A DNA stretch of 62,940 nt, counting the filler, from Reclinomonas americana ATCC 50394 (lineage: Eukaryota): the NCBI GenBank assembly GCA_048213135.1. It is 8 parts of 4 records of this genome, joined end to end, with 100 filler letters (N's around TTAATTAATTAA, not from the genome) between each part and the next. Parts side by side here need not be neighbours in the genome. Positions count along the whole stretch, not along the records: positions 47,864 to 48,994 come from PS015151.1; positions 49,095 to 57,367 come from PS015151.1; 6 more parts are not named here. One strand, given 5' to 3'. Of this stretch, positions 1 through 62,940 are shown piece by piece; position 1 is the stretch's first letter; each line of letters begins with the position of its first letter. The notes below the pieces were generated by a model. It did not search any database. It had not been told where the DNA came from and saw only the letters and a list, made by a program, of their open reading frames with translations. The translations under genes and the position numbers were made by a program.

Positions 1-1198
1 AGCACGGACACCAGGGCCTGGAAGAGGGAGAAAGGTCGACAATGAGCGATTGGAGGGAGAGGGCGCGGTGAAACGATGAACGAGAGACGCTGCATGGGAG
101 CGAGATTCAGCGACGAAACAGAGTGCGACATGCAGCAGAGAAGGGAGCGTGAGCATTACGACAGTGTCGCTGAGTGCATGTAGGTGACTGCAGAGCGATC
201 GGAAAGATGCGAGATCGCAGACTGAGAACAAGCTACGGCGATCAAGCGATGCGCGCATGTCTGGCAAGTGTACGACGAGAGTGGAGAAGCCGAATGAGAG
301 CTAAACTCAAATCAAACAGAGTGTGACAAGTGGAGAGTGATTGTCAAGCAAGAGTTTGTGGAATGCAAGCATAGGAAGTGTAGTCGCTGAGTGAGAACGA
401 GCCACCACGACGATCAGATGATGCGCGCATGTCTGGCAAGTGTACGACGAGAGTGGAGAAGCCGAGTGAGAACAAAACTCAAATCAAACAAAGTGTGACA
501 AGTGGAGAGTGATTATCAAGCAAGAGTTGGTGGAATGCAAGCATAGGAAGTGCAGTCGCTGAGTGAGAAAGAGCCACCACGACGATCAGATGATGCACGC
601 ATGCCTGGCAAGTGTACGACTAGACGGACGACAGCGGAAAAGCCGAGTGAGAACACGAATCAGCGACCAAACAGAGAGTGACTAGTGGAGAGTGGTTGTC
701 AAGCAAGAGTTGGTGGAATGCAAGCGGAGAGAAGCGCAGGCACTGAGTAAGAACGAGCCACGACGATCGGACGATGCTCGCAAGTAGGAAAGAAGACGGA
801 GAAGAGTGACAGTCGCAGGAGTGTGGGGCATAAATGCGGCAAGAGCGTGATCGCCGAGTGAGACAGAGATCCAACAACTAAACTAAGTGTGACGAGTGGA
901 AGCGTGGTCGCTGAACATTGGCATCACGACAACAGCATGACACAGAACGCGACTCCGACAGACACACCTCGCCCGAGAGCATGCGCACAAGCGGAGGAGA
1001 CGCCTCATGCGGCGCATTCGATGCCGACGCAGCAGATGCCCCGCCAGCAGCAGCAGTCGCTTGAGCAGAAGCAGCAGCAGCAGAGGCAGTAGCGGGAGAA
1101 GACACAGGCAGCTCTGCGTCCTCAAAGTCCACATCATCTCCGTCATAGTCACTGTCGCTTCTCACGCGGTCTTGGTTGTCCTCGTCGTCATCATCAGC
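1..1198 (-). CDS. Partial spliced gene, acidic/Ala-rich low-complexity protein (exons 968-1198 and 1-17)
   Basis: Acceptor tgtcacag at 1199-1200, exon ADDDDEDNQDRVRSDSDYDGDDVDFEDAELP...RMLSGE, donor gtgtgt at 967. Next acceptor ctcttccag at 18-20 gives in-frame ALVSV running off the window. Confidence 0.5.
230..900. repeat. Degenerate intronic tandem repeat, ~172-bp unit
   Basis: atgcgcgcatgtctggcaagtgtacgac recurs at ~249, 421 and ~594. Confidence 0.85.
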
Positions 1199-1202
1199 CT
1201 GT

Positions 1203-1203
<1 letters not shown>

Positions 1204-1278
<75 letters not shown>
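1204..1278. repeat. (CA)n microsatellite at contig edge
   Basis: Perfect CA run followed by an N gap. Confidence 0.95.
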
Positions 1279-1392
1279 NNNNNNNNNNNNNNNNNNNNTT
1301 TGGCACGCTGTTTCGAGTTGCGTCTCGGCCAACGAGATGAAAAGGAGTCGTGGAGATTTTGTGCTCACTGTCTTTGTGTGTGTGCGTTGCAG

Positions 1393-4113
1393 GCGTGTTT
1401 CGGCATTGAGTTCTCGTGGGCACTCTTGGTGTTGGACATTATCGCCGACATTGTCATCACCACCGACATTGTGACGCTGTTTTCGCGTCCCTTCCTAGAA
1501 CGCGGCGAGGTGGTGCGAAAGAAGAGTCAAGTGACTCGCAACTATCTCAAGGTTCTTTGTTGGTCGTCATCTTGCTCTTTCTTTTCGTGCCATGCAGCCT
1601 CACGTTCTGTCGATCTCTATTGCAGACGTGGTTCACCACCGACATATTAGCGTGGCTACCGATCGACTACATTGCGCTGGCGTTCGGCTACAATCCCATT
1701 TATCGCATCAACAAGATTCTGCGAGCGCGTCGCCTGCTGTTCTACTTGAACCAGTGGGCCGAGTTTGATCTCATCAAGACCTCGCTGCTTCGCCTCGTGC
1801 GCTTCTTCTTCATCATCATCACCATGGTGCACCTGTTTGCGTGCCTCACGTTTGTGGTGGTGCGCATCGAGGGACCCGACGACGGCGAGGGCTGGTTGGA
1901 TCAGGATGGATTGCTGACGTCGGTGAGTGGTCGTAGCAGAGCGGCGGGTTTGTTGTGTGGGTGATAGTCAGGAGAGAAGTGACGAAGAAAGAGTGTTTTA
2001 TCCCCCTTCCTGCTTGCTTTCTTTCCTGTAGTCGTTTTCTGACCCTCAACCCTTTTACTGCGCTTGATCACTTATTTCACTCTTTGTGTGTCTCCTCGCC
2101 CTCGTCTTTGTCGTTTCTCGCACTCAACCCTTTCACGAACCCTTGACATCACTTCTTTGTGTGACAACACAGTGGTGCTTCTCTTCTCGCCCTCGTCTTT
2201 GTCGTTTCTAATTCTCAACCCTTTTCAAACCCTCGATCTTTGATGATCACTCTCCTAGTGTAACAACAACAGTTGTCTCTCTCCTCGCCCTCGCCTTTGT
2301 CGTTTCTAATCCTCAACCCTTTCAAACCCTCGACCTTTGATGATCACTCTCCTTGTTACAACAACAGTTGTCTCTCTCCTCGCCCTTTTTTCTGTTGTTC
2401 CTGACCCTCAACCTCTTCACGGACCCTTGACCTGGTCACCTTAATCACCATTCCTGTGACACCCTCTTTGTGTCTCTTGTTCCTTTAGCGTTTCTAATCC
2501 TCAACCCTTTTACCGATCTCCATAGTCACCCTCCTTATGTGACTCCCTCCTTGATTTGACTTCTCACCACTTGGGTTGTCTGCGCAGGACCCCGGCTGGC
2601 AGTACATGGTGTCCTTCCTCGTGGCCTTGTCACTGATTACGGGATTCGGCGGGCCGTATCCGGTGACCGAGTTGGAGACCGCCTTTGAATTGCTGGTCGT
2701 CATTCTCGGAGTGGCGGTGTATATCGTGGTCATTGGTACCGTCGGCAGTCTCATTGCCAACATGGACGAGAGTGCGTCGACCTTTCGACGCAAGCTCGAC
2801 ACGGTGAACGACTACATGAAGTACCGCGGCATTCCGTTGCTACTACAACGGCGCGTGCGAAGCTACTACACGTACCTGTGGGACAGTCGGCGCGGTGTGG
2901 ACGAGGCGTCGCTGCTGTCGGATCTGCCCGAGTACCTGCAAGTGGATGTGTCGCTTCATATTAATCGCGACATGATCTCTCAGGTTTGTCTATCGCACGC
3001 ACACGAATGCACACACACCGCCTTTTTCCCAAACTCACACGATGGGCGATTGTGTGCACAGGTGCCCATGTTTGCGGTGGCTCCGGAAAAGTTCCTCGGT
3101 GCCATCCTCATCAAGCTGAAGCCCATTATCGCACTGCCGGAGACGTTTATCATTCGCAAGGGTGAATTCGGCGAGGAAATGTACTTTATCTCGCGCGGCA
3201 CGGTGAGTGTTGTGCGCATGCGGGTGAAGTCTAGTTCTCCCGTACTTACCCACCCACTCGCACGATGCAGGTGAGCGTCGTGATCACGAACCCGCAGGGC
3301 GAGGAGCTGGTGGTGGCTAAACTCGGTGCCGGCAAGTTCTTTGGCGAAATGGCTGTCATGTTTGGTCAACAACGCATGGCCTCCATTCGTGCCGACACGT
3401 ACTGCGACCTGTTCATGCTGACCAAGGCCGATCTCGAGGAAGTGATTGCCGAGTATCCGCGAGAGAGCGAGCCCATTATTCGTGAGGCTCGCGCCCGCAT
3501 GAACATGCCGCCACCGACACCGAAGCGGAAGCGAAGGAAACACCGCGAGAAGAGCAACGGTGACGGGCAGCGGGCGGGTGCAGCAGGAGGCTCTCGCGCC
3601 GCCTCGGCCACTCGCGGACGGCGCATGTCTGTCTCCAAGCCGCCGCCGCCAATGCCGCTGCCCGAGAGGCTGTCCACCAACTCAATACATGGTGCGGCGG
3701 CACAACAGCAGCAGGCAGGAGGAGGAGGAAGCGCTCGAAGCACCAACAGCAATGACACGCCAGCTTCACAAGCGCCGTCACGGCCGCCGTCCGCGCCAAT
3801 ATCGGCGCGGGCAGAGCAAGCTGCGGCTGTTGCGGCGGCGGCGGGCGAAAACGACGACTCGGATCTGGTGGCGGCCGCTGCTCGACAGCACAATCGCTCG
3901 GTGACACCACTAGCACCACCATCGCGTCCGTCGTCCGCCTCCTCGGCGGGAGGAGGCTCGGCTCGTGCAGCTGTCCCTGTGCAGCCGCCAATGCCGGGCA
4001 GTGTGCCGGAACCTGTGCCGTCGGCGCAGACGAACGACGACGAGATCGACGACGATGGCAGCGGAGTGGGGAGTGTCTCGTCAGCATCAGCCGCGCGCGC
4101 AATGCCGGAGTGA
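1393..4113 (+). CDS. Cyclic nucleotide-gated/HCN-like cation channel, 5'-partial (exons 1393-1551, 1626-1922, 2589-2983, 3062-3202, 3271-4113)
   Basis: GT-AG splicing restores S2-S3 (RNYLK|TWFTTDILAWLPIDY), S4 (YRINKILRARRL), pore (LITGFGGPYPVT), S6, C-linker (FRRKLDTVNDYMKYRGIP...YLW) and CNBD (IIRKGEFGEEMYFISRG, FFGEMAV...RMASIRA). Confidence 0.92.
2020..2520. repeat. Degenerate ~90-100-bp tandem repeat in channel intron 1923-2588
   Basis: ctcgccctcg[t/c]ctttgtcgtttct...ctcaaccc recurs at ~2095, ~2186 and ~2284. Confidence 0.8.
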
Positions 4114-4209
4114 GGAGATGCATGAATAGAGATGGGGACGTGGTGGGAGAAAAAGTAACCAATTAATTGTGTCTTGCTAATTATTGTACGTCGTCTTCAT
4201 GTTTATCTC

Positions 4210-6651
4210 CTATTTTTTTGCACTCTCCTCCCACTCCGGTTGCCACGGTTCTCCGGAAGACGCGGCTGCCGGTGCTGCTGCTATTGCTACTGCTGATGAG
4301 GGTGGTGGTGGTGGTGGTGGTGCCTCCCACTCGGCATGCCACTCGGACTCGGTCGGCACCGGCACGTGCGGCTTGGTGGCCCGACTGGCCGGCGAGCGCG
4401 ACAAGATGGTGGCGGCTGCAGGTGCGGTACTAGATGGCGACAGGGAGAACTTGATAGCCGACGGCGACACAGGCTGCAGTGCGACCGGCGCGGATGGTGG
4501 AGGTGGTGGTGGCGGCGCGTGCGCGACGTGTCCCTCCGTGGAGATGGCACGCGGTGGCCAGTGCACCTTGAAGCTGGCCGACGCCGGCAGGTCCTCCAAC
4601 TGGCGCGCCACCACGTCAGCCGGATCGACAAGCTGCTCGCGGTCTTTCGGACGACAGCAGCGACGAATCCAACTGAAGATCTGACTGAAGAAGATGGTGA
4701 CGAGGTAGAAGACCAGCACAAAGGCTGCCAGCACGGCAGCGTAGCGGTACATGAGCTGCGGGCCGAGTTGAGTGTAGAGGTAGCCGCCGAGAAGCTGTGT
4801 TTGATGGAGGAGCGGTGAGGAGAGAGCAGGAGAGGACGGATAGGGGAAGTTGGTGCACACCATTCCCAGAGCACCACCGACTCCCCAGTATGTTCCATTC
4901 ACAATGCCCTGCAGAGTGGCCACCATGTTGGGTGGAGCCAGTCGGTGGGCGTACTGCGTGCAGGCACTCCAGGCGACGCCGAACTGCACATGTGAGCGCG
5001 CGTGGGGGATGAGACGAGAGAGAGAGTGGCGAAGATTGCAGTCTGAGGGGAGATCATGACTCACCGTGATTCCGTGAAGCGGTTCGCTGATAAGCACCTG
5101 TGACAAGGAGTGGGGTCAGAAGTTTGCAGAAGATGGCTCAATACACAGGTGGAACACAAACCATCCACGGGTCGGTGAGTATCGAGTACCAGAAGAAGCG
5201 AGCGACAAAGGCGGCGAGCACGAGGCAAAACACGAGTGGAATCGACTGCAAACGGCAGGCGACTGAAGTCAGCACAGTAGCACATGCTGTGTGAAGTGCG
5301 TCTGCCCCACACACACCAGTCGGCGGATGATGGGGCCGGCGATCCAGAAAAGTGGTGCCTCTGTGAACGCGACAGAGCGAGCAGGGTGAGTATTCTCGCA
5401 CAAGCAATCTCCTTTCCATTCTCCACCCACCTGCCACACACATCACGAGCGTCGCGATGCCCGTGAGCACCACCGGTCCGTGAAGCTCCACGATGAAAAT
5501 GAAGAGGAAGGTGCCGAGAACGCCTTGGAGAGCGCCGAGGACCACGATGATGAAGAGGTTGCGAATCACCAACAGGGAGCACAAGGCGCCGAACACAAGG
5601 CGCAGACGCGAGGCCGCCACTGTCGCCGGCGCAGTGGCCGATGCCTCCACGTCCGTGGCACCGCTGCGGTCGGGTGACGCCGCAGCCGCAGCAGTCGACG
5701 ACGACGACGAGGAGTCATCGACAAGCGCCTGCGGTGCCATGGCATCGACTTCATCGGCGGAGGCGTGGCACCCAAAGTCCAGTCGCGACGCCACAACAAC
5801 GGTGGGCACAGTGAAGCCGAAATACATGTAGAACGCAATGTTGTAGTCGCCGAGAAGGGTGACAAGCAGGCCAGCCACCGGTCCAATGATGCCCCAGCCC
5901 ACCGTGGCCCTGCATGATCGTTAGGCTACGGAAAAATCAGCAGTTCGCGTCATGCGCCCGTGCAACTCACCACGCTCGGTACTTGCCGTAGCTTCCTCTT
6001 CTCGACGGACCCTGCAGTTCGTGCGCACATCAGCACGCGATTTCACTCACTCCGCTTTCACTCGTTCATGGCACAAACCAGCACCGCATACACCAGCGAA
6101 TCCACCAACGAGCTCACCGCCGAGTCAAAGAACTCGGAGCACAAGTAGATGAGCGCCAGCACCACAAACGGCACCTTATCGCCGACCAGGAACAATACTA
6201 CAACCATGCACACACAAGTCAACGAAATGGCATGAGAGAGACAAGGGATAGAGTCGCAACTTGACCGAGCCACAGTCGTCGCAATGATATTCAGCAGCAC
6301 AATCGCCCTATGAGATAGGCGAGAGTTAGGCGTCACAAAAGCGTCGCCTTATCCTTCGCCTAGAAAACACACACACACACCGATGCCGATGCAGCACGTC
6401 GGCTAATGCAGCAAGTGATGGACTTCCTGCACACATAGTCACTCACTCAGTGACACCACTGACTTGAGAGAAATGATGCAGTTTGCCTCTCACCGATAAA
6501 GGTCATGGCAGGTCGGATGGAGCTGCACAAGACGTGTAAGAGACATAAGAGGAGAGTGTGTGAGAGAGAGGCGAACCTGAGTACTCCGATGAGATGCGGA
6601 GGCACTGTTCACAGACAGAGAAAAGCGAATCAGTCGTGCTTCACACACATG

Positions 6652-6682
<31 letters not shown>

Positions 6683-6912
6683 CGCCCAGTGACTGCACAC
6701 ATGCACAAGTCAGTGACTGAGAGTGTGAGGGAAGTACGGAGGAGGGAGGGCGCAACTCTGTTAAAGTAGAGCATGAGAAAGGGTGTGAGTGAGGCACCGC
6801 GCATGGCGTTGAGAAAGTACATCCAGCCGGCGGTGCGAAGAGCGCGTCGGCTGGTCGCCGGTAAGGTCGACAGCGAGGCGGTGCCGGAGTGATCCGCACC
6901 TGCTTTGCTCAT
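4210..6912 (-). CDS. Major facilitator superfamily transporter, MFSD6-like, many short exons
   Basis: Spliced product: PFLMLYFNR|SLGV|PPHLIGVLS|SIRPAMTFIG|GSPSLAALAD, GSYGKYRAW|ATVGWG, SEPLHGIT, ATLQGIVNGTYWGVGGALG. These match MFSD6/MFS_1-like motifs. Confidence 0.85.
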
Positions 6913-7065
6913 CTCTCTCTCGTTTGTTGAAAATGTGATTGGATTTGCGACAAACACGACAGCGCGAAAATAGAATGGGTGGTGACACTTCCTCCCTTTT
7001 TTTCATTGCCCACCATCGATGCAAGCTTCGGAAGCGATAATCCTACTCCTTCTTCCTTGTCAAGC

Positions 7066-7773
7066 TCAATCGTCATCCTCGCCGGTCAGCTCGCACTCCG
7101 AGAGCAGTTTGTCGACCTCGGCGGCACTCATCAATGTGAATTCGACCTTGGCGCCTGGCTTGGTCACGGTGGCGAACTCCAGCTTCTCGCTGGTGAGGCC
7201 GGCCGAGTCAATCGTCTTGCTCATGACCTTGACGGCCAGCTTCTTGCACTCCTCCAGTGACATGCCCTCGTGCCAGTCTTGCTTGAGGATGGAGTTGGCG
7301 CCCTGGTTGTGCGCGCCAATCGAGTGCGCCTTCCAGCCGGCGTAGTTGCCCGACGGATCCGACGACATGAGCTGGAAGCCGTAGTGTCGGTCCCAGCCGG
7401 CGTACAGCAGCGAGACGCCAAACGGCCGCAGACCGCCGTACTGCGTGTAGCCCTGCTTTGTGTCGCAGATTTGCTGAATCAGCTGCTCCACCGGCATCGG
7501 CGCTTGGTATGTGTAGCGGTAGCTGTGTGTGGCAGAATGAGAAAGGGAGAAAAAGGGGAAAGGGAGATAAGTGGGAGGGGGTACGCAACCGCTGTGCGAC
7601 GAGGCGTGTTTGGTTGATGAGGATGTTGGCGTCCGCTGTGATTCCGGCCACGGCGCAGGCGATGTGGTCGTCGATTTGGTACTGCGTGAGGGGGGAGGAG
7701 GGGGTGAGGGGGAGAAGAAGGGGGACGGGGGAAAGGGGGAGGAGAGGGAGGAGAGCATGGAAGAAGCAGGTGG

Positions 7774-7817
<44 letters not shown>

Positions 7818-9356
7818 GAACAGACACACTCAATAAGCGGTACAAACAAGCACGAATACTTGACAAGAGCGACAATAAAGAGCCAGCAAAGGAAGAGAGA
7901 AGTGAATATAGCAGTGCGGAGGAATCGGCAACCGCAAACGTTCCCTGATCGACAAGAGATGCAAGAAGCACACAGTTTTTTACCCAACAACGAGGAGACA
8001 CGAGGGGTGTACGAATGAGGATGAGAGAGTGAGACCATGAGGGAATGCTGCATACTTGGCGACTCGAGAGCGGTCACGTGCAACACGCGATGCAAGAAAT
8101 ATGCACTCCAAGAGGAGCACAGGAGAGAAACGATAGTTGAGCGAAGAAGGATCTCAGAGAGAGAGAGAAGAGAGAGAAGAAGCCAAGAGTCCAGCAAAGG
8201 GAGAGACCACGATGGAAGACTGCAAGCCTGATGAAACACGATGCAAAAACCTCTTGGTCCAACATGCACTCCAACAGAAAAACGAGGAAATATGACGGAA
8301 GAAGGATCAGAGAGAGAGAGAGAGAGAATAAGCCAAGATTCAAGCAAGGGAGAGACCACGGAAGAACCAGGAACAACACACGATGCGCAAACCTCTTGTC
8401 AAACATGCTCTCCAAGAAAACACACGAGAGAAACGACGGGTGAGCGAAGAAAGGGTTTAAAGGAGAGAGAGTTGAACCCCTGAGCAACATGCAATGCAAG
8501 AGCTCTTGTCTTGCCCATCACGTACTTCAAGAAATCACGAAAGGCGAGTCGACGGATGAGTGACAAGTGAGAGAGAGAGAAGAAGAAGAAGAAGAAGAAG
8601 AAGCCCTAAGCAACAGACTGTGCAGGAACCACCTCGCCTTGCCCAACAAGCATCCCAAGAGAAGCAAACAGGGAAGAGGAGAGACTACGAGAGAAGGCTG
8701 CATGCTGACGAACAAGAAGAAGAAGTCAGGGGGAACACCCATGCACGAACATGTTATCCAACATGCACTCCAAGAAAGCACACGAAAGAAACGACGGATG
8801 AGCGAAGAAGGATCAGAGAGAGAGAGAGAGAGAAACGAACCCCTGAGCAACAGACTGTTCAGGAACCGCCTCGCCTTGCCCAACGAGCACCCAACGAGAA
8901 GCGAACAGGGAAGAGGAAGAGACAGATAACGAAGCGTGAAGAACAGGAACACAAAGTCTGCGAGTTATGGAAAACCCGAGCGACAGACAATGCAGGAACC
9001 TGCTCGTCTCGCCCAACGAGAAGATACACGGAACAGGAAGAGAGGATCAGAGAGAAAGAGCAATGAAGAGAGAAGAGGAAACACCATTCGGAGAAGCCTC
9101 CTGGCCTCGCCCAACAAGCACTCCAACAGCAACAAACGAGTGGAGACAAGCGAAAAGCAGGGCAGAAGAACAAACAATCCCTTCCATACAAACGAGGAGG
9201 TACTCACCATCTTCTCCGCGGTTCCCGTGTTATCCAACAGCTCCGACACCACCTTCTTCTCACCCGCCAACACAATTCCATCGCCCGCCAGAATGCCCAC
9301 ACACAAGCCGGCCTCGGAGATCGCAGCCATGGCGTATTCTACCTGGAACAGTCTCC
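7066..9356 (-). CDS. PSMA4: 20S proteasome subunit alpha-3 (alpha type-4); first exon probably in gap 9465-9750
   Basis: GRLFQVEYAMAAI..., YQIDDHIACAVAGITADANILIN, CDTKQGYTQYGGLRPFGVSLLYAGWD, SDPSGNYAGWKA are characteristic of PSMA4/Pre9. Confidence 0.95.
7830..9150. repeat. Degenerate tandem repeats filling the 1.5-kb PSMA4 intron (7682-9207)
   Basis: Recurrent blocks gaagaaggatcagagagagag, aggaacc[a/g]cctcgccttgcccaac and aacatgcactccaa. Confidence 0.75.
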
Positions 9357-9964
9357 CTGGAAAGAGAAGAGAGAGTGAGAGGCAAGAGAGAGAGAAAAAA
9401 AGGGAGAGTGAGAGACCAGCAACAAGAGAGGAGAGAGGAGAGAGGAGAGAGGAGAGAGGAGAGGNNNNNNNNNNNNNNNNNNNNNNNNNNNNNNNNNNNN
9501 NNNNNNNNNNNNNNNNNNNNNNNNNNNNNNNNNNNNNNNNNNNNNNNNNNNNNNNNNNNNNNNNNNNNNNNNNNNNNNNNNNNNNNNNNNNNNNNNNNNN
9601 NNNNNNNNNNNNNNNNNNNNNNNNNNNNNNNNNNNNNNNNNNNNNNNNNNNNNNNNNNNNNNNNNNNNNNNNNNNNNNNNNNNNNNNNNNNNNNNNNNNN
9701 NNNNNNNNNNNNNNNNNNNNNNNNNNNNNNNNNNNNNNNNNNNNNNNNNNTGAGTGAGAGTGTGTGCGCGTGAGAGGAGATGGCGCGAACATCAAACATG
9801 TCGCGCGCGCGCTCGCACAAATACAGGAGACGAAGAACAGAGTGCGTGTGTGTGTGTTCAAGTGAGTACACGTACCATGATGATATGAACGCTCTTCCTG
9901 TGTGAGTGAGAGACGACTTGAGTGACAAATGTGAAATGGAGACCGAATTTGAGGACAACTTTGC

Positions 9965-11734
9965 ATGCAAACATTGTGGCAAAGAGGTGTGTCAGTGTGT
10001 AGAGAGAGAGAGTGAGTGAGTGTGTGAGTGTGTGAGCGAGAGAGTGAAAGAGTGAAAAGAGTGAAAGAGTAATTTAAAAGTGTGTTTTGCGTTGTGTGTG
10101 CTTCTGTGTGTGTCTGTATGCGTGTGAGTGTGTGAGTGTGTGTGTGAGTGTGTGAGCGAGGGAGTGAGAGAGTGAAAAGAGTGCAAGAGTGAGTGAGAGC
10201 ATGAGATACAAGATCTCAATTTGTTGTGTCTTGCTCTGTGTGTGCTTCTGTGTGTGTCTGTGTGCGTGTGAGTGAGTGAGTGTGTGTCTGAGTGTGTGCG
10301 CGAGGGAGTGAGAGAGTGAAAAGAGTGCAAGAGTGACTGTGGAAGAGATACAAGATCTCAATTTGTTGTGGCATGCTCTGTGTGTGCTTCTGTGTGCGTG
10401 TGAGTGAGTGAGTGTGTGCGTGAGTGTGTGCGTGAGGGAGTGAGAGAGTGAAAAGAGTGCAAGAGTGACTGTGGAAGAGATACAAGATCTCAATTTGGTG
10501 TGTCTTGCTCTGTGTGTGCTTCTGTGTGCATGTGAGTGTGTGAGTGTGTGCGTGAGTGTGTGGGCGAGGGAGTGAGAGAGTGAAAAGAGTGCAAGAGTGA
10601 GTGAGAGCATGGAGATACAAGCTCCTTTCTTATTTTTTTCATGTTCAGAGCTGCAGTATACAACGGACTGCGTTGCGTGGAGTCCATCGGAGGCACTGGT
10701 TGCATGCGGATCGTATCAGTTGCTGCGGTGAGCGATCATTTGATCGCCTACGTTGTCAGAGTCTCTCTTTTCTCATGTGTGTCTGAGTAGAGATGAGGGA
10801 GAGGGAGAGAAGCAGCGACGTGTGGGCCAGGTGCGCGCGTGGCGATTGAGTGGCGAGGAGATGTGCTGTCATGAGGTGCCGGATGGTGGCGTGTTTGACA
10901 TGAAATGGTATCCTTTTATTGATCGTACTATCCTCGCCTCTCCGTCGCCGACACTGTCTGGCACACAGGCTTCCCGCCTCGCCGCTCTTCTCCATGGTGC
11001 TCACCGATGGGAGTCTCCGCTGCGGCGATCTGAGCGAGACGGGCTTTGACGAGCGATTGCGTGTCGAGCTCGGTGTCGATGCCATGGCGTTGTATGTGGA
11101 CTGGTCGGCGACGCACTTTGTGGCGAGCTTGTCGACGGGTGCGGTGGTGTATGGGTCGCTGGAGGATGGAGTGCTGCAGCGATGGGACAAGGCGCACTCG
11201 TTGGAGGCGTGGACGTGCACGGTGGATGCGTTTGCGCCGCACTTGGTGTACTCGGGCGCCGACGATGCCTTGTTTCGCATGTGGGATGTGCGCGAGGCCG
11301 GTGCACACTCGCAGCAGCCGGTGTGGACGTGTCGTCTGCATGAGGCCGGCGTGTGCTGCGTGCAGTCGTCTCCGCACCGCGAGTACGTGCTCGCCACCGG
11401 CAGCTACGACGAGCACTTGCGCGTGTGGGATCGGCGGCAGATGCGGCAGCCGACCGCCGACGTGCACTGCGGTGGCGGTGTGTGGCGTGCACAGTGGCAC
11501 CCGCACCCCGACTGCCCCGACACGCTGCTCGCTGCGTGCATGCACGGCGGGTACGCCGTGGTGTGCGGCGATCGCGTGCTGCACGCTGACGCTCTCGCCG
11601 ATCCACTGCACCTGGGGTACGGCGTCGACTGGCGACGTGACGAGAGCGGCGAGCCAACGCGCCAATTCGGCACGTGCTCCTTCTACAATCGACTGTTTCG
11701 CGTGTGCGAGGTGGAGTCGGTGCGCGGGGAATGA
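9965..11734 (+). CDS. DPH7: Diphthine methylesterase, WD40 protein (WDR85)
   Basis: Exon 1 (9965-9986) spliced to 10649 gives MQTLWQRELQYTTDCVAWSP..ACGSYQL. Then GVFDMKW, AHSLEAW, VYSGADD, GVCCVQSSPHREYVLATGSYDEHLRVWD, GGVWRAQWHP, LLAACMHGG, GTCSFYN, closely matching DPH7. Confidence 0.92.
9995..10620. repeat. ~130-145-bp tandem repeat filling DPH7 intron 1
   Basis: gagtgagagagtgaaaagagtgcaagagtga recurs at ~10162, ~10306, ~10438 and ~10570. Confidence 0.9.
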
Positions 11735-12139
11735 CTGACAAGCATGAACGGTTTGCACACAAAGAAGCGTTGCCCTGTGAGTACGATGTTCTGAGACCAC
11801 TGCGTTGCTGCAGATCAAGCTGGATGGCAAACATCATCTCGAATCCCCAAGTCTCTCGGTAGCCGTGAGCATGCAACAGGCAGCCAGCTGCAAGTCGGTG
11901 GAGGGAAGATGACCGCAGCACCATCGTATTGCCAAAAACGACGGATATTGACGATAGCATATAATAATGTATAGAATAATGTATGGCGCGCGCGCGGCAG
12001 GCATAACCATGCACTTGTCTCTGCGCACTACAGTCAGACGCCATGCATGCGACCCCATGCCCGTGACCAATTATCTCCAAAACGCGCGCGTGTGTCCTGA
12101 TTCCCGGCATCGCCAAAACTCTGTATCGCCCCGCACGCC

Positions 12140-12319
12140 ATGGGCTGCCGTTCAAGCTCGCCCACACACAACAACAACTACTCAGTCTCCAATGAACCTC
12201 CACCTCCACCACCACCACCACAGGAGCAAGAGGAACAACCTGCGCCTCCACCACCACTGGTCACCCACGAGCAACTGCTCCCGCCCACTCGCCGCCACGC
12301 CTCTCCTCTCGTGCCTCGC
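12140..12319 (+). CDS. 5' fragment of a Pro-rich protein with a possible N-myristoylation start
   Basis: MGCRSSS...NEPPPPPPPPQEQEEQPAPPPP; open up to the contig end. Confidence 0.35.
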
Positions 12320-12363
12320 NNNNNNNNNNNNNNNNNNNNNNNNNNNNNNNNNNNNNNNNNNNN

Positions 12364-12375
12364 TTAATTAATTAA
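12364..12375. other. Artificial contig spacer TTAATTAATTAA (also at 25542, 36428, 47808, 49039, 57412, 60118)
   Basis: Identical 12-mer with stops in all six frames, embedded in ~44 N on each side at seven places. Confidence 0.97.
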
Positions 12376-12439
12376 NNNNNNNNNNNNNNNNNNNNNNNNN
12401 NNNNNNNNNNNNNNNNNNNGAGAGAGAGAGAGAGCAAGC

Positions 12440-12990
12440 TGGAGCAGTCTCGTGCTGGAGATAGAAAGGGCGTGTGCTGTACGGAGACTGGAGAGTGGAT
12501 CAAGCTTTGCTAACTGGGAAATGGAGAAGGCTGGCTCGAGTTGTTCTGTAGCTTGGAGACGAGACTGTTGTTTCCAGAAAGAGAGAAGAAGAGAGAAGGC
12601 AAGCAGGAACTGGTATTCTGGCTCTGCGTGGAGAGTGGGCGTGTGCTTGTTGACTGAGGAAGTGAGAAGGCTGGCTCGAGTTGTTCTCTTGCTTGGAGAC
12701 GAGAGGCCAAGGGAGAAGGAAGAGGGTCGACAGGCTGCTGCTGTTGACTTGCTGACTGCACGGGGAGAAAAAGGAAACTGGAGCTGTTGTCGTGTTGGGA
12801 ATAGCGAGGGCTTGTGGTTGTCTTCCTGGGAGTGGAGAGTGGGTGTGTGTTGTGCTTTGTTGACTGAGGGAGAGAGAAGAGAAGCTGCTCTTGTGCTTGG
12901 AACAATGCGTGCGCTGGTGCTGCTGGTTGCAGAAGAGAAATGAAAGAGGAAGGCAGGCTCGAGTCGCTCTCTGGCTGCGTTCGCTGAGGA
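12440..12990. repeat. Degenerate tandem repeat, probably intronic
   Basis: gagaaggctggctcgagttgttct at ~12523 and ~12664; ggagagtggg.gtgtg...tgttgactgagg at ~12630 and ~12834. Confidence 0.7.
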
Positions 12991-13527
12991 AAGAGAGGGC
13001 ATGCAGAATTCAGTCGTTTACTTACCGGTGGTTGCTGGTTTGAGAGAGAGAGAGAGAGGAGGAGAGAGAGAGAGAGAGAGANNNNNNNNNNNNNNNNNNN
13101 NNNNNNNNNNNNNNNNNNNNNNNNNNNNNNNNNNNNNNNNNNNNNNNNNNNNNNNNNNNNNNNNNNNNNNNNNNNNNNNNNNNNNNNNNNNNNNNNNNNN
13201 NNNNNNNNNNNNNNNNNNNNNNNNNNNNNNNNNNNNNNNNNNNNNNNNNNNNNNNNNNNNNNNNNNNNNNNNNNNNNNNNNNNNNNNNNNNNNNNNNNNN
13301 NNNNNNNNNNNNNNNNNNNNNNNNNNNNNNNNNNNNNNNNNNNNNNNNNNNNNNNNNNNNNNNNNNNNNNNNNNNNNNNNNNNNNNNNNNNNNNNNNNNN
13401 NNNNNNNNNNNNNNNNNNNNNNNNNNNNNNNNNNNNNNNNNNAACGGGGAATAGAAGCCACAAAAATAGCGATCCAGACCCCTTTCCCTCATCACTCTTC
13501 CCCTTCCCTTCCTCCACCTCCACACAG

Positions 13528-13887
13528 CTCGGAAGCGTGCGACACGACTCGTACCTCGAGTCGCTAATGACACAGCCGCTGTACGCGGAGGAGGAGGTCG
13601 CACGGCTGCAGGAGCTGGATCAGCGCGTGTGCCAGTGGCTGGAGGAGGTGCAGGATCCAGATGTCGGCGACGCGCTGTCGCTGGCGGCCACCCACGCGGC
13701 GCTGTTGTACGACGATACCGGGTCGTTGCATGCGGCGGCGGATGCGTTGATGATGGAGGGTGGCGGTGATGCGGAGTCGCTGATGATGCTGCAGCAGCAG
13801 CAGCAGCAGCAGGGGAGTGGGGGGTGCGGGCTCGGCCACCAACACGGCCAGCGATGTCGGCACGTCACTGACGAATCCGTCCATTGA
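13528..13887 (+). CDS. Terminal exon of a hypothetical protein
   Basis: Strong pyrimidine tract and cacag acceptor, then a GC-rich ORF LGSVRHDSYLESLMTQPLYAEEEVARLQELDQRVCQWLEEV...poly-Q. Confidence 0.5.
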   Translation, partial: LGSVRHDSYLESLMTQPLYAEEEVARLQELDQRVCQWLEEVQDPDVGDALSLAATHAALLYDDTGSLHAAADALMMEGGGDAESLMMLQQQQQQQGSGGCGLGHQHGQRCRHVTDESVH

Positions 13888-14240
13888 CGGCCGGGCGTCG
13901 ACTCGCATGCAAGTCAGCGACGGAGGCGATGTGGAGGAGGAGGAGGGGGGAGGAGGAGGCGGATGTGGAGGTGGCGGCGGCGGATGAGAGAAGAGAAGAA
14001 GAAGCAGCTGGAGGAGCGGGAGATGGCGGCATGCAGATGGTGGATGTCGACGAGGAGGGGGGAGAGTTGCAGATGAGAATAGATCAGGCTCCAAACGATC
14101 CTGTGGAAGTATAGTACTGTGTACACATGTGTTTTGCAATCGTGGAGAGAATGTGGCCGGCCTCCGGGACCAGTATGATGCCAGCGCGTCAGGCGAATAG
14201 CAAGTCGGCAAGCCGCGCAACTAAACAGTGTACACGTGAT

Positions 14241-16425
14241 TTACAATATGTCATCGTCTGCTGTGCTGCCGCCGCCGCCACCTCTTCCCCCACCCGCCGT
14301 ACACAATAGCCGTCGAACCTCGGCGCAGTTGAGCGGCGCCGAAAATGCCTGTGGATCAAAGTATCGCACCTCCCTCGCCGACTGCGACACGGAACAGCAG
14401 AGACAACAGTAGGAGGCCATGCAGTCGCAGCAGGGTCGTTTCTGCGGTCGAGTGTGTTGGCGTTGAGAAGGGGATCGATCGATGGAGGCGAGGGAGCGAG
14501 GGTGAGTAAGACGCAACTCGGTACTTGAAGCGTTGGCGAAGCCAGCGTCGATTCCGGAAGTCGAGGTGGCACGTCACGCAGGGGAGGCAGAAGAAGCAGC
14601 AGACTGTGAGGGGGAGGAAGGGAGTGAGGGATAGGGGAAGGGCGAGGGAGAGAGAGAGAGGAGGAGAGGATGACAACTGGAAACTTCAAGAAAGAGACGG
14701 TCGCGCCTTTTTCATGCTCAATCGCAGATCGCACATCAGAGACAACACAATCACCTGAAAGAAGAAGGAAGAGGAGAAGAGAACAAGGCAGCTGTGAACA
14801 AAGCAAGCCAAGAGACAGAGGGAATGAAGATGAAGCCCAGAGAAAGGGGACGATCGCGCCTTTCTCATGCTCAATCACAGATCGCACATCAGAGACAACA
14901 CAATCACCTGAGAGAAGAAGGGAGAGAAGAAGAGAACAAGGCAGCTGTGAACAAAGCAAGCCAAGAGACAGAGGGAATGAAGATGAAGCCCAGAGAAAGG
15001 GGACAATCGCGCCTTTTTCATGCTCAATCACCGATCGCACATCAGAGACCGCATAATCACCTGAAAGAAGAAGGGAGAGAAAAGACGACCAAGACAGCTG
15101 TGAACAAACAAGCCAAGAGACAGCCGAATGAAGTGCAAAGAGCAAGAGACGAACGCGTCATCACGAATCGCATCAGAGACCGCAGAGTCACCTGAATCGA
15201 GCAAAGGAGGAAAGGAGAGAAGTAGACGACCAAGACAACTGAGGCAGAGCAAGCCAAGAGACAGCCAAATAAGCCCAGAAAAGAGACAATCGCGCCATTC
15301 TTATGCTCAATCACAGATCGCACATCAGACAGCATAATCACCTGAGAGAAGAAGAGAGCAAGACAGCTTTGAACGAGCAAGCCAAGAGACAGCCGAACGA
15401 GCTCAAAGAAAGAGACAATCGCGCCTAATCACCGGTCAATCGAGAGAAGAGGGAAGGGTGAGAAGAAGAGCAAGACGACTGAGACAGAGCAAGCCAAGAG
15501 ACAGCCAAATGAGCCAAGAGAAAAGAGACGATCGTGCCCATCTCATGCTCAATCACAGATCGCACATCAGAGACTGCATGATCACCTGAATCGAGCAAAG
15601 GAGAAGAAGACGATCAAGACAGAGGCAGAGCAAGCCAAGAGACAGCCGAACGAGCCCAGAAAAGAGACAATCGCGCCATTCTCATGCTCAATCACAGACG
15701 AGACCACTCTCACCACTCTATGCCTACACGCCTCGCTTGCTCTCTGCATGCCTCTCTCTCACTGTGGGCTCACTCCTTGCAGCTGGTACTGAGTAAGACT
15801 GCTTCAGGCGACAATCAAGTCGTCTTCTTCTCTGCCTCAGTCACCGTTGATCTCTCAGCTGGTTTAGTCGTTGCCTTGACTGCTTGAGTTGGCACTCAAG
15901 CAGTCTTCTTCTCTGCCTCAATCACCGTTGATCTCTCAGTCGGTTTAGTCGTCGCCTTGACTGCTCCATGTGACACTCAAACAGTCTTCTTCTCTCACTC
16001 AAACACCGTTGATCTCTCTTGCTCACTATCTCTCTCTCTCTCTGTGCGGTTGGTGCTTGCTTAGTCGTCGCCTTGGATGCTTCAGGCGACACTCAAGTCG
16101 TCGCCTTCTCTCTCTCTCTCTCCGTTCCCTTCCCATCTCTCTCCCTCCCTCCCTTCCCCTCTCCCTCTCACACTCAACTCGCCGAGCACAAATGATGCCT
16201 GGAGGCCGCCGGCAAATTCGTGATCCTCTCCTCTGTCTGCGCCACCGTGCACGGCGCACAACAGCACGCGCGCCAACACACACGCGCATCCATGCAGCAC
16301 CCGCACAACGAGGTCTCATACTCGTTGCTAAAGACAAATACTGATTGCGGCCGCCACGTGTCAAACAGCTTGCGGTAGTTGAAACGCGTGGGCGCAGCGA
16401 CAACTGCGCCCAGGTGGTCGCTCAT
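14241..16425 (-). CDS. PLAC8-family cysteine-rich protein (3 exons)
   Basis: YETSLCGCCMDARVCWRACCCAPCTVAQ ... ICCFFCLPC...RRWLRQRFKYR|KRPCCDCMASYCCLCCSVSQSAREV fits the PLAC8 pattern (CxCCxD..CPC ... CCxxCxxxQxxRE). Confidence 0.85.
14690..16110. repeat. Two degenerate tandem repeat arrays in the PLAC8 intron (153-bp unit at 14690-15700; ~80-bp unit at 15800-16110)
   Basis: cgcgccttt.tcatgctcaatc at 14702, 14855 and 15008; gtcttcttctctgcctca.tcaccgttgatctctcag repeated. Confidence 0.85.
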
Positions 16426-16579
16426 TGTGATATGAGAGAAGAAATGAGTTGTCCTCGAAGAACTGCAACGTTGAATGCTCGTGTTGGTACGCTCTGCAAG
16501 TCTGCCTCCCTCTCTCTCTCTCTCTCCATTTCTTGCTTTCTTTCTTCGATGCACACCATCGACAGAGGCATCAACTGCA

Positions 16580-17836
16580 ATGAAAACAATGATCGCGACG
16601 TCGTCGTCGACGTCGACATTGCTGTTGCTCACGTGTTGCAAGCTTGCGGCCGCTGATCCATCTGCGACCGCCGCTCCTAGTCCGCTTCCAGCTTTCGACT
16701 TGCTGCGAACGGACTTCCAGTGGACGTCGGAAGCTATATATAGACGCGTACGACGTCGATTCCTCGACAGCAACATGTGCATGCGTGTATGGGCGCTCAT
16801 TCTTGATCACCATGATTGGTGGCAGTGCACTGGCCAGGGCCTCGCCGGCTTCTGGTTGCAGCTCAAATTTGTTGGTGAAACTGCAGAGGACTGTAAAACT
16901 GCGTTTTCGTCTCCTCAATGAGCGTTTCTCGCGAACCTGCCGATGCACAGGCAGCTGTCAACCCTTTCCTTGAGCTGATCAGCAACAACAAGTTCTGGGT
17001 CCTGAGCGTGGTCCTCTTCGTCGTCGCTTGGATAGTGTGGTGTGCGTATGATTCTGATACACACACACACACACACGCACACACAAACACACACACATAC
17101 AAGCACATGCCCCTGCGCACGCTTGACCCTTACGTCACATCTCTGGCGCGCCTGCTCACGGTTACGAGTGTCATGCAGACAAGGTGACCGTTTGGCAAAG
17201 AGAGTCCGTGAGACTGAAGAAAATTCTTCGCGGCTTCATTAGCGTACGAGGGCATGACTGCCTTGCGAGTTGCGTTGCGCATATGCTTGCGCGTGACCTC
17301 GTGTGCGAAGGAACTCACGTGCATGCACGCACACACACACACACACATTCCACGTCTGCTGTTCGTGCTGCGCAGTGATCAGAAGCTACACCCAATCTCA
17401 GGCGTCCACGTTTCGCCGAGTGAACGTCGCCGGGCAACCGGAAGCCTATGAACCTGAGTTTCAAGTGTGCTATCACTTTGCGGAAGTAATGCAGGATGCG
17501 CTTGATTGCGCTTTTGAAAACGAGTGGCGGATTTGCTACCTAGGCCTCTGCGGCAGCATTGAGCGCCAGACGCTCGACATCACTGTGGAGGCCATCAAGA
17601 CCGCCATGCCAGAAGACGCCTGGGGAATTTGGTGCTCGGCCTTGGATCCACCTGCGGCCGCTGGTCCGCCCGCGGTCCCTGGTCCGCACGCAGTCGCTGG
17701 TCCGCCCGCACCCACTTCTCGTCCAACTTTAGACCAGCTGCGAGTGGAATTGCACGCGGAAGTTAGGCAATTCCTCGACGGCAACTACATGTTCGCGTAC
17801 CGCCGCGGTGTTCTCAATCGCATCGGTAATCCGTGA
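16580..17836 (+). CDS. Hypothetical spliced membrane protein
   Basis: ORF segments joinable by GT-AG introns, one hydrophobic helix (FWVLSVVLFVVAWIVW), last exon IRSYTQ...GVLNRIGNP; no family recognised. Confidence 0.4.
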
Positions 17837-18237
17837 CAGTCAGCTGACCAGCAGTACTTGGCACGTCGACAGTAACGAAAGACATTGATTATGCTGTTTT
17901 GTGAGTCGCATTGAACACAGAACAGCTGCAGTATTCGGTTCTCTTGGTGACCCTCTGATACTCCTGCAACTGCACGGAAGATGTGGTGTCCGCCATTAAC
18001 AAAGACTCGTCGACTCGAAGCAGAACGATCAAAACTCAGCACGAGCTCGTCGGCGTTCGCGCGCAGTCATTTGTCTGTAATTGACATCAACAGTACACTC
18101 AAGGTGTAATCATCATAATCAACGGTCTGATTCATCAGCGGTACGTTCGCGCAAGTGGTAGCACCCCTTGCATAAGTACGGCCGACATTGAATAGTTCCG
18201 GAAAAGACAGAAAGAGTTGCTGTGAGACACAAACAAC

Positions 18238-18936
18238 ATGCGACAGCAGGTATGCGCTGCCTTATTCAACCGGACTCGCCGGTGGACTCGCCGGCGGGGT
18301 CGTGCGGCGATTTCGAACTTCTGCGAATTCCTGTCCACAACTCCCCAATGGCGACAGGCTCTTGCTGGGCTGCAGTTCTTCAGCCTGTCGCTGCTGCGCT
18401 GCCTCGACTTCTGGCCATTGAACACGGAGAAACCGCTCGAGTGCCTCGAAACACCCAGCGCGTTCGGCTTCGTAGATCAGCTGCACTGGTCGAACGTCCA
18501 GCAGCCTGGTCAGAAAGCTGGGTGCGTGGACACTGGTGATGAAGACCAGTTCACGGTAGTAATCCTCGTATGCTTTGAGGAGGAGAAAGTTGAAATCGGA
18601 CTTGTCTTGTACCGAGATGGTTACTGTTGGCGAGGACCAGAACTTGCCTGCATCGGGGTGAATGAGCACACGCAAGACACGGTTGTGCAAACAGAAAATC
18701 ACCTCACCAATGGTATTCGTCAGCTTGGTGGTGTACTTCGTGATCAGACGCAACGCCACCTCCCCACGGCCATCTGGATCTGGCCAGCTGCAAACTTGGT
18801 CTATCGCTGTGTGCGAGAAGCAAATTTAGACACGTCTGCCACTGTCATGATGTACATGTGCCCCACTTTCTCCGAGAGGAGCCGAGAGAGGTTTACGTGT
18901 GTGCAAAGTGTACACAGAGAACTGAAGTCTTTCTGA
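18238..18936 (+). CDS. Intronless 232-aa hypothetical ORF, possibly a decayed DDE transposase
   Basis: Long ORF; the same frame extends upstream through stop codons; weak resemblance to pogo-type DDE_1 motifs. Confidence 0.3.
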   Translation: MRQQVCAALFNRTRRWTRRRGRAAISNFCEFLSTTPQWRQALAGLQFFSLSLLRCLDFWPLNTEKPLECLETPSAFGFVDQLHWSNVQQPGQKAGCVDTGDEDQFTVVILVCFEEEKVEIGLVLYRDGYCWRGPELACIGVNEHTQDTVVQTENHLTNGIRQLGGVLRDQTQRHLPTAIWIWPAANLVYRCVREANLDTSATVMMYMCPTFSERSRERFTCVQSVHRELKSF

Positions 18937-19764
18937 CTCGACTGACAACAACAGAGGATGATACACGCAAGTCGGTCAGAGTGTGCGACCACTTGTGGTC
19001 ATGTGTTACACAATGACATAACTCACCAGCAGTAGATGCAGTCGTCAGCGAGCTCACAACCTCATTCGATGCCACAGTCACAGCCATGACTGCGAGAGCG
19101 CGCAAAAAAGTGTGAGTGATGGCGGTTGGCGCCGTTACACACACACGCACACGCACACACACACACACACACGCACACACACACAAACACACGCACACAC
19201 ACACTTCCCTACAACGCCACAAGAACTGTGATGTAACTCACCTCTACAAGCACGCAGTCTATCTTCGCGTTACGAAGAACTTGAAAATCATGTCACCAAA
19301 CGTCCACCCGACCAATTGATCATCAATCTCGGACAAACGCCCCCGCGAACCCCGGTGCAAGCCCCGAATATGAGACGCATGGCGTTGTCGCGCAACACGT
19401 GCTGCTGCGACGGAGCAAAGTGAGGAATGAGGCGCGAGTTGATACGTTTTCAAGTCCACTTGATGGTCCGATGCATCCGGATCATGGACACTGTCCACGG
19501 TCCGGTCCATGCCAAGTGGTCCTGGTCCATTCATGGACACTCAGTGGACTGTCCTTGGCGTCCATCCACTGCCCATCATCTATGCTCTATACCGTGCCCC
19601 CGCCCCGCCCCGCCCCGCCCCCCGCCCCCCACCACGCACATACAGCAACCATCGCAGCGTCTGTTTCACTCAAGTACCTCTCCAACAACAATACACCATT
19701 CTCGCTCACACACTTCCTCACTGAACGACATGCAGGCACACTGGAAAGCAATATGCCTCCCTCC

Positions 19765-21016
19765 TTACCGTCCACGCTTGCTCGCCGGCGCCTTCCTCTC
19801 ACCTTCGAATTCCTCCTCGTCGTGCTCCTCATCCTCGTCATCGGCATCGACACCACTCAGTACTAGGTGTCTCCCTGCATGATCACGGCAGTGAGCGACA
19901 CAAGCACTTGACGTGGTGAGAACGCCAAAGAGTGGAAGACGTCGGAGTGCGGAGAGCAGACGACAACGTACGGACAGAGAAAGGAACAGAGTTCAAGAGG
20001 CAGGTGCAGCGCGGGCCATCAGAGATACAGCACGTGCCAGGAGAGATGAAGGACGATTCAGCGTGGCACAGGCACAAAGCAGAGAGAATGCAGGCGACAT
20101 GGAGAGGAAACAAGAACGAGCACAAGACAGAGTGATGCCACATGCGAGCTGACTCACCGCAATGCATCTGGTGACAAACTGTGCGCGTCATGCTTCTGCA
20201 GATCGTCAAGCAGCTCCGCGGAACCGAGTCGCATCGCGGTGGACGACAGCGGCTGCGGCCCTGTAAGGGGAGAGAACAGCACGCGTCACCGGAAGAACTC
20301 AGTGTGAGAACAGTGCATCAGCGGCCACACTGCGCAACAACAGAACACCTGAAGCACGGCGGAGGGGCTGTGCATGCTTCCCATCGAGTAACGACGCGGC
20401 GACTGCAAGGGCAGATGTGAGAGAGTGATAGCGAGAGATTGAGATAAGGAAACACGACACAGGCATCATCAATCAGGCGACGCACCACCGAGAATCCAAC
20501 AACGCTATGCCAACATGGCATGGCACATGGTAGCAGCCATCACCACCACCATCATACCTTGCATGGTTGTCTCTGAGGGCAGCAGCAGAGGATGGAGGAT
20601 CATGGAATCCCGCGCGCGAGCAACCCGCGTGTGGAAAGCAAACACCCCCACACGCACCAACAACGAACACGCACACTTTCGCGCAAGCACAACCCCACAC
20701 ACACCCATGACACCCACACTCACAAGAAATGATCCAACGCGTCGCGTCGGGGCACTTTTGTTGCGACATGGCGCACACACAAGCGCCATCATCATCACCA
20801 GACAACTCACTCCACAGCCGTCTCACCACTGCTGGCGACGACGCGGCGTGTATTCTCGTGTGTGGACGCGCCTCCTCTGAGAGCGAGTAGAGGCGCTGCG
20901 CGGTGGTGACGTGTGTGTGGTGGTCTCATAGAGAGTGCGGAGCGTGTGTGTGTTCTCTCTTGCCTGACTCCACGCACTCGCTGACTGTGGTGGCGACGGT
21001 GGTCATTGCGGTACAT
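19765..21016 (-). CDS. Hypothetical multi-exon protein with acidic/basic C-terminus
   Basis: Several minus-strand exons bounded by pyrimidine-AG/GT (SPRRYSMGSMHSPSAVLQ; PQPLSSTAMRLGSAELLDDLQK; HLVLSGVDADDEDEEHDEEEFEGERKAPASKRGR*). The start is uncertain. Confidence 0.4.
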
Positions 21017-21444
21017 GCGGCGCACGCGGGGAGGCGACTCGAGTGCGCGGGCTTCGCTCACAAACACGCAGGGAGTGGATATTTCGGCCTATTTCCGCTT
21101 CCGTCGGTCGTCTGAATCGACCGACTTTGCATGGACACGACCACCAATGGACTGCTGTGTACCGGACCACTGTCCATGCACTGTCCATGGACAAAAAATC
21201 GCAGGGCCTGTAGCGCGCGGCATTCGGTCAGGGATATCGCGTTTTTCTCTCGTCAGCGAATCGGTCTCCTTCCGCGTAGACGGGTGCGCTGCGTAGCACA
21301 CAGGTATATGGTGGCACGTTCGCATGCTTTGCGTGTTGACATCATTTCACTGCAGCTTGGTCTGATCACGCACTTGCAGCATTCCGTGGCTTCAAAAACA
21401 CATCAACGAGCAGCCACCAACACTGCCGCCGGAACAGCAGCTCG

Positions 21445-22522
21445 TCACTCCTGGTCAAACAGCCGAGCTGCATTCTTGACCACTGCGTCGGCGTGGTTGG
21501 ATGTGAGGTGGCGCAAGAACGCACTTCGCTGACCCGACCAGGAGCATTTCGGTGCCGGACATGTGCAGCTCATCATGGGGCAAACATCGTAGTGGCCCAC
21601 CAAGCCGCCGCGCGTGAGACCCGCCGAACCGCATCCGCGAGGACAGGTGACGGGCAGCTGCGACACCGCTCGGCGAACGGCAAGGTTGGGAGAAGCCTTC
21701 ACGGTCTTGCCATCAGATCGGCACATCGGGCAGGAACGCGTCTGCGAGACAAGACTCGCAGCGCACCCGGAGCACATGATGCTCCCGCAGCAGTTCGCAC
21801 TCATGGCATCGCCAGGAGGCTGCGTGCAAACGCAGCACGACAAGAGACTCTCGATACCGACAGTCGCGGGGCCACCAGGTGTCGGCGAGGCCTGGGTTGC
21901 GGATATGGATGCCGGGTTCATGCTGGGCTGCGTTTGGGCAGAGGACGGCCTGTTGCCGCCAGCAGTGGCCGGTTTCGGCGGCGGCGCACTGGGCGCGGGG
22001 GATGCCGGTGCTGCCGGCGCACGTGGCGGACGTGGCTCCTTCGCCGGCTGGCGTTCGGTGGTCGTCGGTTGAGCCGACCCCCGCTTGCCGCCACCGCCAC
22101 GCCCACCGCCGCGGCCTCGTTGTCCAGAACCACGACCGCGACTGCCACTCGCGTTCGAGCCGCCAGCTGTCGCACTGTCGCCGTCTGCGTGCTCGAGGAT
22201 ATGCGCGAGAACAACAATCAAATTCGAACGCGGCCAGCACTCACCGTCAACATCCTCATAGGCGTCGTAATCCTGCAGTGGTAAGAGGGCACGCCATAGA
22301 GATTAGAAAAGACGTGTGTCTGGGGAGCAAACACATCATGCGCCTCACCGGAAAGCACGCGTTGCACACGTCCCAGCGACACTGTTGACAGTGGTGCACG
22401 CCGGCGCTCTTGAACTCGCCACGCTGAATGCCACCCTTGCAAACATCGCAAGTAATTGTGGCGTCCTTGACATACGGACTCTGTCGCAGAAGAGACAGCT
22501 TGTGGCCTAACGGGCACGACAT
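21445..22522 (-). CDS. RING finger protein with N-terminal ZZ-like finger and C-terminal TRAF/Sina-type zinc fingers (putative E3 ligase)
   Basis: MSCPLGHKL..CDVC..HCQQCRWDVCNAC; RING-like CCVC..CCGSIMCSGC..CPMCR; NLAVRRAVSQLPVTCPRGC..HYDVCP..CPAPKCSWSG..HLTSNH. Confidence 0.85.
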
Positions 22523-24216
22523 GAGTGACACAATAAGAAGCGCGCAGAACAGTTCGCGCGAGCACAAAAACGTGTCCACCGGTACCCGCCAACATCTTCA
22601 GTTCTACAATGGCCAAGAAGCAAATATGGCGGTGCCGTACTAACCTTATGTTAGCCGCGGCGCTTGTGCGGCGAAAGCACAGGTAAACCCCAGTCACTTT
22701 CGAATTCGAATTCGTGTTTTTTTCGATTACATTTCAGAATCCATGAAACCTGTCTCCCCGTCATAGCAGCGCCCGTCTGAGATCAGTGCAAACCCACCCA
22801 CAATGCAGCACAGCCGCCACCGGCCATGGGAAACCCACTTCGATATTTGATGATTACGGAGGGTTACCGCGTCGTTTTCATCGCGGTAGCCCTTGCAACG
22901 ACCAACACATAATCACATATCGGACGCGGCGCGAAGAGCGGTGTTCTCTCACAGACGCGCAACGCACAATCGCTCGGGGTTCTCGCGCAAGTCCAGTGCG
23001 CGCAACTTCAATCCGCACACACACACTGCGCGCGCGACTCTGTTTCTGTGTCTGTGTGTGTCTGATTTTCGACCGAGTGAAAGAGCAACGAGGGAGGCAG
23101 GCGCATCACGATGGAGCAGAACTCTGGTTGCGTTCAGACACACACACGCACGTGCACACGCAACACACACACACNNNNNNNNNNNNNNNNNNNNNNNNNN
23201 NNNNNNNNNNNNNNNNNNNNNNNNNNNNNNNNNNNNNNNNNNNNNNNNNNNNNNNNNNNNNNNNNNNNNNNNNNNNNNNNNNNNNNNNNNNNNNNNNNNN
23301 NNNNNNNNNNNNNNNNNNNNNNNNNNNNNNNNNNNNNNNNNNNNNNNNNNNNNNNNNNNNNNNNNNNNNNNNNNNNNNNNNNNNNNNNNNNNNNNNNNNN
23401 NNNNNNNNNNNNNNNNNNNNNNNNNNNNNNNNNNNNNNNNNNNNNNNNNNNNNNNNNNNNNNNNNNNNNNNNNNNNNNNNNNNNNNNNNNNNNNNNNNNN
23501 NNNNNNNNNNNNNNNNNNNNNNNNNNNNNNNNNNNNNNNNNNNNNNNNNNNNNNNNNNNNNNNNNNNNNNNNNNNNNNNNNNNNNNNNNNNNNNNNNNNN
23601 NNNNNNNNNNNNNNNNNNNNNNNNNNNNNNNNNNNNNNNNNNNNNNNNNNNNNNNNNNNNNNNNNNNNNNNNNNNNNNNNNNNNNNNNNNNNNNNNNNNN
23701 NNNNNNNNNNNNNNNNNNNNNNNNNNNNNNNNNNNNNNNNNNNNNNNNNNNNNNNNNNNNNNNNNNNNNNNNNNNNNNNNNNNNNNNNNNNNNNNNNNNN
23801 NNNNNNNNNNNNNNNNNNNNNNNNNNNNNNNNNNNNNNNNNNNNNNNNNNNNNNNNNNNNNNNNNNNNNNNNNNNNNNNNNNNNNNNNNNNNNNNNNNNN
23901 NNNNNNNNNNNNNNNNNNNNNNNNNNNNNNNNNNNNNNNNNNNNNNNNNNNNNNNNNNNNNNNNNNNNNNNNNNNNNNNNNNNNNNNNNNNNNNNNNNNN
24001 NNNNNNNNNNNNNNNNNNNNNNNNNNNNNNNNNNNNNNNNNNNNNNNNNNNNNNNNNNNNNNNNNNNNNNNNNNNNNNNNNNNNNNNNNNNNNNNNNNNN
24101 NNNNNNNNNNNNNNNNNNNNNNNNNNNNNNNNNNNNNNNNNNNNNNNNNNNNNNNNNNNGAGAGTGAGTGCGTCTAACATGGCGCCATTGTCACCCCCCC
24201 ACACACACACACGCAG

Positions 24217-24950
24217 ACCTCTTCTCCAGCACGCCCTTCCGCAACCGACGATGGGCGCTAACCCCGCTCGGCAGCGCCCTCGGCAACCACCAAAACAACA
24301 CCGCCAGTCGACTGGGCTTCCGCGTCAACGCCGTCGACGTTGACGACTATGGCGACACTGGAACAGCAATACCACCGCCGCCGCTGCCGGACCTGCCGCC
24401 GAGCCTGCAGGACGTGCTGCACGAGCGCGTGCGCACGAGTGTATCGCCGCTGTCATCGCCGACCGCCGTCGATCCCGTCACGCCATTCCAANNNNNNNNN
24501 NNNNNNNNNNNTTCGGAAATGGCAACAACATGATGACTGATGTGGGAAGCTCGCCGCCAATGCCGGCTCCGCTGGTGACGGCGCGTCCTCCGTCGCGCTC
24601 GGGCGGTCCTATGAACTCGGGAGCGCGAAGTCTGTTTGGGGAGCGATTTGGACTTCGCGATGCGAATGATTTGTCCTCGGAGGCCTCTGAGCGCAGTGTG
24701 AGTCGCATGTCGTCGGCGTCGCCCATGCCCATGGCGCTGCGACCGCCTCCGCCTTCTGCGTATAAGGATGCGGGAGGGAATGAGGCGGGCGATGGAGGGA
24801 GTGGGGGAGCAGTGGGAGCGGCGGTGCGGACGCTGGCCATGGTGCGGGCGGATCGGATGCGATCGTCGCTCGATGCGCCGCCCGTGCGCGCGTTCTCGCC
24901 GGCTGCGGTGGCGGTGGATAACAATCTTCCGTTGTATGATGTGTTCTCAG
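24217..24950 (+). CDS. Internal exon of a low-complexity Ser/Pro-rich hypothetical protein
   Basis: cacgcag acceptor, GC-rich open frame on both sides of a short N gap, donor gtgagg at 24951. Confidence 0.45.
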
Positions 24951-25656
24951 GTGAGGAGGATGAGGGAAAAGGGCGGAGGGCGGAGGGAGGTCTCTCAGCA
25001 CAGTGCCGTTGCTGCTCTCGTGAGGGAATGGGGGTAAAGCAGGAGAAGGAGGAGAAGCAGATTATAGAAAAGCAAGGGGCGATAGACTAAACAGCGGAAA
25101 GCAAAGTACAGAGCACTCAAGACGATCGCACGACAGCAGCTATAGATAGGAGGAGCACACAACGCTGTGCGTGCCCTCTCTTTCCTTCTCCTCATGCTCT
25201 CATGGAGATAGAGAGAAAGATCAGAAGACAACGGTGAAGTATAGCTTGCAACCGTGAGGGATACAGAGAAGCAATGGAAACAATAAGAAAGAGAAGAACG
25301 AAGTGGGGCAGAAGGGAGCAGAAGGAGCGAGTGAGGTTCTCGCATTTTCGTCGTTTCAGTCTCCCGAGTCCCGTTTCCCAGTTCGTTCTCTCTTCTTTAC
25401 TCTCTTGCTCTTCCCCGCATTCACTCTTCCCCGTTGGCTCTCTTCGTTCTCCTTTCCCTTTTATTCCCCCTTTTCCTTCCCCCTTCACCTTCCCTTCNNN
25501 NNNNNNNNNNNNNNNNNNNNNNNNNNNNNNNNNNNNNNNNNTTAATTAATTAANNNNNNNNNNNNNNNNNNNNNNNNNNNNNNNNNNNNNNNNNNNNAGG
25601 GGATGAGTGAGTGAGGCGAGGGAAGAAGGATTGCAAAGGAGACAACACTGACGCAC

Positions 25657-28387
<2,731 letters not shown>

Positions 28388-29032
28388 CTTTTTTGTAACG
28401 AATCATTTTTTCAACTATGTGCAACAAAGAACGCATGTGCGTGCGTGTGTGTGTTAAAAAAGAGAGAGTGCATGTGATCAGAGTGTGTGTGTGTGCGAGA
28501 GAGAGAGCTGGTATGCGGAAAAGGTGCGCACATGGACATTTCGCACTGTGTTTTTTGTTTCTCTCACTCTCTCACACATTACTTTTTTTGTTCAACACTG
28601 CGATTGTTCTGTGTGAAACAGAGAGCTGGGCTTACCAGTTGAACGACTGGACGGAGAAGCATGGCGTTTGTGGCAAGGTGCCAAAAAGTAACTGGCGGAC
28701 AAATGCGTCCTGTGCGCATTTGTTTGTTATGTTGTGGAATGAAGCACGCCCAACGCCGGTCAAGCAAACAAGACAACGCGTTCCTCCTCTTTGCGTCCAC
28801 ACTCTCCGCGCGCGCGAATTTTTTTGTCAGATGCACTTTCTTGAAACGGTCACTTCTTGCTTGCAGCTGCTCGTGTGCGCGTGATGCGTCGAGAAAGCGC
28901 ACCTCGTCTTCCTTCCCCCAACACACATGTGAGCTCCTTCTCTTTTCCTTCAGTGTGCGAGTGAGAATATGCAAAGATGCGGAGATTCCGACGTCGACGC
29001 TTTCTACCGGGCGGCGTCGCGCGCTTCATTAC

Positions 29033-31907
29033 TCAGCGTTCTTGTGTGAGGAGGACAATGGCGGCGATGAGACCGAGGACCACGAATTTGATCTTGGGGT
29101 TCTCGTTCAGCAGGATCGTCAGCTTGCCGATGAAGGGTACGTAGCTGCAAGGCGAGTGAGTGAGTGAGGATACAGAAGAAGAGCGAGGCGACTCGGGTGG
29201 AGAGACGCAACGCTCGCACAGTGCCGATGACGTTCGAGTCGTCCAGCCACAGCTGGTTGCGACCGTACAACTCGCGGTCGTCGAACTTGTTCCAGTCGCC
29301 CTTGGTCAGCAGCTTGACATTGCCGTCGGCGCTGGTGGGGGAGAGAGGGAATTGAGGGTAAGGGAGAGGGAGAGGGAGAGGGAGAGGGGAGAGGGACAGG
29401 GAGAGGGAGAGGGAGAGGGAGAGGGAGAGGGAGAGGGAGAGGGAGAGGGAGACGAAGAGGAGAGAGGNNNNNNNNNNNNNNNNNNNNNNNNNNNNNNNNN
29501 NNNNNNNNNNNNNNNNNNNNNNNNNNNNNNNNNNNNNNNNNNNNNNNNNNNNNNNNNNNNNNNNNNNNNNNNNNNNNNNNNNNNNNNNNNNNNNNNNNNN
29601 NNNNNNNNNNNNNNNNNNNNNNNNNNNNNNNNNNNNNNNNNNNNNNNNNNNNNNNNNNNNNNNNNNNNNNNNNNNNNNNNNNNNNNNNNNNNNNNNNNNN
29701 NNNNNNNNNNNNNNNNNNNNNNNNNNNNNNNNNNNNNNNNNNNNNNNNNNNNNNNNNNNNNNNNNNNNNNNNNNNNNNNNNNNNNNNNNNNNNNNNNNNN
29801 NNNNNNNNNNNNNNNNNNNNNNNNNNNNNNNNNNNNNNNNNNNNNNNNNNNNNNNNNNNNNNNNNNNNNNNNNNNNNNNNNNNNNNNNNNNNNNNNNNNN
29901 NNNNNNNNNNNNNNNNNNNNNNNNNNNNNNNNNNNNNNNNNNNNNNNNNNNNNNNNNNNNNNNNNNNNNNNNNNNNNNNNNNNNNNNNNNNNNNNNNNNN
30001 NNNNNNNNNNNNNNNNNNNNNNNNNNNNNNNNNNNNNNNNNNNNNNNNNNNNNNNNNNNNNNNNNNNNNNNNNNNNNNNNNNNNNNNNNNNNNNNNNNNN
30101 NNNNNNNNNNNNNNCACAAAGAGAGAGGGAGAGAGAGAGATAACAGGTGGGAGACTGATTTCTTCAGTGACGCGCCCCTGGGGGATGTACAACCCAGAGT
30201 TGCCATCCCTTTCTTCCCTCTCTCGCTGTGCTCAGTCGCCTGTCACTCATACATTCGCGTGCCTGCAATCTCAACTTTCTCTCTCGCATGAGAATACGCA
30301 GCACTCCAACACAGAACCATCTTCTCTTCAACAACACTCTCCTCATTCGGTTCGTCTTCAAACACTCTGCAACTGCGCCGTTCGTGCATAACTACTCCTT
30401 CAACTCTGCGTGCATGGAATCCCAAACACGTTTTTGTCAAGCTATGTGTCTCGCCTCTCCCCCTCTCGCAATTGAGTTGTGATTGCCACAGTCTGCTTGC
30501 ATCTCTCTCCCCATACTCGTATCCAAACTCGGTGCCCCTTCAACAAACGCATCGTTTCCTCCCCCCTCTTTGTATTTGTGTTCGCCACACTATGTGCCTC
30601 ACTCTCTCCGTGTCCGTGCCCAAACTCCAACATCGCCTTGTGCATGGAATCACACGATTTCCCTCCCCCGCTCGTTATGTGCCACAGTTTATGTTTCTCA
30701 CTCTCTGCCTTGTCTTCTGTGCACCCTCAGCAACACACCAACATCGTCTTGTTCCTGCAAACTCGACTTCTCGCTCTCAGTTTGTCTCCCTCTCGTTGTG
30801 CGCTTGCGTTCGTCACAGTGTCTGCCTCATCTCGCATTGCTCCAACCTCTCTTTCTGCCCAACACCAGTGTGCACCTTCAGCGACACAAAACATCGTCAT
30901 GCGCCTGCAATCTCAAGACCAAACACGCTCTCTCTGACACTCTTCATCTCATTGTGTGCTTGCGTTCGTCACAGTGTGTCTGCCTCATTCTCTCATTGCG
31001 CTGCCTCTCTCTCACCCCAACGGTATCCATCACCTGCGTGCACCCGTCATGTGCCTGCAGTCTCGTTCTCTCGCCCAAACACGCTCTCTCTCTCACTCAC
31101 TCGCACGCACGCAAGAATGCAAGACTGCAAAACACACCAAGCCCCTCCATACACGCAGGAGCACCTCATCCTTCTCCTCCTTCTCACCTCGTATGCACAC
31201 GAATAATACGATGCACAATCGGTATATCCCTCCCATCCAACTTGAACACAATGATATCGCCGACCTGATACCCATTCGCCTCCCCGTCCTTCAAGTACTC
31301 GCTCGAGTGCGTCGCCCGTCGCGCCTTGGCATGCGTCAGAAGCAGCAAGTCACCGCGCTGAAACGCCGGTTCCATCGACCCAGAGAGCACAACCACCACG
31401 GGTGAGTCACTCCCACTGACGACCACCAGAGCCTTCCACACGGCCAGCGCAGAGCACACAACCATGGCCAGTTGAAGCACTTGGAGAAGAACCTGGGTGG
31501 ACGGAGATGAAAAAGAAGGGGGTGAGAACAAGAAGAGAGAGGGGAGAGGGAGAGAGGGAGGGAGAGGAGGAGGGAGGGAGGGAGAGAGTGTGTGTGCGCG
31601 AGTGAGAGAGAATACGCTTTCGCCTCATAGTCCCTTGCACTTTGCAGCCTCTCTCTCTCCCACACACACACATTGCAGAGTGCACAAGTGACAAGTGCCA
31701 CTTTTCAAGTCTCTCTCATGACTGCTGCAATGCAACTCACACAAGACGAGTGACAAGTGTCACTTTCACGAGTGGAGATGGCCATGTGACAACACAAACG
31801 CACTCTCTCTTCTGCAACCAAACCTCGCGCACTGGCATGTTTACAATGTCGCCCACCAGTGGCAACTTGCGCAAGAAGCCGCCACCATCCTTGTGCGCGG
31901 GTTTCAT
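29033..31907 (-). CDS. SEC11: Signal peptidase complex catalytic subunit
   Basis: SPVVVVLSGSMEPAFQRGDLL (catalytic Ser), IPIVHRI (His), LLTKGDWNKFDDRELY, YVPFIGKLTILLNENPKIKFVVLG. Confidence 0.95.
30530..31100. repeat. Degenerate tandem repeat in SEC11 intron
   Basis: ttgtg.gcttgcgttcgtcacagtgt...tgcctcat at ~30797 and ~30952; aacatcg[t/c]c motif repeated. Confidence 0.65.
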
Positions 31908-32355
31908 GGTGTGAGTCGATACGTACGCGGGACGCCGGGACTGTCCACTGCACAAACGTCGGCCTTCTGTTCCTTGCCGCTGAGATGTCTCCGTGTCTGG
32001 TGCGTGGCTCACGGAGGAGTCGGCAATCGCAATGCAGCTGTGTGTGCTATCAACGACGGATTCAGCTTCTCAAGAAGAAACGAAATTTCGCACCCAAATT
32101 TCCGCGCGTTTCTTTGTTTTGTTTTCTGCGACAAGTCCATCTCTCTTACACAGTTGCGTCTCTCTCTCTCTCTTTCTCTCTCTCACACACTCCCTCTCCA
32201 CTCTCACTCTTGCTCACGTGACACTTGACCGAACTCTTCGCGCGCTCACAATGCATGATTCACCCCGCACATTTTATGCGTGACACTCTCTCACTCTCGC
32301 ACTCACACACTGACACACACATACACACAGAGAGAGCGCGCACGCACGAGCGTGA

Positions 32356-35300
32356 ATGGACGTCATCAGCATGCAAAGCGCACCTGAGCGCGCCTGGCTT
32401 CTCGTCTCTCCACTGCTGCAACAGGGGACTTCAATTGGGACCACGCATGCGCCGACTGCAGCAGTGCTGCGTCCGGGAACCTCAGTGGAGACGCTTGTGT
32501 CGGCGCGAAAAGTCGCGGAATGTGTGCCTGCGTTGTTGTATGTGCGCGCGCGGGAGTCGCACCCAATCGAGTTCCGCTTTGGTGCTGAGTCACACTGGGC
32601 CACACTGGGAGTCGTCTGTGCGGATTCCACAGAGTGTATGCATGCTGTGTCGGTGAGTTGTGTGTTGTGAGTGAGAGTGTGAGAAATTCCGTGCATTTCA
32701 GGCAAACTGATTGTCTTGTACTTTCCGAGGCATGTGTTTCGTTTCTCTCTGTTTGTGTCTTGTGTGTCTTGTCTGTGAGCTTTGAGGCTCTTCTCTCTTT
32801 TCTCTCTCTCTCTCTCTCTCTCATGTGTGGTTCAGTCGAAATGGTTGGTTTGTCAGGAGGGCCCTCCTTGTCTGTCATGTTTGTCGTGCCCTCTACGCAT
32901 GTACGTCTGTCTGTCTGATGTGTCTCGTTTGAGTGCCGGCTACTTGCCAGGCTGGTTGCGCGCTTGTGCGTGGAGTCGCGAGATTGCAGTTGGCTCTTTT
33001 TTTGTGGTTTTATTGTTCCGAGTGCGGTCCCTCTCTGTATCCTCTTTGTGTGTCATGTTTGTCGTGCTCTCTACGCATGTACGTCTGTCTGTCTGATGTG
33101 TCTCGTTTGAGTGCCAGCTGCTTGCCAGGCTGGTTGCGCGCTTGTGCGTGGATTCGCGAGGTTGCAGTTGACTCTTTTTTTGTGGTTTTATTGTTCCGCG
33201 TGCGGTCCCTCCCTGTATCCTCTTTGTTTGTCATGTTTGTCGTGCTCTCTGCATGCGTGCGTGCGTCTATCTTCTTTCCCTTGGTTGCGTGCCAGCTGCT
33301 TGCCAGGCTGGTTGCACGCTGTGCGTAGTCGCGAGGTTGCAGTTGGGTGTTATTGTTCCGCGTGCGGTCCCTCTCTGTATCCTCGTGTTCTGGCATGTTT
33401 GTCGTGCTCTCAGCATGCGTGCATCTGTCTTCTCTGCCTTGCTTACCCGCGTGCGTGTGTCTGTGCGTGGAGTCCTGAGGTTGCAGTTGGCTGTTTTGTG
33501 ATATATTGTTCCGCATCTCTTTATTGTCTTGGTCTGTCTTGGTTTGTCGTGCGTGTCGATGTTCGAGGTGTGTCTTTTCATTGCTTTCAATCTCGTGCCT
33601 GCTGCTCTCTGGAGGAAGCGTTTGTTGCAGTTGGCTTCTCATAATATTGTTCCGTGCGCGGCCTCTCCGTATCCTCGATTTTATCATATTCCACCATTTT
33701 CCGCCCTCGTCTTTTTTTTCCTCTCAATCTCTCTACTCCTTCATCGTCCTTCTCTCTCTTTCCCTTGCCCTCTCTCTCTCTTTTCCTTTTCGTCTTTCGT
33801 CTGCCTGATTGCCTTGTTCAATATATGCTTTTGTCCCGACCCATGCCACAGAGTTCCATTCGCCCCGTGGGTCGTCCACACCTGACGGACTCGAAGCTGC
33901 AAGTGATGCTGCAAGGCCTTGGAGATGCCGCCGCCAGCTGCCTCTGCTGTCTGCTTTGTCAGGAGATCAGCGGCGTCATATGGCGGTCTCGCCGCTTTGT
34001 CCGCGTCGTTTGTTGCGTTTCTGTAATCATACTTGTTGCTGTTTGACATTCTCGCTCATTTTTTCTGCTCCTTGTCGCCGCAGTGACCAACCACAAACCA
34101 CTACCAGTGGCACCCTCCGTGATGCCCGTGGAGCCGATGCAGTCGCCGGGAACACCACGAAATTCGAGTTGCGCGCAATCTCGAATCTCGATCTGCCCTC
34201 CTGCTCTCTCATGGCCCCTCCTCCCTCCACAGCCACCGCAAGTGCCGACAAGACCTCGCCGAATGCCGTCCTGCTCACCTCCCCCTCGGCGATGCGGCGT
34301 GCGGAGCCAGCCGGTCCCGACACGATGCAGCAGGCGCCGCCGCTGCTGCGCGTGCTCTTTGAGCGGCTCCTGGCCGTGTGCTCGTTTTTCGACGTGCCGA
34401 GTGTGCCGCAATTGGCCGCCACGCATCTCCTCCACCTCAGCATCACGGCGCGCGACTACGACGTGCTCGAAATGATGTACGACCACGACGAGCACCCCAC
34501 GCACGGTTTCTCGTTCTCCGAGGCGCTGCTCGATTCGCGTGTCTCCGGCCTCGGCTTCTGCCCGCTGACGCTGGCAGCCGTGTACGTGCCTGCAGTATTT
34601 GTGCAACTCTTGCGACCCGGCGGTATCGCCACTCTCCTCTCGGCCTCTCAGTTGGCCTCGGTGAGCGACTCGGCCGGCAATAATCTGCTCCACTCACTTC
34701 TCTCCGACCCGCGCGGATGTGAGCTGGAGGCCGTGCGACTGTTGTTGTGCACCGTGCGTAACGCAGAGTGGGATGTGTTTGTTGTCCATGTGAGTTTCTC
34801 TCCCCGCAACTCACTTGTTGTGTGCAGTTCTCCGACGAGTGCGATCGTGATGGCCTTGTGCGGCTCTTGACAGCCGAGAATGACCTTGGCCTCACGCCGC
34901 TGGCAGTCGCCTCCGCCCGCCTACCTTTCGAGTCGTTCCGCGACTCGCTGCAACTCATCATGTCGGTCGACAGTGAGATTGGCACCTCGGTCGCGCTGTC
35001 CCCTGCTGTTGCGTGCTGGCGAGAAAATATTGCGCTGTGAGTGTGCTTCAGCCTGATTCACATGTTCTCTCTCTCGTTCTCTCAGCGTCTCTACGAATGT
35101 TTACTGGAGGCGTACGGTCACCGCAACTACGCCAACACTGCGCTCCTTTTGTGCTTGGCGCACAATTTGAAATCGCCCGACAGTGCAGCCTTGGCCTTCT
35201 TGGAGGAGGAACTGATGGCGCGAGCCGACGAATTCTGCGGCGTCATGTTTGCGGAGCGCCGGCAACGCTGCAGCAAAGTGTTGATGCATATTCGTGAGAA

Positions 35301-36365
35301 TTGTTGCGTCCAGTGCATTTGACTTACGCGGTCTTCTCTCCTCCCTCTACCCTCTTTCTCTTCCCCCTCTTTCTCATTCTTTTTCCCTTTTTCTTCCCCT
35401 TTTTCTTCCCCTTTTTCTTCCCCCTTTTTCATCCCCTTTCTCTCCCTCTCTTTCCCCTCCCCGTTTTTCTTCCCCCTCTCACTTTCCCCCTCCTTCCACT
35501 CCTTCCCTCCTTCCCGTTCTCCTTCCCCCTCTTTCCCCCTCTTTCTCATTCTTTTCCCTTTTTCTTCCCCTTTCTCTTCCCGTTCTCCTCCCCCTCTTTC
35601 CCCCTCTTTCCCCCTCCTTCCCCCCTCCTTCCCCTTTCTCCCCCCTCCTTTCCCCTCCTTCCCCCCTTTCCCCCTTCTACCTCTACTCCCTTCTCCTTCT
35701 CACCCCCTCCCCAGTCCCGACCATTCAACAACGCTTCGAGGCGCTGGCCCGCGAGATGCCACCCTCGCGCCACGTGCCCTCCCGCGAACTTGTCCAGTTT
35801 GCACAATCCTCCGTCATGTACGTGGCGCTGGTGCCGTACCAGCAGCTGCGGTCGGAGGTGCAACAGTTGATTGCTTCAGATGCGGCGTATGCCAACGCCG
35901 TACCTGTGCCACCTCAGCGTGGTGGTACCAAGCGCTCCCAACGACGGCGATGCCCGACACCGCAAGGTACTTTCCTCCTTTATGCAATTGTTGTCTCCCC
36001 CCCCCCCCCCAGTCCTTGCCCTCAAACACGTGGCACACGCAGCGGCGGCAATGCAGCTGCAATTCGAGTGTTTGAGTTCGCCGGCCGTCTCCAAACACTG
36101 GACGCACGTGCCGCGCAGCATATGGCGTCTGATCGCCACCTACTTTTCGCTCGCCGACATGTCGACATTGTGGCGAGTTTCCTCGGACTGGGCACGCATG
36201 CTGGAGAACAGCATACTGGTGGTCGACCGCAGTGCGCGACCGGCGCCCTCGCCGGCCGATTTGCTGCGCGTTGGCGTCATGAGTCAAATGATGGTGCTCG
36301 ACTTGTCGGCAATCGGCGTCGAAGGTGCAAGTCCGATTCGTGACGAGGGAGCCATGGCGCTGGAG
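32356..36365 (+). CDS. Large spliced protein with ankyrin-like repeats, an F-box-like motif and the start of an LRR-like region; 3'-partial
   Basis: Ankyrin-like GFCPLTLAA, DSAGNNLLHSL..AVRLLL, ENDLGLTPLAVA. F-box-like WTHVPRSIWRLIATYFSLADMSTLWRVSSDW (36099-36192), then LDLSAI...IRDEGAMALE. That all exons belong to one gene is inferred. Confidence 0.6.
32870..33670. repeat. ~178-bp tandem repeat, decaying 3'-ward, in intron 32653-33851
   Basis: tgtcatgtttgtcgtgc.ctct at ~32873, ~33051 and ~33229; cttgccaggctggttgc repeated. Confidence 0.9.
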
Positions 36366-36543
36366 GTTTGTCCTTTATACCCANNNNNNNNNNNNNNNNN
36401 NNNNNNNNNNNNNNNNNNNNNNNNNNNTTAATTAATTAANNNNNNNNNNNNNNNNNNNNNNNNNNNNNNNNNNNNNNNNNNNNCGGGCTCGGCAAACCTG
36501 ACGGCCTCTGCGAGTGCTGAACGCTGTCACTCCACGCGCACAG

Positions 36544-39500
36544 TCTCACTTCACAGTGTCAATCCGTTTGTTGTGCAATTGGCTGTGCGCAACTTTGGCA
36601 TTCGCAAGTGCCTGCGCACGTTTGAGTTTGTGCCACGCGATCGCGATGAGCACGGGAATGGTGTGTGTGTTTACGTGCATCTGTTGAAGTTGGTCTCCCG
36701 CCACCCACACGTTATTCTTGCCCCCCTGCAAGTGGGTGTGTACCAGCGCAATGCAGCCGGCGACCATGTGCCCGATGATCACCCGTGGACATTTGTGCGA
36801 CTCGGATCGCCAGACAGGCACTTGGAGGTGGCCAGCGAGACACTGCGTATCAGCGCAGGTGGCGGATCGCAGTACATTGTGGCGTACTCTCTGGGATGTA
36901 CAGCGTTGCCGACGGCCGAGGAGGCGGCGAGTGCTGGCGGTAAGGAGTGGGGCGCCGAGACGACGAACAACAACTGTCGGGTGCTGATCGATGGGCACCA
37001 GGTGTTTGGCACATACTATGAGGTGCGTTGCAAGTCGGGGTGTTGTTGTTGGGATTCGTGTCAGTGATATGACCTGAGTCGGTGTGCAGGCGCTGTCTCG
37101 TGCCAAACGCAGTGTGTCCATTCTGGGCTGGGAACTGTCGTTCAAGTTTGGCCTCGTGTACGCGCCCCTTCCACACCACCGACCTCACCTGCGTCAGCCG
37201 CACCACCATCATTGCCAGCCACAACCACAAAGGGAAGGAGGGGAGACAGAGTCGAGCACGGCGACGACCATGTTGACGACAGCGCAGTTTTCGGCCTTTG
37301 TTGGTGAACGTGGTGATTGGCTGTGGATTACCCTTGAGGTGAGATTCTTTGTCTGGAGCACGCTTTGTGTGCTCTAGCTGAGCGTCGGCGACAGGACGTA
37401 TTGCTGGAGTGTGCGAGTCGTGGAGTCAGGATACGAGTGGTAGTGTGGAGGCACGAGTGGTTTTCTTTCACGCAGCGCTTTACGCATTTAGGAGCTGTGT
37501 CGCTGGAGGCGGAGGTGGAGGTGAGCAGGGAATACGAAGCCAGCAGAAAGAGAGTGAGGATGCTCATCTTGGAGTCTGCAGAGTTTGCGACGGCGTGCTT
37601 CCGCGCGAGGCATCATTGTTCGAGTTTACCACGCACAATCCAACCTTGTGCGTCTTCGCTGGCTCGACCGATTTTCCGGGTTCTTGTGCTCACTCTCTCA
37701 TTCTCTCACAGCCAGACGCCAGTAGTGCCCACGCCGATCCGTTCGCAACGGACTGGGCGGATGGTGCGCACATTGTCATTGTGATGGCCAGCAATCCTGG
37801 TGGTGTGTACCTCCCTCTTCTCTCTCGGTGTTGCGAGCCGCTGACTGCTCTTTCGGCAGGCCTGGTGAGTTGTCATCACGAAAAGCTGGTGTTGGTGGAT
37901 GCCGACGACGCCACGGCGAGTGTGGCATTCATGGGAGTTGTGTCAGAATGTGGCTGGAGTGCGTGCCTGCGTTGCGGAAAGACACTGACGTGGTACGGGG
38001 CAGGGATTTGACATGGCCCGTGCACGTTTCGACTTGCCGCTGCATCAGCCACCGTGGGGATTGCAGGCGGAACTGTTGGACGTCTTGAAAGGAAGTTCAA
38101 GTGGCAGCAGCAACGACACGGGGCACGACAGAGCACGTCACGCGGCGGGGCGAGCTGGCCTGCCTCCTTCGCGGTTCCTGTGGCACGACTTGCAGGCATG
38201 CTCCTTTGCTCGCAGTCCTGTTTTTTCCGTCGGCCACTCATGGCGGCTGTGCGTGCGCAGCTGTGTTTCACGGGCGACATTGTCCGTCACCTGTGGTTGC
38301 ACTTTGCGCAGCGGTGGTCACACGCGTTCACATGCAATGCTGTGCACTCGCGAAGAATTACCCTGCCGCCTATCGCTGATGTTGCATGCGCACCTCAAAC
38401 ACCACCGGAGCCCACTGCCGGCTGGTTCGACTCGGTTGGTGTGGTTGCCGAGCAGTGTCGAATTCAAGTGCGTCGATCGTGGCAGCGAGTATTCAACAGG
38501 TGGCGCTGTTGTCGGGCCCGAGGCCGTTGCTCCGCTGCCTCACTCACTGGTCTCGTACAGTGATGTGCTGGTGAGCGAGTTTTGTCGTGTGCTGTCGGCG
38601 GCTGAGCGGTTGGTGTACATCGAGCATCAGTATCCTGTGCGTTGCTGCGCGGCCGATGTATATTTGTCGCCTTGTGTATCTGACTTTGGTGCAGTTTCAC
38701 AACGCAGCCATGACGCACTGTATGCGAGAGGCGCTGCAGCGAGTGCCCGAGTTGCGCCTGCTCGTCATCACCAATGTTGCCACCGATCTTCCAAGCGGCG
38801 TGCTGGGTACACTGCTCGACATGAATCAGGATCACAGTTGCGTGTTGCGTGTCGTATCACCTGGTGGTTGGCACTCGTTGATGTGTTGACCGCACACCAC
38901 CGTCCGCATGCACACAGTCAACGCGCATCTGTGGTCACTGCACGATGTGGCTCCGAGTCGTGTCGTTGTCTGCTGTCTGGCCCAACAAGCATCGCCGCAG
39001 TCTCATTGTTGCGGGTTGCTCCGACTCCTTTTCGAAGACACTCGTCTCCTTTATTGTTGACTTTCGCGCCGCAGTGACCTCCATCTATGTGCACTCCAAG
39101 TTGTGCATCGTCGACGATCGCGTCATGCTCACGGGCTCAGCCAACATGGACAACATGAGTTCGTACCGCTCCACCGAGCTGCTGGCGACCATTAACCACG
39201 CAGCTCTCGCACGCGATACACGAATGCGCCTGCTCTGCGAACACCTCGGTGCCCACTACGACGATGCCTTGATGGCAGACGATGCGCTGCTGGTGGATAC
39301 GTGTCGACAGCTCGGCACGGACAACTTGGCGAGCGTGGAGCGCGAACGAGCGGGAGCAGCGGTACACGGGAAAGGAACGGGTGTCAGCTCGCGCTTGCTG
39401 CCCATGGTGCCCGCCGACGCACACCGGCGGACGTTGGATGCCCTCTCCCGAGTGTCGACGCTGGAGAAGGTGCTGGCGCGCTTGGGACTGGATAATGCCA

Positions 39501-39583
39501 AGGCGCTGCACACGACGATTGTGCAGGACTCGCGGTCGATGTTCCCAGAGCCGGCCAGGGCATTTCTGCCGGCTGCCTTGTGA
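36544..39583 (+). CDS. Phospholipase D (two HKD motifs), 5'-partial
   Basis: VLIDG...ALSRAKRSVSILGWEL, ASRGVRIRVVVW, CHHEKLVLVD...AFMG|GFDMARARFD, WHDLQ, AAERLVYIEHQY, IYVHSKLCIVDDRVMLTGSAN. Confidence 0.93.
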
Positions 39584-39804
39584 GGGTCGACGATTGAAGA
39601 AGGTGCTGGTGGTGTTATTGCATGCCTTGGCACGCGAAGTCAAAAGCGATTGCGAAAGTGAGCTGCAGAAAGCAGGCCATCGACACGCAGGTAGTATTCA
39701 GGCTGTCAGGGTGTGGCCACGCGCTGCCGAATCGAGCCGCCACAGTTGTCGACGAACAACTTCACGTGTCCGCCTTTCATATCACTTTCTTTCTCAGAGA
39801 GATC

Positions 39805-41520
39805 ATGGGTGTTGATGGCGACGTGTTTGGTGCGCTGACCATCAGCCCGCCGCTTCCACCCGACTTGGTGGCACTGTTCAATGACTATGTTTAGTGCACG
39901 CTGGCACCTCTTTTCCTCGCTCTCTCGTTCTCTCTCTCTCTCACACACACACACACACCTCGTGTCTCTCTCTTGCAGAGTGGATGGATCCGCAACACGC
40001 TGACGAACACCGATAGGGTCGACATTTGGTTGGTGGATCGCTCCGGAACGCGGCTGTTCTGGCCGGGGATCGAGTTTCGCAATCCGCGTCGTAATGATCG
40101 CGTCAACACACTAGCCGACTACATTCGCTTCTTCTTCGCCCCTTTGGGACGTCTGGTCAGCGGTCGCATCGTCATCATCTGCGACCATGAATATGTGCTC
40201 TGTACGACAGTGTGGGAGAACAAGTGGACAAGTGACGCCAACTACGGTTGCCTCCATGCTGACCCCCACGAGTTGTTTCCCTGTTTCGGGGGGGACCTCG
40301 AAGACGAGTGGAGTAGTGTCGATTCTGAGCCGGACTGCTTCCCCGCACGACAGGTGGAGGAGTATCGTGTGGCGTACTGCCGACGGAACGGGTTGCTGTG
40401 CCATCGCCTGTGGAACGTCTGGCAAGAGTATCTGGACGCGGAGGTGCGAGAGGGTGGCGATGGAAAGCTTGCCGGTGAGGAATTCACGCGCCAGGAGCTG
40501 GCCAAGATGGCGGAGGAGGATGGGTGTTGCGTGTGGTACTGCCGCTGCGCTGAGGTGACGCACGTGTGCAGTCGCTGCTGCTGATCGCCACAGCGTGCGT
40601 TGCTTTGTGCAGATCCGACGAGCATTGATGACTTCGGCTTTTACGTCGCTGACTACAGGGTGGGGCGCGATCCTAATTTGTTGAAGAAGTATCCGTCGCT
40701 GTGGAGCAGCAAGCCATGGGAGCCTGAANNNNNNNNNNNNNNNNNNNNNNNNNNNNNNNNNNNNNNNNNNNNNNNNNNNNNNNNNNNNNNNNNNNNNNNN
40801 NNNNNNNNNNNNNNNNNNNNNNNNNNNNNNNNNNNNNNNNNNNNNNNNNNNNNNNNNNNNNNNNNNNNNNNNNNNNNNNNNNNNNNNNNNNNNNNNNNNN
40901 NNNNNNNNNNNNNNTATATACTCACTGCGCTGCGGGTGGTGATCCACAGACTACTCGTACCTCGTGTGGGAGGTACTCTGCATTCAACACGCCATCGCCG
41001 TTCTCCAACAGATGGCTGACGACCTGGCGGAGGTGTCTGCTGGCGGAGCTGCTGAAATGCTCGCAGGCTCAGTGGGAACTGAGCCGCTGCCACTCATGGT
41101 GTTGCGGTGCTGCCTGAAGGAGGAGGCGGAAGTGGTAGTGCTGCCACGTGCTCGGGCAAGTCTGGTGATGTACGAGCCGCCGCTGTGCGAGGAACCGTTT
41201 GCACTGGACAGGCTGTATCGGGCAGTGGAGCAGCACGACATGTGGCACGCGGACATTGAGCGAGCGTGGTTGCAGCAGCTGGAGAGAATGCATATGCATG
41301 CAGCTGCTGATCATGATGTATGGCAGGATGATTGGGAGTGGGACGACCAGAGACTGCTTAGTAAGGCGCAAGACTATTTTCTTGAGAAGTATCCGCAGGT
41401 GAGTGGTGAGAGCAATGTGGCACGAGGAGCGGCTGTCTCATTCACCGCCTGGTTCAGCACGCGGCAGCGGTGGCGACGATGAAGACGACGACGACGACGA
41501 TGGCGATGATTGATGACTGA
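39805..41520 (+). CDS. Uncharacterised tandem family A, copy 1
   Basis: MGVDGDVFGALTISPPLPPDLVALFN..., YIRFFFAPLGRLVSGRIV, ARQVEEYRVAYCRRNGLLC, EPLPLMVLRCCLKEEAEVVVLPRAR. Conserved with copies 2 and 3, including intron positions. Confidence 0.8.
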
Positions 41521-41796
41521 AGCGATCGGTGCGCGGCTGAGCTGGTCCTCTCTCGACGTCGCATTCGATCGAAGGCTTCCGCGGATTGTAGTATCGAATA
41601 CTGAAATCACTTCGACGTTCTCTTTGCTGGTGGTTGTACACTATGTCGTCGCAGTTGTCGGTCCGGCGATCACTTTACCGTAAGAGAGCGTGACTTCCCA
41701 TGTCCACCATGAACTGCGAGTTGTCCGAGTTGGAATGTCCTCTCTCGTACACCGACTCACACACACCATTGTCAGAGAGAGAGAGGGAAAGAAAAC

Positions 41797-44239
41797 ATGG
41801 GCATGGATGGAGATGTTTCTGGAGCACTGACCATCAGTCCGCCTCTCCCGCCCGACTTGGTGGCACTGTTCAATGACCAGGTGAAGTGCGCGCTTGGTCC
41901 CTGTTCTCCCTCTCCCTCTCCCTCACTCTCCCTCCATCTCTCTCTCTCTCTCTCTCTCTCTGCGCAGGCACGATGGATCCGTCGAACATTGTCGAGTCAG
42001 CTCACGAGTAAACTCGATATGTGGGTGGTAAGCCGCTCAGGAACGCGTCTCGCATGGGANNNNNNNNNNNNNNNNNNNNNNNNNNNNNNNNNNNNNNNNN
42101 NNNNNNNNNNNNNNNNNNNNNNNNNNNNNNNNNNNNNNNNNNNNNNNNNNNNNNNNNNNNNNNNNNNNNNNNNNNNNNNNNNNNNNNNNNNNNNNNNNNN
42201 NNNNNNNNNNNNNNNNNNNNNNNNNNNNNNNNNNNNNNNNNNNNNNNNNNNNNNNNNNNNNNNNNNNNNNNNNNNNNNNNNNNNNNNNNNNNNNNNNNNN
42301 NNNNNNNNNNNNNNNNNNNNNNNNNNNNNNNNNNNNNNNNNNNNNNNNNNNNNNNNNNNNNNNNNNNNNNNNNNNNNNNNNNNNNNNNNNNNNNNNNNNN
42401 NNNNNNNNNNNNNNNNNNNNNNNNNNNNNNNNNNNNNNNNNNNNNNNNNNNNNNNNNNNNNNNNNNNNNNNNNNNNNNNNNNNNNNNNNNNNNNNNNNNN
42501 NNNNNNNNNNNNNNNNNNNNNNNNNNNNNNNNNNNNNNNNNNNNNNNNNNNNNNNNNNNNNNNNNNNNNNNNNNNNNNNNNNNNNNNNNNNNNNNNNNNN
42601 NNNNNNNNNNNNNNNNNNNNNNNNNNNNNNNNNNNNNNNNNNNNNNNNNNNNNNNNNNNNNNNNNNNNNNNNNNNNNNNNNNNNNNNNNNNNNNNNNNNN
42701 NNNNNNNNNNNNNNNNNNNNNNNNNNNNNNNNNNNNNNNNNNNNNNNNNNNNNNNNNNNNNNNNNNNNNNNNNNNNNNNNNNNNNNNNNNNNNNNNNNNN
42801 NNNNNNNNNNNNNNNNNNNNNNNNNNNNNNNNNNNNNNNNNNNNNNNNNNNNNNNNNNNNNNNNNNNNNNNNNNNNNNNNNNNNNNNTGGATATGGAATG
42901 CGCAAGGCGGGATCCAGTCGCTTCCAGCCACTGGTTGATTACATTCGCTTCTTCTTTGCCCCGCTGGGACGCTTGCTCAGTGGCCGCATCGTCGCCCAAC
43001 CCCATGGGTCTGGCATGGCGTGTTGCGCGGAGGTGTGGGAGAACAAGTGGCCAAGTGACTGCCACTACAAAGGCTTCAGTGACGACCCCAAAGACGAGTT
43101 GTTTGACCTGATTGAGCCGGACGACTTCCGTGCACGACAGGTGGAGGAGTACCGCGTGGCGTACTGCCGTCGGAACGGGTTGTTGTGTCGTCGCCTGTGG
43201 AACGTCTGGCATGAGTATCTGGACGTCAAGGTGCGAGAGGATGGTGATGGAGAGCTCGCAGGTGAGGAGTTCACGTGCGAGGAACTGGCCAAGACGGCGG
43301 AGGAGGATGGATGTTGCGTGGCATTTTCTTGAATGTAGCAAAGCAAATCCAGGAGGCGATGCTGACCGGCACAGCGTGTGTGGCTTGGTGCAGATCCGTT
43401 GGACGTTTCCGGATATGGGTTCTGTGATGCATGTCTGGAGAAGTATCCGTCGATGTGGAGCGCCACGTCATGGTATCCTGAAGATGAGATGCCGGAGCAG
43501 GAGAGTTGCGAAGTGGGTTATCACGGGTCACTGTCCGTCAGCAGGCGAACCTGTTGCTGTTGCATGTTGAGTGCCAGAGATGGAGAGGAAGTATGATGAC
43601 CTCGATGTCTTTCTACTCGGTTGTTGAGTCTGATACTGGAAATGATCTCCACACTCACCGCGCTTTGGGTAATCCACAGATTACTCGTACCTCGTGTGGG
43701 AGGTGCTCTGCATTCGACACGCCATTGCCGTTCTCCAGCAGATGGCAGCTGACGACCTGGCGGAGGTGTCTGCTGGCGCCACTGCAGAGATGCTCGCAGG
43801 CTCAGTGGGAACTGAGCCGCTGCCACTCATGGTGTTGCGGTGCTTCCTGAAGGAAGAGGCGGAAGTGGTGGTGTTGCCACGTGCTCGAGCGAGTTTGGCG
43901 ATGTACGAGCCGCCGCTGTGCGAGGAACCGTTTGCACTGGACAGGCTGTATCGGGCAGTGGAGGAGCACGACATGTGGCATGCGGACATTGAGCGAGCAT
44001 GGCTGCAGCAGCTGGAAAAGCTGCATGCGAGTGGTTACGATGACTGGGAAGTCCTTGATACGATACAGAGGAAGTTTCTTGAAGAGTATCCACAGGTGAG
44101 TGGTGAGCGATGCGCCATTTTTTAAAGGAGAAGGCTGCTAATAATCTGTCGCCTGGTTCATGATCAGCACGCGGCAGCGGTGGCGGCGATGGTTCTTGTG
44201 GGCAATGACGACGACGACGACGATGATGATGAAAGATGA
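41797..44239 (+). CDS. Uncharacterised tandem family A, copy 2 (internal gap)
   Basis: Same motifs and exon structure as copy 1; ends VLVGNDDDDDDDDER*. Confidence 0.8.
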
Positions 44240-45119
44240 TTGAAGCAACTGGTTCGCGGTTAAACTGGTCCTCTCTCGACTGCGATCAAGGCTTTCCATG
44301 CAAGAATGGATTATTAATATTGACAACTTCGACGTCGACGTTTTCCTCAGATGCTTGTAGTANNNNNNNNNNNNNNNNNNNNNNNNNNNNNNNNNNNNNN
44401 NNNNNNNNNNNNNNNNNNNNNNNNNNNNNNNNNNNNNNNNNNNNNNNNNNNNNNNNNNNNNNNNNNNNNNNNNNNNNNNNNNNNNNNNNNNNNNNNNNNN
44501 NNNNNNNNNNNNNNNNNNNNNNNNNNNNNNNNNNNNNNNNNNNNNNNNNNNNNNNNNNNNNNNNNNNNNNNNNNNNNNNNNNNNNNNNNNNNNNNNNNNN
44601 NNNNNNNNNNNNNNNNNNNNNNNNNNNNNNNNNNNNNNNNNNNNNNNNNNNNNNNNNNNNNNNNNNNNNNNNNNNNNNNNNNNNNNNNNNNNNNNNNNNN
44701 NNNNNNNNNNNNNNNNNNNNNNNNNNNNNNNNNNNNNNNNNNNNNNNNNNNNNNNNNNNNNNNNNNNNNNNNNNNNNNNNNNNNNNNNNNNNNNNNNNNN
44801 NNNNNNNNNNNNNNNNNNNNNNNNNNNNNNNNNNNNNNNNNNNNNNNNNNNNNNNNNNNNNNNNNNNNNNNNNNNNNNNNNNNNNNNNNNNNNNNNNNNN
44901 NNNNNNNNNNNNNNNNNNNNNNNNNNNNNNNNNNNNNNNNNNNNNNNNNNNNNNTTTGCACGCGGCCGTCGCAGTTGTCGGTCCGGCGTTGACTTCATTG
45001 TAAGAAAGCTAGTCCCACACAATGTGGGAGTGCTTGACCTCCCATGTCGTCCGCCACATATCGTTCTGACGACTTCACGTGTCCACGTTCGGTGGTGATC
45101 ATCGCACACTTTTCTTCAT

Positions 45120-45163
<44 letters not shown>

Positions 45164-45181
45164 GAGAGAGAGAGAGAGAGC

Positions 45182-47060
45182 ATGGGTGTCGATGCGAATG
45201 TGTTTGGTGCGCTGACCATCAGCCCACCACTTCCACCAGACTTGGTGGCACTCTTCAACGCTCGAGTTGAGTGCTCACGTGATCTGTCATCCTCTCTCTC
45301 TCCCTCCTCCCCCCCTCCCGCTGTCTTCACGCGTCGTGACTCTCTCTTTCAATCCATCTCTTGCAGGCAGGATGGATTCGCACCGCGCTGTCGGACCAGC
45401 CTCCTTATCGCGAGTTCGACGAGTGGTTAGTGGACCGCTCAGGAACGCGTCTCTTCTGGCCCGGCAACATCAGCATGCGCAAACCNNNNNNNNNNNNNNN
45501 NNNNNNNNNNNNNNNNNNNNNNNNNNNNNNNNNNNNNNNNNNNNNNNNNNNNNNNNNNNNNNNNNNNNNNNNNNNNNNNNNNNNNNNNNNNNNNNNNNNN
45601 NNNNNNNNNNNNNNNNNNNNNNNNNNNNNNNNNNNNNNNNNNNNNNNNNNNNNNNNNNNGTGTCCGTGGCGCTTCAGACCACTGGTCAACTACATTCGCT
45701 TCTTCTTTGCCCCACTGGGTCGCTTGGTCAGTGGTCGCATCGTCGTCCAACCCGACAGCTACGAGTCTGGCTCGGCATACTGTGCGACAGTGTGGGAGAA
45801 CAAGTGGCCGAGAGACGACCACTACGAAGACCTCGCTGACGTCGACTACCCTGAGCCCCGAGACGACGAGCTTAATCTGATTGATTGGGACGACTTCCGT
45901 GCACGGCAAATGGAGGAGTATCGCGTGGCGTACTGCCGACGGAATGGGTTGTTGTGTCGTCGCCTGTGGAACGTCTGGCAAGAGTATTTGGACGCCAAAG
46001 TGCGAGAGGGTGATGATGATGATGAAGAGCTTCCCGGTGAAGAGTTCACGTGCGAGGAGCTGGTCGAGATGGCAGAGGAGGATGGATGTTGCGTGTCATG
46101 TTGGTTGTGGCGAGGCAGATGTGTTGTACATATTTGCTGATCGACACGGTCTGTGGCTTGTACAGATCCGACGCATGTTTATGATTTTGCCGTAGATGTT
46201 GACGATGAAGAGCTGTTGGGCAAGTATCCGTCGCTGTGGAGCGCCCAGTTATGGGGGCCTGAGGATGAGATGCCGGAGCAGGAGAGTTGCGAAGTGGGAT
46301 ATCACAGCTGTACAGACTACTGTTCGTGAGCAGACGATCTTCTTGCTGTTGTTTGTTGAGGAAAGTGTGAGAAATGGAGAGGAAAGATGGTGGCAGCGAT
46401 GCCCTTTTCATCAGTTGCTGAGTCCGATACTGATCAGAGATACTCACTGCACTGCTGATGATGCGCAGATTACTCGTACCTCGTGTGGGAGGTGCTTTGC
46501 ATTCGACACACCATTGCCGTTCTCCAGCAGATGGCTGACGACGTGCCAGAGGTGTCGGCGGGCGCAGCTGCAGAGATGCCCGCAAGCTCAGTGGGCGCTG
46601 AGCCGCTGCCACTCATGGTGTTGCGGTGCTTCTTGAAGGAGGAGGCGGAGATGGTGGTGCTGCCACGTGCTCGAGCGAGTCTGGTGATGTACGAGCCGCC
46701 GCTGTGCGAGGAGCCATTTGCACTGGACAGGCTGTATCGGGCAGTGGAGCAGCACGACATGTGGCACGCAGACATTGAGCGAGCGTGGTTGCTGCAGCTG
46801 GAACGGTTGCGCGCAGCTGGTAGTGATGATTGGGAGGACCGAAGGCTGCTTGAAGCGATGCAAGTGAATTTCCTCGCCGAGCATCCGCAGGTGAGTGGTG
46901 TAGATCTACTGTGTATGTGTAAACAAATCAGATGCTAACGACCAATCGCCGGGTGTAGTACACAAAGGCAAAGCGCGCTGAGTTTTGGCTGGGTGAGGGC
47001 GTGATGGTGGAGGCGGTGGCGGAGGTGGAGGAGGACGATGACGACGATGATGAAAGGTGA
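45182..47060 (+). CDS. Uncharacterised tandem family A, copy 3 (internal gap)
   Basis: Same motifs and exon structure; ends EVEEDDDDDDER*. Confidence 0.8.
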
Positions 47061-47079
47061 TTGAAGGCGATATGTGCGC

Positions 47080-47560
47080 TAGTTGCAGCTCTCGACGGCT
47101 TCTCTCGCGGCAGTGAGCATTTTCAGTTCGTAGATTCTGGGACGCCGTCGTCTCTGGTGCTCACTCAGATGGTGATTATCATGATTTGGGCGAAGAACGA
47201 GCAAAGTGCAGCTGTGCCGGCAGCTGTTTGTTGTCGTTGCATCGTTGTGAAATTGCCGAAGCTCAGAGATCAAGGGTCAAGGGGCTGCCATTCAAGCTCG
47301 GAGGTGTCGTCATTTGATTTCTGGATAGACTGATGATGGACATCCGCACAGTTGCTCCAATGTGTTCTGACACCACACCTCTTGCTATCTTTCTGCATTC
47401 CGTTTTGGAATTCGGCGTCAAATCCATGCTTGTCACGGGCCGTGGTTTCAAACTTCTCTTGCAGAAACGCCAGCATTTGCCATCTCGAGTTTTTCTCGTT
47501 TTTTTCGTGATGTCTGAGTTTCTGGTGATCACTCAAGATGGTGATCATTTTCTCACTGTG
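47080..47560 (-). pseudogene. Possible decayed hAT-like transposase fragment
   Basis: CGVRTHWSN (cf. DVxTRWNS) followed, across a frameshift, by ELEWQPLDP/LISELRQFHNDATTTNSCRHSCTLLVLRP (cf. EW..L..L...L.PF..AT...S....T). By-eye similarity only. Confidence 0.3.
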
Positions 47561-47863
47561 CGGCCACCGGTCAGTGGCTGTTGAAATCACTGCTGCGACA
47601 ACAATGACAACAACAACAACAACAACAACAACAACTGCGCCGACCGCCAGCCACCACCGATATGAGCCTCACCAACAACATGACAAGCTCTCTTGTGTGT
47701 TTCAACCACGTCACACCACCACTGTTTGCTTTTGCTTTGCTTGCTTCACGGATCCGGACGTCGNNNNNNNNNNNNNNNNNNNNNNNNNNNNNNNNNNNNN
47801 NNNNNNNTTAATTAATTAANNNNNNNNNNNNNNNNNNNNNNNNNNNNNNNNNNNNNNNNNNNN

Positions 47864-48166
47864 ATCCAACCGTCTCACTCCTTCTCCACTCTCCAGTGAC
47901 CACACTCGCACTGTGTTGTCAGAACTCCCACTCACGATGTGCTGGCCATCGGGAGTGACGGCAACAGAGTTCACATAACCCACGTGTCCCTTCAATCGTC
48001 GTACCTCAGCTCCAGTCGTCAGAGACCACACTCGCACTGTCTTGTCCCCACTTCCAGAGACGATGTGACGACAGTCGGGAGTGATGGCGACACATGTCAC
48101 AGGGCGAGTGTGACCAGTGATGCGCTTGGAGGGGAGGAGAGTGAGGGGAAAGGGAGTGGTGGACAT
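47864..48166 (-). CDS. WD40 tandem family, copy W1 (5' part only)
   Basis: [49 protein letters not shown]...; truncated by the contig end. Confidence 0.85.
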
Positions 48167-48299
48167 GAGGGATGTAGAGAAGAGAGCAGGGGGCAGAGAG
48201 AGAGAGAGAGAGAGAGAGGAGCAGGGAGGCAACAATCAGCGCGCCGGTCGTCGGGGTGTGTGTAGTGCGTGTGGCCCGCGTGTGACAAGAAGCGGGACC

Positions 48300-48440
48300 A
48301 GGACGATGGTCGACTTCGTCTTCCTCGCACACCACGCCCAGTCTTACCACAACGAACAGCAGCCTTGCCTTCGCTCATGTTGAATGCAGGTGCGTCAACC
48401 AGGTGCACAACATTCACTCTGGCTCATTACAAAAACATGA
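48300..48440 (-). promoter_or_regulatory. Conserved intergenic block upstream of each WD40 copy (also ~49360-49490, 51620-51708 with 52333-52385, ~53690-53740, 55985-56084 with 56354-56392)
   Basis: Plus-strand acttcgtc...ccacgccc.gtcttaccac.acgaacagcagccttgccttcgctca.gt.gaatgcaggtgcg.caaccaggtgc is shared between copies. A regulatory role is inferred from position only. Confidence 0.5.
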
Positions 48441-48475
48441 ATCAACATAACATCTAGCAATTGCTTCTCTTACTC

Positions 48476-48994
48476 TCACAAATGCGACTCCGGATCCATG
48501 CTGCGCCGGTGGAGAATAACCGCCGCCTCCTCCAAAATGAAGCAGCGCAGCACCATCTCTGGCAGGCACCGCGAATCCGGCTCTTCATCCACGACAGCTC
48601 CTCGCAGCATCTCCTGCACAGCCCGCATCGCCGCCCGTGCTGTATCAAGCTCAAACGCAGCGAGACCGCAGGGAGTGGACCACACTCGCAAAGTATTGTC
48701 ATAACCACCACTCACGACATGACAACCATCGGGAGACACGGCAACGGAGCCCACATATCCATCGTGGCCCTCCAGCTGTCGCACCTCTCCCCCACTTGCC
48801 AGTGACCACACTCGCACAATCGAGTCAACCCCGTCGCCTCCACTTACAACGTGCTCACCGTCAGGGGTGACGGAGACGAATAACAGGTTCTGAGTGTGTC
48901 CATCAAACCGTCGCACTTCTTCTCCTGTCGCCATTGACCACACCCTCACAGTCTCGTCTCCACTGCAACTCACAATGTGCTGACCATTGGGTGT
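48476..48994 (-). CDS. WD40 tandem family, copy W2 (3' part with conserved C-terminal module)
   Basis: Last blades, then STPCGLAAFELDTARAAMRAVQEM...CLPEMVLRCFILEEAAVILHRRSMDPESHL*. Confidence 0.9.
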   Translation of the reverse strand, partial: TPNGQHIVSCSGDETVRVWSMATGEEVRRFDGHTQNLLFVSVTPDGEHVVSGGDGVDSIVRVWSLASGGEVRQLEGHDGYVGSVAVSPDGCHVVSGGYDNTLRVWSTPCGLAAFELDTARAAMRAVQEMLRGAVVDEEPDSRCLPEMVLRCFILEEAAVILHRRSMDPESHL

Positions 48995-49094
48995 NNNNNN
49001 NNNNNNNNNNNNNNNNNNNNNNNNNNNNNNNNNNNNNNTTAATTAATTAANNNNNNNNNNNNNNNNNNNNNNNNNNNNNNNNNNNNNNNNNNNN

Positions 49095-49249
49095 GCTCCA
49101 GTTGCCAAAGACCACACCCGCACTGTCTTGTCTGTGCTCCCAGATACGATGTGCTGACCATCGGGAGTGACGGCGACACACGTCACAGGGCCCGTGTGAC
49201 CAGTGATGCAGTAGGAGGGAAGGAGGAGGGGAGAGGGAGAGCAGGACAT
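49095..49249 (-). CDS. WD40 tandem family, copy W3 (5' part; may be the N-terminus of W2)
   Basis: [51 protein letters not shown]. Confidence 0.8.
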
Positions 49250-49554
49250 GAGGAAGGGAGGGGAGGGAGACCAGAAGGCAGAGAAGAAGAGAGAGAGGCA
49301 AGTCAACTCTGCGGTGTGTGCGGAACGGTTGGTCAAGTCAGTCAATACTCGGGACGAGGACGATGGTTGACTTCGTCTTCCTCGCACACCCACACCCTGT
49401 TTTACCACGACGAACAGCCTTGCCTTCGCTCACGTAGAATGCAGGTGCGCCAACCAGGTGCGCAACATTCACTTTGGCTCATCACAAAAAACACGAACCG
49501 ACAAACAAAAGGCAACTCTTTGACTCTCTGTCTCTCTCATCCCTCTCTCAGCTT

Positions 49555-51493
49555 TCACAAGTGCGACTCCGGGTCCACGCTGCGCCGATGTAGAACTACC
49601 GCCGCCTCCTCCACAATGAAGCAGCGCAGCACCATCTCTGGCAGGCACCGCGAATCCGATTCTTCATCTTCGTCAGCCACGGCTTCCCGCTGCATCTCCT
49701 GCACGGCCCGCATCGCCGCTCGTGCTGTATCGAGCTCGAAAGCAGCAAGGCCACAAGGAGTGGACCACACTCGTACAGTCCTGTCATGACCAACGCTCAC
49801 AACATGCCGACCATCGGGAGTCACGGCAACAGAGCCCACATATCCAGCGTGTCCCTTCAACTGTCGCACCTCTCTTCCACTGGCCAATGACCACAGTCGC
49901 ACAATCGGGTCAGCAGCATTGCCTCCACTTACAACGTGCTCACCGTCGGGGGTGACGGAGGCGAATAACAGGTTCTGAGTGTGTCCATCAAACCGCTGCA
50001 CTTCTTCTCCTGTCGCCATTGACCACACTCTCACAGTCTTGTCTAAGCTGCAACTCACAATGTGCTGGCCATTGGGTGTAACGGCAACCGACCACAGCCA
50101 ACTTCTATGCCCGTCCATCCAGCGCACTTCTGCACCATTCTCCAGTGACCACACCCGCACAGTCTTGTCATTGCTTCCGCTGACAACGTGGAGACCATCC
50201 GGCGGGATGGCGACAGAGTTCACTCCCCCAGTGTGCCCCTCCATTCGTCGCACCTCCTCTCCACTCTCCAGTGACCACACGAGCACAGTTTTGTCCTCAC
50301 TTCCACTCACAACGAGCTGACCGTCGGGAGTGATGGCGACAGATTCCACTTGCTTAGTGTGGCCCCTCAACAGATGCACTCCTTCTCCACTCTTCAGTGA
50401 CCACACTCGCACTGTGTAGTCAGAACTGCCACTCACGATGTGCTGGCCATTGGGAGTGACAGCAACAGAGTTCACATAACCCTCATGTCCCTTCAGTCGT
50501 CGCACCTCAGCTCCAGTCACCAGAGACCACACTCGCACTGTGCAGTCTGTACTCCCAGATNNNNNNNNNNNNNNNNNNNNNNNNNNNNNNNNNNNNNNNN
50601 NNNNNNNNNNNNNNNNNNNNNNNNNNNNNNNNNNNNNNNNNNNNNNNNNNNNNNNNNNNNNNNNNNNNNNNNNNNNNNNNNNNNNNNNNNNNNNNNNNNN
50701 NNNNNNNNNNNNNNNNNNNNNNNNNNNNNNNNNNNNNNNNNNNNNNNNNNNNNNNNNNNNNNNNNNNNNNNNNNNNNNNNNNNNNNNNNNNNNNNNNNNN
50801 NNNNNNNNNNNNNNNNNNNNNNNNNNNNNNNNNNNNNNNNNNNNNNNNNNNNNNNNNNNNNNNNNNNNNNNNNNNNNNNNNNNNNNNNNNNNNNNNNNNN
50901 NNNNNNNNNNNNNNNNNNNNNNNNNNNNNNNNNNNNNNNNNNNNNNNNNNNNNNNNNNNNNNNNNNNNNNNNNNNNNNNNNNNNNNNNNNNNNNNNNNNN
51001 NNNNNNNNNNNNNNNNNNNNNNNNNNNNNNNNNNNNNNNNNNNNNNNNNNNNNNNNNNNNNNNNNNNNNNNNNNNNNNNNNNNNNNNNNNNNNNNNNNNN
51101 NNNNNNNNNNNNNNNNNNNNNNNNNNNNNNNNNNNNNNNNNNNNNNNNNNNNNNNNNNNNNNNNNNNNNNNNNNNNNNNNNNNNNNNNNNNNNNNNNNNN
51201 NNNNNNNNNNNNNNNNNNNNNNNNNNNNNNNNNNNNNNNNNNNNNNNNNNNNNNNNNNNNNNNNNNNNNNNNNNNNNNNNNNNNNNNNNNNNNNNNNNNN
51301 NNNNNNNNNNNNNNNNNNNNNNNNNNNNNNNNNNNNNNNNNNNNNNNNNNNNNNNNNNNNNNNNNNNNNNNNNNNNNNNNNNNNNNNNNACGATGTGCTC
51401 ACCATCGGGAGTGACGGCGACACACGTCACAGGGCCCGTGTGACCAGTGATGCACTTGGAGAAAAAGAGAAGGGGAGAGGGTGACAGGGACAT
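49555..51493 (-). CDS. WD40 tandem family, copy W4 (internal gap)
   Basis: Seven visible GH...VWS blades plus the C-terminal module; no introns seen. Confidence 0.9.
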
Positions 51494-52445
51494 GATCAGG
51501 GGAGAGAGGAGATCAGGGAGCAGGGAGAGAGAGAGAGAGAGAGAGAGAGTGAGAGGAGTGAGGGTCAACAATCACGTATGTGTGCGCGACTCATTCGTGT
51601 TTGAAGACGCCGGACCAGGACGCCGATGGTTAACTTCGTCATCCAAGCAAACCACGCCCTGTCTTATCACGACGAACAGCAGCCTTGCCTTCGCTCATGT
51701 CGAATGCATNNNNNNNNNNNNNNNNNNNNNNNNNNNNNNNNNNNNNNNNNNNNNNNNNNNNNNNNNNNNNNNNNNNNNNNNNNNNNNNNNNNNNNNNNNN
51801 NNNNNNNNNNNNNNNNNNNNNNNNNNNNNNNNNNNNNNNNNNNNNNNNNNNNNNNNNNNNNNNNNNNNNNNNNNNNNNNNNNNNNNNNNNNNNNNNNNNN
51901 NNNNNNNNNNNNNNNNNNNNNNNNNNNNNNNNNNNNNNNNNNNNNNNNNNNNNNNNNNNNNNNNNNNNNNNNNNNNNNNNNNNNNNNNNNNNNNNNNNNN
52001 NNNNNNNNNNNNNNNNNNNNNNNNNNNNNNNNNNNNNNNNNNNNNNNNNNNNNNNNNNNNNNNNNNNNNNNNNNNNNNNNNNNNNNNNNNNNNNNNNNNN
52101 NNNNNNNNNNNNNNNNNNNNNNNNNNNNNNNNNNNNNNNNNNNNNNNNNNNNNNNNNNNNNNNNNNNNNNNNNNNNNNNNNNNNNNNNNNNNNNNNNNNN
52201 NNNNNNNNNNNNNNNNNNNNNNNNNNNNNNNNNNNNNNNNNNNNNNNNNNNNNNNNNNNNNNNNNNNNNNNNNNNNNNNNNNNNNNNNNNNNNNNNNNNN
52301 NNNNNNNNNNNNNNNNNNNNNNNNNNNNNNNNGCGCAGGTGCGCCAACCAGGTGCATATCATTCACTTCAGCTCGTCACAAAACCAACAAAACAATAACA
52401 TGCAATCAAACAATTTCGTTGTCTCACTCTCATCCCTCCCATTAT

Positions 52446-53561
52446 TCACAAGTGCGACTTCGGCTCAACGCTGCGCCGATACAGCACCACCGCCGCCTCC
52501 TCCACAATGAAGCACCGCAGCACCATCTCTGGCAGGCACCGCGAATCCGGCTCTTCATCCGGATCCACGACAGCTCCTCGCAGCATCTCCTGCACGGCCC
52601 GCATCGCCGTTTGTGCTGTGTAGAGCTCAAACACAGCGAGGCCACTAATGGTGGACCACAATCGCACAGACCTGTCATACATGCCACTCCCGATCACAAT
52701 GTGGTGACCATCGGGAGTGACGGCAACTGACAGCACAGAGTCAGTGAGTTCCAGTCGCCGCGACTCCTCTCCACTCGCCAGTGACCACACTCGCACAGTG
52801 GCATCAATGCCGCCGCTTACGATGTGCTGGCCGTCGGGAGCAACGGCGACACATCGCACACAGCCGACGTGGCCCACCAAGCGTAGAATTTCTTCGCCGC
52901 TCTCCAGCGACCACACCCGCACTGTCCGATCGTCACCCCCGCTCACAGCGTGTTGACTGTCGACAGTGACGGCAACCGATCGCACCCGACCTTCATGTCC
53001 CTCCAACTGCCGCACTTGCTTTCCTGTGGCCAGGGACCACACCCGCACGGTGTTGTCCAGACTCCCACTCACGACGCGACGACCATCGGGAGTGATGGCG
53101 ACAGAACTTACTCCGTCCGTGTGTTGTTTGAGCTGTTGAACCTCCTGTCCATTCCCCAAAGACCACACTCGCACTGTCTTGTCTTGACTCCCACTGACAA
53201 CATGCAGACTGTCAGGTGTGACAGCCACAGTCAAAACCATCGCAGTGTGGCCCCGAAAGTGCCGCACTTCACCACTCGCCAGTGACCGCACGCACACCTT
53301 GGTGTCGACGCTGCCGCACACGATGTACTGACCGTCGGGAGTGACGACCACAGAATTCACGTGACCCATGAGACACTCCAAGTGCTGCACCTCTCCTCCT
53401 CCTCCTCCACTTGTCACGGGCCACACACCAACGAAATTGTCAGCACTCCCACTCACAACGCGCTGACCGTCAGGAGTTACCGTGACACATCGCACAGACC
53501 TATCGTGCTGAGCAAGTTGCTTGGAGGGGAGGAGGAAGAGGGGAGAGGGAGCGAGGGACAT
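52446..53561 (-). CDS. WD40 tandem family, copy W5 (complete, 371 aa, 7 blades, most divergent)
   Basis: Uninterrupted ORF MSLAPSPLFLLPSK... with 7 WD40 repeats, ending CLPEMVLRCFIVEEAAVVLYRRSVEPKSHL*. Confidence 0.93.
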   Translation of the reverse strand: MSLAPSPLFLLPSKQLAQHDRSVRCVTVTPDGQRVVSGSADNFVGVWPVTSGGGGGEVQHLECLMGHVNSVVVTPDGQYIVCGSVDTKVCVRSLASGEVRHFRGHTAMVLTVAVTPDSLHVVSGSQDKTVRVWSLGNGQEVQQLKQHTDGVSSVAITPDGRRVVSGSLDNTVRVWSLATGKQVRQLEGHEGRVRSVAVTVDSQHAVSGGDDRTVRVWSLESGEEILRLVGHVGCVRCVAVAPDGQHIVSGGIDATVRVWSLASGEESRRLELTDSVLSVAVTPDGHHIVIGSGMYDRSVRLWSTISGLAVFELYTAQTAMRAVQEMLRGAVVDPDEEPDSRCLPEMVLRCFIVEEAAVVLYRRSVEPKSHL

Positions 53562-53915
53562 GAGGAAGGGAGAGCAGGGAGAGGGGGAGGAAGGTAACAC
53601 TCAGCGCGCCAGTTGTCGGGTGGGGAAAAGGTTGACGACGCGGGACAACGACGATTAGCGGATTTTGGCAATTCCTTGCGCTTTTCACGTGCGTCACCAC
53701 AACGAACAAAACAGCCTTGGCCGTGCTCACATCGAATACAGCTTCACTCAGGGTCGACAACCACCAGGCCTAGGCACAACACGTTCAAATTTGTCGAAGT
53801 CTGCGAAACCCAATCAACAAAACACAGCAAATCTTTCTCTTATCTCTTTCTCTCTGTCCCTCGCACCAAGCTGAAAAGTACAATTCTTTCTTCCTTCTCT
53901 CATTCCTCTCTCTCC

Positions 53916-55863
53916 TCACAAGTGCGACTCCGGATCCATGCTGCGCCGGTGCAGCACAAGCGCCGCTTCCTCCACAATGAAGCACCGCAGCACAATCTCC
54001 GACAGGCACCAACAATCTGACTCGTCGTCATCGTCTTCGTCGTCAGTACTCTCTTCTAGCTGCATCTCCTGCACGGCTCGCATTGCCTCACGTGCTGCGC
54101 CCAACTCACACGCAGCGAGGCCACAAGGAGTGGACCACACTCGTACAGTTCTGTCATAACCACCACTCACAACATGCCGACCATCGGGAGTGACGGCAAC
54201 AGAGCCCACGTATCCATCGTGTCCCTTCAACTGTCGGACCTCTCTTCCACTGGCCAGTGACCATACTCGCACAATCGGGTCAGAAATGTTGCCCCCACTC
54301 ACAACGTGCTTACCGTCGGGGGTGACGCAGACGTGCATCGTGTCACAAGTATGTCCTTTAAACCGTCGCACTTCCTTGCCAGTCGTCATTGACCACACTC
54401 TCATAGTCTTGTCGTGACTGCAACTCACAACGTGCTGACCATCGGGTGTAATGGCAACCGACCACACAAAACCTTCGTGTCCTTCGAACCTTCGCACTTC
54501 AGCGCCATTCTCCAGTGACCACACCCGCACAGTATTATCATTGCTTCCGCTGACAACGTAGAGACCATCCGACGTGATGGCGACAGAGTTCACCCACCAA
54601 GTGTGTCCCACCAGTCGTCTCACCTCCTTCCCCCTCGCCTGTGACCACACAATCATTATCTTGTCTCTGCCCCCGCTGACAAGGTGAACCCCGTCGGGAG
54701 TGATGGCCACAGATTTCACTCCCGCAGTGTGTCCCTCCAGCCGTCGCACTTCTTCTCCACTCTCCAGTGACCACACTCGCACAGTGTGATCAGCACTGCC
54801 ACTCACGATGTGTCGTCCATCGGGAGTGACGGCAACAGCGGNNNNNNNNNNNNNNNNNNNNNNNNNNNNNNNNNNNNNNNNNNNNNNNNNNNNNNNNNNN
54901 NNNNNNNNNNNNNNNNNNNNNNNNNNNNNNNNNNNNNNNNNNNNNNNNNNNNNNNNNNNNNNNNNNNNNNNNNNNNNNNNNNNNNNNNNNNNNNNNNNNN
55001 NNNNNNNNNNNNNNNNNNNNNNNNNNNNNNNNNNNNNNNNNNNNNNNNNNNNNNNNNNNNNNNNNNNNNNNNNNNNNNNNNNNNNNNNNNNNNNNNNNNN
55101 NNNNNNNNNNNNNNNNNNNNNNNNNNNNNNNNNNNNNNNNNNNNNNNNNNNNNNNNNNNNNNNNNNNNNNNNNNNNNNNNNNNNNNNNNNNNNNNNNNNN
55201 NNNNNNNNNNNNNNNNNNNNNNNNNNNNNNNNNNNNNNNNNNNNNNNNNNNNNNNNNNNNNNNNNNNNNNNNNNNNNNNNNNNNNNNNNNNNNNNNNNNN
55301 NNNNNNNNNNNNNNNNNNNNNNNNNNNNNNNNNNNNNNNNNNNNNNNNNNNNNNNNNNNNNNNNNNNNNNNNNNNNNNNNNNNNNNNNNNNNNNNNNNNN
55401 NNNNNNNNNNNNNNNNNNNNNNNNNNNNNNNNNNNNNNNNNNNNNNNNNNNNNNNNNNNNNNNNNNNNNNNNNNNNNNNNNNNNNNNNNNNNNNNNNNNN
55501 NNNNNNNNNNNNNNNNNNNNNNNNNNNNNNNNNNNNNNNNNNNNNNNNNNNNNNNNNNNNNNNNNNNNNNNNNNNNNNNNNNNNNNNNNNNNNNNNNNNN
55601 NNNNNNNNNNNNNNNNNNNNNNNNNNNNNNNNNNNNNNNNNNNNNNNNNNNNNNNNNNNNNNNNNNTTCACATAATGCGCGCGGCCTTCCAGTCGTCGCA
55701 CCTCAGCTCCGGTCGCCAGTGACCACACGCGCACTGTCCTGTCTTCACTCCCAGAGATTATGTGCTCACCATTGGGAGTGATGGCGACACAAGTCACTGA
55801 GCCAGTGTGACCAGTGATGCGCTTGGAGAGCAGGAGGAAGAGTGGAGAGGGAGCCAGGGACAT
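53916..55863 (-). CDS. WD40 tandem family, copy W6 (internal gap)
   Basis: Same architecture; C-terminus CWCLSEIVLRCFIVEEAALVLHRRSMDPESHL*. Confidence 0.9.
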
Positions 55864-56448
55864 GAGAAAGGGAGAGAGCAGGGAGAGAGAGAAGAGCAGG
55901 GAGGGACAGAAGAGAGGGGGAACAATCAACTCGCAAGTCGTCGGGGTGCGTGAGCGTGTGTTGACGCCGGACCAGGACGCCGCAATGGTCGACTTCGTCA
56001 TCCAAGCATACCACGCCCTGTCTTACCACGACGAACAGCAGCCTTGCCTTCGCTCACGTAGAATGCAGGTGCGCCAACCAGGTGNNNNNNNNNNNNNNNN
56101 NNNNNNNNNNNNNNNNNNNNNNNNNNNNNNNNNNNNNNNNNNNNNNNNNNNNNNNNNNNNNNNNNNNNNNNNNNNNNNNNNNNNNNNNNNNNNNNNNNNN
56201 NNNNNNNNNNNNNNNNNNNNNNNNNNNNNNNNNNNNNNNNNNNNNNNNNNNNNNNNNNNNNNNNNNNNNNNNNNNNNNNNNNNNNNNNNNNNNNNNNNNN
56301 NNNNNNNNNNNNNNNNNNNNNNNNNNNNNNNNNNNNNNNNNNNNNNNNNNNNNCACAATATTCACTTGATGGCTCATCACAAAAACATGAAACAACAACA
56401 TGCAATCAAACAATTCGAATTCGTTCACTCTCTCATCCCTTCCATTAT

Positions 56449-57367
56449 TCACAAGTGCGACTCGGGTTCCATGCTGCGCCGGTACAGCACCACCACCGCC
56501 TCCTCCACAATGAAGCAGCGCAACACAATCTCCGCCAGACACCAACAATCTGGCTCATCGTCGTCTTCGTCAACCACAGCTTCTCGCTGCATATCCTGCA
56601 CAGCCAACATTGTCTTGCGTGCGGCGCCCAACTCAAACACAGCGAGGCCGCAGGGAGTGGACCACACTCGCAAAGTATTGTCATTGCTACCACTCACAAC
56701 ATGCCGACCATCGGGAGTCACGACAACAGACCGCACTCCCCCAGTGTGCCCCTCCAGCTGCTGCACCTCTCTTCCACTGACCAGTGACCACACTCGCACA
56801 ATCGGGTCCGCAGCATTGCCTCCACTCACAACGTGCTCACCATCGGGGGTGACGGAGACGAATAACAGGCTCTGAGTGTTTCCGTCAAACCGTCGCACTT
56901 CTTCTCGTGTAGCCATTGACCACACTCTCATTGTCTCGGCGGAACTGCAACTCACAATGTGCTGACCATCGGGCGTAATGGCAACCGACAGCACCCAACC
57001 TCTATGCCCGTCGAACCGGTGCACTTGTGCTCCACTCTCCAGCGACCACACTCGCACTGTATTGTCGCCACTACCGCTGACAACGAAGAGACCACCCGGC
57101 GTGACGGCGACAGACGTCACTCCCCCAGTGTGCCTCTCCATTCGTCGTACCTCCTCTCCACTCGCCAGTGACCACACACGCACTGTCGCATCCCAACTCC
57201 CGCTGACAACGTGCTCCCCATCGGGAGTGATGGCAACAGACCCCACTTCATCAGTGTGGCCCTTCAACTGCCGCACTTCTTGTCCACTCTCCAGTGACCA
57301 CACGCGCACTGCGCAGTCAGAACTCCCACTCACGATGTGCTGCCCATCAGGAGTGACGGCGACTGAG
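56449..57367 (-). CDS. WD40 tandem family, copy W7 (5'-partial)
   Basis: Six visible blades plus CWCLAEIVLRCFIVEEAVVVLYRRSMEPESHL*. Confidence 0.9.
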
Positions 57368-57929
57368 NNNNNNNNNNNNNNNNNNNNNNNNNNNNNNNNN
57401 NNNNNNNNNNNTTAATTAATTAANNNNNNNNNNNNNNNNNNNNNNNNNNNNNNNNNNNNNNNNNNNNGAGGTGGGGAAGGGGAGGGGAAGGGGATTAGAA
57501 GGGGAGGGAGAGAAGGGTGAAGGGAGAAGAGAGGAGAGGAGAGAGGAGAGAGGAGAGAGGAAGAGGGAGAGGGAGAGCGAGAGGGAGAGGATGAGGATGA
57601 GGGAGAGGAAGAGGGAGAGGGAGAGCGAGAGGGAGAGGAGAGGAGAGGAGAGGAGAGGAAAGGAGAGGAGAGGAGAGGAGAGGAGAGGAGAGGAGAGGAA
57701 GCGAAGGAGGGGAAGGAGAGGAGAGAGAAGGAGAGGAGAGGAGAGGAGAAGAGGAGATGAAAAGACAACAGAAGAGACGAGAAATAAGAGAAAAAGGGAG
57801 GAGAGTAGATGACAATGTCGATACAGGGTTTAAGAACGAGCACGCAGAAGTCGAGAGGGAGCAGAGACACACAAAGGGAACTCGCTAACGAGGTCAACGT
57901 CAACAACAATCAATGGTGCCATTACAAAC

Positions 57930-60900
57930 CTGGACTTCACACCAGTCACCACAATGTCGTGTTCCACAATCCTCGGCACGTGCGACTCCTTAGTGTCTGC
58001 ACCACGAGTGGAGGTGAGAACACCCAACTGCGTCGCAGCTCCGACAGCCGTTCACACGACTCACCAATCAATTTGACATCGTCGAATCCCTTGCTGCGAA
58101 TGGCGGCCATCACTTGCTCCGGGTCCCAAGTGAACTTGTGTGCACAAAGCGAAACCGTGTGCAAATCCTCCGACGCGCTGACCTTGCGCACGCCCGGCAG
58201 CACGCGCACGGCATCGACGACGTTCTTGGCGGCGCGCCTGGGGGGAAGGAAGATGAGAAGGAGGAATGAAAAGGGGGACAACGGACTGCAAAGACGGTCT
58301 GGAGGTGCGAAGGATACAAAGAGAGATAAAGAGGGAGGGAAAGAGGGATTGAGAAAAGAGCCACGCGCGACGATTCAACAAAGAGAGAGAGAGAGAAAGT
58401 GAAAGAGAAATGTTGCGCAGAGGCAGGAGGAGGCAAAGGACTATCGCGTGACGAAGCGATACGTATGACAAACAAAATGATCCGTCGCGACCACATGCAT
58501 CAAAAAAGAAAGTACAGAACAAGCTGAAAATGCTTGGAGGACTGAGAAGAAAAGTGAGGACGTGGAGAAAAAACAAGGAAGACCTCAGCAGTTACTTCGC
58601 GTTACTCGGATGACAGATACCCACATACATCAAGAGGTGAGAAAAGAAGAAGATGATGTGATGATGAGGAAGAGAGGGGAAGAAGAGCAACTCTCTCTTC
58701 AAGAAAAGAGAGACTCTCTTCTCCTCAACAAAAGAGAAGCACTCTCTTAAAGTGAGAAAGAGCAAGTTGAAAATGATTAGAGGACGGATAAGCAACGAAA
58801 GGACGCGGAGAACAACAAGGACCAACGCATGACGAACAGTAAACTACTTGTCTCGGTTCTCGGATGACATCGACAGATACCCTTGTCTCTCCACCACACC
58901 CTTCCCCAAACCCTTCCCCACTTTCACCCGCCACGCAACTTTGTCTTCAACCCAGCCACCAAGAACACATGATGCACTTCGTCCTCGCCCGGCGTAAACT
59001 CCGCCTGCTGCTGCAGCTGTGCAACAGTGGCCGCCGACAATGTCGACGACGATGAAGAGGAGGAAGGAGGTGCGCCACCACCACTCGTCCCCTGCGCATG
59101 TGGCTTCTCAGAGGGCGCATCGTCGTGCTTGTCTTTCTTGAACGTGTCGTTGAACTTGTTCTTCAGCTTGGAGAACAGCGACTTGGTGCCCTGCATTGGC
59201 GGGTGAGTGAGCGATGAGCTCCATCTCAACCGCCGCCGCCTCCAACCACGACAAACCTTGCCAAACGCCTTCATCTTGTCCTTCATCTTCTCACCGAATC
59301 CCTTCCTGTCGCCCTCGTTAATGTCCTCCGCATACTCCTCCTCGTGCACGACTGGCGCAGACGGACCACCCCTGGTGGCCGGCTGCTGCTGCTGCTCGAG
59401 GGTGGAGAAGAGGCGGGAGTTGCCTGTGCCAGGTCGAGTGAGTGAGAGGGAAGAGCAGCGAATGAAGATGCGAGATCTCACCAGCAGGCTTGCCGCCACT
59501 CGGCGGAGCGGGTGCTTGCGGTGGTCGCGATCCAGCTTGCGATGGCGACGTTCCGAGCGCTGAAAACAGCTTGCTGTTCCCTGCATTTGCTTTGCGAGTG
59601 AGCACGCAACACACACGTCGCTGGCCAACAACAACACGCAACTGCTGCCGGAAGCAGCCGACGATGAACCCTGTCAAATATGCACGAAGGTGAGCCACAC
59701 AGCAATGGCGAGATAACCTTGCTTCCCCACATCCCCCCTCACCTGCGGCTGACCACTACCACCCGCCGCCGCGCGCAGCTCCGACGCCTTCTCCGACAAC
59801 TGACGCGCAATGCGCTCAAACAGACCCTCCGGTGCTCCACTCGAGTGCCGATCCACACGCTCACGAATCCACACCTCAAACATTTGCATGTCGCTAAAGT
59901 GCGACAGGAACTGCGCATAAGTGCCGCCGAGTCAAAATCACTCAGGGCGTCATTATGAGCACCCTTCACGACAAGCAGCGCACCTGCCGTCCAGGCTCCA
60001 ACTGCGAGCTAATGAGCTGGTCCACATCCAAGCGAAGAGCGCCCGACTGCGCTTTGCTAAAATACAATTGGAANNNNNNNNNNNNNNNNNNNNNNNNNNN
60101 NNNNNNNNNNNNNNNNNTTAATTAATTAANNNNNNNNNNNNNNNNNNNNNNNNNNNNNNNNNNNNNNNNNNNNAGGGCAAATACACATTTCTCATTCCTC
60201 AGTTGCTTGTGCTCGTTCTTAAAACCTGTATCGAAATTGTCATCTACTCTCCTCTCCATTTCTCGCATCTTCTCCTCTCCTCTCCTCTCTCTCTCCCTCC
60301 TCCTGCCTCTCCTCTCTTCTCTTCTCCTTCTCTCTCTCTCTCCCTCTCCCTCCCCCTCTTCCCTCCTCGAACAACACAACGGAAGAGTACAATAACGCAC
60401 AACAGTGCACAGACACGGGTACAGCACGACACAACACGGAGCGATGCAGTACAAACCAAGACGAGTTCTCGCTCCTCATGCAGTAATTCCCACAGAAATA
60501 GCAAGCGCTCTATCGACGGCTCAACGGTAGTGCACAACAAGTGTAGCGAAGAAAACGTGAGACCGCACAAAAACAGATGTCACTCTCTCACATACAACCA
60601 ATGATTCCACAGAAACAAATACAGTCACAAAAGGCACAAAACGAAACAAAGCCATCGTCCCTCATAATGCGCGCTCTCAATTCCACTCGATCACTACCCT
60701 GCACATCAGCAAGGCACAGCACGCGAAGACGCGGCACGAAAATCTCCCAATCGTTTGCTCCACTACACTCTACCGCAGACACAAACATTAACGCTCTCAC
60801 AAAGTCAAACATGCCACGCCACACCACTGAATCTCTTTCCTTGTGCACACTCTCGATCACTGCGCAGCACATTTGCAAGACGCAGACCCTCATACTCTTT

Positions 60901-61920
60901 TCTCGCTTCCCGCCCTTCCCTCATTCCCTTCCCTGTTATCCCTCACCCACCTCCTCAATTGGCATCTTCTTCAGCATGGGGATCATGGACGTGTGCATGC
61001 CAATCAACCACGGCATCGGCGCCGTGAGGTAATCCAGCAGTTTCTTGGGCAAAATCGGGATGAAAATGTGCTGCGCCGAAGAGTGAGGCGACACGCAAGA
61101 GAGGACGAGGTGACGCGAGAGGAAAATGTATACCTGCCACCGGAATGGGTAGAGCATGGAGGTGCACGCTTGCATGCATGTAGATACGGTGGCGAGGTTG
61201 CGAGACGTGAGCAAAATGCGACGTTCCTCGAGCAAGGCGGCAAAAATCTGTGTAACGGGGGGCGTGAGTGCGATGGGGTGCGAAGGAGAAGGTGGGTGGT
61301 GCAGTGTGTCACCTTGACGACGCCATCTGCGCCACAGGAGGCGAATAACCGCTCGACGCGAACCTGCGGGATGAGAGAGATTGAGCACCGCGGTCACCCA
61401 TTCCCATCTTCTTATCCCTCCCAACTGACCTGCGTGATCGGTGGATTCTCCTGGTTGTCCTCAAACGTGAACTCGCGTGTAATGGTCTGTCCACCAAAGC
61501 CGAACTCATCCTCGGCCTCAATGGAGAACGTCACGGGTGGTGGTCCCTGTGGCGACAGGCGTGAGACCCTCTGTGTTGGGAAGAGAGAAATATATAATGG
61601 ACGCACCGGAATTTTGCACAGCTGCGTCATGAACGGGATGAGGAAGCTGTTCAGGCTCACTCGGAGCTCCTCCAGTGTCTTCAAAATGTGCATGAACAGG
61701 CCGTAGTATTCGCTGTGGATGGGGAAGAAAGAGTGAGCCGAAGGGGGAGAAAAACATGCAATTGAGCGATTCTTTACGCAACAATGACGAAATGATGCAG
61801 AGACACTCGACCGAGTAAACCTCTCGGCCATCATCCAACAGTGTCGGCGCCACCAATCGCTTGCAGTACCCAAAATGACGACCTCCAGACGAGTCCGTCA
61901 GTGCAAACGTGAACATTTCG
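57930..61920 (-). CDS. DENN-domain Rab GEF (DENND1-like) with C-terminal HMA-like repeats; both ends partial, spans spacer 60118
   Basis: MFTFALTDSSGGRHFGYCKRL (uDENN), IFAALLEERRILLTSRNLATVSTC...LYPFRWQ|HIFIPILPKKLLDYLTAPMPWLIG (cDENN), FLSHFSDMQMFEVWIRER (dDENN). Confidence 0.88.
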
Positions 61921-62204
61921 CTGTGGGTGGGGAGAAAAGTGAGAAGAAGGAGCGGGGAGGAGAGGGGAGCAAGGGGAGAAGAAGGAGAAGCAGAAGATGT
62001 GCAAGAAGAGGAAGAACATGGTAAAGAAGAAGAGGAGGAGAGGAGGAGCACCAAAGGTGCGTGCAAGGACGAGTCGGATGTGAATTCTCTCACAAACACA
62101 ATCGCTGCCTTCGGCATTCGACGTGTGAGTTTGGATGGGTGTGCGTGATCAGAATGGCACACACGGAGAGACGCTGGAGAGTGTGCTGCCCGTCCAATCA
62201 GGCA

Positions 62205-62264
<60 letters not shown>

Positions 62265-62751
62265 CCAGCGCATTTCGATGCGTGAGTTTGGAAGGGTATG
62301 CGTGATAACAAAGGCGCACACGGAGAGACGCTGGAGAGTGTGCAATGGAGCGAGAGAGAACAGGCCTTCTCTCTGTGTGTGTGTGCCTCTTCCTCCTCGC
62401 CCGTTCTCCTCCATCCATCGCTCTCACTCTCTCTCCTAGCTCACGCGCGTGGGTGCAATCCTCCAAGGCGTACTAATAGTGACACGATACTCTTGTTCGC
62501 GTGCGACACCAAGCTCACAGCACCCCACACATCTCCTGATCTCACAACAGAGCTACGAGCCGCCTTTCTCCTCTTCTCCGCGCCAATGTATTTCAAGTCT
62601 CCCGCCCTCACATCCTCACACGAATCACTCTGCTTCGGTCACAAGAGCTCTCTCTCTCTCTTTCTGTGTGTGTGTGTGTGTGCGTGTGTGTGAGAGAAAG
62701 AGAGTGTGCGTGAGTGTGTGTGTGCGAAAGAGAGTGCGTGTGCCTGTGTGA

Positions 62752-62857
<106 letters not shown>

Positions 62858-62940
62858 GTACGAGTAGTAGTAGTACGTAGTACGTAACGTACGTAACGGT
62901 ACGTACGTAACGTAACTACGTAACGTACGGTACGTACGTA

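What the first reader, a model, noticed from the sequence alone, without database searches (positions are those of the whole stretch)
47864..57367. Intronless WD40 gene array with constant scaffold and hypervariable top-face residues
Seen: 6-7 head-to-tail genes in an otherwise intron-rich genome. The 42-aa blades have a near-constant frame (GH..V.SVAVTPDG.H.VSGS.D.TVRVWSL..G.EVRRL). The residues after GH vary strongly: TGPVT, EGYVN, TKQVE, TAGVK, TDEVG, TWWVN, RSWLW, EGFVW, RGWVL, TQNLL, TCDTM. The residue before D in SGSxD also varies. Established: these are top-face ligand-binding positions of WD40 propellers, the region that diversifies in fungal HET-D/HET-E non-self receptors. Inference: a diversifying recognition repertoire, here without a NACHT domain and with the small C-terminal module instead. 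Lack of introns suggests retroposition or lateral origin.
Basis: partly seen in the sequence, partly recalled or inferred. Interest (0 to 1): 0.72.

Follow-up and report, generated by a model that had tools for sequence, protein, structure and literature searches.

The report
Tandem WD40 genes with variable binding faces
A cluster of at least six neighbouring genes encodes near-identical seven-bladed propeller proteins that differ mainly at the residues such propellers use to bind partners, so it looks like a small family of binders with different specificities, though what they bind is unknown.

Summary
On the minus strand of 47864-57367 lie 6 (at most 9) head-to-tail paralogous genes. Each encodes a 14-residue leader, seven 42-residue WD40 blades and a conserved tail of about 69 residues. 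Only one copy (53561-52446) is fully sequenced. The rest are cut by N gaps and by three artificial six-frame-stop linkers, which show the region is two concatenated scaffolds.

Variation peaks at blade positions 5, 7, 23 and 25 (G of GH = 1). These are the four codons reported under positive selection in fungal HET-D/E repeats. In my own codon model they give omega 2.2, against 0.31 for the rest (p about 1e-6). This result depends on assuming one synonymous rate for the whole gene.

The array is not a HET-D/E-type system. It has no NACHT domain. Blades within a gene are only 57% identical. Blades group by position, not by gene, so there is no blade shuffling.

The tail matches no Pfam family and is under purifying selection (omega 0.25). 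Its core also occurs in the last exon of a second tandem gene family on the neighbouring scaffold.

A retroposed or lateral origin is neither supported nor refuted. Verdict: a real, moderately interesting new variant of a known kind. Its function is inferred only.

The parts
56449..57367 (-). g1: paralog cut at its 5' end by the linker. Blades 2-7, tail and stop (305 codons readable).
55669..55863 (-). g2 N-terminal piece: ATG, leader, blade 1 and the start of blade 2. Ends at N gap 54842-55666.
53916..54839 (-). g2 C-terminal piece: rest of blade 2 to blade 7, tail and stop.
52446..53561 (-). g3: the only complete gene. 371 codons plus stop, made of a leader, 7 blades and a tail. It is the most divergent paralog.
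51392..51493 (-). g4 N-terminal piece: ATG, leader and first half of blade 1. Ends at N gap 50561-51389.
49555..50559 (-). g4 C-terminal piece: second half of blade 1 to blade 7, tail and stop.
49097..49249 (-). g5N: ATG, leader and blade 1, at the low end of scaffold 49095-57367.
48476..48994 (-). g5C: blade 5 to tail and stop, at the high end of scaffold 47864-48994. It may or may not be the same gene as g5N.
47864..48166 (-). g6: ATG, leader and blades 1-2, cut by the linker.
52449..52655 (-). Tail of g3 (69 residues). In the model it forms two helices, residues 310-330 and 342-365, at low confidence. The other tails are at 56452-56661, 53919-54134, 49558-49764 and 48479-48679.
48167..48475 (-). 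Intergenic spacer (309 bp). It is homologous to the spacers before g2, g3, g4 and g5, with a conserved block followed by a C/T-rich tract that runs into the ATG.
48995..49094 (.). Artificial linker (44 N + TTAATTAATTAA + 44 N) joining two scaffolds inside the array. Identical linkers lie at 47764-47863 and 57368-57467.
43682..43963 (+). Last-exon segment of 'family B' that holds the module shared with the WD40 tails. Other copies lie at 40952-41230 and 46471-46749. This is on the neighbouring scaffold 36484-47763.

Best explanation
This is a lineage-restricted, tandemly duplicated family of small stand-alone WD40 adaptor proteins, built as a variable binding face on a constant scaffold with a constant tail.

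Shown:
- Each gene encodes a seven-bladed propeller with a short leader and a conserved two-helix tail.
- All readable copies have intact frames.
- The scaffold and the tail are under purifying selection.
- Differences between paralogs are concentrated at four positions per blade. These flank the D-A and B-C connections, giving 28 residues around the top opening of the propeller.

Shown with caveats:
- These 28 codons change amino acid about twice as fast as the gene-wide synonymous rate.

Inferred:
- The top face is the ligand-binding surface, as in other WD40 propellers.
- Each paralog therefore recognises a different peptide or protein.
- The invariant tail docks all of them to one common partner or complex. 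That partner is possibly also used by the neighbouring family B, which carries the same core motif.

Diversity arises by whole-gene tandem duplication followed by point substitution at the face. Occasional gene conversion homogenises the constant parts. Blades are not shuffled. In working terms this resembles the expanded substrate-adaptor families of ubiquitin ligases, which pair a variable binding domain with a constant docking box, more than it resembles an NLR.
For: Architecture and colinearity of the 6 paralogs.

Fold: the g3 model has mean pLDDT 88.6, with 7 four-stranded blades and two C-terminal helices. The best Foldseek hits are bacterial repetitive and designed WD40 propellers: 5yzv (E 4e-31, 40% identity), 7big and 2ymu.

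Variation: entropy and between-paralog difference peak at positions 23, 5, 7 and 25.

Codon model (my own GY94 maximum-likelihood implementation):
- omega is 2.19 for the 28 hot codons, 1.36 for positions 3-4 and 0.31 for the remaining 329 codons.
- The likelihood-ratio test of omega_hot = 1 gives 2dlnL 24.2, p 9e-7.
- Without g3: omega 2.23, p 2e-5.
- With g5N masked: omega 2.28, p 5e-7.
- By position, omega is 3.76 (position 23), 1.86 (25), 1.78 (5) and 1.78 (7). The bottom-face loop positions 16, 33, 34 and 36 give 0.71, and the tail 0.25.

Local synonymous rate: codon pairs that encode the same residue differ in 10 of 42 hot pairs and in 212 of 987 scaffold pairs. This gives no sign of a locally raised synonymous rate.

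Composition: W/Y/F/H make up 21 of 123 hot residues, against 111 of 1199 elsewhere in the blades.

M2a against M1a: 2dlnL 13.4, p 0.0012.

Tail:
- All 5 of 5 sequenced tails are conserved.
- BLASTP of a tail against family B gives E 1e-6, with 21 of 51 residues identical.
- A distant full-length relative, P0123, keeps the tail at 27% overall identity.

Gene conversion: the tail tree groups (g3,g5,g4) against (g1,g2) with 99% support, whereas g3 sits on a long branch in the WD region. g3 and g5C share a run of 26 polymorphic sites in the tail, permutation p 0.001.
Against: - No ligand, partner, expression or population data exist, so binding and function are inferred from the fold alone.
- If the hot class is given its own rate multiplier, omega falls to 0.82 (all six copies) or 1.09 (without g3). 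Neither differs from 1, and that model fits better by 2dlnL of about 11.
- Pairwise Nei-Gojobori omega for a wider class of 44 top-face codons is about 0.9-1.1.
- M2a places only 1% of sites in the omega > 1 class. Only 2 sites exceed posterior 0.8, and one of them is in the leader.
- There are only 4-6 sequences per column. The tree is star-like and poorly supported. Gene conversion is present and can inflate such tests.
- The codon models are my own implementation, not PAML or HyPhy.
- The assembly is fragmentary.
- The tail matches no docking-domain family in Pfam at E up to 1.
Confidence: 0.55

Rival explanations
1. Relaxed constraint only. The copies are redundant duplicates whose surface loop residues drift neutrally. 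The pattern would then reflect the general tolerance of WD40 top-face positions, not selection for new specificities.
For: - omega is about 1 at the hot codons when they are given their own rate, and in pairwise Nei-Gojobori estimates.
- M1a puts 41% of all sites at omega = 1, and overall omega is 0.42.
- Hu et al. 2017 report variable hotspot positions as a general trait of repetitive WD40 proteins (passages of PMC5587647).
Against: - With a shared synonymous rate, omega is 2.2-2.3 and differs significantly from 1 in three data sets.
- Same-residue codon pairs show no local excess of synonymous change.
- Bottom-face loops, which are equally exposed, give omega 0.71.
- All readable frames are intact, and the scaffold and tail are constrained.
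- Aromatic residues and His are enriched at the hot positions.
Confidence: 0.25
2. A HET-D/E-like non-self receptor system that works as in fungi. Highly conserved repeats would be shuffled within and between genes to create new specificities that trigger a response.
For: The same four codon positions are the most variable and have the highest omega. The genes are clustered paralogs, and some gene conversion is detected.
Against: - There is no NACHT or effector domain and no room for one.
- Blades within a gene are 57% identical at the protein level and 63% at the DNA level, against about 85% in the fungal genes (passages of PMC4986451).
- For 25 of 25 blades of g1, g2, g4, g5 and g6, the nearest neighbour is the same-numbered blade of another gene. 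Blades are therefore older than the gene duplications and are not exchanged.
- Every copy that can be counted has 7 blades.
Confidence: 0.08
3. An assembly artefact: the copies are alleles, haplotigs or duplicated contigs of one or two genes.
For: The region is two concatenated scaffolds with four internal N gaps. Two gaps of 825-829 N sit where only 1-2 codons are missing, so the gap sizes are unreliable.
Against: - Pairwise synonymous divergence is 0.22-0.45 among five copies and 0.63-0.92 to g3.
- Spacers are only 47-77% identical.
- Five different N-termini and five different C-termini overlap one another in the alignment and differ.
- g2, g3 and the spacer between them lie on one uninterrupted stretch, 52333-54841.
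Confidence: 0.03
4. On origin (not exclusive of the readings above): the founder gene came from a bacterium, or from a retroposed mRNA, which would explain the lack of introns.
For: - The scaffold type (SVAVTPDG...VSGSxDxTVRVW) is that of the closest database hits, which include cyanobacterial and many metagenomic proteins.
- The closest solved structures are bacterial repetitive WD40s.
- GC3 of the WD genes is 0.58-0.64, against 0.64-0.86 in eight other coding pieces of the window.
Against: - The best identities are only 46-55% over the WD part, and 42-43% in prokaryote genomes (8 loci). Fungal proteins score alike.
- Consensus-like repeats converge, so similarity is a weak guide to descent.
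- The copies share spacers, so they duplicated as DNA.
- A 27%-identical relative with degenerate blades and the same tail points to a long history of this architecture.
- No poly(A) remnant or target-site duplication was looked for.
Confidence: 0.2

Closest known systems
Podospora anserina HET-D/HET-E/HNWD NACHT-WD40 receptors (Paoletti et al. 2007, PMC1805685; Dyrka et al. 2014, PMC4986451)
   Same: Both have 42-residue WD40 repeats with a constant frame. The same four positions are the variable, positively selected ones: their codons 7, 9, 25 and 27 are my positions 5, 7, 23 and 25. Both are clustered or multigene families, and both show exchange between paralogs.
   Different: Here there is no NACHT or HET domain. 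Internal repeat identity is 57%, not about 85%. Blades are position-specific and not shuffled. The blade number is fixed at 7. Diversity lies between whole-gene paralogs. There is an extra conserved C-terminal tail.
Repetitive prokaryotic WD40 proteins (Hu et al. 2017, PMC5587647; structures 5yzv and 2ymu)
   Same: Both share the consensus-like scaffold with variable hotspot positions. These are the best sequence and fold matches. By their measure, internal identity is 0.44-0.50 for g2, g3 and g4, which is their 'moderately repetitive' class.
   Different: The array falls below their 0.7 cut-off for 'highly repetitive'. It has a single 7-blade domain, where many of theirs are multi-domain proteins. 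It lies in a eukaryotic scaffold, as a tandem gene array, with a tail of its own.
Expanded substrate-adaptor families of cullin ubiquitin ligases: F-box, MATH-BTB and WD40-SOCS-box proteins. The adaptive evolution described by Thomas 2006 is recalled; only its title phrase was seen, in reference lists found.
   Same: The logic matches: lineage-specific tandem expansion, a variable and positively selected binding domain, and a short constant docking motif.
   Different: No F-box, BTB or SOCS-box signature is present. The tail gives 0 Pfam families at E up to 1. This is a resemblance in logic only.
Fungal NLR/effector gene pairs that share a short signalling motif (for example NWD2/HET-S; recalled, not read here)
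   Same: A short motif of about 45 residues is shared between a WD40 protein and a different protein family encoded next to it.
   Different: Here the motif is C-terminal on the WD40 protein and is predicted to be helical. There is no NOD domain. Adjacency runs across an artificial linker. No interaction has been shown.

Membership tests
WD40 repeat beta-propeller (Pfam PF00400) | Several WD40 repeats recognised by the profile | tested here: met
   PF00400 gives E 7.3e-65 with 7 stretches in g3. All 5 of 5 proteins scanned match.
WD40 repeat beta-propeller (Pfam PF00400) | Closed propeller of four-stranded blades | tested here: met
   The AlphaFold2 model has pLDDT 88.6 and 7 blades. Foldseek TM-scores normalised to the target are 0.94-0.96 against 7-bladed WD40 structures.
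Highly-Repetitive WD40 (Hu et al. 2017) | At least six repeats with all pairwise identities of 0.7 or more | tested here: not met
   The values are 0.38 (g1), 0.50 (g2), 0.44 (g3) and 0.48 (g4). g2, g3 and g4 meet the 0.4 cut-off for 'moderately repetitive'.
Fungal HNWD / highly internally conserved NLR | NACHT (NOD) domain N-terminal to the repeats | tested here: not met
   Only WD40-type Pfam families are found. A conserved ATG lies 17 codons before the GH of blade 1 in 5 of 5 sequenced 5' ends. Spacers are 306-355 bp.
Fungal HNWD / highly internally conserved NLR | Repeats within a gene about 85% identical | tested here: not met
   Mean identity is 57% at the protein level and 63% at the DNA level over 82 within-gene blade pairs.
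Fungal HNWD / highly internally conserved NLR | Concerted evolution: repeats cluster by gene and are exchanged | tested here: not met
   For 27 of 32 blades the nearest neighbour is the same-numbered blade of another gene. This holds for 25 of 25 blades outside g3.
Fungal HNWD / highly internally conserved NLR | Positive selection at the four top-face codons | tested here: inconclusive
   With a shared synonymous rate, omega is 2.2-2.3 at p below 1e-4. With a class-specific rate, omega is about 1.
Fungal HNWD / highly internally conserved NLR | Repeat-number polymorphism between individuals | not testable with these tools
   There is one assembly only. All countable copies have 7 blades.
SOCS-box / F-box type E3 adaptor | Recognisable docking box | tested here: not met
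   The tail and the family B segments give 0 Pfam families at E up to 1.
Peroxisomal PTS1 cargo | C-terminal tripeptide of the [SAC][KRH][LM] type (consensus recalled) | tested here: inconclusive
   All 5 of 5 tails in the window end in SHL. The two relatives end in MYL and DLR, and the residues just upstream are acidic.

The most novel reading that the evidence does not exclude
A two-component recognition system without a NOD domain. A repertoire of stand-alone WD40 sensors with diversifying top faces would be coupled to the neighbouring family B proteins through the conserved module of about 45 residues (core LP.MVLRCF..EEA.VV) that both carry. The family B proteins would act as effectors or adaptors. 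The shared module would act as a homotypic docking element, as death-fold domains do in animals or shared amyloid motifs do in fungal NLR/effector pairs.
Probability: 0.1. Interest if true: 0.8.

Novelty: new variant of a known kind. Interest (0 to 1): 0.5.

Why it matters
Repetitive WD40 propellers with hypervariable binding positions are so far known as the sensor parts of fungal NLR-type receptors and of bacterial STAND-like proteins. There, diversity is made by shuffling near-identical repeats.

This array shows the same four positions per blade diversifying in a different genetic format. The units are whole small genes duplicated in tandem, with no nucleotide-binding domain and with a tail of their own that is under purifying selection.

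If the paralogs bind different targets, the locus would be a compact natural set of propeller binders on one scaffold. It would also be a candidate recognition or adaptor system in a poorly studied eukaryote. The shared tail motif gives a concrete handle for finding the partner.

Tried and rejected
- RNA evidence: no RNA holder was listed. Contigs of four runs covered only the 3' part of g3 and told nothing about expression, ends or introns.
- Complex prediction of the family B last-exon segment with a WD40 tail gave no answer, so there is no verdict either way.
The sources of P0121 and P0123 are therefore unknown.
- Searching the tail region among proteins of 204-650 residues scored none of 78 candidates.
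- The tail profile run against 1.84 billion representative proteins gave 3 hits. Two are credible (P0121, a 116-residue fragment, and P0123, 394 residues). One (P0122) is a low-complexity repeat protein that I discard.
- The metagenome scan with the tail gave 150 pattern matches, none confirmed. The viral scans with a whole copy and with the tail gave 1 and 67 pattern matches, none confirmed. These pattern scans are insensitive.
- The ESM Atlas gave no usable hit for the tail. For family B exon 2 it gave only scores of 0.80-0.86, below the useful range.
- The fold of family B exon 2 came out at pLDDT 37.8 and is unusable.
- Upstream-exon model: the spacers hold a conserved block ending in a GTAAGA-like site, and the leader is a C/T-rich stretch with no AG until just before blade 1. 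This looks like an intron end. However, joining the two would leave the WD frame without a start codon, whereas an in-frame ATG is conserved in 5 of 5 copies. I therefore keep the ATG as the start. Only RNA data can settle this.
- PTS1 reading of the terminal SHL: kept only as a note.
- Lineage of the organism: the proteasome alpha-4 exon is at most 62-69% identical to land-plant, Capsaspora and fungal orthologues alike. That search was restricted to proteins longer than 270 residues. The best PDB chain is 7qve_j. The lineage is not resolved.
- No genome is held for this window, so the family size genome-wide is unknown.
- One search was an empty script.

Full report
WHAT IS THERE

The window is a gap-rich draft of a eukaryote. 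It has 28 N runs covering 7261 of 62940 bases. No whole genome is held for it, and this scan has no earlier notes on it.

Seven of the N blocks have the form 44 N + TTAATTAATTAA + 44 N. This 12-mer puts a stop codon in all six frames. I read it, from general knowledge, as the artificial linker used to concatenate separately assembled scaffolds.

The finding's coordinates are simply the inner edges of two such linkers, and a third lies inside the region at 48995-49094. The array therefore consists of scaffold Sa (47864-48994) and scaffold Sb (49095-57367). Sb also contains four ordinary N gaps.

The two scaffolds carry the same family in the same orientation, and they fit colinearly. This argues that their order is not arbitrary, but sequence does not prove it.

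All WD40 coding sequence is on the minus strand. I reconstructed six colinear paralogs, g1 to g6. Each has three parts:
- A 14-residue Ser/Pro/Leu-rich leader starting at a conserved in-frame ATG, followed by 2 more residues before the GH of blade 1.
- Seven 42-residue blades.
- A tail of 67-72 residues, followed by the stop codon.

Only g3 (53561-52446, 371 codons) is complete.

In g2 and g4, N gaps of 825 and 829 bases sit where only 2 and 1 codons are missing from a seven-blade protein. Either the gap sizes are wrong or the flanking pieces belong to different genes. Together with the linker between g5N and g5C, this puts the gene count between 6 and 9.

Where the spacers are sequenced they are 306-355 bp, and g2 and g3 lie 1470 bp apart stop to stop. 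Spacers are homologous between copies: 62-77% identical among g2, g4, g5 and g6, and 47-60% to g3. The unit of duplication was therefore gene plus spacer.

IS IT MORE THAN CHANCE, AND IS IT AN ARTEFACT?

Pfam WD40 matches are overwhelming. The AlphaFold2 model of g3 is a confident seven-bladed propeller with mean pLDDT 88.6 and values above 95 in the blades. The closest solved structures are bacterial repetitive and designed WD40 propellers: 5yzv, 7big and 2ymu.

The copies are not alleles or assembly duplicates, for three reasons:
- Nei-Gojobori dS is 0.22-0.45 among g1, g2, g4, g5 and g6, and 0.63-0.92 to g3.
- Overlapping pieces differ throughout.
- g2's 3' part, a spacer and all of g3 lie on one uninterrupted stretch.

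THE VARIABLE POSITIONS

I number blade positions with the G of GH as 1. Over 32 blades, entropy is highest at positions 23 (3.72 bits), 5 (3.45), 7 (3.02) and 25 (3.00). Many scaffold positions are near 0.2 bits.

The same positions differ most between paralogs at the same blade: 0.84, 0.72, 0.67 and 0.74 of pairs respectively. Position 42, at 0.76, is comparable.

In the g3 model:
- Position 5 is the last loop residue before strand A.
- Position 7 is the second residue of strand A.
- Positions 23 and 25 bracket the invariant Asp of the B-C turn.

By established knowledge of the fold, the D-A and B-C connections form the top, ligand-binding face of WD40 propellers.

Paoletti et al. 2007 found codons 7, 9, 25 and 27 of the HET-D/E repeat under strong positive selection, flanking the constrained codons 8 and 26. 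I read this in passages of PMC1805685. With their register two ahead of mine, these are exactly my positions 5, 7, 23 and 25.

Hu et al. 2017 note that hotspot positions are variable in repetitive WD40s generally (passages of PMC5587647).

SELECTION TESTS (MY OWN IMPLEMENTATIONS; NO PAML OR HYPHY ON HAND)

I fitted a GY94/F3x4 model on a fixed six-taxon tree with three a-priori site classes.

Class estimates and the main test:
- omega is 2.19 for the 28 hot codons, 1.36 for positions 3-4 and 0.31 for the other 329 codons.
- Fixing omega_hot at 1 costs 2dlnL = 24.2, p 9e-7.
- Without g3: omega 2.23, p 2e-5.
- With g5N masked: omega 2.28, p 5e-7.

Position by position:
- omega exceeds 1 at positions 23 (3.76), 25 (1.86), 5 (1.78), 7 (1.78), 4 (1.68), 3 (1.16) and 42 (1.15).
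- Bottom-face loop positions give 0.71, the tail 0.25 and the leader 0.66.

Evidence against positive selection:
- When the hot class gets its own rate multiplier, omega drops to 0.82 or 1.09, neither different from 1. The multiplier is 2.1-2.6, and this model fits better.
- Pairwise Nei-Gojobori omega for a 44-codon top-face class is about 1.
- M2a beats M1a (2dlnL 13.4, p 0.0012), but through a 1% class with omega 21. Only two sites have posterior above 0.8, and one of them is in the leader.

In favour of the shared-rate reading, codon pairs that keep the same residue differ synonymously as often at hot codons (10 of 42) as in the scaffold (212 of 987). There is thus no direct sign of a raised local mutation rate.

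My conclusion is that the face evolves at least neutrally and probably faster, while everything else is constrained. Positive selection is likely but not secure.

HOW THE DIVERSITY IS ORGANISED

Identity between blades:

| Comparison | Pairs | Protein identity | DNA identity |
|---|---|---|---|
| Blades within one gene | 82 | 57% | 63% |
| Same-numbered blade between genes, without g3 | 33 | 79% | 83% |

For 25 of 25 blades outside g3, the nearest neighbour is the same-numbered blade of another gene. Counting g3 as well, this holds for 27 of 32 blades.

The seven blades are therefore older than the gene duplications and are not being shuffled. This is the opposite of the HNWD genes, whose repeats are about 85% identical, cluster by gene and vary in number (passages of PMC1805685 and PMC4986451).

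By the measure of Hu et al., internal identity is 0.38-0.50. That is 'moderately repetitive', below their 0.7 cut-off.

Gene conversion does occur, but in the constant part:
- The tail tree groups (g3,g5,g4) against (g1,g2) with 99% support, and g3's branch there is short. In the WD region g3 sits on a long branch.
- g3 and g5C share a run of 26 polymorphic sites in the tail, permutation p 0.001, uncorrected for 10 pairs.

THE TAIL AND THE NEIGHBOURS

The tail is predicted as two helices, residues 310-330 and 342-365, at low confidence (pLDDT 54-78). It has no Pfam match and no Atlas hit.

Its core recurs in the last sequenced exon of a second, intron-bearing tandem family, which I call family B. 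Family B has three copies on the plus strand at about 39.7-47.0 kb, on the neighbouring scaffold and convergent with the WD40 genes. BLASTP between a tail and family B gives E 1e-6, and 13 alignment columns are invariant over all eight sequences. Family B itself has no Pfam match.

A profile of the eight modules was run against 1.84 billion representative proteins. It found only two credible relatives:
- P0121, a 116-residue fragment of a close family member.
- P0123, a 394-residue protein that aligns end to end with g3 at 27% identity and keeps the tail.

The propeller-plus-tail architecture is thus older than this array and narrowly distributed.

ORIGIN

The closest database proteins cover only the WD part, about 79% of the query, at 46-55% identity. 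They are metagenomic, cyanobacterial and fungal. In prokaryote genomes, 8 loci were confirmed, the best at 42-43% identity.

GC3 of the WD genes (0.58-0.64) is at the low end of the coding pieces in the window.

None of this decides between lateral transfer, retroposition and vertical descent. The tandem copies themselves arose by DNA duplication.

VERDICT

The HET-D/E analogy holds for which positions vary, but not for domain architecture or for the mechanism that generates diversity.

The best reading is a small family of adaptor-like propellers with diversified binding faces and a constant docking tail (confidence 0.55). The main rival is plain relaxed constraint (0.25).

Function, partners and expression are unknown, and the assembly limits every count.

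Noticed in passing
12320-12419, 25498-25597, 36384-36483, 47764-47863, 48995-49094, 57368-57467, 60074-60173: Seven identical blocks of 44 N + TTAATTAATTAA + 44 N, with a stop in all six frames. The window is a pseudomolecule of at least eight concatenated scaffolds, so adjacency across these points is not established by sequence.
   Followed up: yes
39700-47000, plus strand: A second tandem family ('family B', three copies) with several exons. It has no Pfam match, and its last sequenced exon shares the core motif of the WD40 tails. Exon 2 is highly conserved between copies, for example in the segment YIRFFFAPLGRL. The fold prediction failed (pLDDT 37.8).
   Followed up: partly
48167-48475, 49250-49554, 51494-51709, 53562-53915, 55864-56084 (minus strand): The spacers share a conserved block of about 60 bases ending in a GTAAGA-like site, 140-200 bases upstream of each ATG. 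A long C/T-rich tract follows and continues into the leader codons. This may be a promoter or 5'UTR element, or a small untranslated exon with an intron.
   Followed up: partly
50561-51389 and 54842-55666; also 42060-42887: Three N gaps of nearly the same length (829, 825 and 828 bases). The two inside the WD40 genes sit where only 1-2 codons are missing. The gap lengths look like a library-size default rather than measurements, or they hide whole extra copies.
   Followed up: partly
stop-proximal codons of g1-g5 (56452, 53919, 52449, 49558, 48479): All five sequenced tails end in Ser-His-Leu, a tripeptide of the peroxisomal PTS1 type (consensus recalled). The two outside relatives do not end this way, and the residues upstream are acidic.
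   Followed up: partly
7066-8001 (minus), 2576-4113 (plus), 25550-26443 (minus), 10919-11734 (plus): Ordinary housekeeping-type exons lie elsewhere in the window. One is a proteasome alpha-4 subunit exon, confirmed against PDB. By my reading of the ORF translations only, there are also a cyclic-nucleotide-binding channel-like ORF, a glutamate-dehydrogenase-like ORF and an unrelated WD40 ORF.
   Followed up: partly
52362-53175: A contig of one public run matches g3's 3' part at about 95% identity with two small indels. A contig of a second run matches at 99%. These may come from a related strain or from another copy.
   Followed up: no
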